Shown here piece by piece: positions 1-64,000 of a stretch of 64,000 nt of DNA. The notes under the pieces were generated by a model. It was not told the DNA's origin and made no database searches. It was given only the letters and a program-made list of their open reading frames with translations. Positions within the stretch are counted from its first letter, which is position 1, and the number at the start of each line of letters is the position of its first letter. The stretch covers positions 17,489 through 81,488 of the forward strand of contig JAZORU010000017.1 in the NCBI GenBank assembly GCA_045656765.1, in the 5' to 3' direction. The DNA is from Eubacteriales bacterium (GTDB lineage: Bacteria; Bacillota; Clostridia; Oscillospirales; CAG-272). The position numbers and the translations under genes were made by a program.

Positions 1-1
1 G

Positions 2-175
2 ATAGCGCTCACTACAGAGGCACTCTTTGAGACTATGGCAATGGATACTCCCTTGGAAGAGATTCCCGCAGAGCTTCAGAGCTTCAAGCTTCCTGTAGCA
101 GAGAGCGGAATCAGCGGCGAGCTCATATTCGATCTTGATGACACTGCAGTTATCGCATTCGAATTCAAGAAATAA
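2..175 (+). CDS. 3' end of a CDS entering the window (hypothetical protein, ...DLDDTAVIAFEFKK*)
   Basis: Open frame from base 2 to TAA at 173-175, followed directly by a terminator hairpin. Confidence 0.6.
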   Translation: MALTTEALFETMAMDTPLEEIPAELQSFKLPVAESGISGELIFDLDDTAVIAFEFKK

Positions 176-188
176 TTAAATAAACGTA

Positions 189-222
189 TAAAAAGCAGGC
201 TCAACCGAGCCTGCTTTTTTAT
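189..222. terminator. Bidirectional intrinsic terminator
   Basis: AAAAAGCAGGCTC-aacc-GAGCCTGCTTTTTT between convergent genes. Confidence 0.85.
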
Positions 223-238
223 GCTGTCCTAAGTTTTG

Positions 239-1396
239 TTATTTTACAAGTGCTTTTGCAAGAGCAGAGATTTCCTCTTTGTTTTTGTCTGTAAGCGCCG
301 AGTGTATCGTTATAGTCGGTTCAATATAGGTAATGTTTTTTGAGCCGTCAAGCATTTTCAATATAACCTTTGCCGCAACGGGAGCCCAGCTTCCGTTTTC
401 TATTATTGCGACCGTTCTGTTCTTGTATCCGCGCTCGGTCAGTGCGTGGATAAAGGTGTTCATATACGGGAATATTTCCGAGTTGTAGGTTGTGGTTGCA
501 AGCACTATCTTTCCGTATCTGAAAGCATCCTCGACCGCCTCTGCCATGTCACAGCGGGCAAGGTCGTTTATTGCTACCTTCGGGCATCCGATCGCTTCAA
601 GCTCGCGTGCGAGAAGCTCAGCCGCCGCCTTCGTGTTTCCGTAGACAGAGGTGTAGAAAATTCCAACGCCCTCGCTCTCAACACCCCAGGAAGACCAGAT
701 GTTATAAAGGTCAATATAATAGGAAAGGTTTTCTTTGAGTATGGGACCGTGGAGAGCGCATATCATATTTATTTTAAGCGCGCCGAGCTTGCCGAGCACT
801 GTCTGCACCTGAGTTCCGTACTTTCCGACGATTCCGAAGTAGTAACGGCGAGCCTCGCACGCCCAGTCCTCGTCGGCATCAAGTGCACCGAATTTGCCGA
901 ATGCATCGGCAGAGAATAAGATTCCCTCCGAGCTTTCGTAGCTCATCATAACCTCAGGCCAATGTACCATAGGGGCTGTATAAAAGGTAAGCGTATGCTC
1001 GCCGAGCGAAAGCGTGTCCGATTCCTTTACGGAGATGCGGCGGTCTTCGTATCCGGTGCCGAAAAACTTTTTCATCATGCCGAAGGCAAGGTCGGTCGCA
1101 ACGATGGTTGCACTCGGATACTCGCGCGCAAAGCGGTCGATATTTGCCGAGTGGTCAGGCTCCATATGGTGAACGATAAGATAGTCGGGAACTCTGCCGT
1201 CAAGCTCACGTTTTAAGTTTTCGAGCCATTCGTCACCGAACTTTGCATCCACCGTGTCAAGCACGGCTATCTTCTCGTCAAGGATGACATAAGAGTTGTA
1301 CGCCATGCCGTTTGGTACTTCAAACTGTCCCTCGAACAAGTCTATCTCTCTGTCGTTTACACCGATATATTTTATCTTTTCCGTTATCATTTTCAT
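239..1396 (-). CDS. fprA: FprA family flavodiiron protein (metallo-beta-lactamase + flavodoxin)
   Basis: HHMEPDHS, HWPE, FSADAFG, RRYY motifs; flavodoxin loop SVYGNT. Confidence 0.92.
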   Translation of the reverse strand: MKMITEKIKYIGVNDREIDLFEGQFEVPNGMAYNSYVILDEKIAVLDTVDAKFGDEWLENLKRELDGRVPDYLIVHHMEPDHSANIDRFAREYPSATIVATDLAFGMMKKFFGTGYEDRRISVKESDTLSLGEHTLTFYTAPMVHWPEVMMSYESSEGILFSADAFGKFGALDADEDWACEARRYYFGIVGKYGTQVQTVLGKLGALKINMICALHGPILKENLSYYIDLYNIWSSWGVESEGVGIFYTSVYGNTKAAAELLARELEAIGCPKVAINDLARCDMAEAVEDAFRYGKIVLATTTYNSEIFPYMNTFIHALTERGYKNRTVAIIENGSWAPVAAKVILKMLDGSKNITYIEPTITIHSALTDKNKEEISALAKALVK

Positions 1397-1420
1397 TCTC
1401 CTTTATATTAAAGTTTTATA

Positions 1421-2176
1421 TTAAAGCAAAGTATCAATTATCATCATGATGCAAAAGCCGATAAGCAATGAATAAGTGGACACCCTCTCGTTTCCGTGCG
1501 AGTGTGTTTCGGGAATCATTTCGTCACTTATTACGTATAGCATCGTACCTCCTGCAAAAGCAAGGGCGAAGGGAAGGATCGCCGCAGAGATGCTTACCGC
1601 TATATATCCGACAAGCGTACCGACCACCTCAATAAGTCCGGTTATCAAAGCTATAATAAAGGTGCGCCTGCGGCTGACTCCCGCAGAAAGCATGGGTGCT
1701 ATTATTACCATTACCTCGGGTACGTTCTGGATGGCAATTCCGGTTGCTATTGCAATTGCCTTTGACGTGTCCTCCGCGCCAAAGCCAACTCCTGCCGCAA
1801 GTCCCTCGGGAAGATTGTGGATAGCTATTGCTATTACAAACAAAAGCACCTTGTTAAGCTGCGCCTGGCGCTCGGGATGCGTTTCAAGCTCGGTCCCCGC
1901 TATCCTGTGAAGGTGAGGGACAGCCTTGTCTATAAGACTTATACAAAGTGCTCCGCAAAAAATTCCCGAAGACGAGAGAAGCAGGGCAAAGCTTCCGCCG
2001 TATTCAAGAGAGGGAAGTATAAGTCCTACCACAGCGGCAAAAAGCATCACGCCTGCGGCTGAGGAAAGCATTATGTCGTTGAATTTGTGTGATGGCTTCT
2101 TAAAAAGAAATCCAAGAAGGGCGCCGAGCACAGAGGCACCGCCCACGCCTAATGCAGTTAATAAAACCAATCCCAT
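1421..2176 (-). CDS. ZIP family (ZupT/GufA) metal transporter
   Basis: Multi-TM protein with IHNLPEGLA, QNVPE and EMIPETH motifs. Confidence 0.9.
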   Translation of the reverse strand: MGLVLLTALGVGGASVLGALLGFLFKKPSHKFNDIMLSSAAGVMLFAAVVGLILPSLEYGGSFALLLSSSGIFCGALCISLIDKAVPHLHRIAGTELETHPERQAQLNKVLLFVIAIAIHNLPEGLAAGVGFGAEDTSKAIAIATGIAIQNVPEVMVIIAPMLSAGVSRRRTFIIALITGLIEVVGTLVGYIAVSISAAILPFALAFAGGTMLYVISDEMIPETHSHGNERVSTYSLLIGFCIMMIIDTLL

Positions 2177-2413
2177 AAACAGCCTCGCTACGCATAATTA
2201 TCAGATTTTTATTGCATTTTTATTTTATCATAAAAGCTTTGTTTTGTAAACAAAAAAACGCAAGAAAATATCTCCGAAAGAGCTTGTTTTTATGCTTTGT
2301 TCATAAAAAAACCAAAAAAGACTGTACTTTTTGGTTTTAATATGTTATAATACACAAAGAGGGTCAGTCGCAACGGTTATGTGCGGCATGATTTTTGTTG
2401 GAGGATTTACATA

Positions 2414-3481
2414 ATGAAGGATTACAAGGCAAAATGTTTACCTATAATAGACAATTTTTGCATTGAGGGAAACGTCGTATCGGTAGAGCGCTTCGGCAAC
2501 GGTCATATTAACAGGACCTATCTCGTTACTACCGACGTTCGCCGCTACGTTCTTCAAAGAATGAACTCTTTTGTTTTTAAAGATATCAAGGCTTTGATGA
2601 ACAATATTTCCTACGTTACCGAGTATTTGTATTCGATAGGCGTCGAGACTCAGCGTGTATTGAAAACTAAAAGCGGAGAAAATTTTCTTAAAAAAGACGG
2701 CTATTACCGTATGTATGATTTTCTCGATGATACGGTTGCTTATCAGACTGTAACCGACGCTGAGCTTTTTCAGAGGTGCGGTGCGGCCTTCGGAGCGTTT
2801 CAGAATCATCTTGCGCGCTTTGACGCTTCGGTACTTACCGAGACTATTCCGGATTTTCACAATACCCCCAAGCGTTTTCAGGATTTTATAGACGCGCTTG
2901 ATGCAGACACCCGCAACAGAGCTGATAATGCAATTCCAGAGATAGAGTTTTTCCTTTCGCATAAGGATACTTTTTCAAAGGTGGTAGACGGGCTTGCAGA
3001 CGGAAGCATTCCGCTTCGCGTTACGCATAACGACACGAAGCTCAATAACATTCTGATGGATACGAGAACGAACGAGGCTCGTGCAATAATCGACCTTGAT
3101 ACCGTTATGCCGGGCTCGCTTCTTTACGATTTCGGTGATTCTATACGTTTCGGTGCATCTACTGCGGCAGAGGACGAGCAGGATCTTGAAAAGGTTCACT
3201 TTGATATGGGACTGTACGAGGCTTACGTAAGCGGCTTTTGCCCCGAGGTGAAGGGAAGCATGACCGAGAGGGAAATAGAGCTTATTCCTTATAGCGCATA
3301 TCTCATAACCGCCGAGTGCGGAATGAGATTTTTGACCGACTACCTTTGCGGAGATACGTATTTTCCTACCGATTACGAAGAGCACAACCTTGTAAGAGCA
3401 AGAACACAAATAAAGCTTGCGTCTGAAATGGAAGATAACTTTGACAAAATGCTCGAGATAAGCAACAGATATTGTAAGTGA
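2414..3481 (+). CDS. APH/choline-kinase fold phosphotransferase, N-acetylhexosamine 1-kinase (NahK)-like
   Basis: GNGHINRTY, FHNTPKRF, THNDTKLNN, IDLDTVMPG, YDFGDSIR; GGAGG RBS before ATG 2414. Confidence 0.8.
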   Translation: MKDYKAKCLPIIDNFCIEGNVVSVERFGNGHINRTYLVTTDVRRYVLQRMNSFVFKDIKALMNNISYVTEYLYSIGVETQRVLKTKSGENFLKKDGYYRMYDFLDDTVAYQTVTDAELFQRCGAAFGAFQNHLARFDASVLTETIPDFHNTPKRFQDFIDALDADTRNRADNAIPEIEFFLSHKDTFSKVVDGLADGSIPLRVTHNDTKLNNILMDTRTNEARAIIDLDTVMPGSLLYDFGDSIRFGASTAAEDEQDLEKVHFDMGLYEAYVSGFCPEVKGSMTEREIELIPYSAYLITAECGMRFLTDYLCGDTYFPTDYEEHNLVRARTQIKLASEMEDNFDKMLEISNRYCK

Positions 3482-3522
3482 AATTGCGTTGCTTCGTAAA
3501 GCTTGATGCTATAAATACAGTT

Positions 3523-3562
3523 TTAAAACACCGTCCGTGTACAGCATGAACGGTGTTTTTTA
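3523..3562 (+). terminator. Intrinsic terminator
   Basis: AAAACACCGT...ACGGTGTTTTT hairpin. Confidence 0.7.
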
Positions 3563-3731
3563 ATGAGTGGTTGTCAAGCTCAAAAATAAAGATTTTTACG
3601 GAATTGTGGCGAAAATGTTTCGCAAAAAATGGTGTGTTGAGTATTGATTTTAAACGATTTATCTTTTATAATATTTATGGTGGATATTCTTGTATAAAAC
3701 ACTGAAAAATGAAACAAATGAGAGGAATTTT

Positions 3732-6431
3732 ATGAATTTTAAAAGACTGTTAACATTGCTTGTATCGGTATTGCTTTTGTTCTGTCTTGCAGCGTGCAAC
3801 GGCGGCAAGACTGAAGATACTACCGTTGATACTCAGCCTGTCGTTCCTACGGGACCGCTTGTATTGCTTGACAACGAACAGACCGCTTACAATATTCTTG
3901 TAAGTGATAATAACGAGGAATTTTATGACGCTGCATCAGAGCTTAAATCATTGTTCTTCGAAAAAACCAATATTAATCTCGACATAAAAACGGACTGGAA
4001 GACCAATCCGGTAAGCGAGTATGAAATAGTTATAGGTGAGACAAACAGAGAAAACACCAAGCTTACTACCGAATTGAAGTCAGAGATTTGGACTGACGGT
4101 TATGTTATAATGGGAGTAGGCAACCGCATTTGGATCTGCGGCGAGAACGGAGAGAGCACAACAGAAGCTGTAAGATTCTTCGTTGAGTATATGGTAGACC
4201 CCAGCTATTCTGCTTACGAAAGAGACTTTAGCTACGTACAGCCCCGTGAGGAGAAGGCGCCTATTCAGGATATGACAATATCCGGCAACAAGCTTTCTGA
4301 TTATACTATTGTATGTAATACGTCTATTAAGACAATTTACAGTCAGGCTGAAAAGCTTCAGGAGGCTCTTTGGTCTCAGGCCGGCGCATATCTTCCTATT
4401 AAGAATGCAAACGAAAACGCAGACAAGAAAATATATTTGTCTGTAGACAGCACTACCAACTCGTTTAGTTACTCGGTTAAGACTTCGGGTTCGGATCTTC
4501 TTCTTTCGGGAAGCGATAAGGACTATCTCTCCGAGGCTGTTTCCTTCATAATGAGAGAGTATCTCGGATATGGACGTTATTACGGGTCGTACGACTACAT
4601 ACTTACTCCCGAAACCTCGGCTATAGCAGATCTCAATACTACCGTTTCTTACAACAAGATAGACTCGCTTACAATTGCAGGCAAGGATATATCCGAGTAC
4701 GTGATAGTGTGCGATTCCAATAACGTTCCTTCCGCTACTTACGCTGCTCAGGAGCTCCAAAGCTTCCTTTCGAAGACCACGGGCGGCAAGAAGCTTGAAA
4801 TTGAAAAGGACGGCAACGCGCTTTTGACAAAACCCCAGCTCAAGCTCGTTTACAACGAGGCTATGGGAGAAAACTTCTCGATAAAAACCGATGATACCGG
4901 CGTTATCTTCACCGGCGGCAAGAGAGGAATACTTTACAGCGTATATAATTTCCTTGAGAAGTACGTCGGTTGGGCATTCCTTCCGAACCTTGACGTTCTT
5001 TTGAACGAGGAAGACACTATTACCATAGATAGCATTGATTATAATTTTGAGCAGGTATTTGAATACAGAGGTCCCGACTGGTGCGCTTCTTCGTACAATT
5101 CTTATGCAGCGAAGAATATGATCAACTACAACAACGGCAGAAACGCGTATACCTCTCAGTTTGGAGATTTCTACGGCTTTACGGGTATTCCGTTCCACAC
5201 GATAACAGAGCTTATGGGAACAGGAAACGGACTGTCTCCAAACCCGTGTCTCTATAGCGAAGATACCTATAAGAAGACGCTTGATGGTGTGATGGCGCTT
5301 TTGGCTGAAAATCCCAAAGCAGATATTATTTCCGTTTCTTTGAACGATACATCGTTCTGTAACTGCGGAATATGCAATAGCAAGAAGGCTGGCAGAAACT
5401 ACTCTGATATGCTTCTTGAGTTTGTAAACCGTATTGCCGATGCAGTAAAGGACGACTATCCTAACCTTAGAATACACACCCTTGCATATTCAGATACTCA
5501 GTCGGCTCCTAAGGTTGAAAGACCTCGCGACAACGTAATTATTCAGCTTGCCGGTATTAGATGCTGCTATCAGCATCCGCTTGAGGAAGAATGCTGCGAG
5601 GCAAACGCACAGTATATGAAGGATCTTAAGGGATGGAGCAGCATTACGGATGAGCTCTATATCTGGGATTATGTTTGCGACTGCTTCTACTATGCCGCAA
5701 CGATGCCGAATTTCGACGTTCTTAAGGCAAACGTTCAGACCTTCAAGAAATACGGTGCGAAGGGTATATTTGCACAGGGTAACGCCCACAACGTTTCGGG
5801 AGAGTTTGGAGATCTCAGATCCTACTTGCTTGCAAAGCTTATGGAAAAACCCGATATGACTGACGCAGAGTATGATGAATACATAAACACGTTTATGCGC
5901 GGTTACTACGGACCTAAGTGGCAGAACATAAGAGCATACTTCGACTTCCTAATGGAAGCATCCAATAAGATGAGCCACTACGGTCTTTACGCAACGCCCG
6001 AGGCTATGTATTCTGCAGAGGACTTTTTGACGAGAGAGGCAGAGATAGAGGGGCTCTTCAAGGAAGCGCTTGATGCAGCAACGAACGATATTACTTACTT
6101 CAACATAAGAGTTCTTCACGTATCATACTCATATATGAAGCTGTTCTTCACTTATCCTGAAATAATGAAAAACGGAACAGAAGAACAAAAGAAGGCACTT
6201 GAAGCTGAATGTGTGGCTACGTTCAATGCCATCGTTCTTGAAAACTACCGTATGATAGACAATCTTCTCGGAATTCAGGAATACGTTGATATTTTGAATC
6301 CGAAAACTCATCCGAGACAGTGGTCGCCTAATTCTCACGACGGAGCTTCTATCGGTCTCTGTGACCACGGTATGCCCGGTTCGGACGAAAACTACGAGCT
6401 CAACGACGGCGACGTTACGATTTACGACTAA
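3732..6431 (+). CDS. Lipoprotein with repeated GH20/GH67-type N-terminal domains and a DUF4838 (putative glycosidase barrel) domain
   Basis: Lipobox LLFCLAAC; YAAQELQSFLSK..G and RGILYSVYNFLEKYVG; CNCGIC, TLAY, LYIWDY, GIFAQG typical of DUF4838. Confidence 0.75.
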   Translation: MNFKRLLTLLVSVLLLFCLAACNGGKTEDTTVDTQPVVPTGPLVLLDNEQTAYNILVSDNNEEFYDAASELKSLFFEKTNINLDIKTDWKTNPVSEYEIVIGETNRENTKLTTELKSEIWTDGYVIMGVGNRIWICGENGESTTEAVRFFVEYMVDPSYSAYERDFSYVQPREEKAPIQDMTISGNKLSDYTIVCNTSIKTIYSQAEKLQEALWSQAGAYLPIKNANENADKKIYLSVDSTTNSFSYSVKTSGSDLLLSGSDKDYLSEAVSFIMREYLGYGRYYGSYDYILTPETSAIADLNTTVSYNKIDSLTIAGKDISEYVIVCDSNNVPSATYAAQELQSFLSKTTGGKKLEIEKDGNALLTKPQLKLVYNEAMGENFSIKTDDTGVIFTGGKRGILYSVYNFLEKYVGWAFLPNLDVLLNEEDTITIDSIDYNFEQVFEYRGPDWCASSYNSYAAKNMINYNNGRNAYTSQFGDFYGFTGIPFHTITELMGTGNGLSPNPCLYSEDTYKKTLDGVMALLAENPKADIISVSLNDTSFCNCGICNSKKAGRNYSDMLLEFVNRIADAVKDDYPNLRIHTLAYSDTQSAPKVERPRDNVIIQLAGIRCCYQHPLEEECCEANAQYMKDLKGWSSITDELYIWDYVCDCFYYAATMPNFDVLKANVQTFKKYGAKGIFAQGNAHNVSGEFGDLRSYLLAKLMEKPDMTDAEYDEYINTFMRGYYGPKWQNIRAYFDFLMEASNKMSHYGLYATPEAMYSAEDFLTREAEIEGLFKEALDAATNDITYFNIRVLHVSYSYMKLFFTYPEIMKNGTEEQKKALEAECVATFNAIVLENYRMIDNLLGIQEYVDILNPKTHPRQWSPNSHDGASIGLCDHGMPGSDENYELNDGDVTIYD

Positions 6432-6789
6432 ACCGCGTTGGCAATCGTTCGGTCGGCAAAATGCAGTTGATCTCTAATTGAATAACACATACAAAAAGGA
6501 GGAGCAATCCTCCTTTTTGATTTGTACAGTCGAAGTGCTTAAAAACTTTATTCTTAAATTTTATGTGTTAATCTTGACTTTTCCTTCAAAATTATGTATA
6601 TTAGTATATAGGTTTATTTACTATGGAGAATTAAAGATGGAAACAGTATGGCAAACAATGTCATGCTGCATTTTTGCGATATTGAGTTTTATTTTTAACA
6701 AAGTGAAAAAAACGGTAAATTTGTAAAATTTATCAATATTCTTCAAAACGAAAAAATAAGTTTTAATTCAACTTTGGAAAGGAATAGAA

Positions 6790-7635
6790 ATGAACACGGA
6801 AAAGAAACAAATGCTCAAAAAAACTGCCGCAAACGTACGTCTCGGGATTCTTGAGAGCGTATTTAATGCGGGAAGCGGACATCCCGGCGGATCGCTTTCC
6901 TCGGCAGACGTAATGACATACCTTTACTTTAGCGAGATGAATATTAATCCTGCAGATGCCAAAAATCCGGCGCGCGACAGATTCGTGCTGTCAAAGGGAC
7001 ACGCGGCACCCGTATACTACTCGGTGCTTGCAGAGAGAGGCTTTTTACCGAAGGAAGACCTCAAGACCTTGAGAAAGCTTGACAGCTACCTTCAGGGACA
7101 CCCCGATATGAAGCACACCCCCGGTGTCGATATGTCAACAGGCTCTCTCGGACTTGGCATTTCTGCCGCTTGCGGAATGGCTCTTGCAGGCAAGGTGGAC
7201 GGTGCCGACTATCGTGTTTATACCGTAGTAGGCGACGGTGAGAGCGAGGAAGGTCAGGTATGGGAGGCGGCTATGTTCGCTTCTCACTACAAGCTTGACA
7301 ATCTTTGTGCCGTAATCGACTTGAACGGTCTTCAGATAGACGGAAAGACCACCGACGTTATGAACCCCACCCCGCACGACGAGAAGTTCCGTGCGTTCGG
7401 CTGGAACGTATTTTATGCAGATGCTCATGACTTTGACTCTATCGAGGCGGCTTTCACGTCGGCAAAAGAGGCAAAGAACGGCAAGCCCTCGGTAATTATA
7501 GCAAATTCAACCAAGGGCAAGGGTGTTTCCTTTATGGAAGGACAGTGTGGCTGGCACGGAAAAGCTCCTTCGAAGGACGAGTACGAGCAGGCGGTAGCGG
7601 AAATTAAAGCATATATGGAAAAGGAGGGGTTATAA
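6790..7635 (+). CDS. Transketolase, N-terminal (TPP-binding) subunit
   Basis: SGHPGGSLS, DRFVLSKGH, STGSLGLG, GDGESEEGQVWEA. Confidence 0.95.
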   Translation: MNTEKKQMLKKTAANVRLGILESVFNAGSGHPGGSLSSADVMTYLYFSEMNINPADAKNPARDRFVLSKGHAAPVYYSVLAERGFLPKEDLKTLRKLDSYLQGHPDMKHTPGVDMSTGSLGLGISAACGMALAGKVDGADYRVYTVVGDGESEEGQVWEAAMFASHYKLDNLCAVIDLNGLQIDGKTTDVMNPTPHDEKFRAFGWNVFYADAHDFDSIEAAFTSAKEAKNGKPSVIIANSTKGKGVSFMEGQCGWHGKAPSKDEYEQAVAEIKAYMEKEGL

Positions 7636-8579
7636 TGGCAAAGGCAGTTGCAACAAGACAGGCCTACGGCGAGACTCTTTGCGAGCTTGCCGAGCTTCAT
7701 CCCAATCTCGTAGTTCTTGACGCGGATCTCGCGGCGGCTACGAAAACCGAAATGTTCAAAAAAGCATACCCCGACCGTTTCTTTGACTGCGGAATTGCCG
7801 AGGGAAATATGATGGGCGTTGCGGCAGGGCTCGCTGCGGCAGGGAAGATCCCCTTTGCGTCCAGCTTTGCAATGTTTGCCGCAGGCAGAGCGTTTGAGCA
7901 GATAAGAAATATAATAGGCTACCCCCACCTTAACGTAAAGATAGGTGCAACGCACGCAGGCTGTACCGTAGGTGAGGACGGAGCTACACACCAGTGCAAC
8001 GAGGATATCGCTCTTATGCGTACTATACCGGGTATGGTTATTTTAAACCCCGCCGACGCTATCGAAGCAAGAGCGGCGCTTATTGCGGCTGCAGAGCACG
8101 TAGGTCCCGTTTACCTTCGCTTTGGCAGAGCTAATGCTCCCATAATAAACGATAACGAGGGCTACAAGTTCGAGTTAGGTAAGGGCGTGCTTCTTAAAGA
8201 GGGAAGTGACGCTACAATCGTAGCAACGGGTCTTACCGTTTCAATAGCTCTTGAAGCGGCAGAGCTTCTCGAAGAAGAGGGTATCAGCGCAAGAGTTATA
8301 AACATACACACAATAAAGCCTATCGACCGCGAGATAATCGCAGCGGCAGCTTCCGAGACGGGTGCTATCGTTACCGTTGAAGAGCATAGCATTATAGGCG
8401 GTCTTGGCGGTGCGGTTTGCGAGGTCGTGGCAGAGGAATGTCCCGTTCCCGTTATCCGTATGGGTATGAACGATACCTACGGCAGAAGCGCATCGGCGGC
8501 AGAGCTTCTTAAATACTACGGCTTTACAAAAGAGAATATCGCTTACAAGGTAAAGGAAGCTATCTCGAAAAAGAAATAA
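7635..8579 (+). CDS. Transketolase, C-terminal subunit
   Basis: GIAEGNM, GEDGATHQ, TIKPID, EEHSIIGGLG; coupled to the N subunit. Confidence 0.95.
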   Translation: MAKAVATRQAYGETLCELAELHPNLVVLDADLAAATKTEMFKKAYPDRFFDCGIAEGNMMGVAAGLAAAGKIPFASSFAMFAAGRAFEQIRNIIGYPHLNVKIGATHAGCTVGEDGATHQCNEDIALMRTIPGMVILNPADAIEARAALIAAAEHVGPVYLRFGRANAPIINDNEGYKFELGKGVLLKEGSDATIVATGLTVSIALEAAELLEEEGISARVINIHTIKPIDREIIAAAASETGAIVTVEEHSIIGGLGGAVCEVVAEECPVPVIRMGMNDTYGRSASAAELLKYYGFTKENIAYKVKEAISKKK

Positions 8580-8592
8580 GAGAATTAAAATA

Positions 8593-8627
8593 CAAAAGCT
8601 GACCGAGCACGCTCGGTCAGCTTTTTG
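8593..8627 (+). terminator. Intrinsic terminator
   Basis: AAAAGCTGACCGAGC-ac-GCTCGGTCAGCTTTT. Confidence 0.85.
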
Positions 8628-8644
8628 CTTGATAGGGAAGTAGG

Positions 8645-8771
8645 AATGCAGCCTACGGCTGAATGAGAACGATGTTATCTTACGGATAAATGATGTTGCG
8701 TGCAACGCACGCAACCGATGTCCTGCCCTGCGGGCGCAAATAAAAAATCCAAGCCGTACGGCTTGGATTTT
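8645..8771. repeat. Short-hairpin array (GATGT-hairpin units) ending in the tRNA-Ser terminator
   Basis: CAGCC-tac-GGCTG; GATGTT-ATC..GAT; GATGTT-GCGTGC-aac-GCACGC; GATGT..GCCC-tgc-GGGC; AAAAATCCAAGCC-gtac-GGCTTGGATTTTT. Confidence 0.6.
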
Positions 8772-8862
8772 TGGCGGAGAGAGTGGGATTCGAACCCACG
8801 TGGGGCGCGAACCCCAAACGGTTTTCAAGACCGCCTCGTTATGACCGCTTCGATATCTCTCC
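8772..8862 (-). tRNA. tRNA-Ser(TGA)
   Basis: GGAGAGA acceptor, anticodon arm GCGGT-CTTGAAA-ACCGT, long variable arm, GTTCGAATCCC, CCA end. Confidence 0.96.
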
Positions 8863-8922
8863 GTGTAATATTTAGTTGTGTCTTAAAAGCTCTTTATACT
8901 TGGCTTTGTTCACGACCTATAT

Positions 8923-9020
8923 ATAATATCATAAAAATTTTTGTGTGTCAAGTAATAAAAAATCTTTTTTCAAAAAAATTCAAATTTTCTATTGATTTTT
9001 TCAATCAAATATGTTATTAT
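8923..9020. promoter_or_regulatory. Back-to-back sigma-A promoters for the two tRNA-Ser genes
   Basis: Minus: TTGACA(8951-8946)-17-TATTAT; plus: TTGATT(8992)-17-TATTAT(9015). Confidence 0.7.
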
Positions 9021-9038
9021 ATCATTCGTGAGCAACAC

Positions 9039-9130
9039 GGAGAGATGGCTGAGCTGGTCTAAGGCGCACGACTGGAAATCGTGTGAACGCTAATACCGTT
9101 CCGAGAGTTCGAATCTCTCTCTCTCCGCCA
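9039..9130 (+). tRNA. tRNA-Ser(GGA)
   Basis: GGAGAGATGGCTGAG..., anticodon arm CACGA-CTGGAAA-TCGTG, GTTCGAATC, CCA end. Confidence 0.96.
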
Positions 9131-9209
9131 AAAATAACGACTCGAAAGAGTCGTTATTTTTTATCCAATCCAAAGAATGAAAAAGAGGTTGCGCGAGCAA
9201 CCTCTTTTT
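9131..9209. terminator. Two tandem terminator hairpins between tRNA-Ser and the V-ATPase operon
   Basis: AAAATAACGACTC-gaaa-GAGTCGTTATTTT and AAAAAGAGGTTGC-gcga-GCAACCTCTTTTT. Confidence 0.85.
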
Positions 9210-9229
9210 GTGTGCGTATTTTCTTTTTC

Positions 9230-9658
9230 TTATCCAAGTGCTACCATGCTGAAAACGAGTGCGAAGAGGGCAACCGTTTCGCAAAGACCGACTACCATGA
9301 TGTACTGAGAAAAGCCCTTGCCTGTTTCAGCGAGAGCATCTGCTCCTGCCGCACCTGCTTTGCCCTGAACTATTGCAGAAATTGCCATAGCCACGCCGGA
9401 AGCAAGACCGATACCTACGAGGAACATCGGGTCAGCCGATGCAGCACCCTTCATCTGCTGCATAAGCAGAAAGCCGTAGATTGTCTGCGTGAGGGGCGCA
9501 CCTGCAAATACCGTCAGAATAAACGGAGCCGCTTTGTTTGCAAGATAACATTTTTTCCAAGAGCCGATAGCTGCCAAGCCTGCGGTTCCGATACCTATTG
9601 CCGAGCCTATTGCCGCAACACCCATAGTCAACGCTGTTACTAATAATCCCCAATTCAT
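9230..9658 (-). CDS. atpK: V-type ATPase subunit K (c, 4 TM)
   Basis: Hydrophobic, AGAPLTQTIYG, SAIVQGK, LCETVALF. Confidence 0.92.
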   Translation of the reverse strand: MNWGLLVTALTMGVAAIGSAIGIGTAGLAAIGSWKKCYLANKAAPFILTVFAGAPLTQTIYGFLLMQQMKGAASADPMFLVGIGLASGVAMAISAIVQGKAGAAGADALAETGKGFSQYIMVVGLCETVALFALVFSMVALG

Positions 9659-9689
9659 AATTTTTCTCCTTTAATCTTATATCTGATTT

Positions 9690-11588
9690 TTATTCTTTAA
9701 ATGGTTTATATTTTATACCGCTCCAGGACATATCCAAATGCGAGGAGAATTCAAGCGTGTTCAGTCTGACACCGTGAACGATAACCGAAAGCACGTTGAG
9801 TATCATATTAAGTCCGTGTCCGAAGACGAGAAGGATAACTGCAAAGAGTATAAACATCAAATCTCCGAGCATTGGACTTGCGAGGTCGTTTACCGTGGCG
9901 GATATTGCTGCACCCGCAAGACCGACCGCCCACAGACGAATGTATGAGACGATGTCGGAGAAGATGTTGACGACTCCGAGAAGGACTGAAACGATGTTTT
10001 TAAGGCTTTCTACGATCGACTTGCCTATCTTTCCTTCGTAGTTTGAGAAAATGAAGTTTAAGACAAAGCCAGCGCCTATGCACGCTATTGCGAGAGCTCC
10101 GACGGGAACACCGCCTACGACAAGTCCGAGAGAGAACACCGCACCGTTTACGACGAGCGAGAGAACCACATAGAAAATTCCGCATAGCATAAGCACGGAG
10201 CCGATATCGCCGAGTGCTTTAAGCGACCTTATGTTTCTTACAGCCCCCATTATATGAGCGGCGGACAGCTGAACTAAAGCGAGTGCAAAGCAGAATATCT
10301 GCACGTTTTGCGTTGTCGTAAGCCCTGCCGTGCCGTCTGTCCACGGGGGATACCATATTGTGTCTGCATATACGTTTGATATCGGCGGAATCGAGAGAGC
10401 TTTGAGCCAAGAGGGAAGAAGCTCGGGGGAAAGACCAAACCACGTACAAGTAAGAGCACCCCAAAGCACCGTAGCTCCTCCAAGCAGGGCTATGAGCAAA
10501 AATGCGGGTGGGATTTCCTTTTTGGCAAGCACGCTTTTGAGTATGAGCGCACCCGCAACACCGCTTATAAGAAGCCCGTAGCCGCCGTCTCCGAAAATGA
10601 TTCCGAAGAACACAAGGATGAATCCCAAAAACCAGCTTGATATGTCGTATTCAAAGTATCCGGGAACAGTGCCGAGAAAGTCTGTCATCGGATATATGAG
10701 CGAGACGAACCTGTTGTTTTGAAGCTTTGTAGGAACGTTATCGTCGTGGGTAGGATCCTCGGCTATGAGTCCCCATGCGTGCTCTTTTGCCTCGGCTTTG
10801 AGCGTGTTGAGCTTATCCGACGGAATATAGCCCGTGAAGTATGAGATATCAAAGGGCTTATCCGTTTTATCGGATATGTTTTCTTTTTCTGCGGTTACGG
10901 CGTAATTTTCAAACTCCGTTTCCTTTGAAAGCACCTCTATCGTAGCTTTCATACTGCCGCTGTATGCGGCGCATCCGTCAAGCTCGGATTCAATTTCGCT
11001 GAGTCTTCCTTCGAGCCTTGCCTCTTCCTCTTGCATTTTTGCTACTGAAAGCTCGGGCATAGGCGTTCTGTAGGCCTCAAGAGTCTCGGGGACTTGGTTG
11101 ATACACACGAAGCGAACCGAAGCCTTCGTTTTTGAAAGAGGGAGCGCCTTTATATCCTCACCGAGCTTTTTATACTCGGAGAGCGGCATTTCGTAAAGTG
11201 AGAGGGAAATACCGTCGCTCTCAAGCGATGCAAGAGAGTCTGGGTCAAGCTCGCCCCAAGCTTTGATCTTGTCAAGCTCTGACGCAATTGACGCAAGTCT
11301 TGCGTGACAGCTTGATTTTTCTCCTTCAAGCTCGGATATTCTATCCGCTATTCTGAGAGCTTCGGCGGTGTCCGCCTCTTTTATTTCGGTGCATTTTTTC
11401 GCCCTGTCTTCAACCGAATATATCGCTCCTTCAAGCTTTGCCGTTTGTTCGGTGAGCAAGCGAAGCGTGTCGCTCGTTCCCGTCTTCATTTCTATATGAA
11501 GGACGCCGAGTGCTCTGAGCTTTGTGAGGGTACGTCTTACAGAGTTATGCGTCAGGATAAGAGTGACCTTTTTCATAGGTACTATCAT
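9690..11588 (-). CDS. atpI: V-type ATPase subunit I (a)
   Basis: MIVPMKKV start, PGYFEYD, FGDGGYG, SDIVSYIRLWAVGLA, HGVRLNTLEF. Confidence 0.93.
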   Translation of the reverse strand: MIVPMKKVTLILTHNSVRRTLTKLRALGVLHIEMKTGTSDTLRLLTEQTAKLEGAIYSVEDRAKKCTEIKEADTAEALRIADRISELEGEKSSCHARLASIASELDKIKAWGELDPDSLASLESDGISLSLYEMPLSEYKKLGEDIKALPLSKTKASVRFVCINQVPETLEAYRTPMPELSVAKMQEEEARLEGRLSEIESELDGCAAYSGSMKATIEVLSKETEFENYAVTAEKENISDKTDKPFDISYFTGYIPSDKLNTLKAEAKEHAWGLIAEDPTHDDNVPTKLQNNRFVSLIYPMTDFLGTVPGYFEYDISSWFLGFILVFFGIIFGDGGYGLLISGVAGALILKSVLAKKEIPPAFLLIALLGGATVLWGALTCTWFGLSPELLPSWLKALSIPPISNVYADTIWYPPWTDGTAGLTTTQNVQIFCFALALVQLSAAHIMGAVRNIRSLKALGDIGSVLMLCGIFYVVLSLVVNGAVFSLGLVVGGVPVGALAIACIGAGFVLNFIFSNYEGKIGKSIVESLKNIVSVLLGVVNIFSDIVSYIRLWAVGLAGAAISATVNDLASPMLGDLMFILFAVILLVFGHGLNMILNVLSVIVHGVRLNTLEFSSHLDMSWSGIKYKPFKE

Positions 11589-12217
11589 ACCGTGAACACC
11601 TCCTCTGCAGACGCGGTTTTAGTTCTTTGCGCTATTTTGCTTTTTGAAATTTTTGAGCGTACTACTGCGCTTACCTGCTGATCTGCCATATATATCGAAA
11701 TCTTTTTGATGTTTTTCTGGGTTTCGGGTATTTTCACCTTTTCAAAAAGATTTACACGCTGAGAGGTTGCCCGAAGCTCTGCTTCAAGCAGGCGCACCTG
11801 CTCAAAGAGCACCTCTGCTTCAAGGTCAAGCTCAAGCGCCTTTTGCATATGGTCTGCCGCAATATCTACCCAAAGCGGCGTTTCGTACAGGTCGTAGTCC
11901 CCGCGGGAAAAGTCTGCACCCTCATAAGTGGGGATGCTGACGCCTGCTATGTTTCCCGTGCCTTTTCTGATGTTGCTTACTTTGACTATTCCTTCGGTAA
12001 ATGCTTCCTTTTCGCTGAAAACGGATATCCAAGAGCGAAATCCTCGCTCAAGCTCCTCTTTTTCTTGCTTTACCTTTTTGGCTTTCGCTTCTATCTCGCG
12101 TATTTCGGATTGAAGCTGCTGCTTTTTAAGTGTCAGAGTAGGCAAATATCTGCGGTACATTTTCAGGGCGTCTTTTTGGACTTTCAGCTCATTTTTTGTA
12201 AGCTTGATTTTTGCCAA
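11585..12217 (-). CDS. atpD: V-type ATPase subunit D
   Basis: YLPTLTLKKQQL, TSQRVNLFEKVKIP. Confidence 0.93.
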   Translation of the reverse strand: MAKIKLTKNELKVQKDALKMYRRYLPTLTLKKQQLQSEIREIEAKAKKVKQEKEELERGFRSWISVFSEKEAFTEGIVKVSNIRKGTGNIAGVSIPTYEGADFSRGDYDLYETPLWVDIAADHMQKALELDLEAEVLFEQVRLLEAELRATSQRVNLFEKVKIPETQKNIKKISIYMADQQVSAVVRSKISKSKIAQRTKTASAEEVFTV

Positions 12218-12231
12218 TGAAAACGCACCTC

Positions 12232-13527
12232 CTATTTTTTGGGCCAGAATTTATCGGTAAGCTCGGTCTTTATACCCGTTTCATCCTTTTCAAAGCATTC
12301 GCCGAGAATCTCCCAGCCGGTATCAAGCGCTTCCTCAAGCGGCATATTTACCGACAGGTCCATGAGCCTTTCCTCGAAAAGCTCGCCGTAGCGAAGAAGC
12401 TTCTCGTCCCAGCGGCTCATCATAAAGCCCATGTTCTTCTTTTCAAGAGTATCCTTGTATGAGGAATAAAGACGAATCATCGAGTCCATAAGCGCTCTGT
12501 GATCGGCTCTCGTTTTGCCGTTGACGTTCTGCTTAAGACGCGAAAGCGAGCCGAAGGGCTCTATTCTGCCGCCCTTGAGGTAATACTGTCCTTCGGTAAT
12601 ATATCCCGTGTTGTCGGGAACGGGGTGAGTTACGTCGTCACCCGGCATAGTGGTTACTGCAAGCACCGTGACAGAGCCCGAATTATCGAAGTCGACCGCC
12701 TTTTCATATCTTGACGCAAGCTGAGAGTAAAGGTCTCCCGGGTAACCTCTGTTTGAGGGAACTTGCTCCTGCGTTATCGCAATTTCCTTCATTGCATCGG
12801 CGAAGTTCGTCATATCGGTAAGAAGCACGAGCACGTCCTTGTCCTGAAGGGCAAACTGCTCGGCGACTGCCAGCGCCATATCGGGTATCATCATACATTC
12901 AACCGTCGGGTCGGATGCTGTGTGAATAAACATTACGGTTTTAGAAAGAGCACCGCCTTGTGCAAGCGTTTCCTTGAAATAGAGGAAATCGTCGTATTTA
13001 AGTCCCATGCCGCCGAGAACTATGACGTCGGCTTCAGCCTGCATTGCAATACGCGCAAGCAGCTGGTTATACGGCTCTCCCGAAATTGAGAATATCGGGA
13101 GCTTTTGGCTTACCACGAGCGTGTTGAACATATCTATCATAGGGATATTTGTTCTCAGCATTCGGTTGGCAAGTATTCTTTTCGTCGGATTGACGGAAGG
13201 GCCGCCTATCGTCGTCATGTTGTCCTTAAGGAAAGGCCCCTTGTCTCTCGGCTTGCCCGAGCCGTTGAAGATTCTGCCAAGCAGGTCTTCCGAGAATGAT
13301 ACACGCATTTCGTGCCCCAAAAACCTTATTTCGTCACCCGTTGAGATACCCTGACCGCCTGCAAATACCTGCAGAGATACGATATCTCCGTCTATTTTGT
13401 TTACGCTTGCAAGAGACTTTCCAAAGCGTGTGCTTATCTCTGCAAGCTCGTTATAACGCACGCCTTGTGCGTGTACGGTTATTACGTTTCCTACGATGGA
13501 TTCGATACGGTTAAATACTTTATTCAT
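12232..13527 (-). CDS. atpB: V-type ATPase subunit B
   Basis: [45 protein letters not shown]. Confidence 0.95.
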
Positions 13528-15299
13528 TAGTTTTCACCGCCTTCAGAAAACTTTTTTGCATCCTTTGAAGTATGTCCGCATCCGTCAGCGTAAAGACTGT
13601 CTATTTCAGCCTCGGCTGACTCGAACTCGGCACTTTCAAATTTCGTGTAGTTCCAGTCGATAAACTTTTGTCTCATGCGGTTAAAGAAGCTTCTTGCACT
13701 GTCCTTGTCGGATAGCTCGTAGTCGCTTAAAAGAATCTTTATAAGCTTATCTGTTACGTAACGCTGACGTGCAACCGAGCAGTCGGCTTCCGTTTCGTCA
13801 AACGAGTTTTGCTGCAGATATACAGAGTCGAGAAGCTCACTCTTAAGATACAGCACGTAGTCGGGGATGCTCGTGCCTTCCTCACCCACGACTTTCATCA
13901 TAGAGCCTATCTCGTCGCCTGCGTGAAGAATACCTTTGCAGTATTCCGACTTTTCTTTATCAATTACACTGTTATACTTCGACCAGGAAATAAGCGGGTC
14001 GATAGCGGGGTATTTTCTTGCATCCGAGCGTTCTCTTGAAAGACCGTGGAAAGCTCCGACGACCTTAAGCGTCGCCTGAGTTACAGGCTCTTCGAAGTTA
14101 CCGCCCGCGGGAGAAACGGTACCGCCTATCGTGACAGAGCCCGTGCTTCCGTCGGAAAGTACCACGTAGCCCGCGCGCTCGTAGAATGCCGCAATATAAG
14201 ACTCAAGATAAGCAGGGAAAGCTTCCTCACCGGGTATTTCCTCAAGTCTGCCCGACATCTCGCGCAATGCCTGTGCCCAGCGCGACGTAGAGTCTGCAAG
14301 CAGAAGCACGTGCAGTCCCATCTGTCTGTAATATTCTGCAAGAGTTACCGAGGTGTATACAGACGCTTCACGGCTCGCAACGGGCATTGATGAGGTGTTG
14401 CATATAATTATGGTTCGCTCCATAAGCGAGCGGCCGGTTCTTGGGTCGGTGAGCTCGGGAAACTCGGTTATAGTTTCAACTACCTCACCTGCGCGCTCAC
14501 CGCACGCGGCGATAATAACTATATCGACGTCAGCATATTTGCTCGTCGTGTGCTGAAGCACTGTCTTTCCTGCTCCGAATGGTCCTGGGATACAGTAGGT
14601 ACCGCCCTTAGCAACGGGGAAGAAGGAGTCTATGAGGCGTACCTTCGTCTCAATAGTCTCGGTCGGAGCAAGGCGCTCCTTGTAGCAGGTTACCGCACGC
14701 TTAACAGGCCACTTAAACGACATAGTAAGAGGTATTTCGTTTCCTCTTGCGTCAACTATAACCGCAACCGTATCGGCTAAGGTGTACTCTCCTGCCTCTA
14801 CGATGCTCTTTACCTTGTACGTACCGAGAAGATAAAACGGCACGAATATTTTATGCAGGAAAGCACCTTCGGGAACTGTTCCTATATAATCTCCCGCGCA
14901 AAGAGTATCGTCTATATTTGCGGTTGGGGTAAAAGCCCACTTTTTCTCTTTGTCAAGTGCCGCCGCGTAAACGCCTCTCTTCAAAAACCAGCCCGCACGC
15001 TCTGCAAGCTCGGGAAGGGGATTTTGAAGTCCGTCGTATATCTGACCGAGAAGTCCAGGACCGAGCTCTGCCGAGAGCATATCTCCCGTGAACTCGACCT
15101 CGTCTCCGCACTTGATACCGCCCGTCATTTCATAGACCTGTATTTGCGCCACGTTTCCGCGTATACGGATAACCTCGCTTTTAAGTGACGTACCGTCTGC
15201 CTTTACGTAGCATATCTCGTTCATCGAAACGTTACCGTCAAAGCTGACTGATAACAGGTTTCCGTTGACCGATAAAACTTTTCCTGTAGTATGGTTCAT
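13527..15299 (-). CDS. atpA: V-type ATPase subunit A
   Basis: Walker [41 protein letters not shown]. Confidence 0.96.
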
Positions 15300-15850
15300 T
15301 TTAAAACCTCCTGCTCCTCACCTATAATGGAGCTGTATATATTTCTGTAGGCTTGCTCTCCCTTGCCCGTGTCAAAGCGCGCTATTCTCCAAAGGAGCTT
15401 GAGCCGTAATGCGTAATAAAATACGGCGTCGTCCGAGAAAGCATCCGCGGGACGAAGCGATTCAAGAAATTCCAAACGGTATTTTGATAAAAGCATTTCC
15501 GCTTCGAGAGGGTCGGTGCACTCAATCGCTGCCTTTGCGGTTTGAAGCAGAGCAACCGATGCATCATTCACTTCCATGTCAAAGGGTTTGTTCATCTTCT
15601 TGGCACGCAAAGCACCGAGAATGATACGAAGCTTCCTTTCACCGTCATAAAACGCACGAAGCAGAGGAGAGTGTGCACACTCTCCCTCTTTTTTTGGTGT
15701 AAGCGTCAGTCCGCTTACATCCGTTTGAGCCTTTTTGGGCATAAGGGCCCGACACAGCTCAAAAAATCTTTCTTCGGTTATGGGCGGTTCTGCGTGCTCC
15801 GGCAGAGCGTCAAGTGACGGAAGCTGTGCTATCAAATAATACTGACTCAT
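15296..15850 (-). CDS. DUF2764 family protein (V-ATPase subunit C-like)
   Basis: YYLIAQLPSL start and position between subunits E and A. Confidence 0.8.
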   Translation of the reverse strand: MSQYYLIAQLPSLDALPEHAEPPITEERFFELCRALMPKKAQTDVSGLTLTPKKEGECAHSPLLRAFYDGERKLRIILGALRAKKMNKPFDMEVNDASVALLQTAKAAIECTDPLEAEMLLSKYRLEFLESLRPADAFSDDAVFYYALRLKLLWRIARFDTGKGEQAYRNIYSSIIGEEQEVLK

Positions 15851-16458
15851 TCTGCCTCAGCCTCTTTCATAAGAGCAGTGACCTTTGGGTTCAGATATGC
15901 GCTGAGCATATCTACTACCGCATCCTTTGAGTAGTCGTAGTATACGCTCTCTCCGTTTGCCGTGATCCTGAATCCGCCGTCGAAGCTGTCCGAGGGGGTA
16001 AGGATTACGCCCGAAATGAGTTTTTCCTTAAAAGCTTTGAGAAGGGTAGCTTCAAGTGCATCAATATCCTTTTGGTTGAGAAGCACCGTAACGTCGTCGG
16101 TATTCGTATTTTTCGTCCACGCCTCGACCGCGCAAACGATAAGCTTGTCAAGTGACGCGGCGTTTGCTTTGTCCGTGTTCTCGCGCAGTACTGAATCAAG
16201 CTCTCGTGCAACGCTTTCTCTGAAGGAAAGAAGCAGATTTCTGCCTGCCTGACGTATAGCGTCTTCGCTCGAGCGAACGGTGCGCTCACATTCCGACGTT
16301 GCCTTTTCAACAAGCTTTTTTGCTTTTTCTTTTGCTTCGGATATAATTCTTTCCGACTCGGCGTTTGCAGCCTCGATTATTTTTGCGGCTTCGTTTTGTG
16401 CCTCTGCGACACCGTCTTTTTTTATCTGTTCGATAAGCTCCCCAAGCTGTATTTCCAT
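15847..16458 (-). CDS. atpE: V-type ATPase subunit E
   Basis: QLGELIEQIKKDGV coiled coil, GGFRI..YYDYS, YLNPKV; first gene of the operon. Confidence 0.88.
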   Translation of the reverse strand: MEIQLGELIEQIKKDGVAEAQNEAAKIIEAANAESERIISEAKEKAKKLVEKATSECERTVRSSEDAIRQAGRNLLLSFRESVARELDSVLRENTDKANAASLDKLIVCAVEAWTKNTNTDDVTVLLNQKDIDALEATLLKAFKEKLISGVILTPSDSFDGGFRITANGESVYYDYSKDAVVDMLSAYLNPKVTALMKEAEAE

Positions 16459-16605
16459 AGCTTTTTTCTCCTTGTTTTACAAAAATACATTATAATGTAT
16501 ATTATACAACTTTTTTGCGGTTTTTGTCAACCTTTTTATGCAATATTTACCAACATTTACAGTGAAAACATAAAAAACCAATCAACAACTTTTTTTGCTT
16601 GCATA

Positions 16606-16634
16606 TTGCTTTTTGACGAGTCTGATGTTATAAT
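16606..16634 (+). promoter_or_regulatory. Sigma-A promoter of the GT2-GtrA gene
   Basis: TTGCTT-17-TGnTATAAT. Confidence 0.65.
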
Positions 16635-16710
16635 AAATTTGAGCGTTATAAGTTGTTGCGTCAACCGCTGACAGAGCGGTTGCAAATCGAACTGACGCAA
16701 GGGGGTACAT

Positions 16711-17778
16711 ATGAAAAATGCAATCCCGATAATTATACCGTCGCTTGAGCCCGACGATCGTTTGACGCAGCTTGTCGACGAGCTTCTCGCGGAAGCTCTT
16801 GAACCTATAATTATAGTTGATGACGGAAGTGGACAGGGATACTTTGATATTTTTGACTCGCTTTCAAAAAAAGGGTGCACCGTTCTCCGCCACGACGTAA
16901 ATCGCGGCAAGGGCAGGGCACTTAAAACTGCGTTTGAATACTGCCTTGATAAATACCCTGATATGATAGGATGTATCACGGCAGACTCTGACGGTCAGCA
17001 CTCTCCCGAATGTATTAAAAAGTGTCGTGAGGCACTTTTGGACAATTCTGATTCACTTATACTCGGCGTGCGTGATTTCAGCGGAGAGGACGTTCCACCG
17101 AAGAGCCGTTTCGGCAACAATCTTACAAAAAAGATATGCAAAACGCTTTGCGGTGTCAGCGTAAGTGATACTCAGACCGGATTGCGCGGTATTCCAGCTT
17201 CGTTTATGCGTGAGCTTTTGTCTCTCGACGGCGAGCGCTTTGAGTTTGAGACGAGGATGCTGATAGCAACGAAGGGTAAGCATCCAATAACCGAAGTTCC
17301 GATAAAGACGATATATGACTCAAGAGACAATCACTCGACGCACTTTAATCCCATAAAGGATTCTGTCAGAATATACAGTATCTTTTTCGGAGAGCTTGTG
17401 AAGTTTCTCGTTTCGTCGGTTTCTTCCTGCGTGATAGACCTTGCTTTGTTCTGGCTTTTCTGCCGTATGCTTGACGGCGGCGGGGACAGTAAGATGTACG
17501 TTATGGCGGCGGGGGCTTTGGCTCGCGTTATATCCGCTACCTATAACTATCTTGTGAATTATGCGGTGGTTTTCAAAAGCAAGGGCTCGCACAAAAAGAC
17601 GGCTCTGCGCTATTTTTGCCTTGCTGCCGTTCAGCTTTGTATAAGCACGGGTGCGGTGACGGGTATTTTGCATTTGCTGCCGTTTTTGCCCGAGCTTGCC
17701 GTGAAGATTCCGGTAGATTTGACTTTGTTTTTTGTCAGTTATCTCGTTCAGCGCAGATTCGTATACGAAAAAAAATAA
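16711..17778 (+). CDS. GT2 glycosyltransferase fused to a GtrA-type flippase
   Basis: VDDGS, NRGKGRALK, DSDGQH, DTQTGLR, RFEFE; hydrophobic C-terminal GtrA domain. Confidence 0.9.
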   Translation: MKNAIPIIIPSLEPDDRLTQLVDELLAEALEPIIIVDDGSGQGYFDIFDSLSKKGCTVLRHDVNRGKGRALKTAFEYCLDKYPDMIGCITADSDGQHSPECIKKCREALLDNSDSLILGVRDFSGEDVPPKSRFGNNLTKKICKTLCGVSVSDTQTGLRGIPASFMRELLSLDGERFEFETRMLIATKGKHPITEVPIKTIYDSRDNHSTHFNPIKDSVRIYSIFFGELVKFLVSSVSSCVIDLALFWLFCRMLDGGGDSKMYVMAAGALARVISATYNYLVNYAVVFKSKGSHKKTALRYFCLAAVQLCISTGAVTGILHLLPFLPELAVKIPVDLTLFFVSYLVQRRFVYEKK

Positions 17779-17780
17779 AA

Positions 17781-17819
17781 CAACAAAAAGAACGCTCGGC
17801 AGAGCGTTCTTTTTTGTTG
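17781..17819. terminator. Bidirectional terminator
   Basis: CAACAAAAAGAACGCTC-ggca-GAGCGTTCTTTTTTGTTG. Confidence 0.85.
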
Positions 17820-17832
17820 GCAGATAGACTTT

Positions 17833-18615
17833 TTATTCCATTTCTTTGCGAAGCGCGGCAAGTATCTTTTTTTCCTCTCTTGATATTTTGACCTGAGAGA
17901 GCGACAGTACCTCTGCCGTTTTTTGCTGAGACATGTCGCGAAAGTACCTGCATACTACGATCTGTCTCCACAGTGGCGGGAGCTTCGATATAGCTTCCGA
18001 GAGAGCTATTTTATCAAACTCGCGCTCGCAGGCATCCGTGTCGCATAGCCTGCTTTCCACGCTTATCTTTTCATCGTCAAAAACGGGCTCTCCGAGCATA
18101 GTGACAGGGCTTACCGCTTCAAGTGCGTCGGATGCGTCGGCAGGTGTTATTCCGAGCATTTCGGCAAGCTCAGCTATACCGGGTTCAGTACCCCTCTCGG
18201 ATATTATTTTTTCTCTCGTTCGAAGAAGCTCTGCTCCGAGCCGTTTTTGCTCACGGCCTACCTTTATGAGTCCGTCATCCCGTAAAAATCTTCGTATCTC
18301 TCCCATAATAAGAGGTACTGCGTAGGTTGAAAAGGCACAGCCGCGCTCAGCGTCAAACGAACGCACGGCACGTATCATACCGATGCTTCCTATCTGAAAA
18401 AGGTCGTCGAAATCAACCCCTCGCCCGAGAAAGCGCGTTGCTATTTTTCGCACGAGCCCTGCGTTTTGCTCGCAGAGCAGCGACAGTGCTCTATCGTCTC
18501 CCGACTGTGCCCGTACTACGAGCGAAATATTCTCCGAATAGTCACATTTTTCATGCTTTTGTGTATAGTGCTCATTTTCTGACTCACAGTTTGGTGCTTG
18601 CTTTAAAACATTCAT
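17833..18615 (-). CDS. sigF: Sporulation sigma factor SigF
   Basis: DLFQIGSIG, FSTYAVPLIMGEIRRFLRDDGLIKV, SQVKISREEKKIL; third gene of spoIIA. Confidence 0.9.
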   Translation of the reverse strand: MNVLKQAPNCESENEHYTQKHEKCDYSENISLVVRAQSGDDRALSLLCEQNAGLVRKIATRFLGRGVDFDDLFQIGSIGMIRAVRSFDAERGCAFSTYAVPLIMGEIRRFLRDDGLIKVGREQKRLGAELLRTREKIISERGTEPGIAELAEMLGITPADASDALEAVSPVTMLGEPVFDDEKISVESRLCDTDACEREFDKIALSEAISKLPPLWRQIVVCRYFRDMSQQKTAEVLSLSQVKISREEKKILAALRKEME

Positions 18616-18630
18616 TTTAAACTTTTTGAG

Positions 18631-19077
18631 CTAAGCACGGCTTCTCAGCTTTTTCGTCATGCTTACTCTCGTTCCCTTTCCCTTTTGAGAGAACACTTTT
18701 ACATCTCCCATAAAGCTTTCCATAACAGAAAAGCCCATACCGCTTCGCTCGCCCGTTGTATCCGTGGTAAAAAGAGGTGAGCGAGCCATTTCGACGTCCT
18801 CGATGCCGCACCCTCTGTCGCGCACGTCTATCCGCAGAGAACGGTCTGAGTATATGGCAGCTGTTATGTAAATTATCCCGCCGAGGTTTTTGTATGCGTG
18901 AACGATACAGTTTGTAACCGCCTCGCTCACCGAGCATTTTATATCTGCAAGTTCTTCAATTGTAGGGTCTGCCTGTGTGCAAAAGCTGCCGACAACGGCA
19001 CGGGCTACCCCTTCGTTTACAGATATTGCGGGCAGGGTGAGCTTCATTATATTAGTTTGTTCCTTCTTTGCTTTCAT
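18631..19077 (-). CDS. spoIIAB: Anti-sigma F factor
   Basis: NEGVAR, SEAVTNCIVHAY, DRGCGI, ERSGMGFSVME. Confidence 0.95.
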   Translation of the reverse strand: MKAKKEQTNIMKLTLPAISVNEGVARAVVGSFCTQADPTIEELADIKCSVSEAVTNCIVHAYKNLGGIIYITAAIYSDRSLRIDVRDRGCGIEDVEMARSPLFTTDTTGERSGMGFSVMESFMGDVKVFSQKGKGTRVSMTKKLRSRA

Positions 19078-19095
19078 TTTCCTTTTTTATCCTTT

Positions 19096-19425
19096 CTAAA
19101 CCGCCCTTGACGCGAAGTCAAACATTTTGTCAGCCCCCGCAAGCGAGAGTATTTTCATAATTCTTTCGCTGCATCCGCAAAGGACGAGCTTTATACCTAA
19201 ATCCTTTGCTCTTTGGTATCTTCCGAGCAACAGTCCAAGCCCCGATGAGTCCATAAAATCTATTCCCGACAGGTCGAGAAACAGAATCTCGGGGCGGTTG
19301 ATATACATTTCGTTGTCTATGCGCTCACGCAAGGTTCTTGCGCTATGATGGTCTATATCTCCCTTTGGGGAGATAGTCAGCTTCGCTCCGTCACAGCTGA
19401 CTGTGATTTTAGATGTTTTCAACAT
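19096..19425 (-). CDS. spoIIAA: Anti-anti-sigma F factor (STAS)
   Basis: GDIDHHSA, FMDSSGLGLLLGRY. Confidence 0.93.
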   Translation of the reverse strand: MLKTSKITVSCDGAKLTISPKGDIDHHSARTLRERIDNEMYINRPEILFLDLSGIDFMDSSGLGLLLGRYQRAKDLGIKLVLCGCSERIMKILSLAGADKMFDFASRAV

Positions 19426-19476
19426 AGAATTTCCTTTCTTTAGAGATATGCGTTTTATCTATATTCCATACTAACA

Positions 19477-19516
19477 CAAAAGCCCTGCACAATTTGTCGC
19501 AAATTGTGCAGGGCTT
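19477..19516 (-). terminator. comM terminator hairpin, overlapping the likely spoIIA promoter
   Basis: Perfect 17-bp stem AAGCCCTGCACAATTTG-tcg-CAAATTGTGCAGGGCTT. Confidence 0.75.
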
Positions 19517-19535
19517 AAATATTTGTTTTTCGGTT

Positions 19536-21077
19536 TTAAATGAAATATTTTCTGTCAAGAGAGCGAAGCTGTATAGCTTCGGCAATGTGCTGGGACTTTA
19601 TCTGCTCGCTTTGGTCAAGGTCGGCTATCGTTCGCGCAACGCGGAGAATCTTATCGTGTCCGCGTGCCGAGAGTCCGAGCTTGTCAAACGCTACGCGAAG
19701 CAGCTCCGTGCCCGCCTCGTCGGGCTTGCAGTAGGTCTGCACCTCGCGGGGTGATAGGGATGCGTTTGAATACTTTTTATTTATACCGTCGCGCTTAAAA
19801 CGGGCTGAGGCAAATTCGCGTGCGCGGTTTACCCTCGCTTTTATATCCGCCGAATGCTCGCCCCTCTCGCCCGAGGTCATATCCGTGTAGGTTACGGGCG
19901 GTACCTCTATCTGTATATCTATTCTGTCAAGAAGCGGGCCGGATATCTTTCCCATATATTTTTTTATGTCGTTTGTCGAGCAGGAACACTCTTTTGTGGG
20001 GTGTCCGTAGTAGCCGCACTTGCAGGGGTTCATCGCACACACGAGCATAAAGCTGCAGGGATATGGTATACGTCCCATAACTCTCGTTATGGTAACTACT
20101 CCGTCCTCAAGCGGCTGGCGAAGTCCTTCGGTCACCTGCTTTGGAAATTCGGGAAGCTCATCAAGGAAGAGCACCCCGTTGTGAGCGAGCGATATCTCGC
20201 CGGGCTTCGGTACGGCTCCGCCGCCTATAAGAGAAACAGAGCTTACCGTGTGGTGCGGTGAGCGGAAGGGACGGGTGTTTAAAATCGCCTTGTCACCGAG
20301 AAGTCCCGATATAGAGTGAAGCTTGGTTGACTGAAGAGCCTCTTCGAAGGTAAGGTCGGGAAGAATGGTGGGCAGTCGCTTTGCGAGCATGCTTTTACCT
20401 GATCCCGGAGTTCCTATCATAAGGATGTTATGTCCGCCTGCCGCCGCTATTTCAAGCGCACGCTTAGCCGACTGCTGACCGAGAACGTCGTAAAAATCAA
20501 GCTCGCCGAGGTTGCTCTCGGCATAAAATACAGATTTATCAAAGGCGGTCGGCTCAAGGAGCTTTTCGCCTCTGAGATGGCGCACGAGAGATATTATACT
20601 GTCAACACCGTACACGTCGATTCCTTCAACAACAGAGGCTTCCTTTGCGTTTTTCTCGGGAAGGTAGATCTCACGCAGTCCTGCATCACGAGCCGCCGCA
20701 CACAGACAGAGCGCGCCGTTTATAGCGTTGAAGTTACCCGAGAGGGAAAGCTCGCCTATGATGCACTTATCCGACATATCAAGTGAGCGAGGGATTATAT
20801 CGGCACTTTGAAGTATTCCCGTAAGAATAGCCGCGTCAAAGCCGGAGCCTTCCTTTTTTCTGTTGGCGGGGGCGAGGTTTACCATGATTCCGCCGCTTGG
20901 AAGTCGAAGTCCGCTGTTTTCAGCCGCCGTGCATACGCGCTCGCGAGCTTCTTTTACCGCGGTGTCGGGAAGTCCTACTATATGAAAGTCGTTAAGTTTG
21001 CTCTGCACGCTTACCTCTACGTTTACTATAAAGCCGTCAATACCGAAGAGAGCGGCAGATTTTATGTTTGTAAGCAT
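19536..21077 (-). CDS. comM: ComM/YifB AAA+ ATPase (competence helicase)
   Basis: VGLPDTAVKEARERV, GTPGSGKS, RSPHHT, PGEISLAHNGVLFLDE, ISGPLLDRID. Confidence 0.93.
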   Translation of the reverse strand: MLTNIKSAALFGIDGFIVNVEVSVQSKLNDFHIVGLPDTAVKEARERVCTAAENSGLRLPSGGIMVNLAPANRKKEGSGFDAAILTGILQSADIIPRSLDMSDKCIIGELSLSGNFNAINGALCLCAAARDAGLREIYLPEKNAKEASVVEGIDVYGVDSIISLVRHLRGEKLLEPTAFDKSVFYAESNLGELDFYDVLGQQSAKRALEIAAAGGHNILMIGTPGSGKSMLAKRLPTILPDLTFEEALQSTKLHSISGLLGDKAILNTRPFRSPHHTVSSVSLIGGGAVPKPGEISLAHNGVLFLDELPEFPKQVTEGLRQPLEDGVVTITRVMGRIPYPCSFMLVCAMNPCKCGYYGHPTKECSCSTNDIKKYMGKISGPLLDRIDIQIEVPPVTYTDMTSGERGEHSADIKARVNRAREFASARFKRDGINKKYSNASLSPREVQTYCKPDEAGTELLRVAFDKLGLSARGHDKILRVARTIADLDQSEQIKSQHIAEAIQLRSLDRKYFI

Positions 21078-21249
21078 AAAGTCAGCCTCTTTTAGTCGTT
21101 TTTCTTTATTTTAGCATATTGCCGACGGGATTTCAATAATAATTATCTTTTTAAATGATATTTCTATATTATTGCTTTTTCGTGTGATTTGTGGTATAAT
21201 AACCGAGTGTTAAAGCAAAATTTGCGTAAAAAGGAAAACGAGGTTTAGA

Positions 21250-23406
21250 ATGGATATTAACAGTACGCTTGCAAAAGAGCTAAATATAAAGGTGACGCAG
21301 GTAGAGGGTGCGGTCAGGCTGATTGACGAGGGCAACACTATCCCGTTTATTGCCAGATACAGAAAAGAGGTCACAGGCTCGCTTGACGACCAGGTGCTTC
21401 GTACGCTTGCCGACAGACTTGAATATCTCAGAAATTTAGAGGAAACACGCGAAAAGATAAGAGCCTCGATAACAGAGCAGGGGGCTATGACCGACGAGAT
21501 TGCCGCTTCTCTTGATGCGGCGCAGACTATGACCGAGCTTGACGACATATACCGTCCGTACAGACCGAAGAGAAAGACGAGAGCATCTGTTGCAAAGGCA
21601 CGCGGTCTTGAGCCTCTTGCGCTTATGATATACGCGCAGGAAAAGAACTCTGATACCCCCGAGGCTATGGCAGAGGGCTTTATTACCGAAGAGGTTCCCG
21701 ACTCCTCGGCGGCACTTGCGGGAGCGAGTGACATTATCGCAGAGATGATAAGCGACGATGCGGCACTGAGAAAGACCTTGCGTGAGAATTTCCTTCTTCA
21801 CGCGGTGCTGTCCTCTCACGGACTCGGGGAGGATTTGGGCGTTTACGATATGTACGCGGAGTATTCCGAGCCTGTAGCTAAAATTGCGCCTCACAGAGTG
21901 CTTGCGGTCAATCGCGGAGAGCGAGAGGAATTTCTCAAGGTAGAGGTCAGCTTTGACGAGGGTGTTGCGCTCTCTATCATAAGCGACGCTCATATAAAGG
22001 AAGGCTCGCCCTGTACCTCGCTTGTTAAGGAAGCGGCGGCTGATGCATACGCGAGACTTATATTTCCGTCGATCGAGCGCGAGATAAGAAATACGCTTAC
22101 CGATAACGCAAGCGAGTCTGCAATAAAGGTATTTTCGCTTAATCTGAAGCAGCTTTTGATGCAGCCGCCCGTTAAGAACAGAGTTACCCTCGGCTTTGAC
22201 CCCGGTTACAGAATGGGATGCAAGCTTGCCGTAGTAGACGGCACGGGCAAGGTGCTTGAGACGGCTGTAATATACCCCGTTCCGCCTTTTTCTAAAGTCG
22301 AGCAGGCGAAGGCTACGGTAAAGCGCCTTTGCGACAAATATAAGGTTGAGATGTTCGCTATCGGAAACGGTACTGCTTCTCACGAGACTGAGGTCTTCTG
22401 TGCCGACGTTATCCGCGAGATAGGCGGTATCAGCTATATGGTTGTAAGCGAGTCGGGCGCATCGGTCTACTCAGCTTCGAAGATAGGCGCCGAGGAATTC
22501 CCCGATTTCGACGTAAACGTAAGAAGTGCCGTGTCTATTGCGAGACGTCTTCAGGACCCGCTTGCAGAGCTTGTAAAGATCGATCCGAAGGCAATAGGTG
22601 TAGGTCAGTATCAGCACGATATGCCCGAAAAGAGACTGTCCGAAGCACTTGACGGAGTCGTCGAGGACTGCGTAAACTCGGTAGGAGTTGACTTAAATAC
22701 CGCATCAGCCCCCCTGCTTTCGCGCGTTTCGGGTATAGGCGGCACGCTTGCTAAGAATATAGTCACCTACCGCGAGGAAAACGGTGCCTTCACGTCAAGG
22801 GCACAGCTTAAAAAAGTGTCGAAGTTAGGACCGAAGGCATTCGAGCAGTGCGCGGGATTCTTGCGTGTTCCCGAGAGCAAAAATCCCTTTGACAACACGG
22901 GAGTTCATCCCGAGAGCTACGAGGCGGCAAAGGCTGTGCTTTCCGAGTGCGGATATACCGAGGCGGATATCAAGGCAGGCGGAGTTGAGGGAATCGGCGA
23001 CAAGATAGAGAGTATTGGCGTAGCTAACCTTGCCCAAAGCATTGGAGTCGGCGTGCCCACGCTCAGAGATATTGCAAAGGAGCTTTCCCGTCCCGGCAGA
23101 GACCCGAGAGACGAGCTTCCCCCGCCCATGCTTCGCACGGATATTATGTCAATGGAAGATTTAAAACCCGGTATGGAGATGACGGGAACGGTCAGAAACG
23201 TCATAGACTTCGGCGTGTTTGTCGATATAGGTGTGCATCAGGACGGACTCGTTCACATATCCCAGCTTTCAAACAGATTCGTAAAGCATCCGCTTGACGT
23301 AGTCAAGGTAGGGGATATAGTCAAGGTATGGGTAATTAGCGTTGACACGGCGAAAAAGAGGATCTCTCTTACGATGAAAGACCCGCAAAAACAGCAAAAG
23401 CAGTAA
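21250..23406 (+). CDS. tex: Tex family transcription accessory protein (YqgF, HhH and S1 domains)
   Basis: TIPFIARYRKE, DPGYRMGCK, IGVGQYQHD, C-terminal S1 FGVFVDIGVHQDGLVHIS. Confidence 0.95.
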   Translation: MDINSTLAKELNIKVTQVEGAVRLIDEGNTIPFIARYRKEVTGSLDDQVLRTLADRLEYLRNLEETREKIRASITEQGAMTDEIAASLDAAQTMTELDDIYRPYRPKRKTRASVAKARGLEPLALMIYAQEKNSDTPEAMAEGFITEEVPDSSAALAGASDIIAEMISDDAALRKTLRENFLLHAVLSSHGLGEDLGVYDMYAEYSEPVAKIAPHRVLAVNRGEREEFLKVEVSFDEGVALSIISDAHIKEGSPCTSLVKEAAADAYARLIFPSIEREIRNTLTDNASESAIKVFSLNLKQLLMQPPVKNRVTLGFDPGYRMGCKLAVVDGTGKVLETAVIYPVPPFSKVEQAKATVKRLCDKYKVEMFAIGNGTASHETEVFCADVIREIGGISYMVVSESGASVYSASKIGAEEFPDFDVNVRSAVSIARRLQDPLAELVKIDPKAIGVGQYQHDMPEKRLSEALDGVVEDCVNSVGVDLNTASAPLLSRVSGIGGTLAKNIVTYREENGAFTSRAQLKKVSKLGPKAFEQCAGFLRVPESKNPFDNTGVHPESYEAAKAVLSECGYTEADIKAGGVEGIGDKIESIGVANLAQSIGVGVPTLRDIAKELSRPGRDPRDELPPPMLRTDIMSMEDLKPGMEMTGTVRNVIDFGVFVDIGVHQDGLVHISQLSNRFVKHPLDVVKVGDIVKVWVISVDTAKKRISLTMKDPQKQQKQ

Positions 23407-23567
23407 AGATAAATCCCAAAAAGGCAAAAACGCGCAGGAAGAGTGCGGTTTTTGCCTTTTTCTGCGTGAGCACTTGCTTTTTTAGAAATAGTATGCTATA
23501 ATACATTGATTTGTTTTATAACAAACAAAAAATTTCTTTTAGAAGAATATTTCGGAGGATCTATATT

Positions 23568-24839
23568 TTGGATACGGACAGTTGGAGTCAGATTATTATA
23601 CTCGTGATTCTGATAATGTTTTCGGCATTTTTCTCGGCTACCGAGACGGCTTTTACCTCGCTTAACAAAACCCGCCTTAAGATGATGGCGGAGGAAGGAA
23701 ACAAGCGTGCGTCTCTGGCATTTAGCTTGACGGAGCAGTACGATAAGCTCTTGACAACGGTGCTTATAGGTAACAATATCGTCAATATTGCTTCGACTGC
23801 AATTGCAACGGTCTTGTTTATCGGGCTTCTCGAAAACCAAGCGACAGGCTCAACGGTCTCAACCGTCGTGATGACTGTGGTCGTTCTTATTTTCGGTGAG
23901 ATAACACCGAAAAGCATAGCGAAGGAAAAGCCGGAGGCGTTTGCGATGTTCGCAGCTCCTTTTATAAAGTTTTTGTGCTATATTTTTGTTGTTTTCATTG
24001 GATTCTTTTCTCTTTGGAAAAAGATGCTCAAAGCAGTATTTAAGCTTGAAGCAAACGATACCATCACCGGCGAGGAGCTTATCAACATAGTTGAAGAAGC
24101 AGAGGACAGCGGCGGTATCGACGAGGAGGAAAGCGACCTTATACGTTCAGCTATTTCCTTTTCCGAGCTTATAGCAGAGGATATCCTTACCCCCCGCGTT
24201 GACGTTGTTGCAATATCCAAGGACGAGGAGGAGAGCAGAATAGCCGAGATATTCGACGAGTCGAAATTCTCGCGTCTGCCCGTCTACGAGGAAGACATAG
24301 ACAACATCGTCGGATTTTTGCATATCCGTGATTTCAGCAGCTCCAAGTTCTCGGAGGACGAGAAATTTAATATCGACGAGCTGATAAAGGATACCGTTTT
24401 CGTTGCAAAGAGTATGCCTGTAAACGACCTGCTGAAGCTTTTGCAGCAGAAAAAGACGCATATGGCGGTGGTTACCGACGAGTACGGCGGAACTGCAGGT
24501 ATCGTAACGCTTGAGGATATTCTTGAAGAGCTTGTCGGTGAGATATGGGATGAGGCTGACGAGGTCGTAGAGGATTTCGTTGAGCTTGAGGACGGCAGAG
24601 TAAAGGTGCTTTGCTCGGCACAGCTTTCAAAAATGTTCGACCGCTTCGATATAGAAAATGACGACGACAGCGAGTCGGTCTCTGTCGGCGGCTGGGTTAT
24701 AGAGCAGCTTTGCAAGATTCCCGAGGAGGGCGACAGCTTCACATATAACAATATGGAAGTGACCGTTACCAAGGTAGAGAACAGACGTATCATTGAGATA
24801 TGCGTTCTTCTGCACGAGGTAGAGGAAGAAAAAGAATAA
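23568..24839 (+). CDS. CNNM/HlyC-CorC family CBS-domain membrane protein
   Basis: SAFFSATETAF, LIGNNIVNI, FGEITPKS, FSRLPVY, VTDEYGGTAG; TTG start after GGAGG. Confidence 0.92.
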   Translation: MDTDSWSQIIILVILIMFSAFFSATETAFTSLNKTRLKMMAEEGNKRASLAFSLTEQYDKLLTTVLIGNNIVNIASTAIATVLFIGLLENQATGSTVSTVVMTVVVLIFGEITPKSIAKEKPEAFAMFAAPFIKFLCYIFVVFIGFFSLWKKMLKAVFKLEANDTITGEELINIVEEAEDSGGIDEEESDLIRSAISFSELIAEDILTPRVDVVAISKDEEESRIAEIFDESKFSRLPVYEEDIDNIVGFLHIRDFSSSKFSEDEKFNIDELIKDTVFVAKSMPVNDLLKLLQQKKTHMAVVTDEYGGTAGIVTLEDILEELVGEIWDEADEVVEDFVELEDGRVKVLCSAQLSKMFDRFDIENDDDSESVSVGGWVIEQLCKIPEEGDSFTYNNMEVTVTKVENRRIIEICVLLHEVEEEKE

Positions 24840-24842
24840 TTA

Positions 24843-24938
24843 CAAAAAACTGCCGAGACGGTAAAACGTCCCGGCAGTTTTTGCGTATAAACAAACAAGG
24901 TTTTCGCCTTCTTGGTGAAAATCTTTTTTTATTTTTTT
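24843..24938 (+). terminator. Two tandem intrinsic terminators upstream of the phage-like operon
   Basis: AAAAACTGCCG...CGGCAGTTTTT (24843-24883) and AAGGTTTTCGCC-ttctt-GGTGAAAATCTT plus a long T tract (24897-24938). Confidence 0.75.
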
Positions 24939-25003
24939 AAAGTGTACGTTTTTCGGCGGTTTTGTTCGGTAGAATACAAATGCAGGCGAGACAGGAGGCA
25001 GAA

Positions 25004-25333
25004 ATGAAGAAAGAAAAGAAAGACAAAAAAGAGAACGTCAGCACAGACGAGGCAAGGAAGCTCGAAGGCATCTGGAGTCGCGCGATGGCGCTGAGGGGAC
25101 TTAAAAAGGTGCTCGGCGTGTCGCTTGAGGCGGCGAAGATCCCAAAGCTTGACGAGAACGGGGAAGTGGTTGAGATAAAATACAACCCGAGCGCCGCCAA
25201 CGCCGCGACAAAGGCTATCGAGACGGCGAACAAGATGCTCGGCTACAACCTTCCCGACGAGGACGAGGAGACGGATGAGGACGACGGCGAGATAACCGTC
25301 ATCTTTGAGGGAATGGAGGAATATTCGCTTTGA
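25004..25333 (+). CDS. Putative terminase small subunit (short, no evident HTH)
   Basis: Directly upstream of and overlapping terL; SAANAATKAIETANKMLG helix and acidic tail ending ITVIFEG resemble TerS C-terminal regions; AGGAGG RBS. Confidence 0.6.
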   Translation: MKKEKKDKKENVSTDEARKLEGIWSRAMALRGLKKVLGVSLEAAKIPKLDENGEVVEIKYNPSAANAATKAIETANKMLGYNLPDEDEETDEDDGEITVIFEGMEEYSL

Positions 25334-26670
25334 CACTTACGCTTTCTCCGCCTCACGAAAAGCAAAAGGAGTTTTTACTCGCTCGCACACGCTACGTGGC
25401 TTACGGCGGTGCGAGAGGCGGCGGCAAGAGCCATGCCGTCCGTCTGAAAGCTACGCTGCTCTGCCTCAGATACAGTGGGATCCGCGTGCTGATAGTGAGG
25501 CGCTCCTACCCCGAGCTATACGAAAACCATATAAAGATAATGACGAGGGAGCTTGCGGGCGTTGCTTCCTACAGGGACTCGGACAAGAGCCTGACCTTTA
25601 AAAACCAAAGCAGGATAAAGTTCGGCTACTGTTCATCTGACTCTGACCTGCTTCAGTATCAGGGAGTCGAGTACGACGTTATCTTTATGGATGAGGCAAC
25701 ACATTTTACCGAATATCAGTTTTCGGTAATAGGTGCCTGTATGCGAGGGGCAAACGATTTTCCGAAGCGCTTTTATCTCACCTGCAACCCCGGTGGAGTT
25801 GGGCACGCTTGGGTAAAGAGGCTGTTCGTTGACCGTGAATATAAAGAGGGAGAGTGTGCTGACAACTATACCTTTATAAAAAGCACGGTGTACGACAACA
25901 AGCCCTTAATTTCCTCCGACACCGAATACGTAAGCACGCTCAAAAACCTTCCGACCGAGCTCAGACGCGCGTGGCTCGACGGAGACTGGGACGTGTTTGC
26001 GGGACAATATTTTACCGAATTTTCAAGAGATATTCACGTATATGAAAGCTACTCTATTCCGCAGTGGTGGAAAAGATACAGAGCGTTTGACTACGGCCTT
26101 GATATGCTCGCCTGCTTATGGGCTGCAGTTGACGACTCGGGGGATATCTGGATATACCGTGAATACTGCGAGCCGAACCTTATCGTAAGCGAGGCGGCAA
26201 AGGTCATGCTTGAGCTTTCCCGAGATGAGAAAATAGTGACGACCGTAGCACCGCCCGATATGTACAATCGCCAGAAGGACACGGGTAAGAGCATGGCTGA
26301 GTGCTTCGAGGATGCGGGAGTTAAGCTCACTCGCGCAGACAACTCTCGAATACAGGGCTGGATGAATCTAAAGGAGTGGCTAAAGCCCAAAGCTGCGCCC
26401 GACGGCAAGAAGACGGCGAGGCTTCATATCTCAAGCGACTGCCGAGAGCTTATCAGATGCTTGCCCCAGCTTATGCACGACGAGCATTCAAGCATGGACG
26501 TATCAACCGAGCCGCACGAGATAACGCATATATGCGACGCTCTGAGATATATGTGTATGTACAGAAGCTCGGCTTCAAAGCAAAGGCCTTCTTTGAGCTT
26601 CGAGCAAAAATACCGCGAGCGCGCCATACGGGCGTGCCGCGGCGGTGTTGGGGGAGGATTTTTTACCTGA
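25330..26670 (+). CDS. Terminase large subunit
   Basis: Adenine-binding PHEKQ, Walker A YGGARGGGKS, Walker B VIFMDEA, motif III TCNPGG, nuclease AFDYG and HICDALRY. Confidence 0.93.
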   Translation: MTLTLSPPHEKQKEFLLARTRYVAYGGARGGGKSHAVRLKATLLCLRYSGIRVLIVRRSYPELYENHIKIMTRELAGVASYRDSDKSLTFKNQSRIKFGYCSSDSDLLQYQGVEYDVIFMDEATHFTEYQFSVIGACMRGANDFPKRFYLTCNPGGVGHAWVKRLFVDREYKEGECADNYTFIKSTVYDNKPLISSDTEYVSTLKNLPTELRRAWLDGDWDVFAGQYFTEFSRDIHVYESYSIPQWWKRYRAFDYGLDMLACLWAAVDDSGDIWIYREYCEPNLIVSEAAKVMLELSRDEKIVTTVAPPDMYNRQKDTGKSMAECFEDAGVKLTRADNSRIQGWMNLKEWLKPKAAPDGKKTARLHISSDCRELIRCLPQLMHDEHSSMDVSTEPHEITHICDALRYMCMYRSSASKQRPSLSFEQKYRERAIRACRGGVGGGFFT

Positions 26671-26695
26671 TACTACAAAAAATTTGGAGGAAAAC

Positions 26696-26884
26696 ATGAA
26701 AACGATTTTTAAAGTAAAGCGGAAATGCTCGGTGCCGGGGTGTGCTTCTGTTGACTGCTATGCGGCAAGCAGAGGCTCGGGGGGAGCAGTGAGCCTTTGC
26801 CGTGAATGTGCAAAAGAGCTGTATCTTGCACATTACGGCGAAAAAGCGCCGCACACAAGGAAAAAGGAGGACAAAGGTGACTGA
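26696..26884 (+). CDS. Small Cys-rich (putative Zn-binding) protein
   Basis: GGAGG RBS; CSVPGC...LCRECA. Confidence 0.6.
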   Translation: MKTIFKVKRKCSVPGCASVDCYAASRGSGGAVSLCRECAKELYLAHYGEKAPHTRKKEDKGD

Positions 26885-27095
26885 GATAATTTTCGTGCTT
26901 TTGTATCTTTTGGCGGTGCTGTGGCTTGAGCGATGTCACCGTGCGGAGAGACGGGAGCTATACGACCGCATAAGCTTTGATAAGTCCGAGGACTACGTCA
27001 AGCTTCGCGAAAAGAAAAAGCGTCAGATGCCCGAGCCCCCGTATATGAAGACCGCGAAAAAGTGGCGCAGTACAAAGGAGAGTGAGCACAGATGA
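26877..27095 (+). CDS. Small single-TM protein preceding the portal
   Basis: GGAGG then GTG; IIFVLLYLLAVLWL followed by ERRELYDRI; overlaps both neighbours. Confidence 0.6.
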   Translation: MTEIIFVLLYLLAVLWLERCHRAERRELYDRISFDKSEDYVKLREKKKRQMPEPPYMKTAKKWRSTKESEHR

Positions 27096-29059
27096 GCAGC
27101 TTAAAGGATATTTTTTTGAAAAAAGATGCGGCAGAGAAAAAGACCTCAGACAAGGACGTTTCCCCTCGCTTTTATAATGAGGATGGGGGAGAGGTATACG
27201 AGGAAGAGGTAGTTGCGTTTATAGCGGACGAGCTTGAACGCCGCCGCGAAGAGAGGCGCGGATGTGAGCTTCAGTGGAGACTCAACTCAAACTTCCTTCT
27301 CGGACATCAGAACTGCGATATAAACCCATATAGAAGCGAAGTGGAGGACAGAGAGGTACAGTACGAGTATATGCAGCGCGCTTGCTATAACCGCATAGCA
27401 CCTATCATTGATACGAGACTTGCCAACCTTGAAACAATGCGCTTCGATATGACGGTCACACCCGCAACCAACGAAATAGACGACTATGAGAAGGCGAACA
27501 TATCAACAAAGATTCTTTCCTATCTTAAAAGCTCTACCGACTTTGACAGCGTAAGACGCTCGCTTGTTGCATGGAGCGAGATGTGCGGCTCTGCTTTTGT
27601 GATGTCCTGGTGGGACAGAGACGCCGGTGCTGTGATAGGTACTGCGGAGCAGACGGATGCAGAGGGGAACAAGACCGAGATAGAGCTTCACGAGGGAGAC
27701 GTCAAATACGGCATCCTTACACCCTACGAGGTATATCCCGACAGCATAAATATACAGAGCATCAAGGAGCAGAGCTCTGTCATAGTCGAGCAGGTAATGA
27801 AAAGCGAGCGCGTATACGAGCTGTACGGTATAAAGCTTGAAGGCGGGACAGTCGAGACCTACGCACTTTCTCATACAGAGGGAGGCGGCGGTTTCGGGTA
27901 CCCTAATACCGATATGAGTCTCTCGCCCTGTATGGCGGAGGATTCGGTTAAGGTTATCTCGTACTTTGAGAGGGCTTCAAAGAAGCACCCGCACGGCAGA
28001 CTTATAATATGTGCCGCGGATAAGGTGCTTTTCTACGGAGCCTTGCCTTATGACGATATCCCGATAGCCCAGCTGAAAACAAAGGACGTACCCGGGCGGT
28101 TCTTTGGCAGAAGCGTGATTGAGGAGCTAATTCCGCTCCAGAGAGCTTATAACGGATGCAAAAACAAGATCCACGACTACATAAGGACTCTTGCTTCAAA
28201 TCCGCTTCTCGTTCCCGAGGGAAGCATCGACGATATTGAGTCTCTCGTTGAATGTGGCACAGCACCAGGCTCTATTATCGAGTACGATGCCGACAGAGGA
28301 AAGCCATCCCCGCTTATTTTCCAAAGCATTTCAAACGAGGTGCGCGAGGAGTGCGACGATATCGTGCGCGAGATGGAATACGTGGCGGGCGTTTCTCAGC
28401 TTATGGTTGCAGGCTCAAGACCGCAGGGTGTTACGAGCGGAACTGCCATTGAAAGACTGCAAAAAATTGATAACACACGTCTTTCCCTCGTGGCAGACCG
28501 CATAAGAAGCACCGTCAGAGACGTGGCTCTTACCTGGCTTAAAATATACAAGCGCCATGCAAAGACCTGCCGTCTCGTCGCTATTTCGGGACAGAACGAG
28601 ATGTCAAGCGTCTTTACCTGGACGGGTGACGATATCAATTCCTTTGATATCGTGTTTGATACCGAAAACGAGCTGAAAAACAGCGAGGAAAAGCAACGCG
28701 AAAATTTCCTTTACGCAATGTCTATGGGACTGTTCTCGGACGAGGACGGAAAGCTTCCGAGGGACTTCAAGGAAAGAGCGATAGAGATGCTAAGACTCGG
28801 TGCGTACGGTGCTCTTATGGGCGAGAATGAGCTTCAGCTTACCAATGCGAGAAGAGAGAACAATATGCTTGCGCAGGGAAGCTTGCCCGAGCTTGACCGA
28901 TATGACGACGATGCGCTTCATATATCCGAGCACAAGCGATTTGCCCTGCAGATGCGATTTAAGCTTCTGCGTAAAAAAGAGCCTGTTCTTGCGGCGGCGT
29001 TTGACGAGCATATTGCCGCGCACGCTACGAGACTTAAGCTAAAAGAAAAAGGAGAATAA
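27092..29059 (+). CDS. Portal protein (large, podovirus-like)
   Basis: 655 aa after the terminase; YNRIAPIID, FFGRSVIEELIPLQRAYN, GVTSGTAI. Confidence 0.82.
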   Translation: MSSLKDIFLKKDAAEKKTSDKDVSPRFYNEDGGEVYEEEVVAFIADELERRREERRGCELQWRLNSNFLLGHQNCDINPYRSEVEDREVQYEYMQRACYNRIAPIIDTRLANLETMRFDMTVTPATNEIDDYEKANISTKILSYLKSSTDFDSVRRSLVAWSEMCGSAFVMSWWDRDAGAVIGTAEQTDAEGNKTEIELHEGDVKYGILTPYEVYPDSINIQSIKEQSSVIVEQVMKSERVYELYGIKLEGGTVETYALSHTEGGGGFGYPNTDMSLSPCMAEDSVKVISYFERASKKHPHGRLIICAADKVLFYGALPYDDIPIAQLKTKDVPGRFFGRSVIEELIPLQRAYNGCKNKIHDYIRTLASNPLLVPEGSIDDIESLVECGTAPGSIIEYDADRGKPSPLIFQSISNEVREECDDIVREMEYVAGVSQLMVAGSRPQGVTSGTAIERLQKIDNTRLSLVADRIRSTVRDVALTWLKIYKRHAKTCRLVAISGQNEMSSVFTWTGDDINSFDIVFDTENELKNSEEKQRENFLYAMSMGLFSDEDGKLPRDFKERAIEMLRLGAYGALMGENELQLTNARRENNMLAQGSLPELDRYDDDALHISEHKRFALQMRFKLLRKKEPVLAAAFDEHIAAHATRLKLKEKGE

Positions 29060-29060
29060 C

Positions 29061-29711
29061 ATGAAAAAAACAGAACAAAAAGAAGAGATCCTCTCGGCAC
29101 CGGCACCCATCGTGGAGGGTGTCGAGGAGGTGCTCGATCCTGAGCTTTCCGAAGATAGTCTTCCCACGAAGGAAGAGCTTGCTTCGATGACGGAAGCTGA
29201 GAGAGCAGAGCTTTACAGGCAGATAGTTGATACGGTAGACCGAACGGTCGAGGACAGGGTAAATTCTCTTGCCGAGGAATACAAGAGAGGCATATCTGAT
29301 CTTCAGGATGCAAGCGTAAGAGGTGCTTTTGCTTCTTCCGAGAAGTTTTCGGGATTTGGCGAGAGCATTGCGGCAATCGATACGCTCATAGAAAAGGTGC
29401 CCGTTCTCAAAACCCTTCCCGCAGACGAAAAGTACACCGTAGCCTACCTAATAAACGAGGGCATAAAGGCAAGGGAGGTAAGATCGGGTATGAGTGCGGA
29501 GAGCCTGGTTTCTCTTATGAACTCGCGCCCCGACGCCATGCGTCTTTACGAGGCACAGAAAACCGAGGAGCTTTCCCGCAACTACAAGTCAACCCCTGCA
29601 TTTACGGCATCGGGCGGAAGCTCTGTTATGCCTGCAAACATTAAAAGCACGCCTAAGAATTTGGATGAGGCGAGCAGAGAAGCATATTCAAGCTTCGGTA
29701 TAAAAATATAA
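29061..29711 (+). CDS. Putative capsid scaffolding protein
   Basis: Acidic, helical, between portal and capsid; C-terminal PKNLDEA. Confidence 0.6.
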   Translation: MKKTEQKEEILSAPAPIVEGVEEVLDPELSEDSLPTKEELASMTEAERAELYRQIVDTVDRTVEDRVNSLAEEYKRGISDLQDASVRGAFASSEKFSGFGESIAAIDTLIEKVPVLKTLPADEKYTVAYLINEGIKAREVRSGMSAESLVSLMNSRPDAMRLYEAQKTEELSRNYKSTPAFTASGGSSVMPANIKSTPKNLDEASREAYSSFGIKI

Positions 29712-29738
29712 AAAAACAAAAACAAAGGAGAAAAAATT

Positions 29739-30968
29739 ATGTCACAGTTACTTACACAGATCGAAGGTATTTTGAAGGATAAATACCAGCCGGCAATAGC
29801 CAACCAGATAAACATCGAGCCTTCACCTTTCCTTGAAAAGATAAAGAAGGTTCCGCTTACCAACAACACAATCAAGTTCGCTGCTCCCTTCGGTATAAAC
29901 GGAGGCTTCGGCTTTGGTGCCGAGGGAAGCGCTACCCCCCGCTCAGGCGCTCAGAAGTACGTATCATTCTCTCTTGATGCGATTGATATGTACGTTGACG
30001 TAAAGATTTCAAACAAGACGGTTGAGCTTGCTTCCTCAAACGCATCGGCTATGATAAACGCTCTTGATACCGAAATTAAGGGAAGCTACGCATCTGCGAA
30101 GTGGAATCTCGGAAGAGCACTCTTCGGCGACGGCTCGGGCAAGCTTGCAAAGGTTACAAGCCTTCCTATGAAGGACGAAACGGCAAATTGCATTTATGTT
30201 GACGATACAAGCAAGCTCATTGAAGGTCTTATCGTTGACGTATATACCTACCGTACAGCAGACGGCATGACGCCCGTACTTGAGGAATGCAACAAGGGAC
30301 TTAGAATAATTTACGTTGACCACGATGGAAAGACCGTTTGCTTTGATAAAGCAGATTTCGACTGGAGTCAAAAGAATGCCGACGGTGTTTCATACGGATT
30401 TTTGACCGTTCAGAACAGCTACAACAGAGAGCTTTGCGGTCTCGGAGCTATTTTTGACAATACCGTTGACGAGCTTTACGGACTTAAGAAGAGCAAAAAC
30501 GAATGGATAAAGCCTATCGTTTACACTTGTGATAACAACGTTACCGATATTGATATCTATGCAGGCGTTAAAAAGGCTAAGGACTACAAGGGTGCAGATA
30601 TAGACCTTATTATGATGGGAGACGATGCGTTTAAGACCTATCAGGAATATATGCGTGCAAACAATATCGTAGTAACCGAAAAGCACAGATTCGTAGGTGG
30701 GGCGGTCGGCTACAAGGTGCTTGCCGGCAGCCAGGAGGTAATTATAGTAAACGAGCGTTTCGTTCCCAAAAACGAGGCGTGGGGTGTTGACACCAAGACC
30801 TTTATGCTTCAGTGTACACCTTGGAACTTTATGTCAAAGGACGGAGGAATTTTCGTTCCTATGGCTGATACCTCTATTTACAGAGCATTGCTTGCTTCTT
30901 ACGGTAACCTTATTTGCACTAATCCCGGCGGTTGCGTGAGATTTATAGCTTGCGCTTCTAATTCTTAA
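29739..30968 (+). CDS. Major capsid protein (HK97-like fold inferred)
   Basis: 409 aa, strong RBS; AEGSATP, RALFGDGSG, GLGAI, YGNLICTNPG; followed by a hairpin. Confidence 0.82.
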   Translation: MSQLLTQIEGILKDKYQPAIANQINIEPSPFLEKIKKVPLTNNTIKFAAPFGINGGFGFGAEGSATPRSGAQKYVSFSLDAIDMYVDVKISNKTVELASSNASAMINALDTEIKGSYASAKWNLGRALFGDGSGKLAKVTSLPMKDETANCIYVDDTSKLIEGLIVDVYTYRTADGMTPVLEECNKGLRIIYVDHDGKTVCFDKADFDWSQKNADGVSYGFLTVQNSYNRELCGLGAIFDNTVDELYGLKKSKNEWIKPIVYTCDNNVTDIDIYAGVKKAKDYKGADIDLIMMGDDAFKTYQEYMRANNIVVTEKHRFVGGAVGYKVLAGSQEVIIVNERFVPKNEAWGVDTKTFMLQCTPWNFMSKDGGIFVPMADTSIYRALLASYGNLICTNPGGCVRFIACASNS

Positions 30969-30983
30969 TTTAGTTGTTTGATA

Positions 30984-31007
30984 TGCGTCGGGGAAATCCC
31001 CGACGCA
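30984..31007 (+). terminator. GC-rich hairpin after the capsid gene (attenuator or mRNA stabiliser)
   Basis: TGCGTCGGGG-aaat-CCCCGACGCA with only a weak U tract. Confidence 0.65.
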
Positions 31008-31030
31008 CTTCAAAAGAAAGGAGTGAGTGT

Positions 31031-31366
31031 ATGGACACAAAAAAGCTGTATAACGACGTTTACGCAAACACAAAGATAGGAGAAGCGCCTTTCAGACGCG
31101 CTTTCAACGGAGCGGTCAGATATATAGCCTCACGATACGGATTAAACTACGTGACCGACGATGCAGAGTCGCTTTATATAAAAAATACAGGGGATGAAAG
31201 CTCGCTCTACGACGTTTACTTTGCTGCAGTGAAGGAATATATAGAAAGGACGGGTGAGCCTGCCACGGAAAAATTCGGCAGCTTTACCTCGCTCGTTGAT
31301 ATAGCGTTCCGTACCGTATGGAAGGAAAAAAATAAGGGCAGAAGGATAAGGGGGTGCAGTTTTTGA
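31031..31366 (+). CDS. Hypothetical virion (head-completion) protein
   Basis: AAGGAG RBS, ATG 31031; position after the capsid gene. Confidence 0.55.
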   Translation: MDTKKLYNDVYANTKIGEAPFRRAFNGAVRYIASRYGLNYVTDDAESLYIKNTGDESSLYDVYFAAVKEYIERTGEPATEKFGSFTSLVDIAFRTVWKEKNKGRRIRGCSF

Positions 31367-31965
31367 TACTGAGATCAAACGTAAAATCAAGCGAGCTTAT
31401 AAATAAAATAAAGGATACGCTCGAGGTTTTCACACCCCCGGGCGACAACGTTATATACGATATTCTCAACCGTTTTATAGAAGGTCTTTACTCGGGTGTC
31501 ATAAACGATATCCGAGAGGCAACGCTCGAAAAAAATGAAGATGGTGTCTACAGCCTCTCATATTACGAGAACGGAGAAACGGCAGACGTGCGGGTATGCG
31601 ACGTAGTAAAGGTCGTGTGCGGAGAGCACGAGTACGAGAGAGTAGGCGAAGAGTATCCCGCGCGGCTTTGCAGTGAGGACGAGCATTTTTATAAAATGAC
31701 GGATGACGGGGTGCTAAGCCTTTATTCAACTAAGCCCGAGGATGAGAGAATACTTGTATATTTCAGAGCAGTTCCCCCGCTTCATACGGCAGACGACGAT
31801 AGAGAAATAGAGCTACCAAGTGAGTTTATGGATCTTGCAGAGGCCAAGCTCTATTCTGAGATCTACCGCGTGCTTGGCGAGGATGCGCTGTGTGCCAACT
31901 GGACAGAGCAATACAATATGCTGATGACTCGTTTCGGGGTATGGCTGGAGGTGCATGGGCTTTGA
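31363..31965 (+). CDS. Putative head-tail adaptor protein
   Basis: TTG overlapping the upstream TGA; VYFRAVPP...IELPSEFMDL...YN pattern typical of adaptors. Confidence 0.55.
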   Translation: MILRSNVKSSELINKIKDTLEVFTPPGDNVIYDILNRFIEGLYSGVINDIREATLEKNEDGVYSLSYYENGETADVRVCDVVKVVCGEHEYERVGEEYPARLCSEDEHFYKMTDDGVLSLYSTKPEDERILVYFRAVPPLHTADDDREIELPSEFMDLAEAKLYSEIYRVLGEDALCANWTEQYNMLMTRFGVWLEVHGL

Positions 31966-33368
31966 GAGGGCAAAGCATAAAGACACAGCACTCAAGCGTG
32001 CCAAGCAAAAGAAAAGAATACGTATATTACAGACACGGGCTTGGCACTTTGAGAAAGGACAAGGAATACGATACCGACGGAATGTGTGAAATCAGCCAGA
32101 TTGATACAAGTGATTATCCGTTTGTTAAATCAGCAGGCACGGCTAAGTATTTGTGGTTGAAATATACCGGTAAGGTGCTTGATCTTATAATGTGCGACGG
32201 AATCATCTATGCGGCTGTACATAGCGAGGACGCTATATATATGTACGTGTGTGACCCCCAGAAAGTCACCATTGTGCAAACGTATATATGCAATACAAAA
32301 GACAACGATCCGTCGCATTATGCACTTGTCAGATATAACGAATTTCCTTCTAATATGAATCCGTTCGTAGGTGGATATCTAAAAAAAATTCTTTTGCTTC
32401 CGCTTTTTTTTTCTTACGACATACAAGACAACAAAGCGGAAAAATTACCAAGCAATGCTGCCCCTATCTCTACGATGGGTACGATGTTTGTGTCAAGATT
32501 GTTTTCGGCGTGCAAAGGCAATATCTTTGCATCGGAATTCAATAAAGTAAATTCATACAGCTTTGATACCGCCGATAACTCAAGCTCGGCAAATGCCTGG
32601 ATGAGTACCACGCAGTCAAACGTTAAGGCGGACGGAGATATCACGGCACTTGCCGTTTACGACGGGCACGTCGTGCTCTTTAAGCGGGATTATATGATGC
32701 AGGTATATAATAACGAAAACCCTTTCAGGCTTGTTGAGATCGGATCTTACGGATGTATATCAAAGAAAGCGGTCTGTGAGTTTGACGGAAAGCTTGCTTT
32801 CATAAGTCCTCAAGGACTTATGCTCTATTCGGGAGGCTACCCGTATTTTATAGGAGAGGAGCTTAACGTAAAGGATTGGAGTGGGTCAATGCTTTGCGCG
32901 GGAGGTAAATATCTGTACGTTTACGTAGCTTCCGAAAAATGCGTTTACGTTTATGACGCTGAGCACAACACGTGGGGGCACAGAGACTCAAAACCCTTGA
33001 GCTTTATGTGCGCTGACCATAACGGAGCATATTACGTGCGTAATAACGATATTATCCGATTTGGCGGAAACGCACCTAAGGAGTTCAGCCTTACCACAGA
33101 CAGAAACTCTCTTGGCTATAACGGAAGAAAACGTATAAGCTCTATCGGTTTTACTGCCATTCTCGGAGATGGAGCAGAGCTTTACGTAGATCTTATAGAC
33201 GACGCGGGAACCGTTTATGAGACGGTAAGCGTAATTGGTGCAGGAGAGCATATGGTATCAGAAAAAATAAAAGGAGTGAGCTTGACCTACGCTCAGCTTA
33301 CCTTCAGAGGTAAGGGAGAGGTAAAGATAGGCGAGTATCGGATAAAATTCAGAAAGGAGGACGAATAA
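31962..33368 (+). CDS. Putative tail nozzle / packaged-DNA stabilisation protein (beta-propeller)
   Basis: GDITALAVYDGHVVLFK, YGCISKKAVCEFDGKLAFIS..GLMLYSGG, VYVYDAEHNTW. Confidence 0.65.
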   Translation: MRGQSIKTQHSSVPSKRKEYVYYRHGLGTLRKDKEYDTDGMCEISQIDTSDYPFVKSAGTAKYLWLKYTGKVLDLIMCDGIIYAAVHSEDAIYMYVCDPQKVTIVQTYICNTKDNDPSHYALVRYNEFPSNMNPFVGGYLKKILLLPLFFSYDIQDNKAEKLPSNAAPISTMGTMFVSRLFSACKGNIFASEFNKVNSYSFDTADNSSSANAWMSTTQSNVKADGDITALAVYDGHVVLFKRDYMMQVYNNENPFRLVEIGSYGCISKKAVCEFDGKLAFISPQGLMLYSGGYPYFIGEELNVKDWSGSMLCAGGKYLYVYVASEKCVYVYDAEHNTWGHRDSKPLSFMCADHNGAYYVRNNDIIRFGGNAPKEFSLTTDRNSLGYNGRKRISSIGFTAILGDGAELYVDLIDDAGTVYETVSVIGAGEHMVSEKIKGVSLTYAQLTFRGKGEVKIGEYRIKFRKEDE

Positions 33369-33369
33369 T

Positions 33370-34098
33370 ATGACTTTTGAAGAGATGGAAAGCGAAATAA
33401 TCAGGCTTAAGGGGATGCTTGACGAGCGTATATCCGAGGACGTAAAATACCGACGTATGATCGAAGACCTTGTGAACAACCTTACGTTCGACAATATGCC
33501 CGCCATAAAGAAAACCCTTAAGGGAAGCATTGAGAAAATATCGCGGATATCCGGCGATATAGACGGCATTTATCAGGGGATAAGCTCAGTAGAGCAAAGA
33601 GTAAACGAGCAGGGTGCCGAGCTTTCTCTTGTAGTATCCGAAACCGAGGGAGAGAAAACGATAAATACCGCAAGCATAATTGCGGCGATAAACGATTCTG
33701 CTTCAAACATAAAGCTGTCTGCTGACAAAATAGAGTTTGAAGGTGCTGATATCAGCATAGATACGAGAATGCTGAAGGTTAACGCAGAGGGGCGAGTTGA
33801 GTTCTCTTCCTCCGTTATTGCAGACAATTATTACGGTATGAGCGGATATTTTAACAGCAGGGTCGATCTTGGAAGCGCAAACGGAAGCACCGGATATGCG
33901 TATATGCACTCAAACGAGTGCGACGGAATCGAAATTCACGGTGCAGGCGGTGTCATTTTGAGCACTGAAGCTGACAATAAGGGTGTTTCGGGTGACGTCG
34001 ACGTATTTGCTGACAGTATTCGCCTCAACGGTAACAGAGTGCTTACCGATTCGGATGCCGATATAGCATATCTGCGTATGGTGCTTGGCAATTATTAA
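33370..34098 (+). CDS. Short tail fibre/needle-like protein
   Basis: N-terminal coiled coil, SIIAAINDSASNIKLSADKIEFEG, beta-rich C-terminus. Confidence 0.55.
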   Translation: MTFEEMESEIIRLKGMLDERISEDVKYRRMIEDLVNNLTFDNMPAIKKTLKGSIEKISRISGDIDGIYQGISSVEQRVNEQGAELSLVVSETEGEKTINTASIIAAINDSASNIKLSADKIEFEGADISIDTRMLKVNAEGRVEFSSSVIADNYYGMSGYFNSRVDLGSANGSTGYAYMHSNECDGIEIHGAGGVILSTEADNKGVSGDVDVFADSIRLNGNRVLTDSDADIAYLRMVLGNY

Positions 34099-34111
34099 AA
34101 GGAGAATTAAG

Positions 34112-35041
34112 ATGATAACAGTAAAAGACGTAGCGGTTGCGGTTTCCGAGATAGTATTTTCAAACGAAGGAAGCTATGCAAGCGTAAACAAAGACGACAA
34201 CGGAGCGCTGTCAATAGGCAAGCTTCAATGGCATGGCGAGAGGGGCAGGGAGCTGCTCTATAAAATATGCGATGGAGACACGGAGCTTCAAAATATGCTC
34301 GGCGGGCTTTGGAGCGAGGTTTTGACGTCAGGCTCGTTTAAAGCTCGCACGCTTGATAAAGATGAAGCACAAGCGGTAAAAAGCGTTCTTTCAAGTGAAA
34401 GATCAAAGCAGATACAGGATGCTCTCGCAATAGAGGATATCTGCCTTGATATTCAAAGAGGCGTTGGTTACGGACTTTCTGACTGCGGAGCTCTTATGTA
34501 TTTTGCCGACGGAGCTAACCAGTACGGAAGGTACTCTAAGCTATGGAAGGATGCGTGCGAGATCGCGCTGTCTCGCGGCGGCACTCTTGAAGAGCTTCAC
34601 AATGCGATACTTTCTCTGACCGATGCAAAAAGAGAAAGAAGAGTCAGAACATACGAAAAAATAAAGAAAACGGAGATGGCAGGGTGCTGTCTCGGAGAGG
34701 AGAAGGAAATGAACGTAACGTACAAAACGGAGACGGTCACGCATAAGGTAGTGCGCGGAGATACACTTTCGAAAATAGCTAAAAAGTACGGAAGCGATAT
34801 CGACTCAATACTTGAAGCAAACCGTGAAAAATACAAAGCAATTACCCGTAATTATATCGTTGCCGGCTGGATTCTTGCCATACCTGTAAAAAAAGAGGTA
34901 AGCGAGTATGAGCTTGCTCTTGAAGCGTTAAAAAAAGCGGGTGTTCTCGGCGGCGTTATTATCGAGGAGAGTATCGGTGAGCCTACGGTAATTGTGCTTT
35001 ACAGAGTGCTCTGTCTTCTCGGATGGGAGTCGGGGAAATGA
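34112..35041 (+). CDS. Lysozyme-like peptidoglycan hydrolase with a LysM domain (endolysin or virion lysin)
   Basis: NEGSYASVN.DDNGALSIGKLQW; LysM HKVVRGDTLSKIAKKYG...IVAGWILAIP. Confidence 0.75.
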   Translation: MITVKDVAVAVSEIVFSNEGSYASVNKDDNGALSIGKLQWHGERGRELLYKICDGDTELQNMLGGLWSEVLTSGSFKARTLDKDEAQAVKSVLSSERSKQIQDALAIEDICLDIQRGVGYGLSDCGALMYFADGANQYGRYSKLWKDACEIALSRGGTLEELHNAILSLTDAKRERRVRTYEKIKKTEMAGCCLGEEKEMNVTYKTETVTHKVVRGDTLSKIAKKYGSDIDSILEANREKYKAITRNYIVAGWILAIPVKKEVSEYELALEALKKAGVLGGVIIEESIGEPTVIVLYRVLCLLGWESGK

Positions 35042-35319
35042 ACGATGCGGCAATAGGCATAATATGCACGGTGCTCGGCGCTCTTTTCGGCTTTTCCTCA
35101 TACCGAAGATACGTAAAGCGCGACGGAGCAGAGCAGGGGCGCGAGCGCTCGGACATTGAGTATATAAAGCGCCGTACTGACGATATTCTGCTCGAGCAAA
35201 AAAACACGAATATGACTCTTTCCTCTCACGCTGAGAGAATAACTCGGGTAGAGGAAAGCGTTAAGCAAGCCCACAAGCGAATAGACGGCATGTCGGGCTC
35301 AACACACGATTTTCAGTAA
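35038..35319 (+). CDS. XhlA-like single-TM coiled-coil lysis-associated protein
   Basis: N-terminal TM; DIEYIKRRTDDI...ERITRVEESVKQAHKRID. Confidence 0.65.
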   Translation: MNDAAIGIICTVLGALFGFSSYRRYVKRDGAEQGRERSDIEYIKRRTDDILLEQKNTNMTLSSHAERITRVEESVKQAHKRIDGMSGSTHDFQ

Positions 35320-35331
35320 AGGAGAGAAAAT

Positions 35332-35658
35332 ATGCAAATAACAACTTTAATTTCTATTATCGCTGCGGTAGTCTGTATATCACTTTTTCTATGGGTATAC
35401 AGAGGAGGACTTAAGCGTTACGCAAAGCAGCTGCTTATGTGCCTTGTTGAGAGAGCGGAGCAGACCTTCGGCGCGGGAACGGGAAGACTTAAATATTCGG
35501 CGGTTGCATCAAAGCTGTACGAGATAATGCCCCCTGTTTTTAAATTTATCTTTTCCGAGAAGGCTATAGCGTATATGATAGAAGAGGCTGTGTCCGAAAT
35601 GAAGGAATGCCTTGGTATTGGGGATTCGGACAAGTGCGGTGAGGAGTGCTCGGTATGA
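35332..35658 (+). CDS. Holin (LL-H-like)
   Basis: N-terminal TM then LVERAEQTFGAGTGRLKYSAV...IEEAV. Confidence 0.65.
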   Translation: MQITTLISIIAAVVCISLFLWVYRGGLKRYAKQLLMCLVERAEQTFGAGTGRLKYSAVASKLYEIMPPVFKFIFSEKAIAYMIEEAVSEMKECLGIGDSDKCGEECSV

Positions 35659-36452
35659 AAAAGGATCCTTTAAGAGACTATATAGCCAAGCAGGCGATAG
35701 ACGCAGTAAACAAGCTTGTAGCAAAAAAGGATGACGAAACGTCAACGAACAATCAGACGAATAACACCTCGAACAAGGGCACTTCAAGCTCAAAGACCTC
35801 ATCTTCGGAAAAGATAAACCAGAGATACGAAAACACGCTTGCATCTGCAAGCTCCGGACAGCTTGACGTACAGAAAAAGATCGATTCGTTTTTAGGCGAT
35901 CTCACAGGCAAATACGACGCTTTTCTTGATAAGCTGACAGAGGCAAGCTACAAAGACACGGATTATTATGGAAGTATCGTTTCCGAGTACGAGGAGCTCG
36001 GTAAAAGAATGGCGTATGACGCATCTGCTTCGGCTGCTGCCTCAAACGGCGGTAATTTTGACACTCTCGGCGCTGCAAACGCTCACCGCCAGATGCTTTC
36101 CTATAAAAAAGCAGGAGAACAAGCGGCAAGAGACGCTTACAGCGAAGAGATAGACAGATATGCAAAGGGGCTTTTGAACTATGCGTCCGATATCTCGGAT
36201 GCGTATAAGCTTCTCTCGGACTCTGCGGGTAAAGCAGATGACTACAATATCTCGATGCTCGATGCCCTTGAAGGTTACAGAAGACTTCAGGACGAAAAGG
36301 AAGCGACCAAGCAAGAGACGATCATTAAGGAGCTTAGGGAAAAGCTTGATAAAGACAATAAATCAAGCCGCTATTTTACCTATGCTCAAATGCTTGCTAC
36401 GGTATATCCCGAATACAGAGAGGAAATACAAAAATTATTCCTTTCAAAATAA
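35655..36452 (+). CDS. Hypothetical helical protein, possible DNA ejection/pilot protein
   Basis: Ala/Ser-rich helical core ASASAAASNGGNFDTLGAANAHRQ; last gene of the operon, ATGA overlap. Confidence 0.5.
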   Translation: MKKDPLRDYIAKQAIDAVNKLVAKKDDETSTNNQTNNTSNKGTSSSKTSSSEKINQRYENTLASASSGQLDVQKKIDSFLGDLTGKYDAFLDKLTEASYKDTDYYGSIVSEYEELGKRMAYDASASAAASNGGNFDTLGAANAHRQMLSYKKAGEQAARDAYSEEIDRYAKGLLNYASDISDAYKLLSDSAGKADDYNISMLDALEGYRRLQDEKEATKQETIIKELREKLDKDNKSSRYFTYAQMLATVYPEYREEIQKLFLSK

Positions 36453-36500
36453 AGCGGCAGTCGGTTAGAGCCGTTTTGGGTGAAGTGACACGCGGTAAAT

Positions 36501-36545
36501 AAAAAAACGGACGGTTGCGCAAGAAAAGCAACTGTCCGTTTTTTT
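36501..36545 (+). terminator. Intrinsic terminator closing the phage-like operon
   Basis: AAAAAAACGGACGGTTGC...GCAACTGTCCGTTTTTTT. Confidence 0.85.
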
Positions 36546-36609
36546 GAACACATCCCTTGATATAATGTTGGCGTAAAGAAGAGAACAACCGTTGTTTTGG
36601 GAGGTATAT

Positions 36610-37506
36610 ATGGTAAAGCTTGATAAATGCTTGGTGATAGGAGTTTCGTCAAGAGCGCTTTTTGATATGAGCGAGGAAAACAAAATATTTGAGGAAAAGG
36701 GACTGTGTGAGTATTGCGCGCTTATGAGAGAGCGCGAGGATATTCCGCTTTTGCCCGGAAGTGCTTTCGGACTTGTCAAGGCATTGCTTAATCTCAACGC
36801 TCCCGAGCGCCGACGTGTCGAGGTTATAATTATGTCGCGTAACAGTGCGGATACGTCGCTTAGAATTTTCAACTCTCTTGAGCACTACGGACTTGATATA
36901 ACGCGCGCCGTACTGACGAGCGGTGCGCCCCTTGCCCCGTATCTTAAGGCGTTTTCGACCGACCTGTTCCTTTCCGCCGACGAGGAAGACGTGAAAAAGG
37001 CGATATCCTCGAAGGTTGCTGCAGGCATTATTTGTACTGACGGAAGCCGCTACGATGCTGAAACGAAGACAGAATGTATAAAAATTGCTTTTGACGGAGA
37101 TGCGGTGCTTTTTTCGGGAGAGAGTGATGAGATATGGAAGAAAAAAGGTGAAGGGGAGTTTATCAAAAATGAGGTGGAAAACAAAGAAACGCCTCTGCCC
37201 GAAGGACCTTTTGCACCGCTTCTTAAAACTCTTTCCTTTCTGCAAAACGAGTTTGAGGGGGCGCAGATGCCTATTCGCACGGCTCTCGTTACCGCGCGTA
37301 ACGCTCCGGCACACGAGCGGGTTATCAGGACTCTTCGTGCGTGGGACGTTAAAATCGACGAGGCGTTTTTTCTCGGCGGTATGGATAAAAAAGAATTTCT
37401 CGGTGCTTTCGGTGCCCACATATTCTTTGACGACGCACCCGCAAATACCGAGTCGGCAAAAACCGTGGTTGCAACCGCGCGTGTGCCGCTGTGCTCTCTA
37501 AAATAG
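36610..37506 (+). CDS. 5'-nucleotidase (cN-I-like HAD family)
   Basis: GVSSRALFD, IAFDGDAVLFS, LVTARNAPAHER, HIFFDD. Confidence 0.9.
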   Translation: MVKLDKCLVIGVSSRALFDMSEENKIFEEKGLCEYCALMREREDIPLLPGSAFGLVKALLNLNAPERRRVEVIIMSRNSADTSLRIFNSLEHYGLDITRAVLTSGAPLAPYLKAFSTDLFLSADEEDVKKAISSKVAAGIICTDGSRYDAETKTECIKIAFDGDAVLFSGESDEIWKKKGEGEFIKNEVENKETPLPEGPFAPLLKTLSFLQNEFEGAQMPIRTALVTARNAPAHERVIRTLRAWDVKIDEAFFLGGMDKKEFLGAFGAHIFFDDAPANTESAKTVVATARVPLCSLK

Positions 37507-37578
37507 CATTTTATATATTGATTTTAGCTCTTTAACGCAGTATAATATGTATATAACGGTTTTGTTGGGGAGGTAATT

Positions 37579-38466
37579 ATGAAAAAAATCACCCTTATAG
37601 TAAATCCCGTAGCAGGAAAAATGAAGGTAAAGCAGACCTTGTTTGAGATAGTGCAGAAGCTTTGCTATGCAGATTGCTCTGTGTCTGTGCATATTACAAA
37701 AGAACGCGGGGACGCTATGAAAATAGCCGAGTCGCTTACCCGCGATATATGTGACACCGTAGTTTGTGCAGGGGGTGACGGAACGCTGAACGAGGTTATA
37801 TGCGGTATAATCCGCTCGGGCTCGGAGCTGGATATCGGGTATATCCCTTGCGGAAGCACAAACGACTTTGCCCATAGCATGAAGCTGCCTACCTCACCGC
37901 TGCTTGCTTGTGAGCAGATAATAAAAGGAAAGCCTACACCGATAGACGTCGGACTTTTTGACGGAAAACGGAGCTTTTCGTATATTTCGTCCTTCGGTGC
38001 GTTTACCGAGGCATCTTATAATACCCCGCAAAATCTCAAAAATGCGTTTGGTCACTTTGCATACGTTGTAGAGGGAATAAAGAGCCTCGGAAATATAAAG
38101 CCGTATAAGGTAAGCATCAGCGCAAACGGAAAGACCATTGAGGGTGAGTACGTTTTCGGAGCGGTTGCAAATTCTACCTCTATCGCAGGCGTGCTAAAGC
38201 TTCCTGAGGGGCAGGTAGATACCTCTGACGGACTTTTTGAGGTGATTTTAGCAAAGAACCCCCAAAACGCAGCAGAGTTCAACGAGCTTGTAGCCGCTGT
38301 TGTTACGGCTAACTTAAAATCGCGTATGCTGACCAGCTTCAAGACTTCTAAAATCAAGATTCATTCCGAAGTACCGCTTACGTGGACTCTTGACGGTGAA
38401 CGTGAGGACGGCGGTGCTACCGTTATTATTGAAAATCTGCATAATAAGATAAACTTGATAATGTAA
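37579..38466 (+). CDS. Diacylglycerol/lipid kinase (YegS/DagK family)
   Basis: NPVAG, GGDGTLNEV, PCGSTNDFA, LDGE. Confidence 0.92.
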   Translation: MKKITLIVNPVAGKMKVKQTLFEIVQKLCYADCSVSVHITKERGDAMKIAESLTRDICDTVVCAGGDGTLNEVICGIIRSGSELDIGYIPCGSTNDFAHSMKLPTSPLLACEQIIKGKPTPIDVGLFDGKRSFSYISSFGAFTEASYNTPQNLKNAFGHFAYVVEGIKSLGNIKPYKVSISANGKTIEGEYVFGAVANSTSIAGVLKLPEGQVDTSDGLFEVILAKNPQNAAEFNELVAAVVTANLKSRMLTSFKTSKIKIHSEVPLTWTLDGEREDGGATVIIENLHNKINLIM

Positions 38467-38614
38467 TTATGAAAAAACGGCGCTCATACCGAGTGCCGTT
38501 TTTTATATACATACTGTATTGTTTGCCGTTTTATAAAGCGCATTTATCATAAATACACGCGCCGTCGAGGGCGATGAATCTTTCAAAACAGTACATTGAG
38601 TATCAGTTCGCTTT

Positions 38615-39907
38615 TTACTCAACTATGCTTTTTAATGCCTCTTTTATTTCCGAGTACATATAAAGCGAGCCCGCGCATAAAACAGGCTTGCCTTGCGCCC
38701 TTGCCGCATCTGTTGCAGCTTTTACTGCTTCCTTTGCGGTTTTGTATGCGTGAGCGCGGACACCTATATTTCGGTAAAGCTCGGCGAGCTCATCGGACGT
38801 CAGCGAGCGCGGATTTGCAGGCGTGAGTGTGAACGTCTCGCATACTACATCAGATAGCATCTTTGCCATGTCGGTGTAGTCCTTGTCAGCCATAACACCC
38901 GTCAGAAGTACGAGCTTTTCTTTGCCGAAATAATGCTTGATGCTCCTGACAGTCTCAGCTACACCCTGCGGATTGTGCGAGCCGTCAAAGAAGATAAGCG
39001 GCTCGTCGCAGAGCTTCTCGAATCTTGCCTTCCACTTCGTTTTTTTCATACCGCGTATGACCGCATCCTCACTTATTTCGTATCCAAGCTCTCGCAACAT
39101 ATCGACCGCCTCAAGCACGTTTGCCGCATTTTTCGGCTGATACAGAGAGAGCAGGGGAATCTTGATATTGCGGTGGCTCTTGTAATCAAGCGTGCTTCCG
39201 TCAATCGAACTATTGCTTACCGATAGGGCAGAGAGGTCTGTAGAATAAACGCGCGAGCCGCACTCTGCGGCTTTTTCTCTTATTACGGAATCAACATCGG
39301 CCCTGTCATTCTCTGCCGTTGCCGAGCCGATAAGTACGGGCGTGCCGCTTTTTATAATCCCCGCTTTTTCGAGTGCAATTTCCGTCACGGTATTTCCGAG
39401 GATCGCCGTATGATCGAGAGCTATTCCCGTGATTACGTCGAGCACGGGAGTTTTTATTATGTTCGTTGCATCGAGCCTGCCGCCAAGCCCCACCTCAAGC
39501 ACGACTATATCGCATTTTTCGTGTGCGAAATATAAAAGCCCTATTGCCGTTATCAGTTCGAATTCTGTCGGCGGATCAGCCATTTTATCGGCGATACGGC
39601 TCGCTTCTTCTGTAAAGCGTGCAAGTGCATCTCTGTCGATAGGAGTGCCGTTTATCATTATTCGCTCTTCAAAATATTCAATATAAGGGGAAGTGAAAAG
39701 CCCAACCTTCAGCCCTGCCTCACAGAGCACCGACGAGAGCATAGAGCAAAACGAGCCCTTGCCGTTAGTGCCGCCTACGTGCACGTATTTCAGCTTGTCC
39801 TCGGGATTGCCGAGTCCTGCGAGAAGCTCGCTTATACGTGATAGCCCCGGTCTGCTTCCTCGCCAGTCGGTTGCGTGTATATATTTTAGTGCCTGTTCGT
39901 AAGTCAT
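38615..39907 (-). CDS. folC: Folylpolyglutamate synthase/dihydrofolate synthase
   Basis: HVGGTNGKGS, FTSPY, EVGLGGRLDATN, DGSHNP, AGSLY. Confidence 0.95.
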   Translation of the reverse strand: MTYEQALKYIHATDWRGSRPGLSRISELLAGLGNPEDKLKYVHVGGTNGKGSFCSMLSSVLCEAGLKVGLFTSPYIEYFEERIMINGTPIDRDALARFTEEASRIADKMADPPTEFELITAIGLLYFAHEKCDIVVLEVGLGGRLDATNIIKTPVLDVITGIALDHTAILGNTVTEIALEKAGIIKSGTPVLIGSATAENDRADVDSVIREKAAECGSRVYSTDLSALSVSNSSIDGSTLDYKSHRNIKIPLLSLYQPKNAANVLEAVDMLRELGYEISEDAVIRGMKKTKWKARFEKLCDEPLIFFDGSHNPQGVAETVRSIKHYFGKEKLVLLTGVMADKDYTDMAKMLSDVVCETFTLTPANPRSLTSDELAELYRNIGVRAHAYKTAKEAVKAATDAARAQGKPVLCAGSLYMYSEIKEALKSIVE

Positions 39908-39935
39908 ACTCTTATAATCTTCCTATATTTGCCCG

Positions 39936-40460
39936 CTATCTGCGGACGTATTTGGTTTTCATTATTGCCGACAGAATTACCGCTTCACAAAGCGAGATCA
40001 TAATATAAAGCGGCAGGCGCCATATAAGCACCTCGATGCCGTAACCGAAAAAGACGTGAAGTCCGATGCTTTTAACTATCATACTGCCGATAATATGCGA
40101 CAGGAAAACGCATGACCACACGACTGCGGTGCGGTTTTTGTTTTTGAATATAATCGAGAAAACACCGGGGATAAAGCCCATAAGTGCCGCCCCTGCCGAT
40201 ATTATCGGATTGAGCGCAGGATTTGGCGAGGTGACACAGCTTATGGTGTCAGAGAGAATACCTGCGCCCGCTCCCACCCAAGGTCCGAAAAGCAGGCCCG
40301 AGAGTATGATCGGCATATTTTCAAATGTTACGCGTATAACGCCGAAGAAGGTTAGATACGTCTTGCATACCCATCCTATTCCTACGCTGAGAGCAACGAG
40401 AAGTCCGACCGCGCAGACTGTTTTTGTGCTGAGTCTTTTCTTTTTTCTTTCTTTTTGCAA
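39936..40460 (-). CDS. folT: Folate ECF transporter S component
   Basis: Hydrophobic S-component pattern (RVTFENMPIILSGLLFGPWVG); TTG start after AAAGGAGG; behind a THF riboswitch, upstream of folC. Confidence 0.85.
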   Translation of the reverse strand: MQKERKKKRLSTKTVCAVGLLVALSVGIGWVCKTYLTFFGVIRVTFENMPIILSGLLFGPWVGAGAGILSDTISCVTSPNPALNPIISAGAALMGFIPGVFSIIFKNKNRTAVVWSCVFLSHIIGSMIVKSIGLHVFFGYGIEVLIWRLPLYIMISLCEAVILSAIMKTKYVRR

Positions 40461-40537
40461 AATAAAAAACCTCCTTTCCCGTAATTCACTCGGAAAAAGA
40501 GGATAGCACCGCGTGAGCGGTGTGACACTTGTCCTTA

Positions 40538-40636
40538 TGAAGCGGGATGCAGAACAGACACCGCAAGAAAAAACTTTTCGTTCACCTGACAACTCCCCGT
40601 TCAAGTGACACTTTACGCGCCTGTCCTTACTCTTCT
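40538..40636 (-). ncRNA. THF (tetrahydrofolate) riboswitch
   Basis: Minus strand AGAGTA...GCGTAAAGTG...GAACGGGGAGTTGTC...AACGAA...GCGGT...GCATCCCGCTTC follows the THF consensus; upstream of folT-folC. Confidence 0.9.
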
Positions 40637-40824
40637 TAATTATTATGCTTTAGATTATAGCACCCTATACCGCCGTTGTCAACATAATATAAGGCAATTT
40701 TAGCGTTTTTACTCAAAAACTCGGTAAAAATACAACCTTCTTGCTTTGTTGACATATAGAGCTTTGATATGTATAATATTTAAAAGACCAATTTTTAAAA
40801 GGTAAACGCTCAGAGGTGTATTTT

Positions 40825-42504
40825 ATGCGTGCGGCAATCTATCAGATAAATTCTAAATATATACACTCGTCCCTTGCATCGTGGTATCTTTGTGCCGCTG
40901 TGGGTGAGGTGTGTGACACGGTCGTGCTTGAAGGAAGCATCAACGAGCGCGATGAAGCTCTTTTTGAGAGAATAGCTGATTCAAGCTGCGACGTTGTTTG
41001 TTTCTCTGCTTATATATGGAATATTGATACAGTCCTTCGCCTGTGCGAGATTACAAAGCATTATGATCCATCAGTCAAGGTTATCCTCGGAGGTCCCGAG
41101 GTCGCGTACAGGGCAGGTGAAGTGCTTGAGAGTTGCCCTTGCGTTGACTACGTTATAAGCGGCGAGGGGGAAGTGCCTCTTTCGCGACTGCTTTCCGCTT
41201 TGTCAGACGGCAAGAGCGAGAGGGTGGAGGGTGTTAGCGGACGGGACGCGGAAGAAATATATATATCCGAGCCCTACGTTATGGAATGCGACCCGCCAAA
41301 CCCGTATACAGATGCATACTTTGATTCGCTTCACTCGCGTATATCCTATATTGAAACGAGCAGAGGGTGTCCCTTTTCCTGCGCTTTTTGCCTTTCTGGA
41401 AGACAAAAGCTTCGCTTTTTTGACGTTGAGCGTTCGAAGAGTGATATACTTAAATTAGCCAAAAGCGGCACGAGCACGGTCAAATTCGTTGACCGTACCT
41501 TCAACGCTGACCGCCGCCGTGCCGTTGATATCCTCAGCTTTATCATAGAAAAACACGCCTCGGGCGAGATTCCCGACGGCGTTACTTTTCACTTTGAGAT
41601 CTCGGGTGCTCTTGTAGACGATGCTTTTCTCAGCATTGTGAAAAAAGCACCGGCAGGACTCTTTCAGTTTGAGATAGGGGTGCAGAGTATGAACGAAAAC
41701 ACCCTTCGTGCCATAAACCGCACGCCCGAAACCGAGAAGCTCTGCCGCGTGATACGCGAGCTATCTTCTTTTGGAAACGTACATATCCATACCGACCTTA
41801 TAGCAGGCCTTCCTCACGAGGATAAAGAAAGCTTCAAGGCATCGTATAATAAGCTGTATGCTCTGGGCTCTCATAAGATCCAGCTCGGTTTTCTGAAGCT
41901 TCTTTGGGGCTCGGATATGGTAGAGAGGCGAGAGCTTTATCCGTGCGAGTACGAGAGCTCAGCGCCTTACAAGGTAAAGAGCACCCCGTGGCTCTGCGAG
42001 GATGATATGTGCGAGCTTGAGATAGTCGAGCGAGCAAACGACGGAATTTTCTTTAGCGGCAGATTTGAGCGCACGGTGAGATACCTGCTTTCTGTAACAG
42101 GGAAAACACCGTATGATCTGGCATATTTTTTAGGGCGCGAGCTTTATGGTGAAAACAGCTTGCCGCTTGATACTCTCTTTTGCCGTCTGTATGAAGCCGT
42201 TTCAAAAGAGGACGGTGTGGATGCAGCAAGACTTCGCGATATTATGCTTTGCGACAGAATAGAGAAAAATAACAGCTGCGTTATTCCGAAGGCACTGAAA
42301 ATTTCTGACGTGCGGCTAAAGCGTTTCTCGCAAAAGATAGATATGCTCTACCCGAGAAAACGGAACGTGCGCCGCTCGGTCGGGATTTTGTATACCGAAG
42401 GTAAGGTTATTTTTGCCGACTACGAAAACCCGCATCCCGTGACAGAGAAGTATACTTTGCGCAGTATTGAAATTTGTGATTTGGAGACGAATGATGAAGT
42501 TTGA
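40825..42504 (+). CDS. B12-binding radical SAM protein (DUF4080-type C-terminus)
   Basis: NSKYIHSSLA, FSAYIWN, LGGPEV, ETSRGCPFSCAFCLS, FVDRTFN. Confidence 0.88.
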   Translation: MRAAIYQINSKYIHSSLASWYLCAAVGEVCDTVVLEGSINERDEALFERIADSSCDVVCFSAYIWNIDTVLRLCEITKHYDPSVKVILGGPEVAYRAGEVLESCPCVDYVISGEGEVPLSRLLSALSDGKSERVEGVSGRDAEEIYISEPYVMECDPPNPYTDAYFDSLHSRISYIETSRGCPFSCAFCLSGRQKLRFFDVERSKSDILKLAKSGTSTVKFVDRTFNADRRRAVDILSFIIEKHASGEIPDGVTFHFEISGALVDDAFLSIVKKAPAGLFQFEIGVQSMNENTLRAINRTPETEKLCRVIRELSSFGNVHIHTDLIAGLPHEDKESFKASYNKLYALGSHKIQLGFLKLLWGSDMVERRELYPCEYESSAPYKVKSTPWLCEDDMCELEIVERANDGIFFSGRFERTVRYLLSVTGKTPYDLAYFLGRELYGENSLPLDTLFCRLYEAVSKEDGVDAARLRDIMLCDRIEKNNSCVIPKALKISDVRLKRFSQKIDMLYPRKRNVRRSVGILYTEGKVIFADYENPHPVTEKYTLRSIEICDLETNDEV

Positions 42505-43015
42505 TTATGAGCTTGTGCGCTCGTCGCGCAGGTCAATTTCAATTGAGATAAAGCGCGACGGCAGGATTGTCGTCCGCGCCCCTTATGCTATGAGCACGTC
42601 GGATATAGAGAAGCTTATTGATGCAAAAAGCAATTGGATAGAAAAGCATATAGAAAAAGCAAGGTCAGATACAAGACCGAGCTTTGAGCGCTATACCGAG
42701 GAAGAGATAAAAGTCCTAAAAGAAAAGGCGCGGAAAATCATACCGCCTCTTTGCGAGTATTACTCGGATATCGTTGGGGTAAAGTATTCGGGTGTAAGAA
42801 TAAACCGAGCAAGAGGACGTTTTGGCTCGTGCAACTCAAAGGGCGGGCTTAACTTTTCCTGCTTTCTTATGCTCTATCCGACAGAAGCTATTGAGTACGT
42901 GGTCGTACACGAGCTTTGCCATATACTTGAGCATAATCACTCGCGCAGATTTTACGCTCACGTCGAGAGGGTGCTGCCCGACTATAAGTCACGTCAAAGG
43001 CTTTTGAGAAGATAG
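42491..43015 (+). CDS. YgjP/DUF45 zinc metalloprotease-fold protein
   Basis: RFGSC, YVVVHELCH, HNHS..FY. Confidence 0.88.
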   Translation: MMKFDYELVRSSRRSISIEIKRDGRIVVRAPYAMSTSDIEKLIDAKSNWIEKHIEKARSDTRPSFERYTEEEIKVLKEKARKIIPPLCEYYSDIVGVKYSGVRINRARGRFGSCNSKGGLNFSCFLMLYPTEAIEYVVVHELCHILEHNHSRRFYAHVERVLPDYKSRQRLLRR

Positions 43016-43361
43016 AAACGAAAAAATGTCCTATTGTAATTTTTAAAAATAAAACCGCAAAACGAACAAAACCTCGTGCCGACAGAAAATAAACGCGTTC
43101 TGTCGGCTGTTTTTTTACCCAAAAAAGCATTAGATACGCATCTAAAGTCAAACATTTAACGAAAGCGCAACAATCTATTAGAATGTTATCTAACGCGCAA
43201 ATAACGCACGGCAAAGCCAAAAATTGAACTTTTGCACTTTTGAACGCTTTGGTTGCAATAATACGTCCGTATAACAAAGTTCCATACAAAGAAAAAACGG
43301 CTGATCATATCAGCCGTTTTTGGAATGTTGTTTTTTTCTCGTTTTTAGAGATAAAAACAAG

Positions 43362-44246
43362 CTATTTATTTACGCCGAAAACACCAATAATTATAAGCGC
43401 ACTGCATATTATCTGAGGAATTGAGAGCTGCTCTTGAAGAATAAAAATGCCCGCAAAAACCGAGATGACGGTTATCAGATTTGAAAAAGAAGCGGAGCGA
43501 ACCGAGCTTATATGGGTAGTAGAATAGTTGTAAAGAAGGAATGCAACGATCGAGGAAATGATACCGAGATAGATGATTGAAAACCAAAATTCAGAACTTT
43601 GAGCGGCACGCGACAGCTCACTGAAATAACTGCTTTGGATAACCAAAGGTGATATAATATTGTAACCCAGACACCCGGCACCGAACATAATATAGGTGCG
43701 CTCGATGGGCGAATATTCTTTTGATTCACTACGGCTGAGGATGTTGAATATCGATGCACATATAACAGCACCGAGCAAAAGAACGATACCTAAAACAGAG
43801 CTTTTTGCACCGTTATCTGACATTACGCTTATAGCCGAAACAGAAGCGAGGGATAATAAGGAAAATGCTACTTGTGACTTGGTTGGCTTTTCATTTAAAA
43901 ATGCGTTTGACAGTAAAAGCACCGCAACGGGTACGAGCGAAATTATCACGCCCGAGAGAGCACTTGACGTAAGCTCTATTCCGTATAGCTCAAAAACGTA
44001 ATACAAAAGAGGCTGGGCTACTGCCATGCATAGAATACGACGTTTGCTCTTGCCCTTGAAATCAAGCTTTATTATGCCTAAAAGCCATAGTAGATTCAGT
44101 ACTGCAAAAGCAACCGTAAAGCGTATCTGCAAGATAAGCAATGGGTGCGCGTGCCGAAGAGCTACCGTCGAGAACAGAAAGCTGAATCCGAAAATGACGT
44201 TTGTCAGTATAGCCGCAATAGTTGGAAGTATAGTTTTGTTTTTCAT
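43362..44246 (-). CDS. DMT/EamA family transporter
   Basis: About 10 TM segments, IFGFSF, QPLLYYVFELYG, LNEKP. Confidence 0.88.
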   Translation of the reverse strand: MKNKTILPTIAAILTNVIFGFSFLFSTVALRHAHPLLILQIRFTVAFAVLNLLWLLGIIKLDFKGKSKRRILCMAVAQPLLYYVFELYGIELTSSALSGVIISLVPVAVLLLSNAFLNEKPTKSQVAFSLLSLASVSAISVMSDNGAKSSVLGIVLLLGAVICASIFNILSRSESKEYSPIERTYIMFGAGCLGYNIISPLVIQSSYFSELSRAAQSSEFWFSIIYLGIISSIVAFLLYNYSTTHISSVRSASFSNLITVISVFAGIFILQEQLSIPQIICSALIIIGVFGVNK

Positions 44247-44309
44247 TTTTATCCTGTGTTTATGAGATATTAGTCAAGGATTATTATATAGGAAACGAAT
44301 GGGATTAAA

Positions 44310-44474
44310 ATGATATATCGCATACGCGATATGAAATACGGCAAAACCGTATGATATGCTTGCCATGCAAGCATGATATAATATCCGTTCCTGCATACGC
44401 GAAGCGTATATCATCTGCGAAGCAGATATCATACCCGTAGGGTATATCATCCGTTTCGACGGAACGGATATCAT
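44310..44474. repeat. Multi-hairpin element with ATGATAT / ATATCAT linkers
   Basis: Four ATGA(T/A)AT linkers then four ATATCAT linkers, separating short mostly perfect hairpins. Confidence 0.75.
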
Positions 44475-44516
44475 TGCAACCCCCTCTTTTTCCGCAAGGG
44501 AAAAGAGGGGGTTGCA
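44475..44516 (-). terminator. Long hairpin abutting the tRNA-Gly 3' end
   Basis: TGCAACCCCCTCTTTT...AAAAGAGGGGGTTGCA. Confidence 0.6.
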
Positions 44517-44590
44517 TGGAGCAGGGTACGGGAGTCGAACCCGCCTCTAAGGCTTGGGAAGCGTTTGTACTACCGATATACTAACCCTGC
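44517..44590 (-). tRNA. tRNA-Gly(CCC)
   Basis: GCAGGGT acceptor, loop TTCCCAA, GGTTCGACTCCC, TCCA end. Confidence 0.92.
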
Positions 44591-44717
44591 GTATTTGATA
44601 CGCTTATATTATAGCACCGAAACAAGAAGAATTCAACCGATATTTGAAATTTGCCGAGCTAATATTTTCTTTAAAATATGACAAAATATATTCATAAGTG
44701 AAAAAGGGGATGTTTAT

Positions 44718-45692
44718 ATGTGTACGGCAATAGCTCAATCGGCGGGGGATTTTTATTTTGGGAGAAACCTCGACCTTGACCATAGCTACGGGGAGGAGAT
44801 ATGCGTGCTTGGCAGGGAAGCACCCCTGCATTTTAAGAGAATGGGGGATATCCGAGAGCACTACGCTATTATCGGCATGGCGACGGTTGTAGACGGCACG
44901 CCTCTTTTCTATGACGGCGCAAACGAGTGCGGGCTTTGTGCGGCGGCGCTCAACTTTCCGCACAACGCGTACTATTTTAGCGAAACGGCAGGGAAGGACA
45001 ACGTCACGCCGTTTGAGCTTATTGTTTGGATTCTTTCACAGTGCAAGAGTATCGGTGAAGTAAGGGCGCTTCTTTCGCGTATGAATATAGTCGATATACC
45101 GTACAGCGACAACCTGCCGAATACCACGCTTCATTGGATAATTGCCGACAGAGAGGGCGCTTTGACGGTCGAGAGCACGCGCGACGGGCTTCGGGTATAC
45201 GAAAATCCCGTCGGCGTTTTAACTAACAACCCACCTTTTAAGTATCAACTGTTTAATCTGAATTACTACCGTACGCTCAATACAAAAAACGGAGAGAGCA
45301 GATTTGGCGGAGACTTTGATTTTGATGAATATTCGTCGGGGCTTGGCGCTATCGGTCTTCCCGGGGACGTTTCAAGCACGTCGCGTTTTGTCCGTGCCGC
45401 CTTTGCAAAAGCAAACGCGGTGAGCAGGGAAGACGAGGAAAGTGCGGTTTCACAGTTTTTTCATCTGCTTTCCTTCGTGCACGTGCCGAGAGGGATATGT
45501 ATAACCGAGCGTGACACGCTTTTTGCAACGGTGTATTCCGCCTGTATAAATGCAGATAGGGGGATATATTACTATACCACCTACGATAACAGCCAAATTA
45601 CCGCGGTAGATATGCATAGATGCGCTCTTGACTCGTCAGAGCTTTACCGCTACCCGTTAATTTTTGACGCGGTTATAAGAAAACAAAATTAA
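44718..45692 (+). CDS. Choloylglycine hydrolase family (bile salt hydrolase / penicillin V acylase)
   Basis: Ntn nucleophile Cys2 (MCTA), FGRNLDL, DGANECGL, VLTNNP, PGDVSSTSRF. Confidence 0.9.
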   Translation: MCTAIAQSAGDFYFGRNLDLDHSYGEEICVLGREAPLHFKRMGDIREHYAIIGMATVVDGTPLFYDGANECGLCAAALNFPHNAYYFSETAGKDNVTPFELIVWILSQCKSIGEVRALLSRMNIVDIPYSDNLPNTTLHWIIADREGALTVESTRDGLRVYENPVGVLTNNPPFKYQLFNLNYYRTLNTKNGESRFGGDFDFDEYSSGLGAIGLPGDVSSTSRFVRAAFAKANAVSREDEESAVSQFFHLLSFVHVPRGICITERDTLFATVYSACINADRGIYYYTTYDNSQITAVDMHRCALDSSELYRYPLIFDAVIRKQN

Positions 45693-45749
45693 AAAACGCT
45701 CGGCACAGCCGACCGTTTTTTACCTTTTCTTTTATCTTTTATCTTTTAT

Positions 45750-46874
45750 CTATATATAGACCTTTGGTACTCTCTTTGATATACCGCAGATTATTTCGTA
45801 GTTTATCGTTTGCGCGTGTCCTGCTACCTCGTCAGCCTTGATATCTCCGCCGAAAATCACGACCTTGTCTCCCATACGCACGTCATCAATGTCGGTTACG
45901 TCAATGCAGAACTGATCCATACATACTCTTCCGACGATTTTCGCTCTCCTGCCGTGCACGAGCACCTCGCCGCAGTTTGAAAGCAGCCTCGGCACTCCGT
46001 CTGCATAGCCTGCGGTTACGGTAGCTATTTTGCGCCTTGATTTTGACGTGTACGTTCTGCCGTAGTTTATCGGTGTGTCAGCCTCGACTTCCTTTACCTC
46101 GGATACGACCGAGATAAGCGACATCGCAGGACGGAAGTCCGAGGATATCGGCATATTAGCATCGGGTGAGAGTCCGTACATAATTATTCCTGCACGTACT
46201 GCGTCCGTCTCGTCTAATCCTTGCGTAAGCGTAGCTGCGGAGTTTCCGCAGTGCTTGGTTTTGAATTTAAAGCCGTCTGCTTCAAGTATTTCGACGGCTC
46301 CGAGAAAGCGTGAATATTGTGCTCTTGTAAAATCTACGTCGTCTGTATCTTCGCTGTCTGCCGATGAAAAATGCGTAAAAACACCCTCGAAATCAAGCCC
46401 GCCGAGAGAAAGAGCGTCCTTTGCTTCACCGATGCCGTCAAGAGTGTCTCTGCGGCAGTCAAAGCCAAGCCGTCCCATTCCCGTGTCGAGCTTCAGGTGC
46501 GCTTTTATTTTTTTGCCCTTGATTGCCGCCGCGTCGCTCAGCGCCTGCGCGTAGTCCTTTGAATATACGCATTGAGAAATATCCATTTCCCACAGCCGTG
46601 CGGCAACTTCAACAGGGGTGTAACCGAGAATAAGTATCGGAAGTGATATGCCAGCCGCTCTCAGTTCCTCTGCCTCAGCGATATTTGATACGGCAAATCC
46701 GCACACAACGCCGCTCTCACAAAGAGCCTTTGCCACAACAACGGCGCCGTGCCCGTACGCATCGGCTTTTACTACGGCGTAAACGTCCTTGCCGCAATGC
46801 TCCTTTACCAGCTTGCAGTTATGTACGATAGCGTCAGTATCTATTTCAGCCCAGGTCCGACATAAATAATCCAT
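45750..46874 (-). CDS. alr: Alanine racemase
   Basis: AVVKADAYGHG, DTGMGRLG, GYADG, GRVCMDQ, TINYE. Confidence 0.95.
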   Translation of the reverse strand: MDYLCRTWAEIDTDAIVHNCKLVKEHCGKDVYAVVKADAYGHGAVVVAKALCESGVVCGFAVSNIAEAEELRAAGISLPILILGYTPVEVAARLWEMDISQCVYSKDYAQALSDAAAIKGKKIKAHLKLDTGMGRLGFDCRRDTLDGIGEAKDALSLGGLDFEGVFTHFSSADSEDTDDVDFTRAQYSRFLGAVEILEADGFKFKTKHCGNSAATLTQGLDETDAVRAGIIMYGLSPDANMPISSDFRPAMSLISVVSEVKEVEADTPINYGRTYTSKSRRKIATVTAGYADGVPRLLSNCGEVLVHGRRAKIVGRVCMDQFCIDVTDIDDVRMGDKVVIFGGDIKADEVAGHAQTINYEIICGISKRVPKVYI

Positions 46875-47109
46875 ATATTTCGCCTGCCTTGTCAAAATCT
46901 CTATAACTATTTTATTATATCACATGGCATAATATAATGCAACGGTTTTTATAAAAAGGGAAGTAAAGAGTCCAAACACAACGTCTACTAACTCAATAGC
47001 CGCCCCTACGACACCTCTAAGCTCTTCATCTTGTTCTTGTATTGCGTGAGTGCTTTTAATTGTTTCTCCCCCTCTTTCGTGCTTGTGTCTATAGTGGACT
47101 CAAGTGCGT

Positions 47110-48298
47110 TTGCAAGCAAATGACGGTTTGACATACTCTTTTCCGGTCTGACGGAATATAGAAGATTTTGAGTTAATGCGTCATCTTCTCCGCTTCTATC
47201 ACTTTTTTGATTTTGTTCAGTGCTTCCTCTTCCGTCTTTGAGTTCTCCACTATCGGTATCAGCCTCTTTGCTATGTTTTCTATCTGACTCGACTCGATAT
47301 TCCAAAAAAGATTTATAGTTTCGGCACCTATGTTGTGTGAAAATTTTTTGTCCGAAAAAGTGTTCAACAATTTCAAGCGGAAGTGCACGTCTTTCTCTTT
47401 CATTTTTTAATAATGCCTCCTGTATGGTAAAAAAATGGGGTTTTAGTATAGTGTCTATCCTTACTATTTTAGTTATTTTTGGATTGGATATCGGACCTTT
47501 GACGTACATAATTACACCAAGTTTTTCTGTTGATGAAGCAATTACCGCCTCTCCGAAGCGTGTCGTTGGGTACTTGTGTTTGTTGTGCTTATAGTCCGCA
47601 TAAAGAGACAACAGTTTTTCTCTTTCTAGTGCCGTTATTACACCGTTGTAGCTCGCCCACCCAAAATTATTATACTGCTCTTCGGTATACATAGCAATAC
47701 CATTGTTGCTTTTTCTTCTTGCATGTACTGATTTTTGCACACCGCTTTGGGCGGTGTTTTTTGTTGTATAGGAAATTACGCAAAAATTTCACAAAGCAAC
47801 CCTTCGCCTTGTCATCCTTGAGCGAAGCGAAGGATCTTAGGGCGAGCATAGAGTAACGATACTCTCCCCTCCCGCCAAGATTCTTCACTCCACTGCGTTC
47901 CGTTCGAGAATGACGGCGGGGTTGGAACTTTGCGGAGTGCGCTTCTGCGCACTTTTTTATTTTCGGTCTTGACATCTTTATTAGAAGATGGTAAAATGCT
48001 TTTAGACGCAGAATTGATGGGCAGACCAACACTATTTTTTAATGGTGCTACTGCCGTTGTAGATTCTGCGTTTTTTTGTTTCTTTCAAATGAGCAAATAC
48101 ATTATTTGAAAAAGTATCTTTAAAAATATCCTTGACATCATACAACAAATCTGCTATGCTATATTCAAATAGGCTTCTTGTCGTAAGGCTTCCTTTGTTT
48201 TTAGGTCCCCGAGCGTTGAAAGAGTCTATTTTTTTGTTGTGCCATTGCAAGCAAATGACGGTTTGACATACTCTTTTCCGGCCTGACGGAATATAGAA
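47110..48298. repeat. 54-bp direct repeat pair (47110-47163 and 48245-48298, one mismatch)
   Basis: TTGCAAGCAAATGACGGTTTGACATACTCTTTTCCGG(T/C)CTGACGGAATATAGAA. Confidence 0.92.
47811..47914. repeat. REP-like palindromic element (GTCATCC..GAGCGAAGCGAAGGATCT / AGATTCTTC..GAATGAC type)
   Basis: Imperfect terminal inverted repeats GTCAT...ATGAC with inner GAAGGATCT/AGATTCTTC. Confidence 0.7.
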
Positions 48299-48744
48299 TT
48301 TTATTTTTTCTTTAAAGGTATTGATTTCTTTGCGAAATTGTGATAAACTTTTTATGAGAGAACCCTCTGTTATATTTTCCAACCTCGTATGTTGGGCGAT
48401 CACTGACAGGTCTTCTCTTTTTTTGTTGCTTTTTTGCTCTCGGTCTTGACAGTAAGTGCTTTTGATAGTATACTTGTCATAAAGAGTGCATCATTTTCTT
48501 CAAGGGCCCAGTTCGTAAGACTGTCAGCTTGTGAAGAATTTGGTGCCTCTTTTTCAATTACTACATTGTGCAAATACAGTCTTTGATTTTCGCGAGCTTT
48601 ATGAGGTTTTTCAAGAGGTCGGAGTCACGCAAAAACGTCTCGCATGCGTCCGCTATTACCTCGTCGTATGCCTCGTCGTACGTCAGCGCCTTTTCATACG
48701 CAGGGTTTGTTTCGGAGTCTTCTATCCTTCTCTGAATGCGTGCG

Positions 48745-48880
48745 TCGACCCCTGCACCCTTCAGCATATATCCGCATAAAATTCCCGTAATTCCGCCGCC
48801 TATAATAAGAACGTCGGTCGATATATCGCCCGATAGCATCTCAAAGCTCGGCTTTTCTATCCCTTTTTAATCGATTCTAT
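48745..48880 (-). pseudogene. Truncated N-terminus of a FAD-dependent oxidoreductase (YhfW-like)
   Basis: ...PSFEMLSGDISTDVLIIGGGITGILCGYMLKGAGVD then an abrupt switch to unrelated sequence; degenerate 5' end. Confidence 0.7.
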
Positions 48881-48960
48881 TATTTAAGCACAATACCCCC
48901 GCCGATATGGCGGGGGTATTGTTAATATTTCTTGTTTTCGGTATAAAATACAATGTGCTT

Positions 48961-50757
48961 TTAATTCGCAAGCTCGGGGTGTACGAGTATAACTATCATA
49001 CCCTTTTCCGATAGGATCTCCTCGTATCCCGCTTCGAGATACCGAAGCATATCGGCTCTGTAATTACCGTATCTTGCATCAAGTACAACGTAGTCGACGT
49101 CTCCGATATTTTCGTGATACGCGACCTCGTATATTACGTCTCTGTCAGCTATATGCGGCAAAAGGAAGGTGGAAGCGCAGACAGACGCGTCTTTGGGTAT
49201 GGTATCGAGGATCTCTTCCATGCGCGCGTATTTTTCGCTGTTTTCGACGGCACTCTTTGCGTAAGAGCCAAAGGTCGATACTACGCTTACCGAGTAAAAA
49301 CAGAGGGTAAACGCAATAGCAAGAGTAAAAGCGTTCTTTTTGAGGGCAGAGGGAAGCTCGGCTGCGTTGCCGATTGCCGCGTAGAACAAAAACGCGATAA
49401 TTCCGAAGCTGTACTGAAAGCCCGTATCATACTGGTATACGTACATCGTAAGCAGATTTATAAGCATGGGTGCGAGAAGCAGCCAACGCGACGGTTTTTT
49501 CGTGCAGAGGGGTAAAAATCCGAGCGGAAGCATAAGCGTAAGTAAATAGGTAAGCTTGCCTGCGCCTGCGTTCGATGTTGAAAATAACTGTGTCAGCACG
49601 TATCCCGGGTTCAAGAGCACGGTTTTTATAGCACCGACAAGCCCCTCGTCCTTATTTAAAATAAGATTGTCGAAGCGGTTTACCATCATGCCGAGTCCGT
49701 ATTTTTCCATAATAAACGAGCAAATAAGAAAATACGAGACGGATATTGCCGCAACTATGATGCCGTGAATATATTTCTTTTTTGAAAAAATAACGAACAG
49801 GGCGAAAAATATAAGATATACCGCCGCGTCTTCCTTTATGCCCAGTGTCAGCAGTACGCACAGGTACATAGGGATAGGCTTTTCTTTTTCGAAGAAAAGA
49901 AAAACCAAAAGCAAAAGCGGAGTGAGAAAGCAGTTTTCGTGTATATCGTAAAAGCATCCCGTTGAGAGTGCCGCGTAGAAAACGTATAGAGCCGAGAATA
50001 AAACCGTGGTTTTGTCCGAAAGCTTAAAATGCTTTGCGAGCAGTATAACGGGAATTATGCCTGCCATAAGCACGACAGCCTGTCCGATCTGCAAGGTATA
50101 AGGGCTTGGAAACAACATATAGAAGGGAAGAAGCAGATAATAGACGGGCGAGATATGGACTGCGAAATGCGATAGCAGTCGATCACGCTCACAGGTAACC
50201 AAAGGAATCCCTGTTTCTTTCATGTTGTGAAACATATTCACAAAGATTCCAAAATCAAAATTCGGGCTTGAAAAGGTCTTATATCGAAGGCAGGTAATTG
50301 CCGAAAGAATAAAGCAGGATACAAGGAAAAACAATGCCCCGAAGAACAAAACGAGCTTTTTGCCGGGACGGATTTTCGAGATGAGGTCCTCGTTTTCACG
50401 GAATATCCACACAAGAAACAGTGAATATACGACACCGAGTGCTACGGAAAAGAAAAATTTGTTAGCGCTCGGCGCAGATACACCCCATCTTGCTACGCAG
50501 AAGGTAGCCCCTATAAACAAAAACCACGAGTCAGTATTATACCCGCGCATAAGGTATGCGACAAAGGACAATGCCGTAAAATAAACTAATATACAAAGCA
50601 AAGGCAAAAGCATTGACGCGCCTTGGTTGAAATCAAGCTTGAAAAGCCCGTCCTTTACAAACAAGGTGGTAGATATATATATGCACCAAGCCGCAAGCAG
50701 CCTGCATATTATTCTGTCTCTGCTCGAAACTGTATCCGGTATAATGAATTTTTTCAT
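48961..50757 (-). CDS. DUF2079 family membrane protein (GT-C-like)
   Basis: FDFGIF, HFAVHISP, YDIHE, IKEDA, FQYS; multi-TM. Confidence 0.8.
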   Translation of the reverse strand: MKKFIIPDTVSSRDRIICRLLAAWCIYISTTLFVKDGLFKLDFNQGASMLLPLLCILVYFTALSFVAYLMRGYNTDSWFLFIGATFCVARWGVSAPSANKFFFSVALGVVYSLFLVWIFRENEDLISKIRPGKKLVLFFGALFFLVSCFILSAITCLRYKTFSSPNFDFGIFVNMFHNMKETGIPLVTCERDRLLSHFAVHISPVYYLLLPFYMLFPSPYTLQIGQAVVLMAGIIPVILLAKHFKLSDKTTVLFSALYVFYAALSTGCFYDIHENCFLTPLLLLVFLFFEKEKPIPMYLCVLLTLGIKEDAAVYLIFFALFVIFSKKKYIHGIIVAAISVSYFLICSFIMEKYGLGMMVNRFDNLILNKDEGLVGAIKTVLLNPGYVLTQLFSTSNAGAGKLTYLLTLMLPLGFLPLCTKKPSRWLLLAPMLINLLTMYVYQYDTGFQYSFGIIAFLFYAAIGNAAELPSALKKNAFTLAIAFTLCFYSVSVVSTFGSYAKSAVENSEKYARMEEILDTIPKDASVCASTFLLPHIADRDVIYEVAYHENIGDVDYVVLDARYGNYRADMLRYLEAGYEEILSEKGMIVILVHPELAN

Positions 50758-50868
50758 AGCCGTCTCCTTGCTTTTTTCACTTACTGTAATTATACCATAA
50801 AAAGACAACCTTTTTCAACATATATAAGAAAAAATGCCTTTCGCTCATCGAAAGGCATTTTTTCTTGT

Positions 50869-52662
50869 TTACATCTTTGAAAAGAACTCATAAATTTCCA
50901 TAATCTCACTTGGCTTTGATGATAGCAGCCAGCAACTCTTGTATTCTTCAAACCACTCGTCCTTTGCCTCATACCAAGCCTTTGATACGATGCCGTCGGT
51001 CTTTATCTGAAATGCAAGCTCTTTTATTAAAATTATACCGTCAGCAGAGTTTTTAAGACAACGCAGAAGCTCACTGTCACCATTCACCTTATCAAGCATG
51101 TCCCTTATGCTTCTTGCTTTGTCGAGGGATTCTTTTGTTTGCTGTACGTTTAAAGAAAAATTCTCCGCTTTTCTGTGATGGTGCCACATATAACTTTCAA
51201 AATACGTGTTAGAGCAGTAATCAAGCGTTTGTGGAGTTATGTTTGTCAACGCAAGAGCGTTTATAAGAGACACCACGTTGCCATCTGATTTGTAGAATAC
51301 GCGCGAAACCTTTTGCTCAAATTCTTCGTCGGCTCGGGTGTCTTTGTTCCAAGCAATACAAGCACCAAGCACTATGCTATATGTGCAGCATTCGGGGTGT
51401 GCGGGATGTCCGTAGTCTCCCCAGCAGGTATTAAGTAGTCCTATTGCTCCTTGATCGTATCCACCCTTTGCCAATTTCGTTATGTTTGGGACGGAGTGCA
51501 TAGTCAGCTCTATGAGTGACGCCCAAGAGCTTGTTCCGGGGCATACTATCTGCTTGAAGCCTGATTCCTTGACCTTTTCTAATCCGCTTAAGTTTGGATC
51601 TGCCGAATACGTCCAATAAAGGAGGATCGTATCTTTAGGTAAAACGTCAAGCATATCGGGATGCTGAAGCGCAATATCGCACCACATCATTACCTTTTTG
51701 CCCGCCTTAACAATATGCTCGGTTATTTTTGAAACAAAAGAAACGTACAGCTCTGTAGGATCTTTTCCTTTGTTTCTGCCTTTGCAAATGTCAAAGGTTT
51801 CGTCACAGCATATATTAAAATACTTTGAACGGAAAAGAGGAAGGTATTGGTCAATCATTGAGCATATAAGCTCCGCACTTTCGGGATTTGATGCATCGAT
51901 GGTGTGGTGTGCCATCCTCTGCTCCCAAAAATGATTTTTAGGCTCGTAATCCTCAAGCTCGCGAAGATGCTCGTGTTCTTTTAGCATTAGAAGCTCAAAA
52001 AGATGTCCGAATGTGGAAAGCGAAGGCTGGAAATCAATGAAATTATCATAGCAGAACGCGTCCAGCTCCAGAATGTCCTCTGCAGTCAAATAGTCCTCAT
52101 CAGTGCGGTCAACAGAGTAGAACTCTTTGAAATCAAAGGTGTGCTCAACGTAAAACTGAAGTACGTTTACCTTGGCTTTAGCAAGGCGCAATATAAGCTT
52201 TTTTGCGCCATCTACGCTCGGCACTCTTCCGCGTGTCGCATCAAAATAAAAGCCTCTGTAGCTCATATCGGGCGCGTCGTTTATAATGACGCAGGGAAGG
52301 CTCGTGCCCTCTGTCTCGAGCATTTCGAGAAGCGTTACTATACCGTAAAAGCATCCGGCATCATCGCCGCCTTCTATTTTAATGCCGTCTGCCGTTACCT
52401 CTATGCTGTAGCCCTCAGACGAGAGGGAGGCATCTTTTGATATCGTGATTGCCTTTTCTCTTGCAAGAGCGCGGGAAAGCACGACCTTCTTGCCGGTCTT
52501 TTCGAAGATTTTTGCTTTCAGCTCTGCCGCCTTTTTTATAACGCGCGCATCAATGCCGTCCTCGATCAAAATACATACGTTCAAAAGGGAAAAAGCACCT
52601 TTTGTCATTTCAATGCTTTTTGGCTCGGGCAGAATGTTATAAACGGATGCAAGATACGACAT
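50869..52662 (-). CDS. GH20 family beta-N-acetylhexosaminidase
   Basis: DAPDMSYRGFYFDATRGRVP, TFGH, catalytic CDE, MMWCD, TCWGDYG. Confidence 0.88.
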   Translation of the reverse strand: MSYLASVYNILPEPKSIEMTKGAFSLLNVCILIEDGIDARVIKKAAELKAKIFEKTGKKVVLSRALAREKAITISKDASLSSEGYSIEVTADGIKIEGGDDAGCFYGIVTLLEMLETEGTSLPCVIINDAPDMSYRGFYFDATRGRVPSVDGAKKLILRLAKAKVNVLQFYVEHTFDFKEFYSVDRTDEDYLTAEDILELDAFCYDNFIDFQPSLSTFGHLFELLMLKEHEHLRELEDYEPKNHFWEQRMAHHTIDASNPESAELICSMIDQYLPLFRSKYFNICCDETFDICKGRNKGKDPTELYVSFVSKITEHIVKAGKKVMMWCDIALQHPDMLDVLPKDTILLYWTYSADPNLSGLEKVKESGFKQIVCPGTSSWASLIELTMHSVPNITKLAKGGYDQGAIGLLNTCWGDYGHPAHPECCTYSIVLGACIAWNKDTRADEEFEQKVSRVFYKSDGNVVSLINALALTNITPQTLDYCSNTYFESYMWHHHRKAENFSLNVQQTKESLDKARSIRDMLDKVNGDSELLRCLKNSADGIILIKELAFQIKTDGIVSKAWYEAKDEWFEEYKSCWLLSSKPSEIMEIYEFFSKM

Positions 52663-52766
52663 TTTTGTCTCCTATCAATAATAGTAAATTACACTGTAAT
52701 TGTAACACACAACATTTTCTAATTCAACCCTTACCGTAAAATAAAAAAACGAAAGTTTTCTCCCTT

Positions 52767-52948
52767 GTCGAGACCCCAAAAAAGATGCAAGCATCTTTCG
52801 GGGAACCCCGAGTCGACCTCGCTTCATCTCGCACAGCGAGCACTCGGTCTTGGGGCCCACGACCTCCTCCGGAGGCCGTGAAGAAGTGCAACTCCGACCT
52901 GTAGTCAAAACGAAAAAGACACCCTGTTGGGTGTCTTTTTCATTTTGA
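52767..52948. repeat. GC-rich multi-hairpin intergenic element
   Basis: AAAGATGC-aa-GCATCTTT; CTCGC-aca-GCGAG; CACG.CCTCC..GGAGG.CGTG; GAAAAAGACACCC-tgtt-GGGTGTCTTTTTC. Confidence 0.55.
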
Positions 52949-53046
52949 GTAGAGGTGCCGAAAAAGATGCAGGACTTAAAACCTTTTTCACCCGATTATA
53001 ATAAAAAATGCTTTTTGCCTTGGCAAAAAGCTACATCTGATACCTT

Positions 53047-53130
53047 TTCACTATTCACTATTACTTATTACTTCCAAAAAAATTCTTCTGTGGAGGGAGA
53101 AAAGTGAAGAGTGAAGAGTGAAGAGTGAAG
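53047..53130. repeat. Inverted heptamer tandem repeats
   Basis: (TTCACTA)2-TTACTTA-TTACTTC at 53047-53074 facing (AGTGAAG)4 at 53103-53130. Confidence 0.8.
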
Positions 53131-53171
53131 AGGTAAAAAAATATCCTCGGAACAGGTCCGAGGAATTTTTT

Positions 53172-53249
<78 letters not shown>

Positions 53250-53255
53250 ATATAT

Positions 53256-53344
53256 TGGTGCCGGAAACCGGAATCGAACCGGTACGAGATGTTAGTCTCA
53301 CGGGATTTTAAGTCCCGGGCGTCTGCCAGTTTCGCCATTCCGGC
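53256..53344 (-). tRNA. tRNA-Leu(TAA)
   Basis: GCCGGAATGGCGAAACTGGCAGACGC, anticodon arm CGGGA-CTTAAAA-TCCCG, long variable arm, CCA end. Confidence 0.96.
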
Positions 53345-53370
53345 GTGCTTATTCCGATTACAGCTTTTCT

Positions 53371-53399
53371 ATTATAACATCCCGACCCGCCTTTGTCAA
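53371..53399 (-). promoter_or_regulatory. Consensus sigma-A promoter of the tRNA-Leu/fMet operon
   Basis: TTGACA-17-TGnTATAAT. Confidence 0.85.
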
Positions 53400-53515
53400 T
53401 AGTTATATGCAAAATTTATGAAAATATTCTTGACAGTTTTCTTTTTGTTTTTGAATCAGTACCTCTTTTAAGCAATATAAAAGGCACTCAATGAGCGCCT
53501 TTTATATTGCTTTTA

Positions 53516-54148
53516 TTACCTACATCCGCAGCCGTTGTCTTTTGGGGGACAGTTTTTGTCAAAGCTCGGGTTGCAATAGTAGAAGTTCTTGCAGTCGAGC
53601 TTATCCTGCGCTACGCGCAGAGCACTTCCGAAGCGTTGATAGTGAACTATCTCACGCTCGCGAAGGAACTTTATCGGGTCTCGCACGTCGGGGTCGTCTA
53701 CGAGTCTGAGAATATTGTCGTAGGTTACGCGAGCCTTTTGCTCTGCCGCAAGGTCTTCGTGAATGTCGGCAAGAACGTCGCCCTTCAGTCCTACGTATTT
53801 CATATCGAAGGGAGTGCCAGAAGCGGCAACGGGATAAACGCCTGTCGTGTGGTCTACAAAGTAGGTTGCAAACGGGCTTTTCTTTATCTCGTCCTCAGAG
53901 AGATTGCGTGTAAGCTGATAGATTATAGCGCTTATCATTTCAATGTGCGCAAGCTCCTCTGTGCCGATATCTGTAAGCGTACCGACTATCTCTTTGTACG
54001 GCATAGAGTATCTTTGCTGAAGATATCTCATAGAAGCCGCAAGCTCACCGTCGGGGCCTCCTACCTGAGAAATGATTATCTGAGCGTAGAGAGGATTAGG
54101 ATTTTTTATTTTTACGGGGTATTGAAGCTTTTTCTCATATATCCACAT
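53516..54148 (-). CDS. cotJC: Spore coat manganese catalase-family protein CotJC
   Basis: MWIYEKKLQYPV, GGPDGELAASMRY, TEELAH, REIVHYQRF. Confidence 0.93.
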   Translation of the reverse strand: MWIYEKKLQYPVKIKNPNPLYAQIIISQVGGPDGELAASMRYLQQRYSMPYKEIVGTLTDIGTEELAHIEMISAIIYQLTRNLSEDEIKKSPFATYFVDHTTGVYPVAASGTPFDMKYVGLKGDVLADIHEDLAAEQKARVTYDNILRLVDDPDVRDPIKFLREREIVHYQRFGSALRVAQDKLDCKNFYYCNPSFDKNCPPKDNGCGCR

Positions 54149-54415
54149 TTAGTTTGCCTCGCTTTCCCAAGGCCAAGGGGAGTTTATCCAGTTCCAATAG
54201 CCTCCGTCGTTATCGAAAATTGTGAGCGGTCCGTATTGTTTTTCGTACTGCTCGGTAACCTCTTCAAGCTCACAGCGAAGCTTGTCGTAGTGAGAGAGGG
54301 CTTCTGCGTTGTCGGGGTGCGTGTCAAGGTAAAGTGCAGTTTCAAGCACTGCGAAGCTTACCGCCTTGAGCCTGTCTCTCAGACAGGGCTGACGGTTGTT
54401 TTGCATATTCATCAT
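54149..54415 (-). CDS. cotJB: Spore coat protein CotJB
   Basis: LYLDTHP, YGPLT, WNWINSPWPWE. Confidence 0.92.
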   Translation of the reverse strand: MMNMQNNRQPCLRDRLKAVSFAVLETALYLDTHPDNAEALSHYDKLRCELEEVTEQYEKQYGPLTIFDNDGGYWNWINSPWPWESEAN

Positions 54416-54750
54416 CTGCACCCACCTACCTTCCAAGGCTTATCAAGCTCACGGAAAAGAGTTCCGCGGCAAAGAGCCTCATAGGGACTGTAAAGGTCGC
54501 GGAAATGCTGATACGGAGAGTAAACTATCGCAAGCGACGGCTCTCCCGCGCAAGCGGAAGCAAGCCTTGCACCGCCCATACAGCAGGTGCCTTCGCGGCT
54601 ATCGGGCATACCGTGCATACCGCGCGTACCGCAGCCTCCTTCGCGTCTCTGTCCGCCGCAGCAGTTTATCGGTGTGTCAGAGTCAAGCAGGCGGCCGAGC
54701 GCGTGCGCGTCAACGCCTCTGTATCTGTTTGTATCGGGATTATATCTCAT
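54412..54750 (-). CDS. cotJA: Spore coat protein CotJA
   Basis: LAIVYSPYQ..LY..EALCRGTLFRELDKP. Confidence 0.88.
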   Translation of the reverse strand: MRYNPDTNRYRGVDAHALGRLLDSDTPINCCGGQRREGGCGTRGMHGMPDSREGTCCMGGARLASACAGEPSLAIVYSPYQHFRDLYSPYEALCRGTLFRELDKPWKVGGCR

Positions 54751-54807
54751 TGTGTTTTTTTCTCCACAGATTATTAAAGACGGGCGGAATTTTTACCCGT
54801 CTATTTT

Positions 54808-54834
54808 TATATTATGCCGCAGGACGTTTGCCGT
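54808..54834 (-). promoter_or_regulatory. Mother-cell (sigma-K-like) promoter of cotJABC
   Basis: AC-N16-CATAATATA matches AC-N16-CATANNNTA. Confidence 0.55.
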
Positions 54835-54906
54835 GAAAAAAAGCATACCCGAAGCCGCGCTTTAATAAATATAGGGTAGAGCAATAATATAAAAAGGAGA
54901 AATATT

Positions 54907-55644
54907 ATGAAAAAAGCAATTATATCAGCAATACTTGCGGCGGTGCTTTTGGCTTTGCCCGTTTTTGCGTGCTTTGCCTTTGCAGAGGAGCTTCAGCAAA
55001 GCACCAAGCTCTCCCCCGCCTTTGACGTGATAGCCGCGCGGCAGGGTATGGTGAAAAGCGGACTCGTGCGCGAAAACGTGCAGTTTACAGAGACCGATTT
55101 CAAGCAGTGTATAGGGGTATCCGAGCTTGACTATATCAAGATAACACAGGTGCCAAATAGCACCGACGGAATCCTCGTCGTTGGCTTTATGACGGTAACA
55201 GACGGACAAAAGATAGACGCGTCTCTTCTTTCGATGCTTAACTTCGTTCCGGCGTCCGACGAAATAGAGACGGCAAGCTTTACCTTTTGCGGAGACGAGT
55301 CAACGAGTGCCTCGGAGATAAAATGCAACCTTCGTTTAGGTGAGCGTGTAAACTACGCACCTACGATTGCCTCGGTTGATAATTCTCCCGTGATAGAAAC
55401 GCAAAAAGGAAAGCTCGTTTCGGCTGAAATGAGCGCGCTTGACCCCGAGGGAGATAAGCTGATCTACGAGATAATAAGCTACCCTTCAAACGGAACGGTA
55501 AGCATAACCGATATTCAAACGGGAGCTTTTACCTATACACCTTACTCGAATTTTACGGGACGGGATAGCTTTGAGTACGTTGCACGCGACGATTGGGGAA
55601 ATTATACTACGCCTTCTACCGTATATATAACTGTGAAGCAATAA
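54907..55644 (+). CDS. Secreted cadherin-like/Ig (Big_9) domain protein
   Basis: Signal peptide; NYAP, DPEGDKLIYEIISYPSNG, FTYTP..FTGRDSFEYVA.D.WGN. Confidence 0.75.
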   Translation: MKKAIISAILAAVLLALPVFACFAFAEELQQSTKLSPAFDVIAARQGMVKSGLVRENVQFTETDFKQCIGVSELDYIKITQVPNSTDGILVVGFMTVTDGQKIDASLLSMLNFVPASDEIETASFTFCGDESTSASEIKCNLRLGERVNYAPTIASVDNSPVIETQKGKLVSAEMSALDPEGDKLIYEIISYPSNGTVSITDIQTGAFTYTPYSNFTGRDSFEYVARDDWGNYTTPSTVYITVKQ

Positions 55645-55780
55645 GCTTTAACACGATAATATTGCGCCCCTCGCAAGTTTTTTTGCTTTTTTTAATTTGC
55701 TTCTTGCTTTTTTTAGTTGTTTGTATTACAATAAGCATTGTGCAATCAATTGTAAAAAACGACTGCTTTGAGAGGTGCGT

Positions 55781-56605
55781 ATGATAACGCTTGCGTTAAA
55801 GGAGCTTTCGCGTAAGGGCGTGAATATAACAGATATTTCCGTCGCTGAGCTTTGCTTGGGAAGGGGAATACAAAACGCTTTTGACTGTGAGAGCGACGAG
55901 CATACCTTATACTATATCTTGGACGGCGAGTGCGAGCTTCTCGATCCTTCACGAGAAGGGGTCGTGCTTCGTATGCCTTGCGGCACTGCGGCTTTTATAC
56001 CGTCGGACACCTCGTTTGCTTTGCATAACCCAGCAGGCGAGAGGGAAATAGATGCTCGCGTTCTGTGTATCAGATTCAATATGACAGACAGAGAGGGTGT
56101 GCCTGTTGCAATTTCGGATAATTATGCGGTGTGGTCGGATGACTCTGCCTTGACGCTTCACGATATGTTCTGCGAGGCTTTCGACGGCTATATGAGCGCT
56201 GATACGGATTATTTTGCACTTGTCGGCTGTGTGTTCGGTATATTGTCTGCGCTTTGCACGTATCTTTCCGATGCGGAGAACATATCGTGCGATTTTGCAG
56301 GACTTTTGCCTGCGATAAAGTATATTGAAAGACACCTGTCCGACAATACCTCTATATCCGAGCTTGCTTCTATGTGCTTTATCTCGGAGAGCTATTTCCG
56401 CACGAAATTCAAGGCTTTCTCGGGCGGAATATCGCCTGCTGATTACCGCAACCGTCTTCGTATAGAAAAGGCAAGAGAGCTTCTTTCCTCGTCTCTTTGG
56501 ACTACCGATATGATAGCGGACGCACTCGGATTTTACGATACCTCTCATTTTTATAAGATATATAAAAAGGTCACGGGCGAGCTTCCGAGAACGCCCAAAA
56601 ACTAA
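55781..56605 (+). CDS. AraC family transcriptional regulator
   Basis: Cupin-like N-terminus; ELASMCFISESYFR..FK, LGFYDTSHFYKIYKKVTG. Confidence 0.9.
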   Translation: MITLALKELSRKGVNITDISVAELCLGRGIQNAFDCESDEHTLYYILDGECELLDPSREGVVLRMPCGTAAFIPSDTSFALHNPAGEREIDARVLCIRFNMTDREGVPVAISDNYAVWSDDSALTLHDMFCEAFDGYMSADTDYFALVGCVFGILSALCTYLSDAENISCDFAGLLPAIKYIERHLSDNTSISELASMCFISESYFRTKFKAFSGGISPADYRNRLRIEKARELLSSSLWTTDMIADALGFYDTSHFYKIYKKVTGELPRTPKN

Positions 56606-56692
56606 TTGAACAAGAATTAAACCAAAATAAATCGGGTGTATGCCGCTTTGTAAAAAACGGCATACACCCGTATTTTGTTTGTTATGCATTTC

Positions 56693-57415
56693 TTATTTAT
56701 CAGTTTCAAAAAATTTGATACCGCCGACGTCGAACAGCGCGCCCTTTGATAGCGAATGAGCGCTCATACCGTTTTCCGTTATAGCTTTTTTTATCATATC
56801 AGCATCCGCGTGAATGTCAAGGTTACCTGTGAAAAACACCTTGTCCCCGTCAACGCCCGAGCATCCTCCGATAAATCCGTATTCATAAGGGGGTAGCTTT
56901 ACCGAGCCGTTTGTAATCTTCGTGACCCCTATCCCGTGCTTTTCGTATTCAGCCGATAGGGAAGTGTCAGCACATATTACCTGACCGCGTCCAAGCAAAA
57001 GTGTTGAGCAGGCAGTATACCCCTGTGCAACGTCGCATAAAACAAGTCCACTGCGGCGTGCGGTCTCAAGCACGAGAGGGCTCGTATGCTTCGTCTTTGA
57101 ATAGAGCACGTCACCTACGGCAAGTGCGTTATATGCGATATCCTCTGGATACTTGTCCCCGACGTCTGCATCGCACAAAAGCACTTCTGTGCCGCATTCA
57201 CGGCAAAGCAGATCAAAGACGTCCTTTGCACATGCATAATACTCGCGGTGGGTTATAATAGTTTTTCCAATAGCTAAAAAAAGCATATCCGCGTGCGTGT
57301 CAACGGGGTGGCTGAGCCGCGCAAACGGCGGCAAGAGCAGGGGTGTATACCCAAGCTCCGCAAGGTTGTTTTTAAATTCTTCGGGTGCTTTTGATGAAAG
57401 TACGGCAAATTTCAT
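56693..57415 (-). CDS. DUF6873-like protein (amidinotransferase/pentein-like fold)
   Basis: HADM, YPEDIAYN, VAQGYTACS, YGFIGGCSG, DVGG. Confidence 0.65.
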   Translation of the reverse strand: MKFAVLSSKAPEEFKNNLAELGYTPLLLPPFARLSHPVDTHADMLFLAIGKTIITHREYYACAKDVFDLLCRECGTEVLLCDADVGDKYPEDIAYNALAVGDVLYSKTKHTSPLVLETARRSGLVLCDVAQGYTACSTLLLGRGQVICADTSLSAEYEKHGIGVTKITNGSVKLPPYEYGFIGGCSGVDGDKVFFTGNLDIHADADMIKKAITENGMSAHSLSKGALFDVGGIKFFETDK

Positions 57416-57479
57416 ATTTTAACTTCCTTAAAATTGAACAAAAAAGGAGTGCCATTGCACTCCTTTTGATTTGAACGAA

Positions 57480-57665
57480 TTATGCACGCTCTACTTTTCC
57501 AGAACGAAGACAACGGGAGCAAACGCTCATAGTTGTATGAGAACCGCCTACAACAGCCTTTACCTTTCTGATGTTAGCCTTCCATGTTCTGTTTCCTCTG
57601 CGGTGGGAGTGAGATACTGTGTTACCGAAAGTAACGCCTTTTCCGCAAACGTCACACTTTGCCAT
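57480..57665 (-). CDS. rpmB: 50S ribosomal protein L28
   Basis: MAKCDVCGKGVTFGNTVSHSHR...CSRCLRSGKV. Confidence 0.96.
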   Translation of the reverse strand: MAKCDVCGKGVTFGNTVSHSHRRGNRTWKANIRKVKAVVGGSHTTMSVCSRCLRSGKVERA

Positions 57666-57839
57666 TTTGACACCTCCTAATAAACCCTCACGGGTTGTCT
57701 GTTTATATTCTTTATTTTATAACTGTTTTAGAGACCGTGCAATTCTGCTTGCACAAATCAACGAATAGCATTATACCATATCTCTTTTGAAAATGCAATA
57801 GGATTTTTGCTTTTTTTTAGAAATATTTTTCTTAATTTT

Positions 57840-60560
57840 TTAAAAATCCCACCCTGCCAATTTTCTTATCAAAGCTATGGCGTCACGGTTATTGTATTTT
57901 CGGTTTGCATCTGCATCCGCCATGTATTCGGGAATGTCTCCCATTCCCCAGCCTGATAGCAATCTTATGACGATCGTTATGTCTGCGTTTGAAAATACGT
58001 TGTCTCTGTTTACGTCGCCGAATATACCGTTATTGTATACGGATGCAGGGTAAGAATCTGTATTGTCCTTTAGTCCGTCGCCGTCATAGTCAACGAAAAC
58101 AGAGCCTTTGCCGTTGTTATAGAGTGTATATTTATTTCCATTGTGATTAAAGAGTACGGACGGGGAAATCGTCGATGCAAATATTACACCTTCGTCAGAA
58201 GAGTTTTCAATTATTATAGTCGGGGCCGGCAGACTGTATATCGTTTGAAGCTTGCTTCCCGAAAGAATTACACTTCCCGCTGTGATTTTGCAGGTTTTGT
58301 ATGTATAATATCCAAAATCCAGGTTTCCTTCTATATACAACCTTGCGCTTGAATCACTTTGAACGTACTTTCCGCAGTTATATCCCCCCTCACATACCGT
58401 CAAATCTCCTGTACATATAAGCGTACCGTTGTTTTGAAGCGTGGAATATGCGGGATATGAAAACACCTCACCGTTGTATTCTTTGCCTAAAGTAATATTT
58501 CCGTCAACAATAAGTGTAGAGTTTTTGTTAACTATGAGGGTTTGTGTGCTGAGTGTGGTAATGTTGCCCTTGACCTTGCCGCTTAGTCGAACCGTAGAAC
58601 TTCCAAGTCTCAGCTCCTTGTAGTCAGAGCCGTCGGCAAACGTGGTCGTCGAATAGATCTTGGTATAGAACTCGCCGAAATCGAGAGGGTTGCCTCGAAG
58701 GTCAAAGTGTCCCGTTATATACGTATCAGAAGCGTACTTTATTCCTTCCGGGTTTGTGACGGTGACGTCGTGAGCGGTCAAGCCGTTGACTGTTTGGACT
58801 TTGTAACCGTTAAACACTACCTCGCCTGCGGTGATTTTGCAGGTTTGGTTTGTATAATATCCAAAATCCATGTTTCCTTCTATGAACAGCCTTGCTTTCG
58901 AATCACTTTGAATATACCTTCCGCAGTTATATCCCCCTTCATGTACCGTTAAATCTCCTGTACATATAATCGTACCGTTGTTTTTTAGTTCAGAATATAC
59001 GTGTGATGAAAACAACTCACCGCTGTATTCTTTGCCTACGATAATATTTCCGTCGATTCTTAATTGCTGATCTTCTTTAACTGTTAAATTATAAGGATAT
59101 TTAACTATGATGTCCCCTCTGTAATAGTGCTTGAAATAGTATACCGTATTTGGTGTTACCTTGTCTGATGCACCCGAGAATTTTATCGTGTTATTATAAT
59201 ATAGGTCAACTTTTTTAATATTTCTGTCAGCTTCGGGGATGGCAGAAATGTCGGCCTTTGTGTTGCTTATGTATCTTTCATAGCTTGCGCCACTTGCATT
59301 GCCTCTTATTATCTTCAAATCGGTTGCATATGAGCATCCGTATATCATTTCTTCGCCCATTTCAAGCGCGTCGTATGTAAGGTCGAAAAATGTTTTTACC
59401 AATACCTCAAACTCCAAAACGTCCGAAGCGCTAAACGACGTATCAAATTTTTCGAGTTTGCTGTTTATAAGGGTGTGCATTTCGCCTGTGAACAGATACA
59501 GAACGTACAGCTCAGTAAGCTCTCCGAGATCGGGAACGTCAAAAACGACGTCAAAGAGGACCCAGGAAGCAACTTTAAGACAAGAGTTGACTAATGCATA
59601 GGCCTTCGATGCATCTCCGAACAAATCCTTCGTAACAAGCTTTACTATTCCTTCGCTGAGCTCTTCCAAAAATTTATCTTTACAATAGTTTTTCATGAAA
59701 TACTCAACGAATCCACCGTCGATAGAATTCATAAAATCGGTAAGACCCTGTCGCATTATACTATCAGAGGGAAGTTCGGCAATAAAATCGTTTATTATTT
59801 CAAGGCGCGTGTCCTCGAAAAGCAATCCCATTGATATGCATTTTGCCATATTGTAGATATCCGCAGCTGTTTCTGCGGTTTCTGCCCATTCGCCCGGATT
59901 TTTAAGAACGTCCTTTAGGACTCCGTCAATTTTGTCTGCTTTTAGGTATTTTAGCACATTGCTGCTTTTTACCGCTTCGAAAACCTTTGTATAGATTTCT
60001 TTTTCTGTGAGCTTGCTTAAATCGTAGGTTCCTTCAAGATTCTCGAATGCCTTGAAAATCCCTTCGGTTTTGTCAAGAATTTTTTCTCCCGCTGTCATGC
60101 GCTGCCAGCCTGTCTCCATGTTCTCCGAAACAGACAATATTGATTTTGCAAATCTTTCGCTTGCGCTTCTCAGGGCGTTGTCGTACGTGTAGTCCATGCC
60201 TTGATCGCTTGATACAACGTGAAACCACTTAACAGGATCGGTCGTAATATCGATTGCTTCTTTTACAACGGTCCATTTGTATTTGGGACTTTCGTTGATA
60301 TAGCAGTTGTATGCGTTAATTATTGCAGTCCCCGTTTTGTTTGAATACTCTTTGAGGGTATACGCTGCAGGATTTTGATGAGAACCGTTGACGTTTGCTT
60401 CTTTGAGATATTCTGAGCTGTATCCCCAAAAGAGATCGGTGTAAAACACGTAGCTGTCAAGGTCTGTTGTTTCCTCGGCAGACGCACAAAGCATCATCAC
60501 GGGAAATAAAAGAGTTACGGTTATAAGCAACAGTGCCGTAATTTTTGCAGTCAATTTCAT
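57840..60560 (-). CDS. Secreted protein with an internal beta-rich duplication and a C-terminal dockerin
   Basis: Signal peptide; two ~80-aa repeats; DYDGDGLKD; GDVNRD...AD...ADADAN...RDAI dockerin. Confidence 0.75.
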   Translation of the reverse strand: MKLTAKITALLLITVTLLFPVMMLCASAEETTDLDSYVFYTDLFWGYSSEYLKEANVNGSHQNPAAYTLKEYSNKTGTAIINAYNCYINESPKYKWTVVKEAIDITTDPVKWFHVVSSDQGMDYTYDNALRSASERFAKSILSVSENMETGWQRMTAGEKILDKTEGIFKAFENLEGTYDLSKLTEKEIYTKVFEAVKSSNVLKYLKADKIDGVLKDVLKNPGEWAETAETAADIYNMAKCISMGLLFEDTRLEIINDFIAELPSDSIMRQGLTDFMNSIDGGFVEYFMKNYCKDKFLEELSEGIVKLVTKDLFGDASKAYALVNSCLKVASWVLFDVVFDVPDLGELTELYVLYLFTGEMHTLINSKLEKFDTSFSASDVLEFEVLVKTFFDLTYDALEMGEEMIYGCSYATDLKIIRGNASGASYERYISNTKADISAIPEADRNIKKVDLYYNNTIKFSGASDKVTPNTVYYFKHYYRGDIIVKYPYNLTVKEDQQLRIDGNIIVGKEYSGELFSSHVYSELKNNGTIICTGDLTVHEGGYNCGRYIQSDSKARLFIEGNMDFGYYTNQTCKITAGEVVFNGYKVQTVNGLTAHDVTVTNPEGIKYASDTYITGHFDLRGNPLDFGEFYTKIYSTTTFADGSDYKELRLGSSTVRLSGKVKGNITTLSTQTLIVNKNSTLIVDGNITLGKEYNGEVFSYPAYSTLQNNGTLICTGDLTVCEGGYNCGKYVQSDSSARLYIEGNLDFGYYTYKTCKITAGSVILSGSKLQTIYSLPAPTIIIENSSDEGVIFASTISPSVLFNHNGNKYTLYNNGKGSVFVDYDGDGLKDNTDSYPASVYNNGIFGDVNRDNVFSNADITIVIRLLSGWGMGDIPEYMADADANRKYNNRDAIALIRKLAGWDF

Positions 60561-61864
60561 GTTCTTACATTTCCTCCCATGCATATCTCGCAGGAATTAT
60601 CCTCTATCACGACTTTTCTGATTTCGCCGTGTATATCCTCGTCGCACGCGACCTTTACCTCGAAAAAGTTTGCCGTATGCCCAAGCGCGTAGCCGTCGCG
60701 GCAGGTCTCGAGCAACACATCGACTACAGAGCCGCAGGGTAGCAGCTTCTCTCTGACCTTTTGCGCGGTCTCGTCGCGTACGGCTGAAAGACGTTTTACT
60801 CTCTCGTGCTTTTCGGCTTCGGGAATCTGCCCCGGGTATTCGGCGGCAGGTGTGCCGCGCCTCTTTGAATACGGAAAAACGTGAATAAAGAGAAATTCGG
60901 CACGCCGTGCAAAATCGAGCGTTTCGGTAAATTCCTCCTCGCTCTCGGCAGGGAAGCCTACCATCATATCGGTGGTAAAGGTAGCATCCTTTATGTGCGA
61001 TCGAATTAAATCTATTTTTTCCATTGCCTGCTCGGCGTTGTACTTGCGCTTCATTCTTGCGAGCACCGCCGACGAGCCGCTTTGCATAGAAAGGTGAAAA
61101 TGAGGAGCGAGCTTCGGCTCTGCCGCTGCGCGTAATACAAAATCCTCGTTTATTGAAGACGGGTCAAGAGAGCCGAGTCTGATTCGCTCGATACCGTCTA
61201 TCTTGGCAACCTTTTCTATTATGTCTATGAGTCTGACCGTGCCTATGTCACGGCCGTAGGATGCCGTTTCAATACCTGTTAAAACAATTTCCTTAACACC
61301 TGTTTTCGCAAGGTATTCTGCCTCACGGATAACGTCCTCGGGTAATTTTGAGCGTATTCTTCCGCGAGCTGAAGGTATTATGCAGTAGGTGCATCTTGAC
61401 TCGCATCCGTCCTCTATTTTTATGTAAACTCTCGTGCGGGAAGCGCGGTGTATCTGCATACTCTCAAAGCCGCAGGTATCAATGTCGGATACGTCGACTG
61501 TTGCCTCTGCGGGAATCTCGCCTCGGTCGAGCATATCCTTTGCAATCGAAGCAATAGCGTTTTTGTTGTAGTTTCCGCTTATATAATGAACTCCGTCTAT
61601 TTTTTTGACTTCATCGGGGGACACCTGAGAATAACAGCCGCATACGAAAACAAGCGCACCCTTGCCGCACGCACGGCGTATCATCTGTCTGCATTTTCTG
61701 TCGCTTTCAGCCGTTACGGTGCAGGTGTTTATAACGTATACGTCGCATTTTTCTTCGAATGGAAGCACAGAAAATCCCAGAGCCTCGAAGCCCTCGGATA
61801 TCGCTATGCTTTCATATTGGCTGACCTTGCAGCCGAGTGTATATATTCCTACCGTATAAGCCAT
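60557..61864 (-). CDS. mtaB: tRNA t6A37 methylthiotransferase
   Basis: TLGCKVSQYE, INTCTVT, KIEDGCESRCTYCIIP, HVFPYSKRRGTPA. Confidence 0.93.
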   Translation of the reverse strand: MAYTVGIYTLGCKVSQYESIAISEGFEALGFSVLPFEEKCDVYVINTCTVTAESDRKCRQMIRRACGKGALVFVCGCYSQVSPDEVKKIDGVHYISGNYNKNAIASIAKDMLDRGEIPAEATVDVSDIDTCGFESMQIHRASRTRVYIKIEDGCESRCTYCIIPSARGRIRSKLPEDVIREAEYLAKTGVKEIVLTGIETASYGRDIGTVRLIDIIEKVAKIDGIERIRLGSLDPSSINEDFVLRAAAEPKLAPHFHLSMQSGSSAVLARMKRKYNAEQAMEKIDLIRSHIKDATFTTDMMVGFPAESEEEFTETLDFARRAEFLFIHVFPYSKRRGTPAAEYPGQIPEAEKHERVKRLSAVRDETAQKVREKLLPCGSVVDVLLETCRDGYALGHTANFFEVKVACDEDIHGEIRKVVIEDNSCEICMGGNVRT

Positions 61865-62018
61865 ATAAGCTCCTTTTAAAATCGGGTGCATTTTTAACCA
61901 AAGATAGTATATCATTCAAGAAACAAAAAGTCAAACAAATTATATATTTGAAAATAAATTGTTGATTTGCCCCTCGTTTCGTGATAAAATAGAGTATCAA
62001 CGTTTATTGGAGGTATGT

Positions 62019-62981
62019 ATGCGTATTCTTGAAGTTAAAGCAAATGACGCGGGACAGCGCCTTGACAAATTTTTGCAAAAAAGCATAAAAAGCATGCCTC
62101 TGTCGCTTATGTATAAGCTTATCAGAACGAAAAAAATAAAGGTGAACAGAAAAAGAGCCGAGCCGAAGCAAATGCTTGAGCTTGGGGACAGCGTGCAGTG
62201 CTTTATATCTGAGGAGTTTTTCACTGAGCAGAAGGACGCAGGAGCACTGTTTTCTGTAAAACCGAGTCTTAACATTCTCTACGAGGACGAAAACATCCTT
62301 CTTTTAAATAAGCCCGTCGGAGTGCTTTGTCATGAGGACAGTGACGGAAACACCAATACGCTTATCTTTCATATAAAAGCATATCTTGCACAAAAAGGCG
62401 AGTATGACGCAGAAGGTGAGCAGTCCTTTGCCCCGTCTCTTTGTAACAGAATCGACCGCAACACCTCGGGTATAGTTATTGCCGCAAAAAATGCGGCGGC
62501 ACTAAGGGATATGAACGAGCGCATCAAGTGCGGCGAGGTGCACAAAAAGTATCTTTGCGCCGTGCACGGCACACCTCATCCCGCAGAGGCGGTGCGCGAG
62601 GCGTATCTATATAAGGATTCGAAAACCAACACCGTGAAAATTTACAGTGACAACAAGAAGAATCCGCAGGCTAAAAGGATAAAGACGGGGTATCGCACGC
62701 TTGAGAGCAAGGGCGGACTTTCCTTGCTTGAGATAAGACTTTATACAGGTAGAACTCATCAGATAAGGGCGCACATGGAATACCTCGGACATTCGCTTGT
62801 CGGTGAAGGGAAATACGGTAAAAATGCGTCAGACAGAGAGAGGGGCTACAAGCACCAGGCACTTTGCTCATACAGCGCGGAGTTTGCCTTTGAAGAAAAG
62901 GGAAGCGTGCTCGATTATCTGTCGGGAAAAAGCATCTCTATCCCGCGAGAAGACGTGTTCTTCGTTCGCGAGCTTTTTTAA
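62019..62981 (+). CDS. RluA/RluC family pseudouridine synthase
   Basis: S4 domain GQRLDKFL, NKPVG, NRIDRNTSG, TGRTHQIR. Confidence 0.92.
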   Translation: MRILEVKANDAGQRLDKFLQKSIKSMPLSLMYKLIRTKKIKVNRKRAEPKQMLELGDSVQCFISEEFFTEQKDAGALFSVKPSLNILYEDENILLLNKPVGVLCHEDSDGNTNTLIFHIKAYLAQKGEYDAEGEQSFAPSLCNRIDRNTSGIVIAAKNAAALRDMNERIKCGEVHKKYLCAVHGTPHPAEAVREAYLYKDSKTNTVKIYSDNKKNPQAKRIKTGYRTLESKGGLSLLEIRLYTGRTHQIRAHMEYLGHSLVGEGKYGKNASDRERGYKHQALCSYSAEFAFEEKGSVLDYLSGKSISIPREDVFFVRELF

Positions 62982-62984
62982 AAT

Positions 62985-63017
62985 GAAAAATGCACCCGAA
63001 AGCTCGGGTGCATTTTT
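62985..63017. terminator. Bidirectional terminator
   Basis: AAAAATGCACCCGA-aagc-TCGGGTGCATTTTT. Confidence 0.85.
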
Positions 63018-63037
63018 GCGTTTGTTTTCTATTGCGT

Positions 63038-64000
63038 TTACTTTACTATTTGAACCTTGAGCATGTTCGTCGTCCCCGACTGCTTAAGGGGAAGTCCTGC
63101 CGTTATTACAACTTTGTCGCCGCGTTCGACAACGTCAATCTTTTTGGCACAGTCGATTGCGTGCATAAACAGCTTTTCTGTGTCCTCTTGCTCAAGTGCA
63201 AGAACAGGCGTAACACCCCAAGATAAGCTGAGCTGATGGAATGTCTTTTTGTCGGGAGTTGCAGCAATAATAGGCTGAGAGGGACGGAACTTTGATACTC
63301 CTCGCGCGGTAGTGCCGTTCGTTGTAACTGCAATGATAGCCTTTGCGTTCGTGTCTCTTGCCGTTGTAACCGATGCGTCGCAGATTGCGGTCGTCATATC
63401 GAAAATACTCTGGTCATATTTGATCCCGCGGTAAATGTTCATCTCAAGCGCGTCCTGCTCGGCTTGACGCGCTATCTGTGCCATGACCTTTACAACGAGA
63501 TCGGGATGCTCTCCTATCGCAGTTTCACCCGAAAGCATAACCGCGCTCGTTCCGTCAAATACCGCGTTTGCTACGTCGGTTATCTCCGCACGGGTAGGGG
63601 TGTTTGAGTGTATCATAGACTCAAGCATCTGTGTCGCGGTAATAACCATCTTGCCCGATTGGTAGCATTTGCGGATAAACCGCTTCTGTATACCGGGGAG
63701 ACGCTCGAACTCAACCTCAACGCCCATGTCGCCTCGCGCCACCATAATACCGTCGCAGTTTTTGAGTATCTCGTCGAAGTTCTCAACACCCTCGTTGTTT
63801 TCTATTTTAGCGATTATCTTGATGCGGTGACCGCCGTAGTAGTCAAGGAATTTACGAAGCTGTATGACGTCATCCTTGCAGCGCACAAATGATGCGGCAA
63901 CGAAGTCCACGTCCATCTCAACGCCAAAGCGAAGATCCGCCTCGTCCTGCGCGCTTATATATGGCATATCTATGTGGACATTCGGGATGTTTATGCTCTT
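63038..64000 (-). CDS. pyk: Pyruvate kinase (5' part outside the window)
   Basis: IIAKIEN, MVARGDMGVE, ATQMLESM, PTRAE, VMLSGETA. Confidence 0.95.
   Translation of the reverse strand, partial: KSINIPNVHIDMPYISAQDEADLRFGVEMDVDFVAASFVRCKDDVIQLRKFLDYYGGHRIKIIAKIENNEGVENFDEILKNCDGIMVARGDMGVEVEFERLPGIQKRFIRKCYQSGKMVITATQMLESMIHSNTPTRAEITDVANAVFDGTSAVMLSGETAIGEHPDLVVKVMAQIARQAEQDALEMNIYRGIKYDQSIFDMTTAICDASVTTARDTNAKAIIAVTTNGTTARGVSKFRPSQPIIAATPDKKTFHQLSLSWGVTPVLALEQEDTEKLFMHAIDCAKKIDVVERGDKVVITAGLPLKQSGTTNMLKVQIVK

What the first reader, a model, noticed from the sequence alone, without database searches (positions are those of the whole stretch)
25004..36452. Candidate podovirus-type gene transfer agent: a complete head, short-tail and lysis operon stranded in a clostridial chromosome
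Seen: 11.4 kb with 15 co-oriented, uninterrupted ORFs (TerS-like, TerL with intact ATPase and nuclease motifs, portal, scaffold, capsid, adaptor, nozzle, fibre, lysin, two lysis membrane proteins, one extra). There is no integrase, repressor, replication, recombination or tape-measure gene and no att duplication I can find. The block starts exactly at terS, is bounded by intrinsic terminators, and sits between ordinary host genes (CNNM transporter, 5'-nucleotidase) with no debris. By eye its codon habits (GAG, CTT, ATA) resemble the host's. Known: RcGTA, VSH-1 and PBSX are host-retained phage structural clusters that package host DNA, whereas decaying prophages usually keep ragged ends and pseudogenes. 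Inference: a domesticated, host-controlled particle-producing system such as a GTA. I know of no characterised short-tailed GTA in Clostridia.
Basis: partly seen in the sequence, partly recalled or inferred. Interest (0 to 1): 0.92.

Follow-up and report, generated by a model that had tools for sequence, protein, structure and literature searches.

The report
Host-kept short-tailed phage particle operon
An 11.4 kb block of phage head, short-tail and lysis genes with no means to replicate or move has been kept intact in several genera of uncultured gut Clostridia, which makes it a strong candidate for a gene-transfer-agent-like particle system of a kind first described in Faecalibacterium.

Summary
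Positions 25004-36452 carry 15 co-oriented intact ORFs: a small basic/acidic protein in the TerS position, TerL, a P22-type portal, scaffold, major capsid, adaptor, a P22-gp10-like tail hub, a LysM lysin, two holin-like proteins and others. Terminators bound the block, ordinary host genes flank it, and there is no integrase, att repeat or debris. Codon use cannot be told from the host's.

The comparative evidence favours domestication.
- The block sits at the same site in 3 of 5 species of the genus.
- The two species without it form a derived clade, so one loss is the simplest history.
- Relatives occur in 30 of 401 genomes and 7 of 97 genera of the family, always as one copy.
- In MCP, portal and TerL trees each host genus is monophyletic.
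- Flanks are syntenic within genera.
- dN/dS is 0.03-0.42, and dS is roughly that of the flanking host genes.
- 215 flank ORFs from 33 loci showed no recurrent integrase.

Real phage relatives (about 40% MCP identity) lie on 33-52 kb viral contigs.

Particle production, DNA content and transfer are untested. A podovirus-like GTA in gut Clostridia (FpGTA, Faecalibacterium) is already published, so this is a new member of a known kind, not a first.

The parts
24845..24925 (+). Two terminator-like hairpins between the CNNM stop codon (24839) and the block. The first is a 16-pair bidirectional hairpin; the second is followed by a T-run.
   Evidence: 24845-24882 and 24897-24925; sequence
24943..24975 (+). 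Conserved non-coding motif TGTACGnTTnTCGGCG (24943-24958), followed by a -10-like TAGAAT (24970-24975). It is a candidate regulated promoter or operator of the operon.
   Evidence: Aligned and conserved upstream of the first gene in G000, G002 and G004. Unique in the G000 assembly at 0 mismatches. Not found before the blocks of other genera. The function is inferred.
25004..25333 (+). g01: a 109-aa protein in the small-terminase position. It has a K/R-rich N-terminal tail, a conserved core (IWSR..AL.GLK / NPSAANAATKAIE.AN.MLGY) and an acidic C-terminal tail. No recognisable DNA-binding domain.
   Evidence: ORF (GGAGG before the ATG at 25004). Homologues in types A and C. No Pfam hit at E<=5, no PDB profile hit, no similarity to the Terminase_2 TerS of type B, and no significant fold match. 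The TerS role is inferred from position.
25330..26670 (+). Large terminase (446 aa) with intact ATPase and nuclease motifs.
   Evidence: Terminase_3, phrog_979, phrog_2; motifs
26645..26884 (+). g03: small protein with a CxxC...CxxC pattern. The start is uncertain (an internal ATG lies near 26696). Function unknown.
   Evidence: conserved by tblastn in G002, G004 and several other loci; no family
26802..27095 (+). g04: small protein with one hydrophobic helix. Function unknown.
   Evidence: tblastn in G002 and L048; only a weak phrog_15610 hit, E 0.0045
27092..29059 (+). Portal protein (655 aa), P22 type.
   Evidence: P22_portal 3.1e-22, SU10_portal 5.4e-08, phrog_156 1.4e-26
29061..29711 (+). 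g06: probable scaffolding protein (216 aa). No head protease gene was seen in the block.
   Evidence: Its position between portal and capsid; conserved in family F5; no family hit. The role is inferred.
29739..30968 (+). Major capsid protein (409 aa).
   Evidence: phrog_14242 5.8e-35. The ESM Atlas neighbours are SU10_MCP-type clusters, which is a lead only. 1279 homologues found.
30974..31366 (+). g08: small virion-module protein (head completion or connector?). The true start is probably the ATG near 31031.
   Evidence: homologues align from residue 20; family F6 in 14 loci; no family hit
31354..31965 (+). g09: head-to-tail adaptor (203 aa).
   Evidence: SU10_adaptor, E 0.0013, 19.6 bits, under the 27-bit cut-off. 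Its position and conservation support the call. The call is weak.
31890..33368 (+). g10: tail hub / nozzle protein, an all-beta propeller of the P22 gp10 / T7 gp12 class. The start is probably the ATG at 31941.
   Evidence: AF2 model with a 20-sequence alignment: pLDDT 85.8, pTM 0.84. Foldseek hits: Pa223 tail 1.3e-18, P22 gp10 3.9e-14 (TM 0.62/0.65), Sf6 gp8, the PhiM1 nozzle, the SU10 tail and T7 gp12. Also phrog_511 on the C-terminal part.
33370..34098 (+). g11: 242-aa protein after the hub, with an N-terminal coiled coil. It may be a fibre, needle or plug.
   Evidence: no significant PDB profile hit; only weak phrog_1775. The role is inferred from position.
34085..35041 (+). g12: endolysin with a C-terminal LysM domain. 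The N-terminal catalytic domain could not be assigned.
   Evidence: LysM 6.8e-10; phrog_380 endolysin 3.5e-11
35023..35319 (+). g13: 98-aa protein with an N-terminal membrane helix, holin-like.
   Evidence: phrog_1863 3.3e-21, function unknown; sequence. The lysis role is inferred.
35332..35658 (+). g14: holin-like membrane protein (108 aa).
   Evidence: phrog_15303 2.2e-16; phrog_6918 holin 1.2e-07
35646..36452 (+). g15: 268-aa helical protein with a conserved AAxNGGNxDSYAAANAHRQ core. It is the last gene of the block in types A and C. Function unknown; it may be an internal or ejection protein.
   Evidence: 11 homologues; no significant family or PDB hit
36507..36545 (+). Intrinsic-terminator-like hairpin (12-pair stem with one G-T pair) plus a T-run. 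It lies just before the conserved promoter of the 5'-nucleotidase gene.
   Evidence: Read from the sequence (not listed by the scan). The promoter region after it aligns with the empty site of G003.

Best explanation
The block is a phage-derived operon that cannot replicate or move on its own. The host lineage has inherited it vertically and kept it under purifying selection. That makes it a GTA-like ('viriform') element of podovirus type.

Shown here: it encodes the parts recognised for a DNA-filled short-tailed particle and for lysis of the producer cell. These are TerL, a P22-type portal, scaffold, capsid, adaptor, a gp10-like tail hub, a LysM endolysin and holin-like proteins. It has no integrase, att site, repressor or replication genes.

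Inferred mechanism:
1. The operon is transcribed as one unit from a regulated promoter that lies just after two terminators. A 16-nt motif conserved across the genus marks this promoter. The signal and the regulator lie outside the block.
2. Procapsids assemble on the portal with the scaffold.
3. TerL, together with the small g01 protein, fills heads by the headful mechanism. g01 has no recognisable DNA-binding domain.
4. Because the block can neither excise nor replicate, the DNA available for packaging is the host chromosome.
5. Adaptor, hub and g11 close the head.
6. Holin and lysin release the particles from a sacrificed subpopulation.

Whether the particles deliver DNA to kin (a true GTA) or act in some other way is open. 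The confidence given (0.55) is for the full claim that it packages host DNA as a GTA-like agent; for the narrower claim of a host-retained, selected, non-autonomous particle operon I would give about 0.85.
For: Anatomy.

No mobility genes:
- No PF00589 hit on the carrying contigs of G000, G002, G004 or G007.
- No junction repeat.
- Host genes on both sides.

History within the genus:
- The block is at the same site with all 15 genes intact in G002 and G004.
- Host tree from five flank genes: (G000,(G002,(G004,(G001,G003)))), with supports 94/97, 96/98 and 100/99. A clade of the three carriers is rejected at p-AU 0.037. One loss is therefore the simplest history.
- The element tree does not reject the host topology (p-AU 0.113).

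The wider family:
- 36 loci in species-representative genomes.
- 30 of 401 genomes and 7 of 97 genera of the host family, one copy each and no stops. Counts: g4 6 of 7, g1 3 of 5, g9 1 of 2. The hit list gave 7 genomes in g63, 5 in g77, 7 in g100 and 1 in g115; denominators for these four were not printed.
- Every genus is monophyletic in the MCP tree (supports 100/>=99; 5 label changes, which is the minimum; 0 of 200 shuffles as low). The same holds in the portal and TerL trees.
- Flanks are shared within genera.

Selection and age:
- dN/dS is 0.03-0.42 for all block genes. dS is roughly that of flanking host genes in the same pairs: 0.16-0.29, with one gene at 0.58, against 0.33; 1.03-1.34 against 1.25-1.33.
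- Codon use cannot be told from the host's.

Flanks of related loci: 104 upstream and 111 downstream ORFs from 33 loci gave only host-type families among those printed. No integrase or recombinase occurred in 2 or more members.

Phage relatives: relatives with 38-41% MCP identity sit on 33-52 kb viral contigs and carry extra giant ORFs and fibres. Close relatives appear in IMG/VR only on 4-14 kb contigs.

Precedent: FpGTA particles of this general design package 8.4-8.9 kb of host DNA (PMC12946183, section 9 read).
Against: - No expression, particle, packaging or transfer data exist for this block. No RNA run was available, and the laid contigs were uninformative.
- The distribution is patchy: 90 of 97 sampled genera of the family gave no hit, as did 374 of 375 genomes of other families in the order at E<=1e-10. 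The block was lost in G001 and G003, so it is dispensable.
- The family is mosaic, as phages are. Type B carries a different TerS/TerL (36% identity, on a very long branch), and type C has a rearranged gene order. This fits either several separate captures or continued exchange with phages.
- Chromosomal sites differ between genera.
- g01 is not recognisably a TerS.
- No regulator has been identified.
- Within the genus the element tree puts G004 first (84/93), while the host tree puts G000 first.
- Tex alone does not resolve the genus and FolC is noisy. The host tree rests on five linked genes.
- Head capacity is unknown. The head might hold the whole 11.4 kb, which would be unlike classical GTAs.
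- The Pfam flank tables show only the top 25 of 73 and of 64 families, so a single integrase somewhere in the flanks cannot be excluded.
Confidence: 0.55

Rival explanations
1. The block is a host-retained particle system whose selected function is not gene transfer. It might make PBSX-like killer particles aimed at competing strains, drive programmed lysis that releases DNA or public goods, or act as a decoy or interference device against related phages.
For: All the evidence for domestication applies equally. The block carries its own lysis cassette. The FpGTA authors themselves leave open whether their particles deliver DNA or act like PBSX (PMC12946183, Discussion passages). No clear ejection or internal virion proteins were recognised, whereas the real phage relatives carry giant ORFs that the block lacks.
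Against: TerL keeps intact ATPase and nuclease motifs in all 23 copies aligned, and a portal and scaffold are kept. A pure killing device would not obviously need DNA packaging, although PBSX also packages DNA (recalled). There is no contractile or bacteriocin-type tail; the hub is of the P22 gp10 type.
Confidence: 0.2
2. The block is a helper-dependent mobile element, or an integrase-less phage remnant that a co-infecting or resident phage switches on. It could be satellite-like, or an in-situ packaging unit that drives lateral transduction of the neighbouring chromosome.
For: No regulator is encoded in the block, and a conserved operator-like motif precedes it. Modules are swapped between genera as in phages. 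Close relatives were called viral in IMG/VR. G002 and G004 hold other phage-type TerL genes elsewhere.
Against: The block has no integrase, replication or excision functions and no att site. It holds a fixed, syntenic position within genera, with dS like its flanks, which is not the pattern of a moving element. It encodes a full virion and lysis set, so a helper would be needed only for regulation.
Confidence: 0.1
3. The block is a dead prophage remnant drifting neutrally. It is simply what was left after deletion of the early region.
For: Only the late module is present. The block is absent from two species of the genus, with a clean site in G003. The distribution across the family is patchy.
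Against: All 15 ORFs are intact in three species whose synonymous sites are saturated (dS above 1.3). dN/dS is 0.03-0.42 throughout the family. Each carrier genome has a single intact copy with no stops. A non-coding upstream motif is conserved.
Confidence: 0.04
4. The block is part of a complete temperate phage whose early, integration and replication genes lie elsewhere in the genome or beyond an assembly break.
For: G000 is only 69% complete, and G004 is fragmented at the block.
Against: In G000, G002 and G007 the block lies inside long contigs with host genes directly on both sides. The same is seen in the many related loci on contigs up to 333 kb.
Confidence: 0.03

Closest known systems
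FpGTA of Faecalibacterium prausnitzii (PMC12946183, Nat Commun 2026; also held as bioRxiv 10.1101/2024.11.15.623857). Abstract, section 9 and Discussion passages were read; supplements were not seen.
   Same: Both are structural-only phage-like operons of about 10-11 kb in gut Clostridia. Both encode a small protein in the TerS position with no evident DNA-binding domain, then TerL, portal, scaffold and capsid. Both have short-tail (podovirus-like) genes plus holin and endolysin, and both are conserved across species of a genus. FpGTA is shown to make roughly 40 nm particles holding 8.4-8.9 kb of host DNA.
   Different: FpGTA is split into two loci about 125 kb apart: locus I (10.5 kb) for head and packaging, locus II (5.5 kb) for tail and lysis. 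Here everything lies in one 11.4 kb operon. No function is shown here.
RcGTA-type, Bartonella and Brachyspira (VSH-1) gene transfer agents. Classification as viriforms: PMC9662315 (listing and abstract only). Details are recalled.
   Same: All are phage-derived head, tail and packaging clusters that have no integration or replication genes, are inherited vertically, are under purifying selection, and are released by lysis.
   Different: Those elements are siphovirus- or myovirus-like, occur in Proteobacteria or Spirochaetes, have known host regulators (recalled), and have small heads shown to carry random host DNA. This one is P22/SU10-like and short-tailed, occurs in Clostridia, and has unknown regulation, capacity and cargo.
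PBSX of Bacillus subtilis (mentioned in PMC12946183; details recalled).
   Same: Both are defective phage-like elements of a Gram-positive host, kept in the chromosome, that lyse the producer and (for PBSX) package host DNA.
   Different: PBSX has a contractile tail and its own repressor and sigma-factor control, and it kills rather than transfers DNA (recalled). None of these regulators or tail genes is in this block.
Virion modules of P22/Sf6-like and SU10-like podoviruses.
   Same: The portal is in the P22_portal/SU10_portal family. The tail hub has the fold of P22 gp10, Sf6 gp8 and the SU10 and T7 nozzles. There is a weak SU10 adaptor hit. SU10_MCP-type clusters are the nearest in the Atlas, which is a lead only. 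The block has a scaffold gene and no protease gene.
   Different: Sequence identity is very low: 10-13% in the fold matches. No tailspike, ejection-protein set, early genes or lysogeny genes are present, and the total is only 11.4 kb.
Uncultured 33-52 kb viral contigs in IMG/VR (L122, L123, L124, L127).
   Same: They share the packaging, head and tail-hub module in the same order: TerL 54-55%, portal 42-43%, MCP 38-41%, plus adaptor and hub. g11 is seen in L122 and L127, and g01 in L123.
   Different: They are three to five times longer and carry giant ORFs of 1105-1373 aa, a 973-aa fibre and an M23 lysin. They are probably true phages of the stock from which the block derives.

Membership tests
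Gene transfer agent / viriform (general definition) | A phage-derived structural and packaging gene cluster in the chromosome that lacks integration, replication and lysogeny genes | tested here: met
   the same holds for the flanks of 33 related loci
Gene transfer agent / viriform (general definition) | Vertical inheritance with the host and purifying selection | tested here: met
   The block lies at the same site in 3 species. The host tree implies one loss. Host genera are monophyletic in three gene trees. Flanks are syntenic within genera. dN/dS is 0.03-0.42 and dS is roughly that of the flanks. Above genus level the evidence is weaker.
Gene transfer agent / viriform (general definition) | Particles carry random host DNA with no enrichment of the encoding locus | not testable with these tools
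   No virome or raw-read data could be used. The runs found are kept as low-depth contigs only.
Gene transfer agent / viriform (general definition) | Head capacity smaller than the encoding locus | not testable with these tools
   The T number and capacity cannot be read from the sequence.
Gene transfer agent / viriform (general definition) | Production under host regulation | tested here: inconclusive
   There is no regulator in the block. A 16-nt motif upstream is conserved in the genus and unique in the assembly. Its binding partner is unknown.
Gene transfer agent / viriform (general definition) | Delivery of the packaged DNA to recipient cells | not testable with these tools
   This needs culture work.
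FpGTA family (Faecalibacterium) | Sequence homology to FpGTA I proteins (capsid RCH50849.1 and portal RCH50851.1, as named in the paper) | tested here: inconclusive
Indirect evidence: no Faecalibacterium title among the 36 loci, and the MCP profile hit 1 of 375 genomes of other families in the order. Whether Faecalibacterium was among those genomes is not known.
FpGTA family (Faecalibacterium) | Two separate operons: I for head and packaging, II for tail and lysis | tested here: not met
   Here there is a single contiguous operon, 25004-36452.
FpGTA family (Faecalibacterium) | A small terminase with no evident DNA-binding domain | tested here: inconclusive
   g01 has no recognisable DNA-binding domain, but it has no recognisable TerS fold either.
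FpGTA family (Faecalibacterium) | Short-tail (podovirus-type) structural genes | tested here: met
   gp10-like hub fold; P22-type portal; no tape measure or sheath gene
Temperate prophage | Integrase or recombinase, att duplication, and repressor and replication genes | tested here: not met
PBSX-like defective prophage | Own Xre-type repressor and late sigma factor, and a contractile tail | tested here: not met
   None of these is among the 15 ORFs. The features that define PBSX are recalled.

The most novel reading that the evidence does not exclude
This is an independent capture of a podovirus into a self-contained, single-operon GTA that has co-diverged with at least five genera of uncultured gut and rumen Clostridia.

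It would sit beside a second class of compact blocks found with a TerL-type query in 42 of 61 relatives; the one example annotated starts with a sigma factor, then TerL, portal and capsid. Together they would mean that domesticated short-tailed particle operons are a common and recurrent feature of this order. They could also be the unidentified loci behind the GTA-like DNA packaging reported for Oscillospiraceae and Christensenellaceae.

A bolder variant is that the head holds as much as or more than the 11.4 kb operon. The element could then carry itself between kin, or it could package in place and transduce the neighbouring chromosome laterally.
Probability: 0.3. Interest if true: 0.8.

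Novelty: new member of a known kind. Interest (0 to 1): 0.6.

Why it matters
Few gene transfer agents are known, and only one podovirus-like example in gut Clostridia (FpGTA) has been described. The same study saw GTA-like packaging in other clostridial families but could not name the loci responsible.

This block offers a concrete candidate locus that is easy to recognise. It is one operon of 15 genes. It is near-fixed in the carrier genera with printed counts (g4 6 of 7, g1 3 of 5), lies at conserved sites, and its evolutionary signature is that of a host gene.

If it makes DNA-carrying particles, it would be a route of gene flow among abundant uncultured rumen and gut anaerobes. It would also show that capture of short-tailed phages has happened repeatedly.

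There is a practical consequence too. Virus-prediction tools already file these blocks as viral contigs (IMG/VR), which inflates prophage counts and distorts host links in gut viromics.

Tried and rejected
Near-identity search of the whole block against 50,697 phage records found no match. The capsid by tblastn found only 11 actinophage records at 22-26% identity. Neither points to an active known phage.

Sequencing runs: 16 gut-metagenome holders were listed, the best holding 0.22 of the words. No RNA holder was listed. Laying four runs gave only short, low-depth contigs of relatives. No contig bridged a junction. One odd joint in X2 (26201 back to 24922, with 36 letters between) was not followed up. 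No conclusion about depth, excision or expression was drawn.

g01 as a small terminase:
- Pfam at E<=5 gave nothing.
- A PDB sequence profile gave nothing.
- hhalign against the type-B Terminase_2 proteins gave nothing.
- The AF2 model (pLDDT 72) had no significant Foldseek match. The best E was 0.42, with faint winged-helix look-alikes.

Profiles of g10, g15 and g11 against PDB sequences gave nothing significant. Only the fold search settled g10.

The upstream motif was sought elsewhere. It occurs once in the assembly and is absent before the blocks of other genera. No regulon could be defined. I could not fit it to a known sigma-factor consensus; this was by eye, from recall, and is not a test.

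Single-gene host trees were of little use: Tex left the genus unresolved and FolC was noisy, so I used a five-gene concatenate.

The roughly 50% TerL hits in other genera turned out to share only TerL with this block. They belong to other elements.

An ancestral empty site in G003 was considered and set aside in favour of loss, because of the host tree. Three independent insertions at one site without an integrase are less parsimonious. They are not excluded.

The supplements of PMC12946183 and its figshare data were not seen, and they may list MAGs or loci that bear on this block.

Literature searches found no paper other than PMC12946183 that describes a short-tailed GTA-like element in Clostridia. 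The library does not cover most subscription journals.

Full report
WHAT IS THERE

The window is part of contig C17 of a 1.23 Mb, 69%-complete assembly. Between 25004 and 36452 lie 15 co-oriented ORFs on the + strand, with small overlaps or gaps.

Family searches identify:
- a large terminase (Terminase_3 3.4e-14; phrog_979 9.4e-45);
- a P22-type portal (3.1e-22);
- a major head protein (phrog_14242 5.8e-35);
- a weak SU10-type adaptor (E 0.0013, under the cut-off);
- a LysM endolysin (6.8e-10);
- two small membrane proteins (phrog_1863; phrog_15303 and holin phrog_6918).

The 492-aa ORF was modelled with a 20-sequence alignment (pLDDT 85.8). Its fold is that of podovirus tail hub or nozzle proteins: Pa223 1.3e-18, P22 gp10 3.9e-14 with TM 0.62/0.65, Sf6 gp8, and the SU10 and T7 nozzles. 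The short tail is therefore real.

The TerL ATPase and nuclease motifs are intact and conserved in 23 relatives.

The first gene (109 aa from the ATG at 25004) has a basic tail, a conserved core and an acidic tail. It matches no TerS family, profile or fold. Its role rests on position alone.

The roles of the scaffold, g08, g11 and g15 are also inferred from position (searches gave nothing).

BOUNDARIES AND SURROUNDINGS

Two terminator-like hairpins follow the CNNM gene. A hairpin with a T-run follows the last ORF. The intergenic gaps are 164 and 139 bp.

The junctions share no repeat of 9 bases or more. No tRNA is adjacent.

The neighbours are host genes. On the left are Tex and CNNM. On the right are 5'-nucleotidase, a DAG-kinase-like gene and FolC. 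Further out lie a SigF operon, ComM, an ECF S-component, a radical-SAM gene, an EamA transporter and a choloylglycine hydrolase.

The assembly's two tyrosine recombinases are on other contigs.

GC, GC3 and codon use fall inside the host's range: the RSCU distance is 0.357 against a median of 0.401 for host windows, and 67% of 643 host windows are at least as far.

THE GENUS

The four other species of the genus were examined.

G002 and G004 carry all 15 genes, collinear and intact, directly before the same 5'-nucleotidase, DAGK and FolC genes. Identities range from 37% to 83%, much like the flanking host genes at 50-89%.

The left flank varies:
- G000: CNNM, then the block.
- G002: CNNM, a 248-aa ORF, a 473-aa ORF on the other strand, then the block.
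- G004: host peptidase M3, HD and TIM-barrel genes, then the block.

G003 has CNNM, a 249-aa ORF and 5'-nucleotidase side by side, which is an empty site. G001 shows no block gene next to either flank, and neither genome gave a capsid hit (completeness 86% and 88%).

A tree of five flank genes (2163 columns), rooted with two other genera, gives (G000,(G002,(G004,(G001,G003)))) with supports 94/97, 96/98 and 100/99. It rejects a clade of the three carriers (p-AU 0.037). The simplest history is presence in the ancestor of the genus and one loss.

A seven-protein element tree puts G004 first (84/93), but it does not reject the host order (p-AU 0.113).

A 16-nt non-coding motif, followed by a -10-like hexamer, is conserved before the first gene in all three carriers. 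It is unique in the assembly.

THE WIDER FAMILY

The capsid has 1279 homologues at E<=0.001. The best 120 are 57-97% identical and many lie on contigs far longer than a phage, up to 333 kb. A profile search of 1.84 billion cluster representatives found 1607 clusters.

A scan of species-representative genomes returned 36 loci. Their titles name gut and rumen MAGs of Eubacteriales, Oscillospiraceae and Clostridia. They show three architectures:
- Type A, as in this window.
- Type B, with a different TerS/TerL (36% identity).
- Type C, with the portal moved behind the capsid.

From 33 of the 36 loci I took every flank ORF of 100 aa or more. The three loci left out were those already studied. The 104 upstream ORFs hit 73 Pfam families, and the 111 downstream ORFs hit 64. 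The 25 families printed for each set are transporters, regulators, ribosomal proteins, SmpB, GidB, ParB and the like, plus the blocks' own Terminase_2 and M23 lysin. No integrase or recombinase occurs in two or more members. Single occurrences below the printed list cannot be excluded.

In the host family the capsid profile hit 30 of 401 genomes and 7 of 97 genera, always as one copy without stops. The hits are concentrated: g4 6 of 7, g1 3 of 5, g9 1 of 2. In the hit list g63 has 7 genomes, g77 has 5, g100 has 7 and g115 has 1; denominators for these four were not printed.

In the rest of the order only 1 of 375 genomes hit at E<=1e-10.

In the capsid tree (28 rows) every genus is one clade with support 100/>=99. 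It needs 5 label changes, which is the minimum, and 0 of 200 shuffles were as low. The portal and TerL trees say the same. They also pair g1 with g100, as the Tex tree does among the few outgroups sampled.

Flank genes are shared among species within g1, g100, g77, g63 and partly g4. They are not shared between genera.

dN/dS is 0.03-0.42 for every block gene in every pair where dS could be computed. dS of block genes is roughly that of flanking host genes in the same pair.

PHAGE RELATIVES

IMG/VR holds close relatives (57% or more capsid identity) only on 4-14 kb contigs. One of these, L048, starts at g01 and ends in g13.

Relatives at 38-41% capsid identity sit on 33-52 kb viral contigs. 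They carry the same module order plus giant ORFs of 1105-1373 aa, a 973-aa fibre and an M23 lysin. These look like true phages of the ancestral stock.

READING

The block is not an active prophage. It has no integration, replication or lysogeny genes, no att site, and a fixed site.

It is not neutral debris either. Its ORFs stay intact across saturated synonymous divergence, dN/dS is low, and an upstream motif is conserved.

It behaves like a host gene cluster that builds a packaging-competent short-tailed particle and lyses the cell. That is the definition of a GTA-like element up to the point where experiments are needed.

I put about 0.85 on 'host-retained and selected, non-autonomous particle operon'. 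I put about 0.55 on the fuller claim that it packages host DNA as a GTA-like agent.

The main rival keeps the domestication but changes the purpose: killing, lysis or interference. A helper-dependent element comes next. A dead remnant or a split prophage is unlikely.

Points against a simple 'one ancient GTA' story:
- the patchy spread across genera;
- different sites in different genera;
- phage-like module swaps between types A, B and C;
- the loss in two species of the genus.

WHAT IS KNOWN

Six literature searches found one directly relevant paper, PMC12946183. I read the abstract, section 9 and passages of the Introduction and Discussion; I did not see the supplements.

It describes FpGTA in Faecalibacterium:
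- a 10.5 kb operon of ten ORFs: a TerS with no evident DNA-binding domain, TerL, portal, scaffold, capsid and hypotheticals;
- a separate 5.5 kb operon with baseplate, fibre, receptor-binding, holin and endolysin genes;
- capsids of about 40 nm carrying 8.4-8.9 kb of host DNA.

[quoted passage not shown] They also saw GTA-like packaging in Oscillospiraceae and Christensenellaceae without finding the loci.

The present block is therefore not the first of its kind. It is a distinct case: one operon, another host clade, and a capsid family almost confined to one bacterial family in the searches made. Homology to FpGTA could not be tested.

VERDICT

Novelty: a new member of a known kind. Interest: 0.6.

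Noticed in passing
L085 (G045:C1:1634000-1653999), about 5800-17500 on the minus strand; TerL-type hits: A different compact block was seen in a complete genome of another family. It runs: sigma factor (189 aa), small HTH protein, TerL (55% identical to ours), portal (phrog_156), a 292-aa capsid (phrog_267), a tail protein, a 674-aa virion protein and a 533-aa fibre, followed by a host tRNA methyltransferase. TerL of this type was found in 42 of 61 relatives, mostly once per genome. It shares only TerL with our block. It may be a second, more widespread class of structural-only elements, possibly of the FpGTA type.
   Followed up: partly
window 40538-40636 (-): A THF riboswitch (85 bits) lies before the ECF S-component gene (39936-40604) and FolC. 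This looks like an ordinary folate uptake and polyglutamylation operon.
   Followed up: no
window 17833-19425 (-): A sporulation-type operon lies about 6 kb upstream of the block. It holds a 109-aa ORF, an anti-sigma kinase (HATPase_c_2) and a sigma-70-family factor with regions 2-4. It looks like spoIIAA-spoIIAB-sigF. No link to the block was tested.
   Followed up: no
L025 7876-9297 (-) in G002: A 473-aa ORF that looks secreted, with a Thr- and Asn-rich N-terminal region, sits between the 248-aa ORF and the block in G002 only. It could be cargo or just a neighbour.
   Followed up: no
window 38615-39907 (-) compared with L104: FolC of G000 is 57% identical to that of a g100 genome, but only 51-53% identical to FolC in its own genus. 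The gene either evolves fast or has been exchanged. This is why FolC alone gave a noisy tree.
   Followed up: partly
L043 4447-9019 (G001:C71): G001 has about 4.7 kb with three extra ORFs between FolC and the DAG-kinase-like gene. G000, G002, G003 and G004 lack this insert.
   Followed up: no
window 26201 and 24922, run X2 (table 5c): One low-depth contig of a related organism joins 26201 back to 24922 with 36 other letters between. It may reflect a different arrangement in a relative, or an assembly artefact.
   Followed up: no
window 26645-26884 and homologues: A small protein with two CxxC pairs lies between TerL and the portal. It is conserved across types A and C and in IMG/VR relatives. 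It is zinc-ribbon-like and its role is unknown.
   Followed up: no
L061, L082, L083 (g100), about 5510-7312: In three g100 species the g01-like reading frame and TerL appear as one ORF of 587-600 aa. This could be a fusion, or simply a shared frame without an intervening stop.
   Followed up: no
window 44718-45692 (+): A choloylglycine (bile salt) hydrolase family gene (1.3e-93), which fits a gut habitat.
   Followed up: no

Follow-up and report, generated by a model that had tools for sequence, protein, structure and literature searches.

The small terminase (TerS) encoded in the window, by which we mean the whole analysed stretch of 64,000 nucleotides, lacks the N-terminal HTH domain present in its own relatives. 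The protein is a genuine TerS of the Terminase_2 (SPP1/SF6 G1P-like) lineage in which the oligomerisation core and the C-terminal tail have been retained, and its gene opens an 11.5-kb cluster (25004-36452) with packaging, head, short-tail and lysis functions of the short-tailed (podovirus-like) phage type. The best explanation overall, which we consider fairly probable, is that this HTH-less TerS in a host-flanked cluster would lead to random headful packaging and thus to the behaviour of a gene transfer agent (GTA).

Loss of the HTH domain from a Terminase_2-type small terminase

That this protein is without the usual N-terminal HTH had been proposed by an earlier sequence-only reading and is now firmly established. 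A Pfam scan of the window TerS found no family at E<=0.1, and the protein does not reach the curated cut-off of 26.1 bits for Terminase_2 (PF03592), a model that scores the relatives mostly over the N-terminal part absent here. A profile of the N-terminal HTH built from 26 HTH-bearing relatives matched 26 of the 94 sequences tested, with no reported match to the window TerS or to any row of its clade. In hhalign the window family (alignment A1) aligns only to columns 70-159 of the 159 match columns in the alignment of the 26 HTH-bearing relatives (A3); about 69 profile columns are gone, which amounts to the entire N-terminal HTH domain plus the greater part of the linker helix. The model of the HTH-bearing relative P0034 (pLDDT 89) has an N-terminal extension of three helices, then a long linker helix, followed by the same helix-hairpin-helix. 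The AlphaFold2 model of the window TerS, which was checked for an intact HTH, contains none and has no counterpart of these N-terminal helices; it consists of a helix (12-43), a beta-hairpin (45-49/55-60) and a second helix (62-78), the remainder being disordered, and its confidence is moderate (mean pLDDT 64).

The assignment as a small terminase, likewise made from the sequence alone, is upheld by profile homology to HTH-bearing Terminase_2 proteins. A family profile search over 1.84 billion representatives yielded 54 matches at E<=1e-3; among the 38 of these analysed with Pfam, 17 were Terminase_2 at E<=0.01 (9 above the Pfam cut-off), and in these relatives the Terminase_2 matches all start at or near the N-terminus. 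The hhalign comparison of A1 with A3 has a probability of 99.7% (E 1.2e-26, 89 aligned columns), and a core profile from HTH-bearing relatives gives the window TerS 82 bits. With the A3 profile, matches extend to small terminases of solved structure (Pam5, E 1.1e-07; SF6 3zqp/3zqq, E 8.9e-05). The P0034 model finds its best match in 3zqq_C (probability 0.99) and also matches, with probability 1.00 and a TM of 0.71 on the target, the DNA-binding domain of SF6 (4zc3/2cmp).

It is hardly conceivable that the ORF is no terminase subunit at all but an unrelated small acidic protein which lies ahead of terL by chance. Such a view could draw on the missing direct Pfam match, on a PDB sequence search with the family profile whose best hit (E 0.11) was a nucleoporin and was judged to be a chance match, on a weak PHROG match (E 0.055) to a family of unknown function, and on fold searches with the monomer model, which gave nothing at E<=0.001 with Foldseek against the PDB and BFVD and only generic helical hairpins (Z<=6.7) with VIA-align among 48,161 chains. 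It is, however, effectively refuted by the profile search, the Pfam results of the relatives and the hhalign match to Terminase_2 proteins that in turn reach solved small terminases; moreover, the overlap with terL recurs in relatives. As to database names, the protein clusters of 10 relatives hold 1-6 members each and have no informative name or accession (one member is labelled 'hypothetical protein'), so that they gave no connection to the FpGTA proteins in the literature, and some 'terminase small subunit' entries occur among the weak BFVD Foldseek rows.

The 109-aa start of terS is favoured over a TTG at 24962 because AGGAGG, a strong ribosome-binding site, sits 5 nt before the ATG. The TGA of terS (25331-25333) and the TTG start of terL (25330) share a 4-nt overlap, which is identical in the ORF calls of the relatives L019-L023 and L025, and terS is translationally coupled to terL. 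Sequence, overlap and model thus agree with the original description of a coupled 109-aa ORF with a Lys/Glu start and an acidic tail. Across 20 homologues, down to 47% identity, 27 columns are invariant, all of them within residues 20-84, and terS is therefore not a chance ORF. The N-terminal tail varies between 9 and 177 aa across the HTH-less clade and carries a net charge of -5 to +11 (median +1), so that a role as a basic arm for nonspecific DNA binding is unsupported as a general feature; in the window protein it has a net charge of +1 and is of mixed charge, not clearly basic. The net charge of the C-terminal segment is -13 in the window (-7 to -13 across the clade), and the protein is acidic overall (pI 4.7). 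The C-terminal motif TVIFEGMEEYSL is kept in HTH-bearing relatives too; judging from this conserved tail and the gene overlap, the tail is probably the part that contacts TerL.

A quick tree of 87 rows groups 51 HTH-less sequences, that of the window among them, into one clade (SH-aLRT 98) nested in HTH-bearing forms, and this points to one ancestral event as the origin of the HTH loss in this clade. Ten HTH-less rows fall outside the main clade and represent a mixed set. L075 and L012/P0058, which have compact clusters and host genes nearby, seem to be real additional HTH-less forms. P0060 was rejected as an HTH-less form, being a truncated gene call whose core recurs unchanged within the HTH-bearing L055 gene.

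Gene content and genomic setting of the cluster

The features of the cluster are listed in Table 1. Its terL is the sole TerL gene found in this 69%-complete genome. When 80 of 556 TerL relatives were examined, a candidate TerS was present beside 73 of them, 26 being of the gp3 type and 3 of the Terminase_2 type; both types serve headful (pac) phages, and on these grounds the window TerL is headful-type. The zinc-ribbon ORF is kept in L019-L021, L023, L026, L043, L052, L055 and L092 (tblastn). As a substitute for the HTH it had to be rejected, because the HTH-bearing loci L052 and L055 carry it as well. The virion or tail-tip proteins diverge fast (47-52% identity to the congener). In the putative lysis module, endolysin PHROGs match the 318-aa protein over its LysM part, and the two small proteins contain hydrophobic stretches, as read from their translations, and may act as holins.

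Table 1. Coordinates of the terS-terL cluster and of its upstream border within the window
Feature	Position	Strand	Basis or remark
Host CNNM/CBS/CorC-domain ORF	23511-24839		
Hairpin terminator after host CNNM/CorC gene, upstream cluster boundary	24845..24882	.	terminator-like, 16 pairs
Shine-Dalgarno AGGAGG, 5 nt ahead of terS ATG	24993..24998	+	read from sequence
terS, HTH-less small terminase, 109 aa	25004..25333 (stop included)	+	profile homology to C-terminal core of Terminase_2 small terminases
terS residues 1-19, variable low-complexity Lys/Glu tail in place of the relatives' HTH domain	25004..25060	+	
terS residues 20-84, conserved helix / beta-hairpin / helix core, presumed oligomerisation domain	25061..25255	+	
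terS residues 85-109, acidic linker (acidic run 85-96), then conserved C-terminal motif	25256..25330	+	
terL, large terminase	25330..26670	+	Terminase_3 E 3.4e-14; phrog_979 E 9.4e-45
Zinc-ribbon-like ORF (CxxC...CxxC), 79 aa, between terL and portal	26645..26884	+	
Portal (P22/SU10-like)	27092..29059	+	P22_portal E 3.1e-22; SU10_portal E 5.4e-08; phrog_156
Putative scaffold, 216 aa	29061..29711	+	position and conservation in relatives; without Pfam/PHROG family match
Major capsid protein (MCP), 409 aa	29739..30968	+	phrog_14242 major head protein E 5.8e-35
Two head-completion/adaptor-like genes, 130 aa and 203 aa	30974..31965	+	203-aa ORF weak SU10_adaptor E 0.0013; both kept in relatives
Virion or tail-tip proteins, 492 aa and 242 aa	31890..34098	+	phrog_511 'internal virion protein' E 7.2e-15
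Putative lysis module: LysM protein (318 aa) and two small proteins (98, 108 aa)	34085..35658	+	LysM E 6.8e-10
268-aa protein, role unassigned, last cluster gene	35646..36452	+	kept in L008, L009, L010, L025, L031

The window flanks consist of host genes, with Tex and CNNM upstream and 5'-nucleotidase (starting at 36592), DAGK and FolC downstream. An inverted repeat and a T-run can be seen by eye between the 268-aa gene and the 5'-nucleotidase gene. The cluster is delimited by terminators as well as by host genes. Domain and PHROG scans revealed no integrase, replication or lysogeny genes within the cluster or its immediate flanks, no regulatory genes were found beside it, and no canonical sigma-70 promoter is present in the 165 bp ahead of terS.

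HTH-less members with a readable neighbourhood are likewise located in 11-12 kb short-tailed-phage-like clusters of head and packaging genes, which include lysis genes in the window and its near relatives, and housekeeping genes border the cluster at nearly all readable HTH-less loci. The immediate upstream neighbours of terS are host genes in the window, L019/L008, L015, L022, L023/L009, L025, L031 and L075; in L012 they lie several kb upstream of it. Host genes also follow the cluster immediately in the window, L008 and L009. Scans of all these loci revealed no integrase or replication domain. Such a neighbourhood, an 11.5-kb structural cluster bounded by host genes and free of integrase and replication genes, fits a GTA-like element. 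This hallmark of GTAs, which extends to the lack of lysogeny genes, is seen in the window, and L008, L009, L022, L025, L031 and L075 have the same context.

The closest HTH-bearing relatives of the window TerS sit in prophage or virome contexts. L052 has RusA, DNA methylase and Lar upstream; methylase, DUF1064, a PAPS-reductase-like protein and Lin1244 are found nearby in L055/L013, downstream of the packaging genes on the opposite strand; and the faecal virome record MT836592.1 encodes a Terminase_2 TerS of 168 aa. The nearest relatives in phage-like contexts are not equally short, a possibility that the sequence-only reading had raised against itself: L052, L055 and MT836592.1 all carry the HTH. 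When the window TerS was compared with 50,697 cultured and deposited phage records by tblastn, no match at E<=1 and no HTH-less member was found. A scan of IMG/VR returned two loci only, L015 with the same host flank as the window (Tex, CNNM) and L014, which begins at terS. The public sequencing runs holding the window stretch (13 in 9 studies) are all represented by DNA gut-metagenome contigs, with a best share of 0.23 and no RNA run listed.

Of 201 genomes sampled within the family, 7 have a match (5 of the 147 of high quality), as do 2 of 4 genomes of the genus, the window's own included. In the congener G132 the site is empty (CNNM-DUF218-5'-nucleotidase). Three lineages of the genus have the cluster at the same chromosomal locus; in other genera it lies elsewhere. 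Taking into account this patchiness, the empty site and the differing loci, the cluster has been moved or lost repeatedly. Its head genes nevertheless show signs of purifying selection, with dN/dS values of 0.11 for TerL and 0.13 for the MCP against the congener and of 0.06 for the portal against L014; the flanking host genes have values of 0.055 (Tex) and 0.11 (CNNM). As dN is alike for cluster and flank, with dS saturated, the head genes appear to have diverged about as far as the adjoining host genes, which would fit co-divergence within the genus.

Proposed packaging mode and alternative explanations

The DNA-binding domain has been lost and the oligomerisation core kept in the window TerS, as in a GTA-type TerS sensu Sherlock et al. 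(2019), and interaction with TerL is likely. We propose that TerS would form a ring which recruits and activates TerL; as such a TerS could not read a pac site, packaging would start on any available DNA and proceed by headful, and the resulting particles would carry random host DNA, as is typical of gene transfer agents. By analogy with the small terminases of RcGTA (gp1) and FpGTA, which lack a DNA-binding domain, it is plausible that host DNA would be packaged at random by the headful, and by the same analogy a GTA function of the cluster may be assumed. Several observations speak against this reading. A nonspecific DNA-binding surface is not evident from the TerS sequence, given its pI and the charge of its N-terminal tail. 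The headful, if larger than 11.5 kb, could package the element whole; classically, a GTA is recognised by a headful shorter than its own cluster. P22-type gp3 terminases are without an SF6-type HTH and yet serve pac-specific phages, and a missing classical HTH alone thus does not prove nonspecific packaging. Finally, the patchy distribution, the empty site in the congener and the differing loci across genera are to be counted on the same side.

The last of these observations would be accommodated by a mobile or helper-dependent (satellite-like) element that specifically packages its own 11-12 kb DNA, with recognition provided by the TerS core, the zinc-ribbon protein or a helper factor and with integration and replication borrowed. 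The occurrence of the unit at different sites in different genera, together with the empty site, indicates movement or repeated loss; the position between terL and portal is held in conserved fashion by a small zinc-ribbon ORF, two such loci were flagged as viral by IMG/VR pipelines, and a headful could hold the whole unit. However, the loci with scanned flanks yielded no gene for integrase, recombinase, replication or excision, the zinc-ribbon ORF is shared with HTH-bearing loci, head-gene divergence is about that of the adjoining host genes, L015, one of the IMG/VR loci, has the host flank of the window, and the TerS is without match in the phage records searched. We therefore regard a satellite as rather unlikely. 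Patchiness, with presence and absence varying even within the genus, would also be expected of a decaying prophage remnant whose early region was deleted, whose TerS was truncated thereby and which makes nothing functional, and the lack of regulatory genes beside the window cluster and of a canonical promoter ahead of terS could be seen in the same light. Yet the full set of 13-14 genes is intact, both in the window and in relatives with as little as about 50-63% protein identity, terL, portal and MCP have low dN/dS, the TerS core retains its invariant columns, and this compact set of genes turns up again at unrelated loci. The HTH-less state is also no fresh truncation, because it is common to the 51-row clade, which has a conserved start region of its own. 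Decay is thus quite improbable, and the GTA reading is preferred.

Significance and comparison with known systems

GTAs transfer arbitrary host genes between cells, and before 2026 they were, to our knowledge, known almost solely from Alphaproteobacteria and a few scattered lineages. According to a 2026 study, GTA-like packaging is common in gut Ruminococcaceae, Oscillospiraceae and Christensenellaceae, with a locus assigned only in Faecalibacterium (PMC12946183). The window cluster represents a concrete candidate GTA locus of a lineage other than FpGTA. Its TerS supports, with unusually clear evolutionary evidence, the idea that loss of the DNA-recognition domain turns a phage terminase into a GTA terminase, because HTH-bearing and HTH-less forms can be aligned and the loss falls on one branch and coincides with the loss of phage early genes. 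A further-reaching interpretation, which we regard as possible with the balance slightly against it, is that with the HTH loss a second and independent family of podovirus-like, single-locus GTAs came into being in gut and rumen Clostridia, set apart from FpGTA by TerS, capsid and portal, with HTH-bearing sisters in prophages. If so, the transition from phage to GTA would be directly readable in one protein family, and a TerS without DNA-binding domain combined with a headful-type TerL could serve as a sequence marker of GTAs, applicable also to taxa in which random DNA packaging has been observed but no locus identified. Should the idea be confirmed, loss of this domain would give metagenome searches for GTAs a practical marker.

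Among known systems, the Terminase_2 proteins of SF6 and SPP1 (G1P; PDB 3zqq) share with the window TerS the homologous helix/hairpin/helix core, the C-terminal tail and the position of the gene directly 5' of terL; what sets them apart is the N-terminal HTH domain together with the larger part of the linker helix, both absent from the window protein, which the Pfam model does not score. The capsid-forming phage-inducible chromosomal islands (cf-PICIs) resemble the window cluster in that they are islands of 10-15 kb with their own terS, terL, portal and capsid genes. In addition, they possess an integrase as well as genes for regulation and replication, and their particles contain the island itself, whereas such a module was not found in the window cluster or its immediate flanks. 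RcGTA is long-tailed and has been inherited vertically over deep evolutionary time, unlike the podovirus-like window cluster, which is patchy and has repeatedly moved or been lost; the hosts differ as well, that of the window being a Gram-positive anaerobe. According to Sherlock et al. (2019; PMC6854486), the RcGTA small terminase gp1 (rcc01682), the first such protein of a GTA, is without a DNA-binding domain, in agreement with what the sequence-only reading had stated, and binds DNA weakly and nonspecifically. As in the window, it is the first gene product of a structural cluster without replication and integration genes. The same paper likens gp1 to the T4-like TerS of 44RR. No sequence relationship to the Terminase_2-derived window TerS is to be expected.

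FpGTA I of Faecalibacterium is closer in organisation. As described in its report (Nat Commun 2026, PMC12946183), it is a 10.5-kb operon with a TerS lacking the DNA-binding domain, its particles measure ~40 nm and contain 8.4-8.9 kb of DNA, and lysis and tail-fibre genes are located in a second operon. Both it and the window locus are thus operons of 10-12 kb on a gut Clostridia chromosome with terS (no DNA-binding domain), terL, portal, scaffold, MCP and podovirus-like proteins, but the window cluster has its own putative lysis genes. Based on that description, L063 from a Faecalibacterium sp. MAG probably represents FpGTA I. Its TerL is 56% identical to the window TerL, and its portal is weakly similar (E 0.002). 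Its MCP (309 aa, compared with 409 aa in the window) gave no BLASTP match, and its TerS belongs to a different family: homology to the window family was rejected, with hhalign probabilities of 0.6% against A1 and of 11% against A3, the latter over the last 36 columns only. Judged by L063, the window operon is analogous to FpGTA I but not of the same family.

The small terminase and its lost domain

The ATG of terS is preceded by an AGGAGG motif 5 nt upstream, and its TGA stop shares a 4-nt overlap with the TTG start of terL, the product of which matches Terminase_3 (Pfam, E 3.4e-14) and phrog_979 (E 9.4e-45). The TerS product itself matched no Pfam family at E<=0.1, and its sole PHROG match was a weak one (E 0.055) to a function-unknown family. 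A word-indexed search yielded 19 homologues at E<=1e-3 from 32 candidates. Their alignment with the window TerS begins with a variable N-terminal tail, continues with a core of 64 residues to which all 27 invariant columns are confined, and closes with an acidic linker and a conserved C-terminal motif. An AlphaFold2 model of moderate confidence (pLDDT 64) of the window protein (pI 4.7) contains a long helix (12-43), a beta-hairpin (45-60) and a second helix (62-78), the remainder being disordered.

When 1.84 billion cluster representatives were searched with a profile of the family, 54 matched at E<=1e-3 (21 at <=1e-10, 8 at <=1e-30). The close matches are short or carry long low-complexity N-terminal tails; the distant ones comprise 140-183 residues, and their alignment to the profile starts no earlier than about residue 55-85. 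Among the 38 of these 54 matches scanned with Pfam, 17 contain Terminase_2 (PF03592; E<=0.01, nine above the curated cut-off), in each case starting at or near the N-terminus, and the expected LTxKQxxF...AY..AGY region is visible in these relatives. In a profile-profile comparison the window TerS alignment matched that of 26 HTH-bearing Terminase_2 relatives with a probability of 99.7% (E 1.2e-26), covering columns 70-159 of 159 match columns. At the sequence level, the HTH-bearing alignment in turn matches small terminases of known structure (Pam5, E 1.1e-07; SF6 3zqp/3zqq, E 8.9e-05). The confident model of one of its members, P0034 (pLDDT 89), shows helices 7-19, 22-30 and 37-48 and a long helix 51-81, followed by a helix, hairpin and helix as in the window TerS model; its best Foldseek matches are a full-length small terminase of SF6 type (3zqq_C, probability 0.99, E 5.7e-03) and structures of the SF6 DNA-binding domain on its own (4zc3, 2cmp; probability 1.00, TM 0.71 normalised by target). 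Because of the profile match, the SF6 matches and the P0034 model, the window TerS is identified as a Terminase_2 small terminase reduced to its presumed oligomerisation core and its tail, minus the DNA-binding domain.

A local profile of the N-terminal part of the HTH-bearing alignment, run on 94 sequences, matched 26 of them; within the window's clade it gave no reported match, even to members whose N-terminus is extended by 50-177 residues. The proposal of the sequence-only reading, a terL-coupled TerS of 109 residues lacking the N-terminal HTH, is thus borne out both by this negative result and by the restriction of the profile-profile match to the C-terminal columns. Seven of the 94 sequences were set aside because they were too short or did not differ from others over the aligned region. 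In a quick maximum-likelihood tree of the other 87, 51 HTH-less rows including the window form one clade (SH-aLRT 98) nested among HTH-bearing rows. The sequences point to a single, ancient loss of the HTH in the ancestor of this clade, which covers several Clostridia genera. Ten further HTH-less rows lie outside it, beside HTH-bearing rows; at least one of them, P0060, was rejected as a truncated gene call of the HTH-bearing gene of locus L055, and the L075 and P0058/L012 types look like separate genuine HTH-less forms.

The N-terminal tails of the HTH-less clade span 9-177 residues and carry mixed charges (net -5 to +11, median +1), and the C-terminal segment is acidic in every member (-7 to -13). 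Tails of 100-180 residues with Lys/Ala/Gly/Pro/Glu-rich repeats occur in the TerS of locus L031 and in P0022, P0019 and P0074, and similar tails are found in an unrelated FpGTA-like TerS family (L085, L090), so that they could be a convergent feature.

The cluster and its relatives

Coordinates of features in the window and in related loci
Feature	Sequence	Position	Strand	Size
Sigma-70-family factor and anti-sigma-type HATPase	window	17833-19077
Interval compared with the empty site of G132	window	24839-36592
Cluster, opening with terS	window	25004-36452
terS	window	25004-25333	+	109 residues
Zinc-ribbon-like ORF, two CxxC pairs	window	26645-26884		79 aa
Small ORF, start codon uncertain, N-terminal hydrophobic stretch	window	~26875-27095		~70 aa
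Tail-side and lysis genes	window	30974-36452
HTH_26 (Cro/C1-type) protein	L025	8870-9493		207 aa
HTH_26 (Cro/C1-type) protein	L010	14003-14626		207 aa
HTH-less TerS	L031	9195-9998

Downstream of terS the cluster encodes, in this order, terL, the zinc-ribbon-like and small ORFs, a P22/SU10-like portal, a putative scaffold, the major capsid protein (MCP; phrog_14242), adaptor-like proteins, two virion proteins, a LysM protein, two small proteins with hydrophobic stretches and a 268-aa protein. It is flanked upstream by Tex and a CNNM/CorC gene closed by a hairpin terminator, and downstream by 5'-nucleotidase, diacylglycerol kinase and FolC; neither the cluster nor the genes directly beside it yielded an integrase, replication or repressor gene. 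Its terL is the sole TerL in the 69%-complete genome, in which PF03592 has no match. The zinc-ribbon-like ORF is kept in HTH-less and HTH-bearing relatives alike (tblastn), and the small ORF is conserved in three related loci (L008, L014, L015; 41-51% identity). Elsewhere in the window, the sigma factor adjoining the HATPase resembles the sporulation sigma-F/SpoIIAB pair, which suggests a spore-forming Firmicute as host.

A TerS match was present in seven of 201 sampled family genomes (5 of 147 high-quality ones) and in two of the four genomes of the genus, the window's own counted. The congener G048 carries the cluster at the same place, between Tex and CNNM on one side and 5'-nucleotidase on the other, with a DUF218 gene and a 473-aa ORF, both absent from the window, between CNNM and terS; the IMG/VR locus L015 likewise has Tex and CNNM upstream. 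In the congener G132 (L100, G132:C190) the site is empty, CNNM, the DUF218 gene and 5'-nucleotidase being adjacent. Between the window and G048 (L014 for the portal), with dS saturated, dN/dS was 0.11 for terL (dN 0.16), 0.06 for the portal (dN 0.17) and 0.13 for the MCP (dN 0.17), as against 0.055 for Tex (dN 0.10) and 0.11 for CNNM (dN 0.17) in the host flank. Given these figures, the cluster would fit a long residence in the genus under purifying selection and not a decaying remnant. Identity to the congener's cluster L008 is 77-80% for TerL, portal and MCP, and 43-53% for the tail-side and lysis genes, except for a 98-aa hydrophobic protein (83%); the distal half is evolving much faster or has undergone exchange.

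Species-representative genomes were also scanned with a TerL alignment, and among the best 80 of 556 relatives (L019-L098) an A1-type TerS, that is, one of the window's alignment, occurs in 11 (E<=1.8e-26). The 73 upstream ORFs scanned comprise 26 of P22 gp3 type, three Terminase_2 and two HTH_Tnp_1_2, the remainder having no terminase-type family or being clearly other genes. Among these best 80 of 556, one TerL clade (46-80% identical) is paired with at least four TerS families (gp3-type, Terminase_2, HTH_Tnp_1_2-type and two HTH-less), and TerS has evidently been swapped often within it. L043 and L026-L028 share MCP, adaptor and portal families with the window in a permuted order (terL, other genes, among them a holin in L043, then MCP, adaptor, portal), with an amidase gene before terL in L026 and L028 and SecG and RNase R flanking L043; a recognisable TerS was not found in these four loci.

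Phage-like and host-flanked loci

The HTH-less state of TerS goes with compact, integrase-less, host-flanked clusters for a phage-like particle. Wherever flanks are readable, housekeeping genes directly adjoin the HTH-less loci: melibiase and transporters (L022), a MurC-like ligase upstream and the S10 ribosomal operon downstream (L023/L009), a SpoIID-like and an HTH_26 protein (L025), RNase J, a ParA-like protein and RNase H (L031), and AsnA and a phosphoesterase (L075). L010 is ambiguous, with an AAA_14/DUF4143 ATPase and an HTH_26 protein upstream. The HTH_26 protein, located just upstream of terS in L025 and L010 and absent from the window, could be a cluster regulator.

HTH-bearing relatives look phage-like. 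L052 has the gene order of the HTH-less clusters after terS, with RusA, a DNA methylase and Lar upstream, and L055/L013 have a methylase, DUF1064, a PAPS-reductase-like protein and Lin1244 nearby, on the opposite strand downstream of the packaging genes. Within the phage collection, the top match came from a faecal virome record (TerL 55.6% identical), whose 168-aa TerS contains Terminase_2 (E 2.4e-17). Equally short relatives in autonomous phages, which would have spoken against the sequence-only reading, did not appear: the TerS of L052, L055 and the virome record bear the HTH, and a search of 50,697 phage records found nothing that matches the window TerS.

By analogy with known gene transfer agents (GTAs), random headful packaging is the best-supported candidate mechanism. 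We lean towards a GTA function of the cluster, and hold this no more than somewhat probable because of its patchy distribution, its changing chromosomal sites, the possibility of a headful longer than the cluster, and a TerS that shows no obvious surface for binding DNA.

Comparison with known gene transfer agents

According to Sherlock et al. (PMC6854486), the small terminase RcGTA gp1, which is required for gene transfer, starts at its coiled-coil domain without a DNA-binding domain and binds DNA only weakly and without sequence preference, which the authors propose as the defining trait of GTA terminases. Among the papers listed in our search of the literature on GTAs of Clostridia and their terminases, one concerns a GTA of gut Clostridia (2026, PMC12946183). 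It reports GTA-like packaging in gut Ruminococcaceae, Oscillospiraceae and Christensenellaceae, and identified no locus for taxa other than Faecalibacterium. In Faecalibacterium, FpGTA I is a 10.5-kb operon of a TerS without DNA-binding domain, TerL, portal, scaffold, MCP and hypothetical proteins, with tail and lysis genes in a second operon; FpGTA particles are ~40 nm in size, with a DNA content of 8.4-8.9 kb. A 2026 preprint describes candidate GTA clusters in mouse-gut taxa.

Locus L063 of a Faecalibacterium sp. MAG agrees with FpGTA I as described in that paper; it has a 63-aa CxxC ORF after the portal, unlike the window's between terL and portal. Its TerL is 56% identical to that of the window; the two portals show hardly any similarity (E 0.002), its 309-aa MCP has no match, and its TerS, of 78 aa, comes from a different family (hhalign probability 0.6% to the window TerS alignment, and 11% to the HTH-bearing one over the last 36 columns only). 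Because of these TerS, portal and MCP comparisons, the window cluster is best regarded as a putative counterpart of FpGTA that is organised around a related TerL and stands outside the FpGTA element family as represented by L063.
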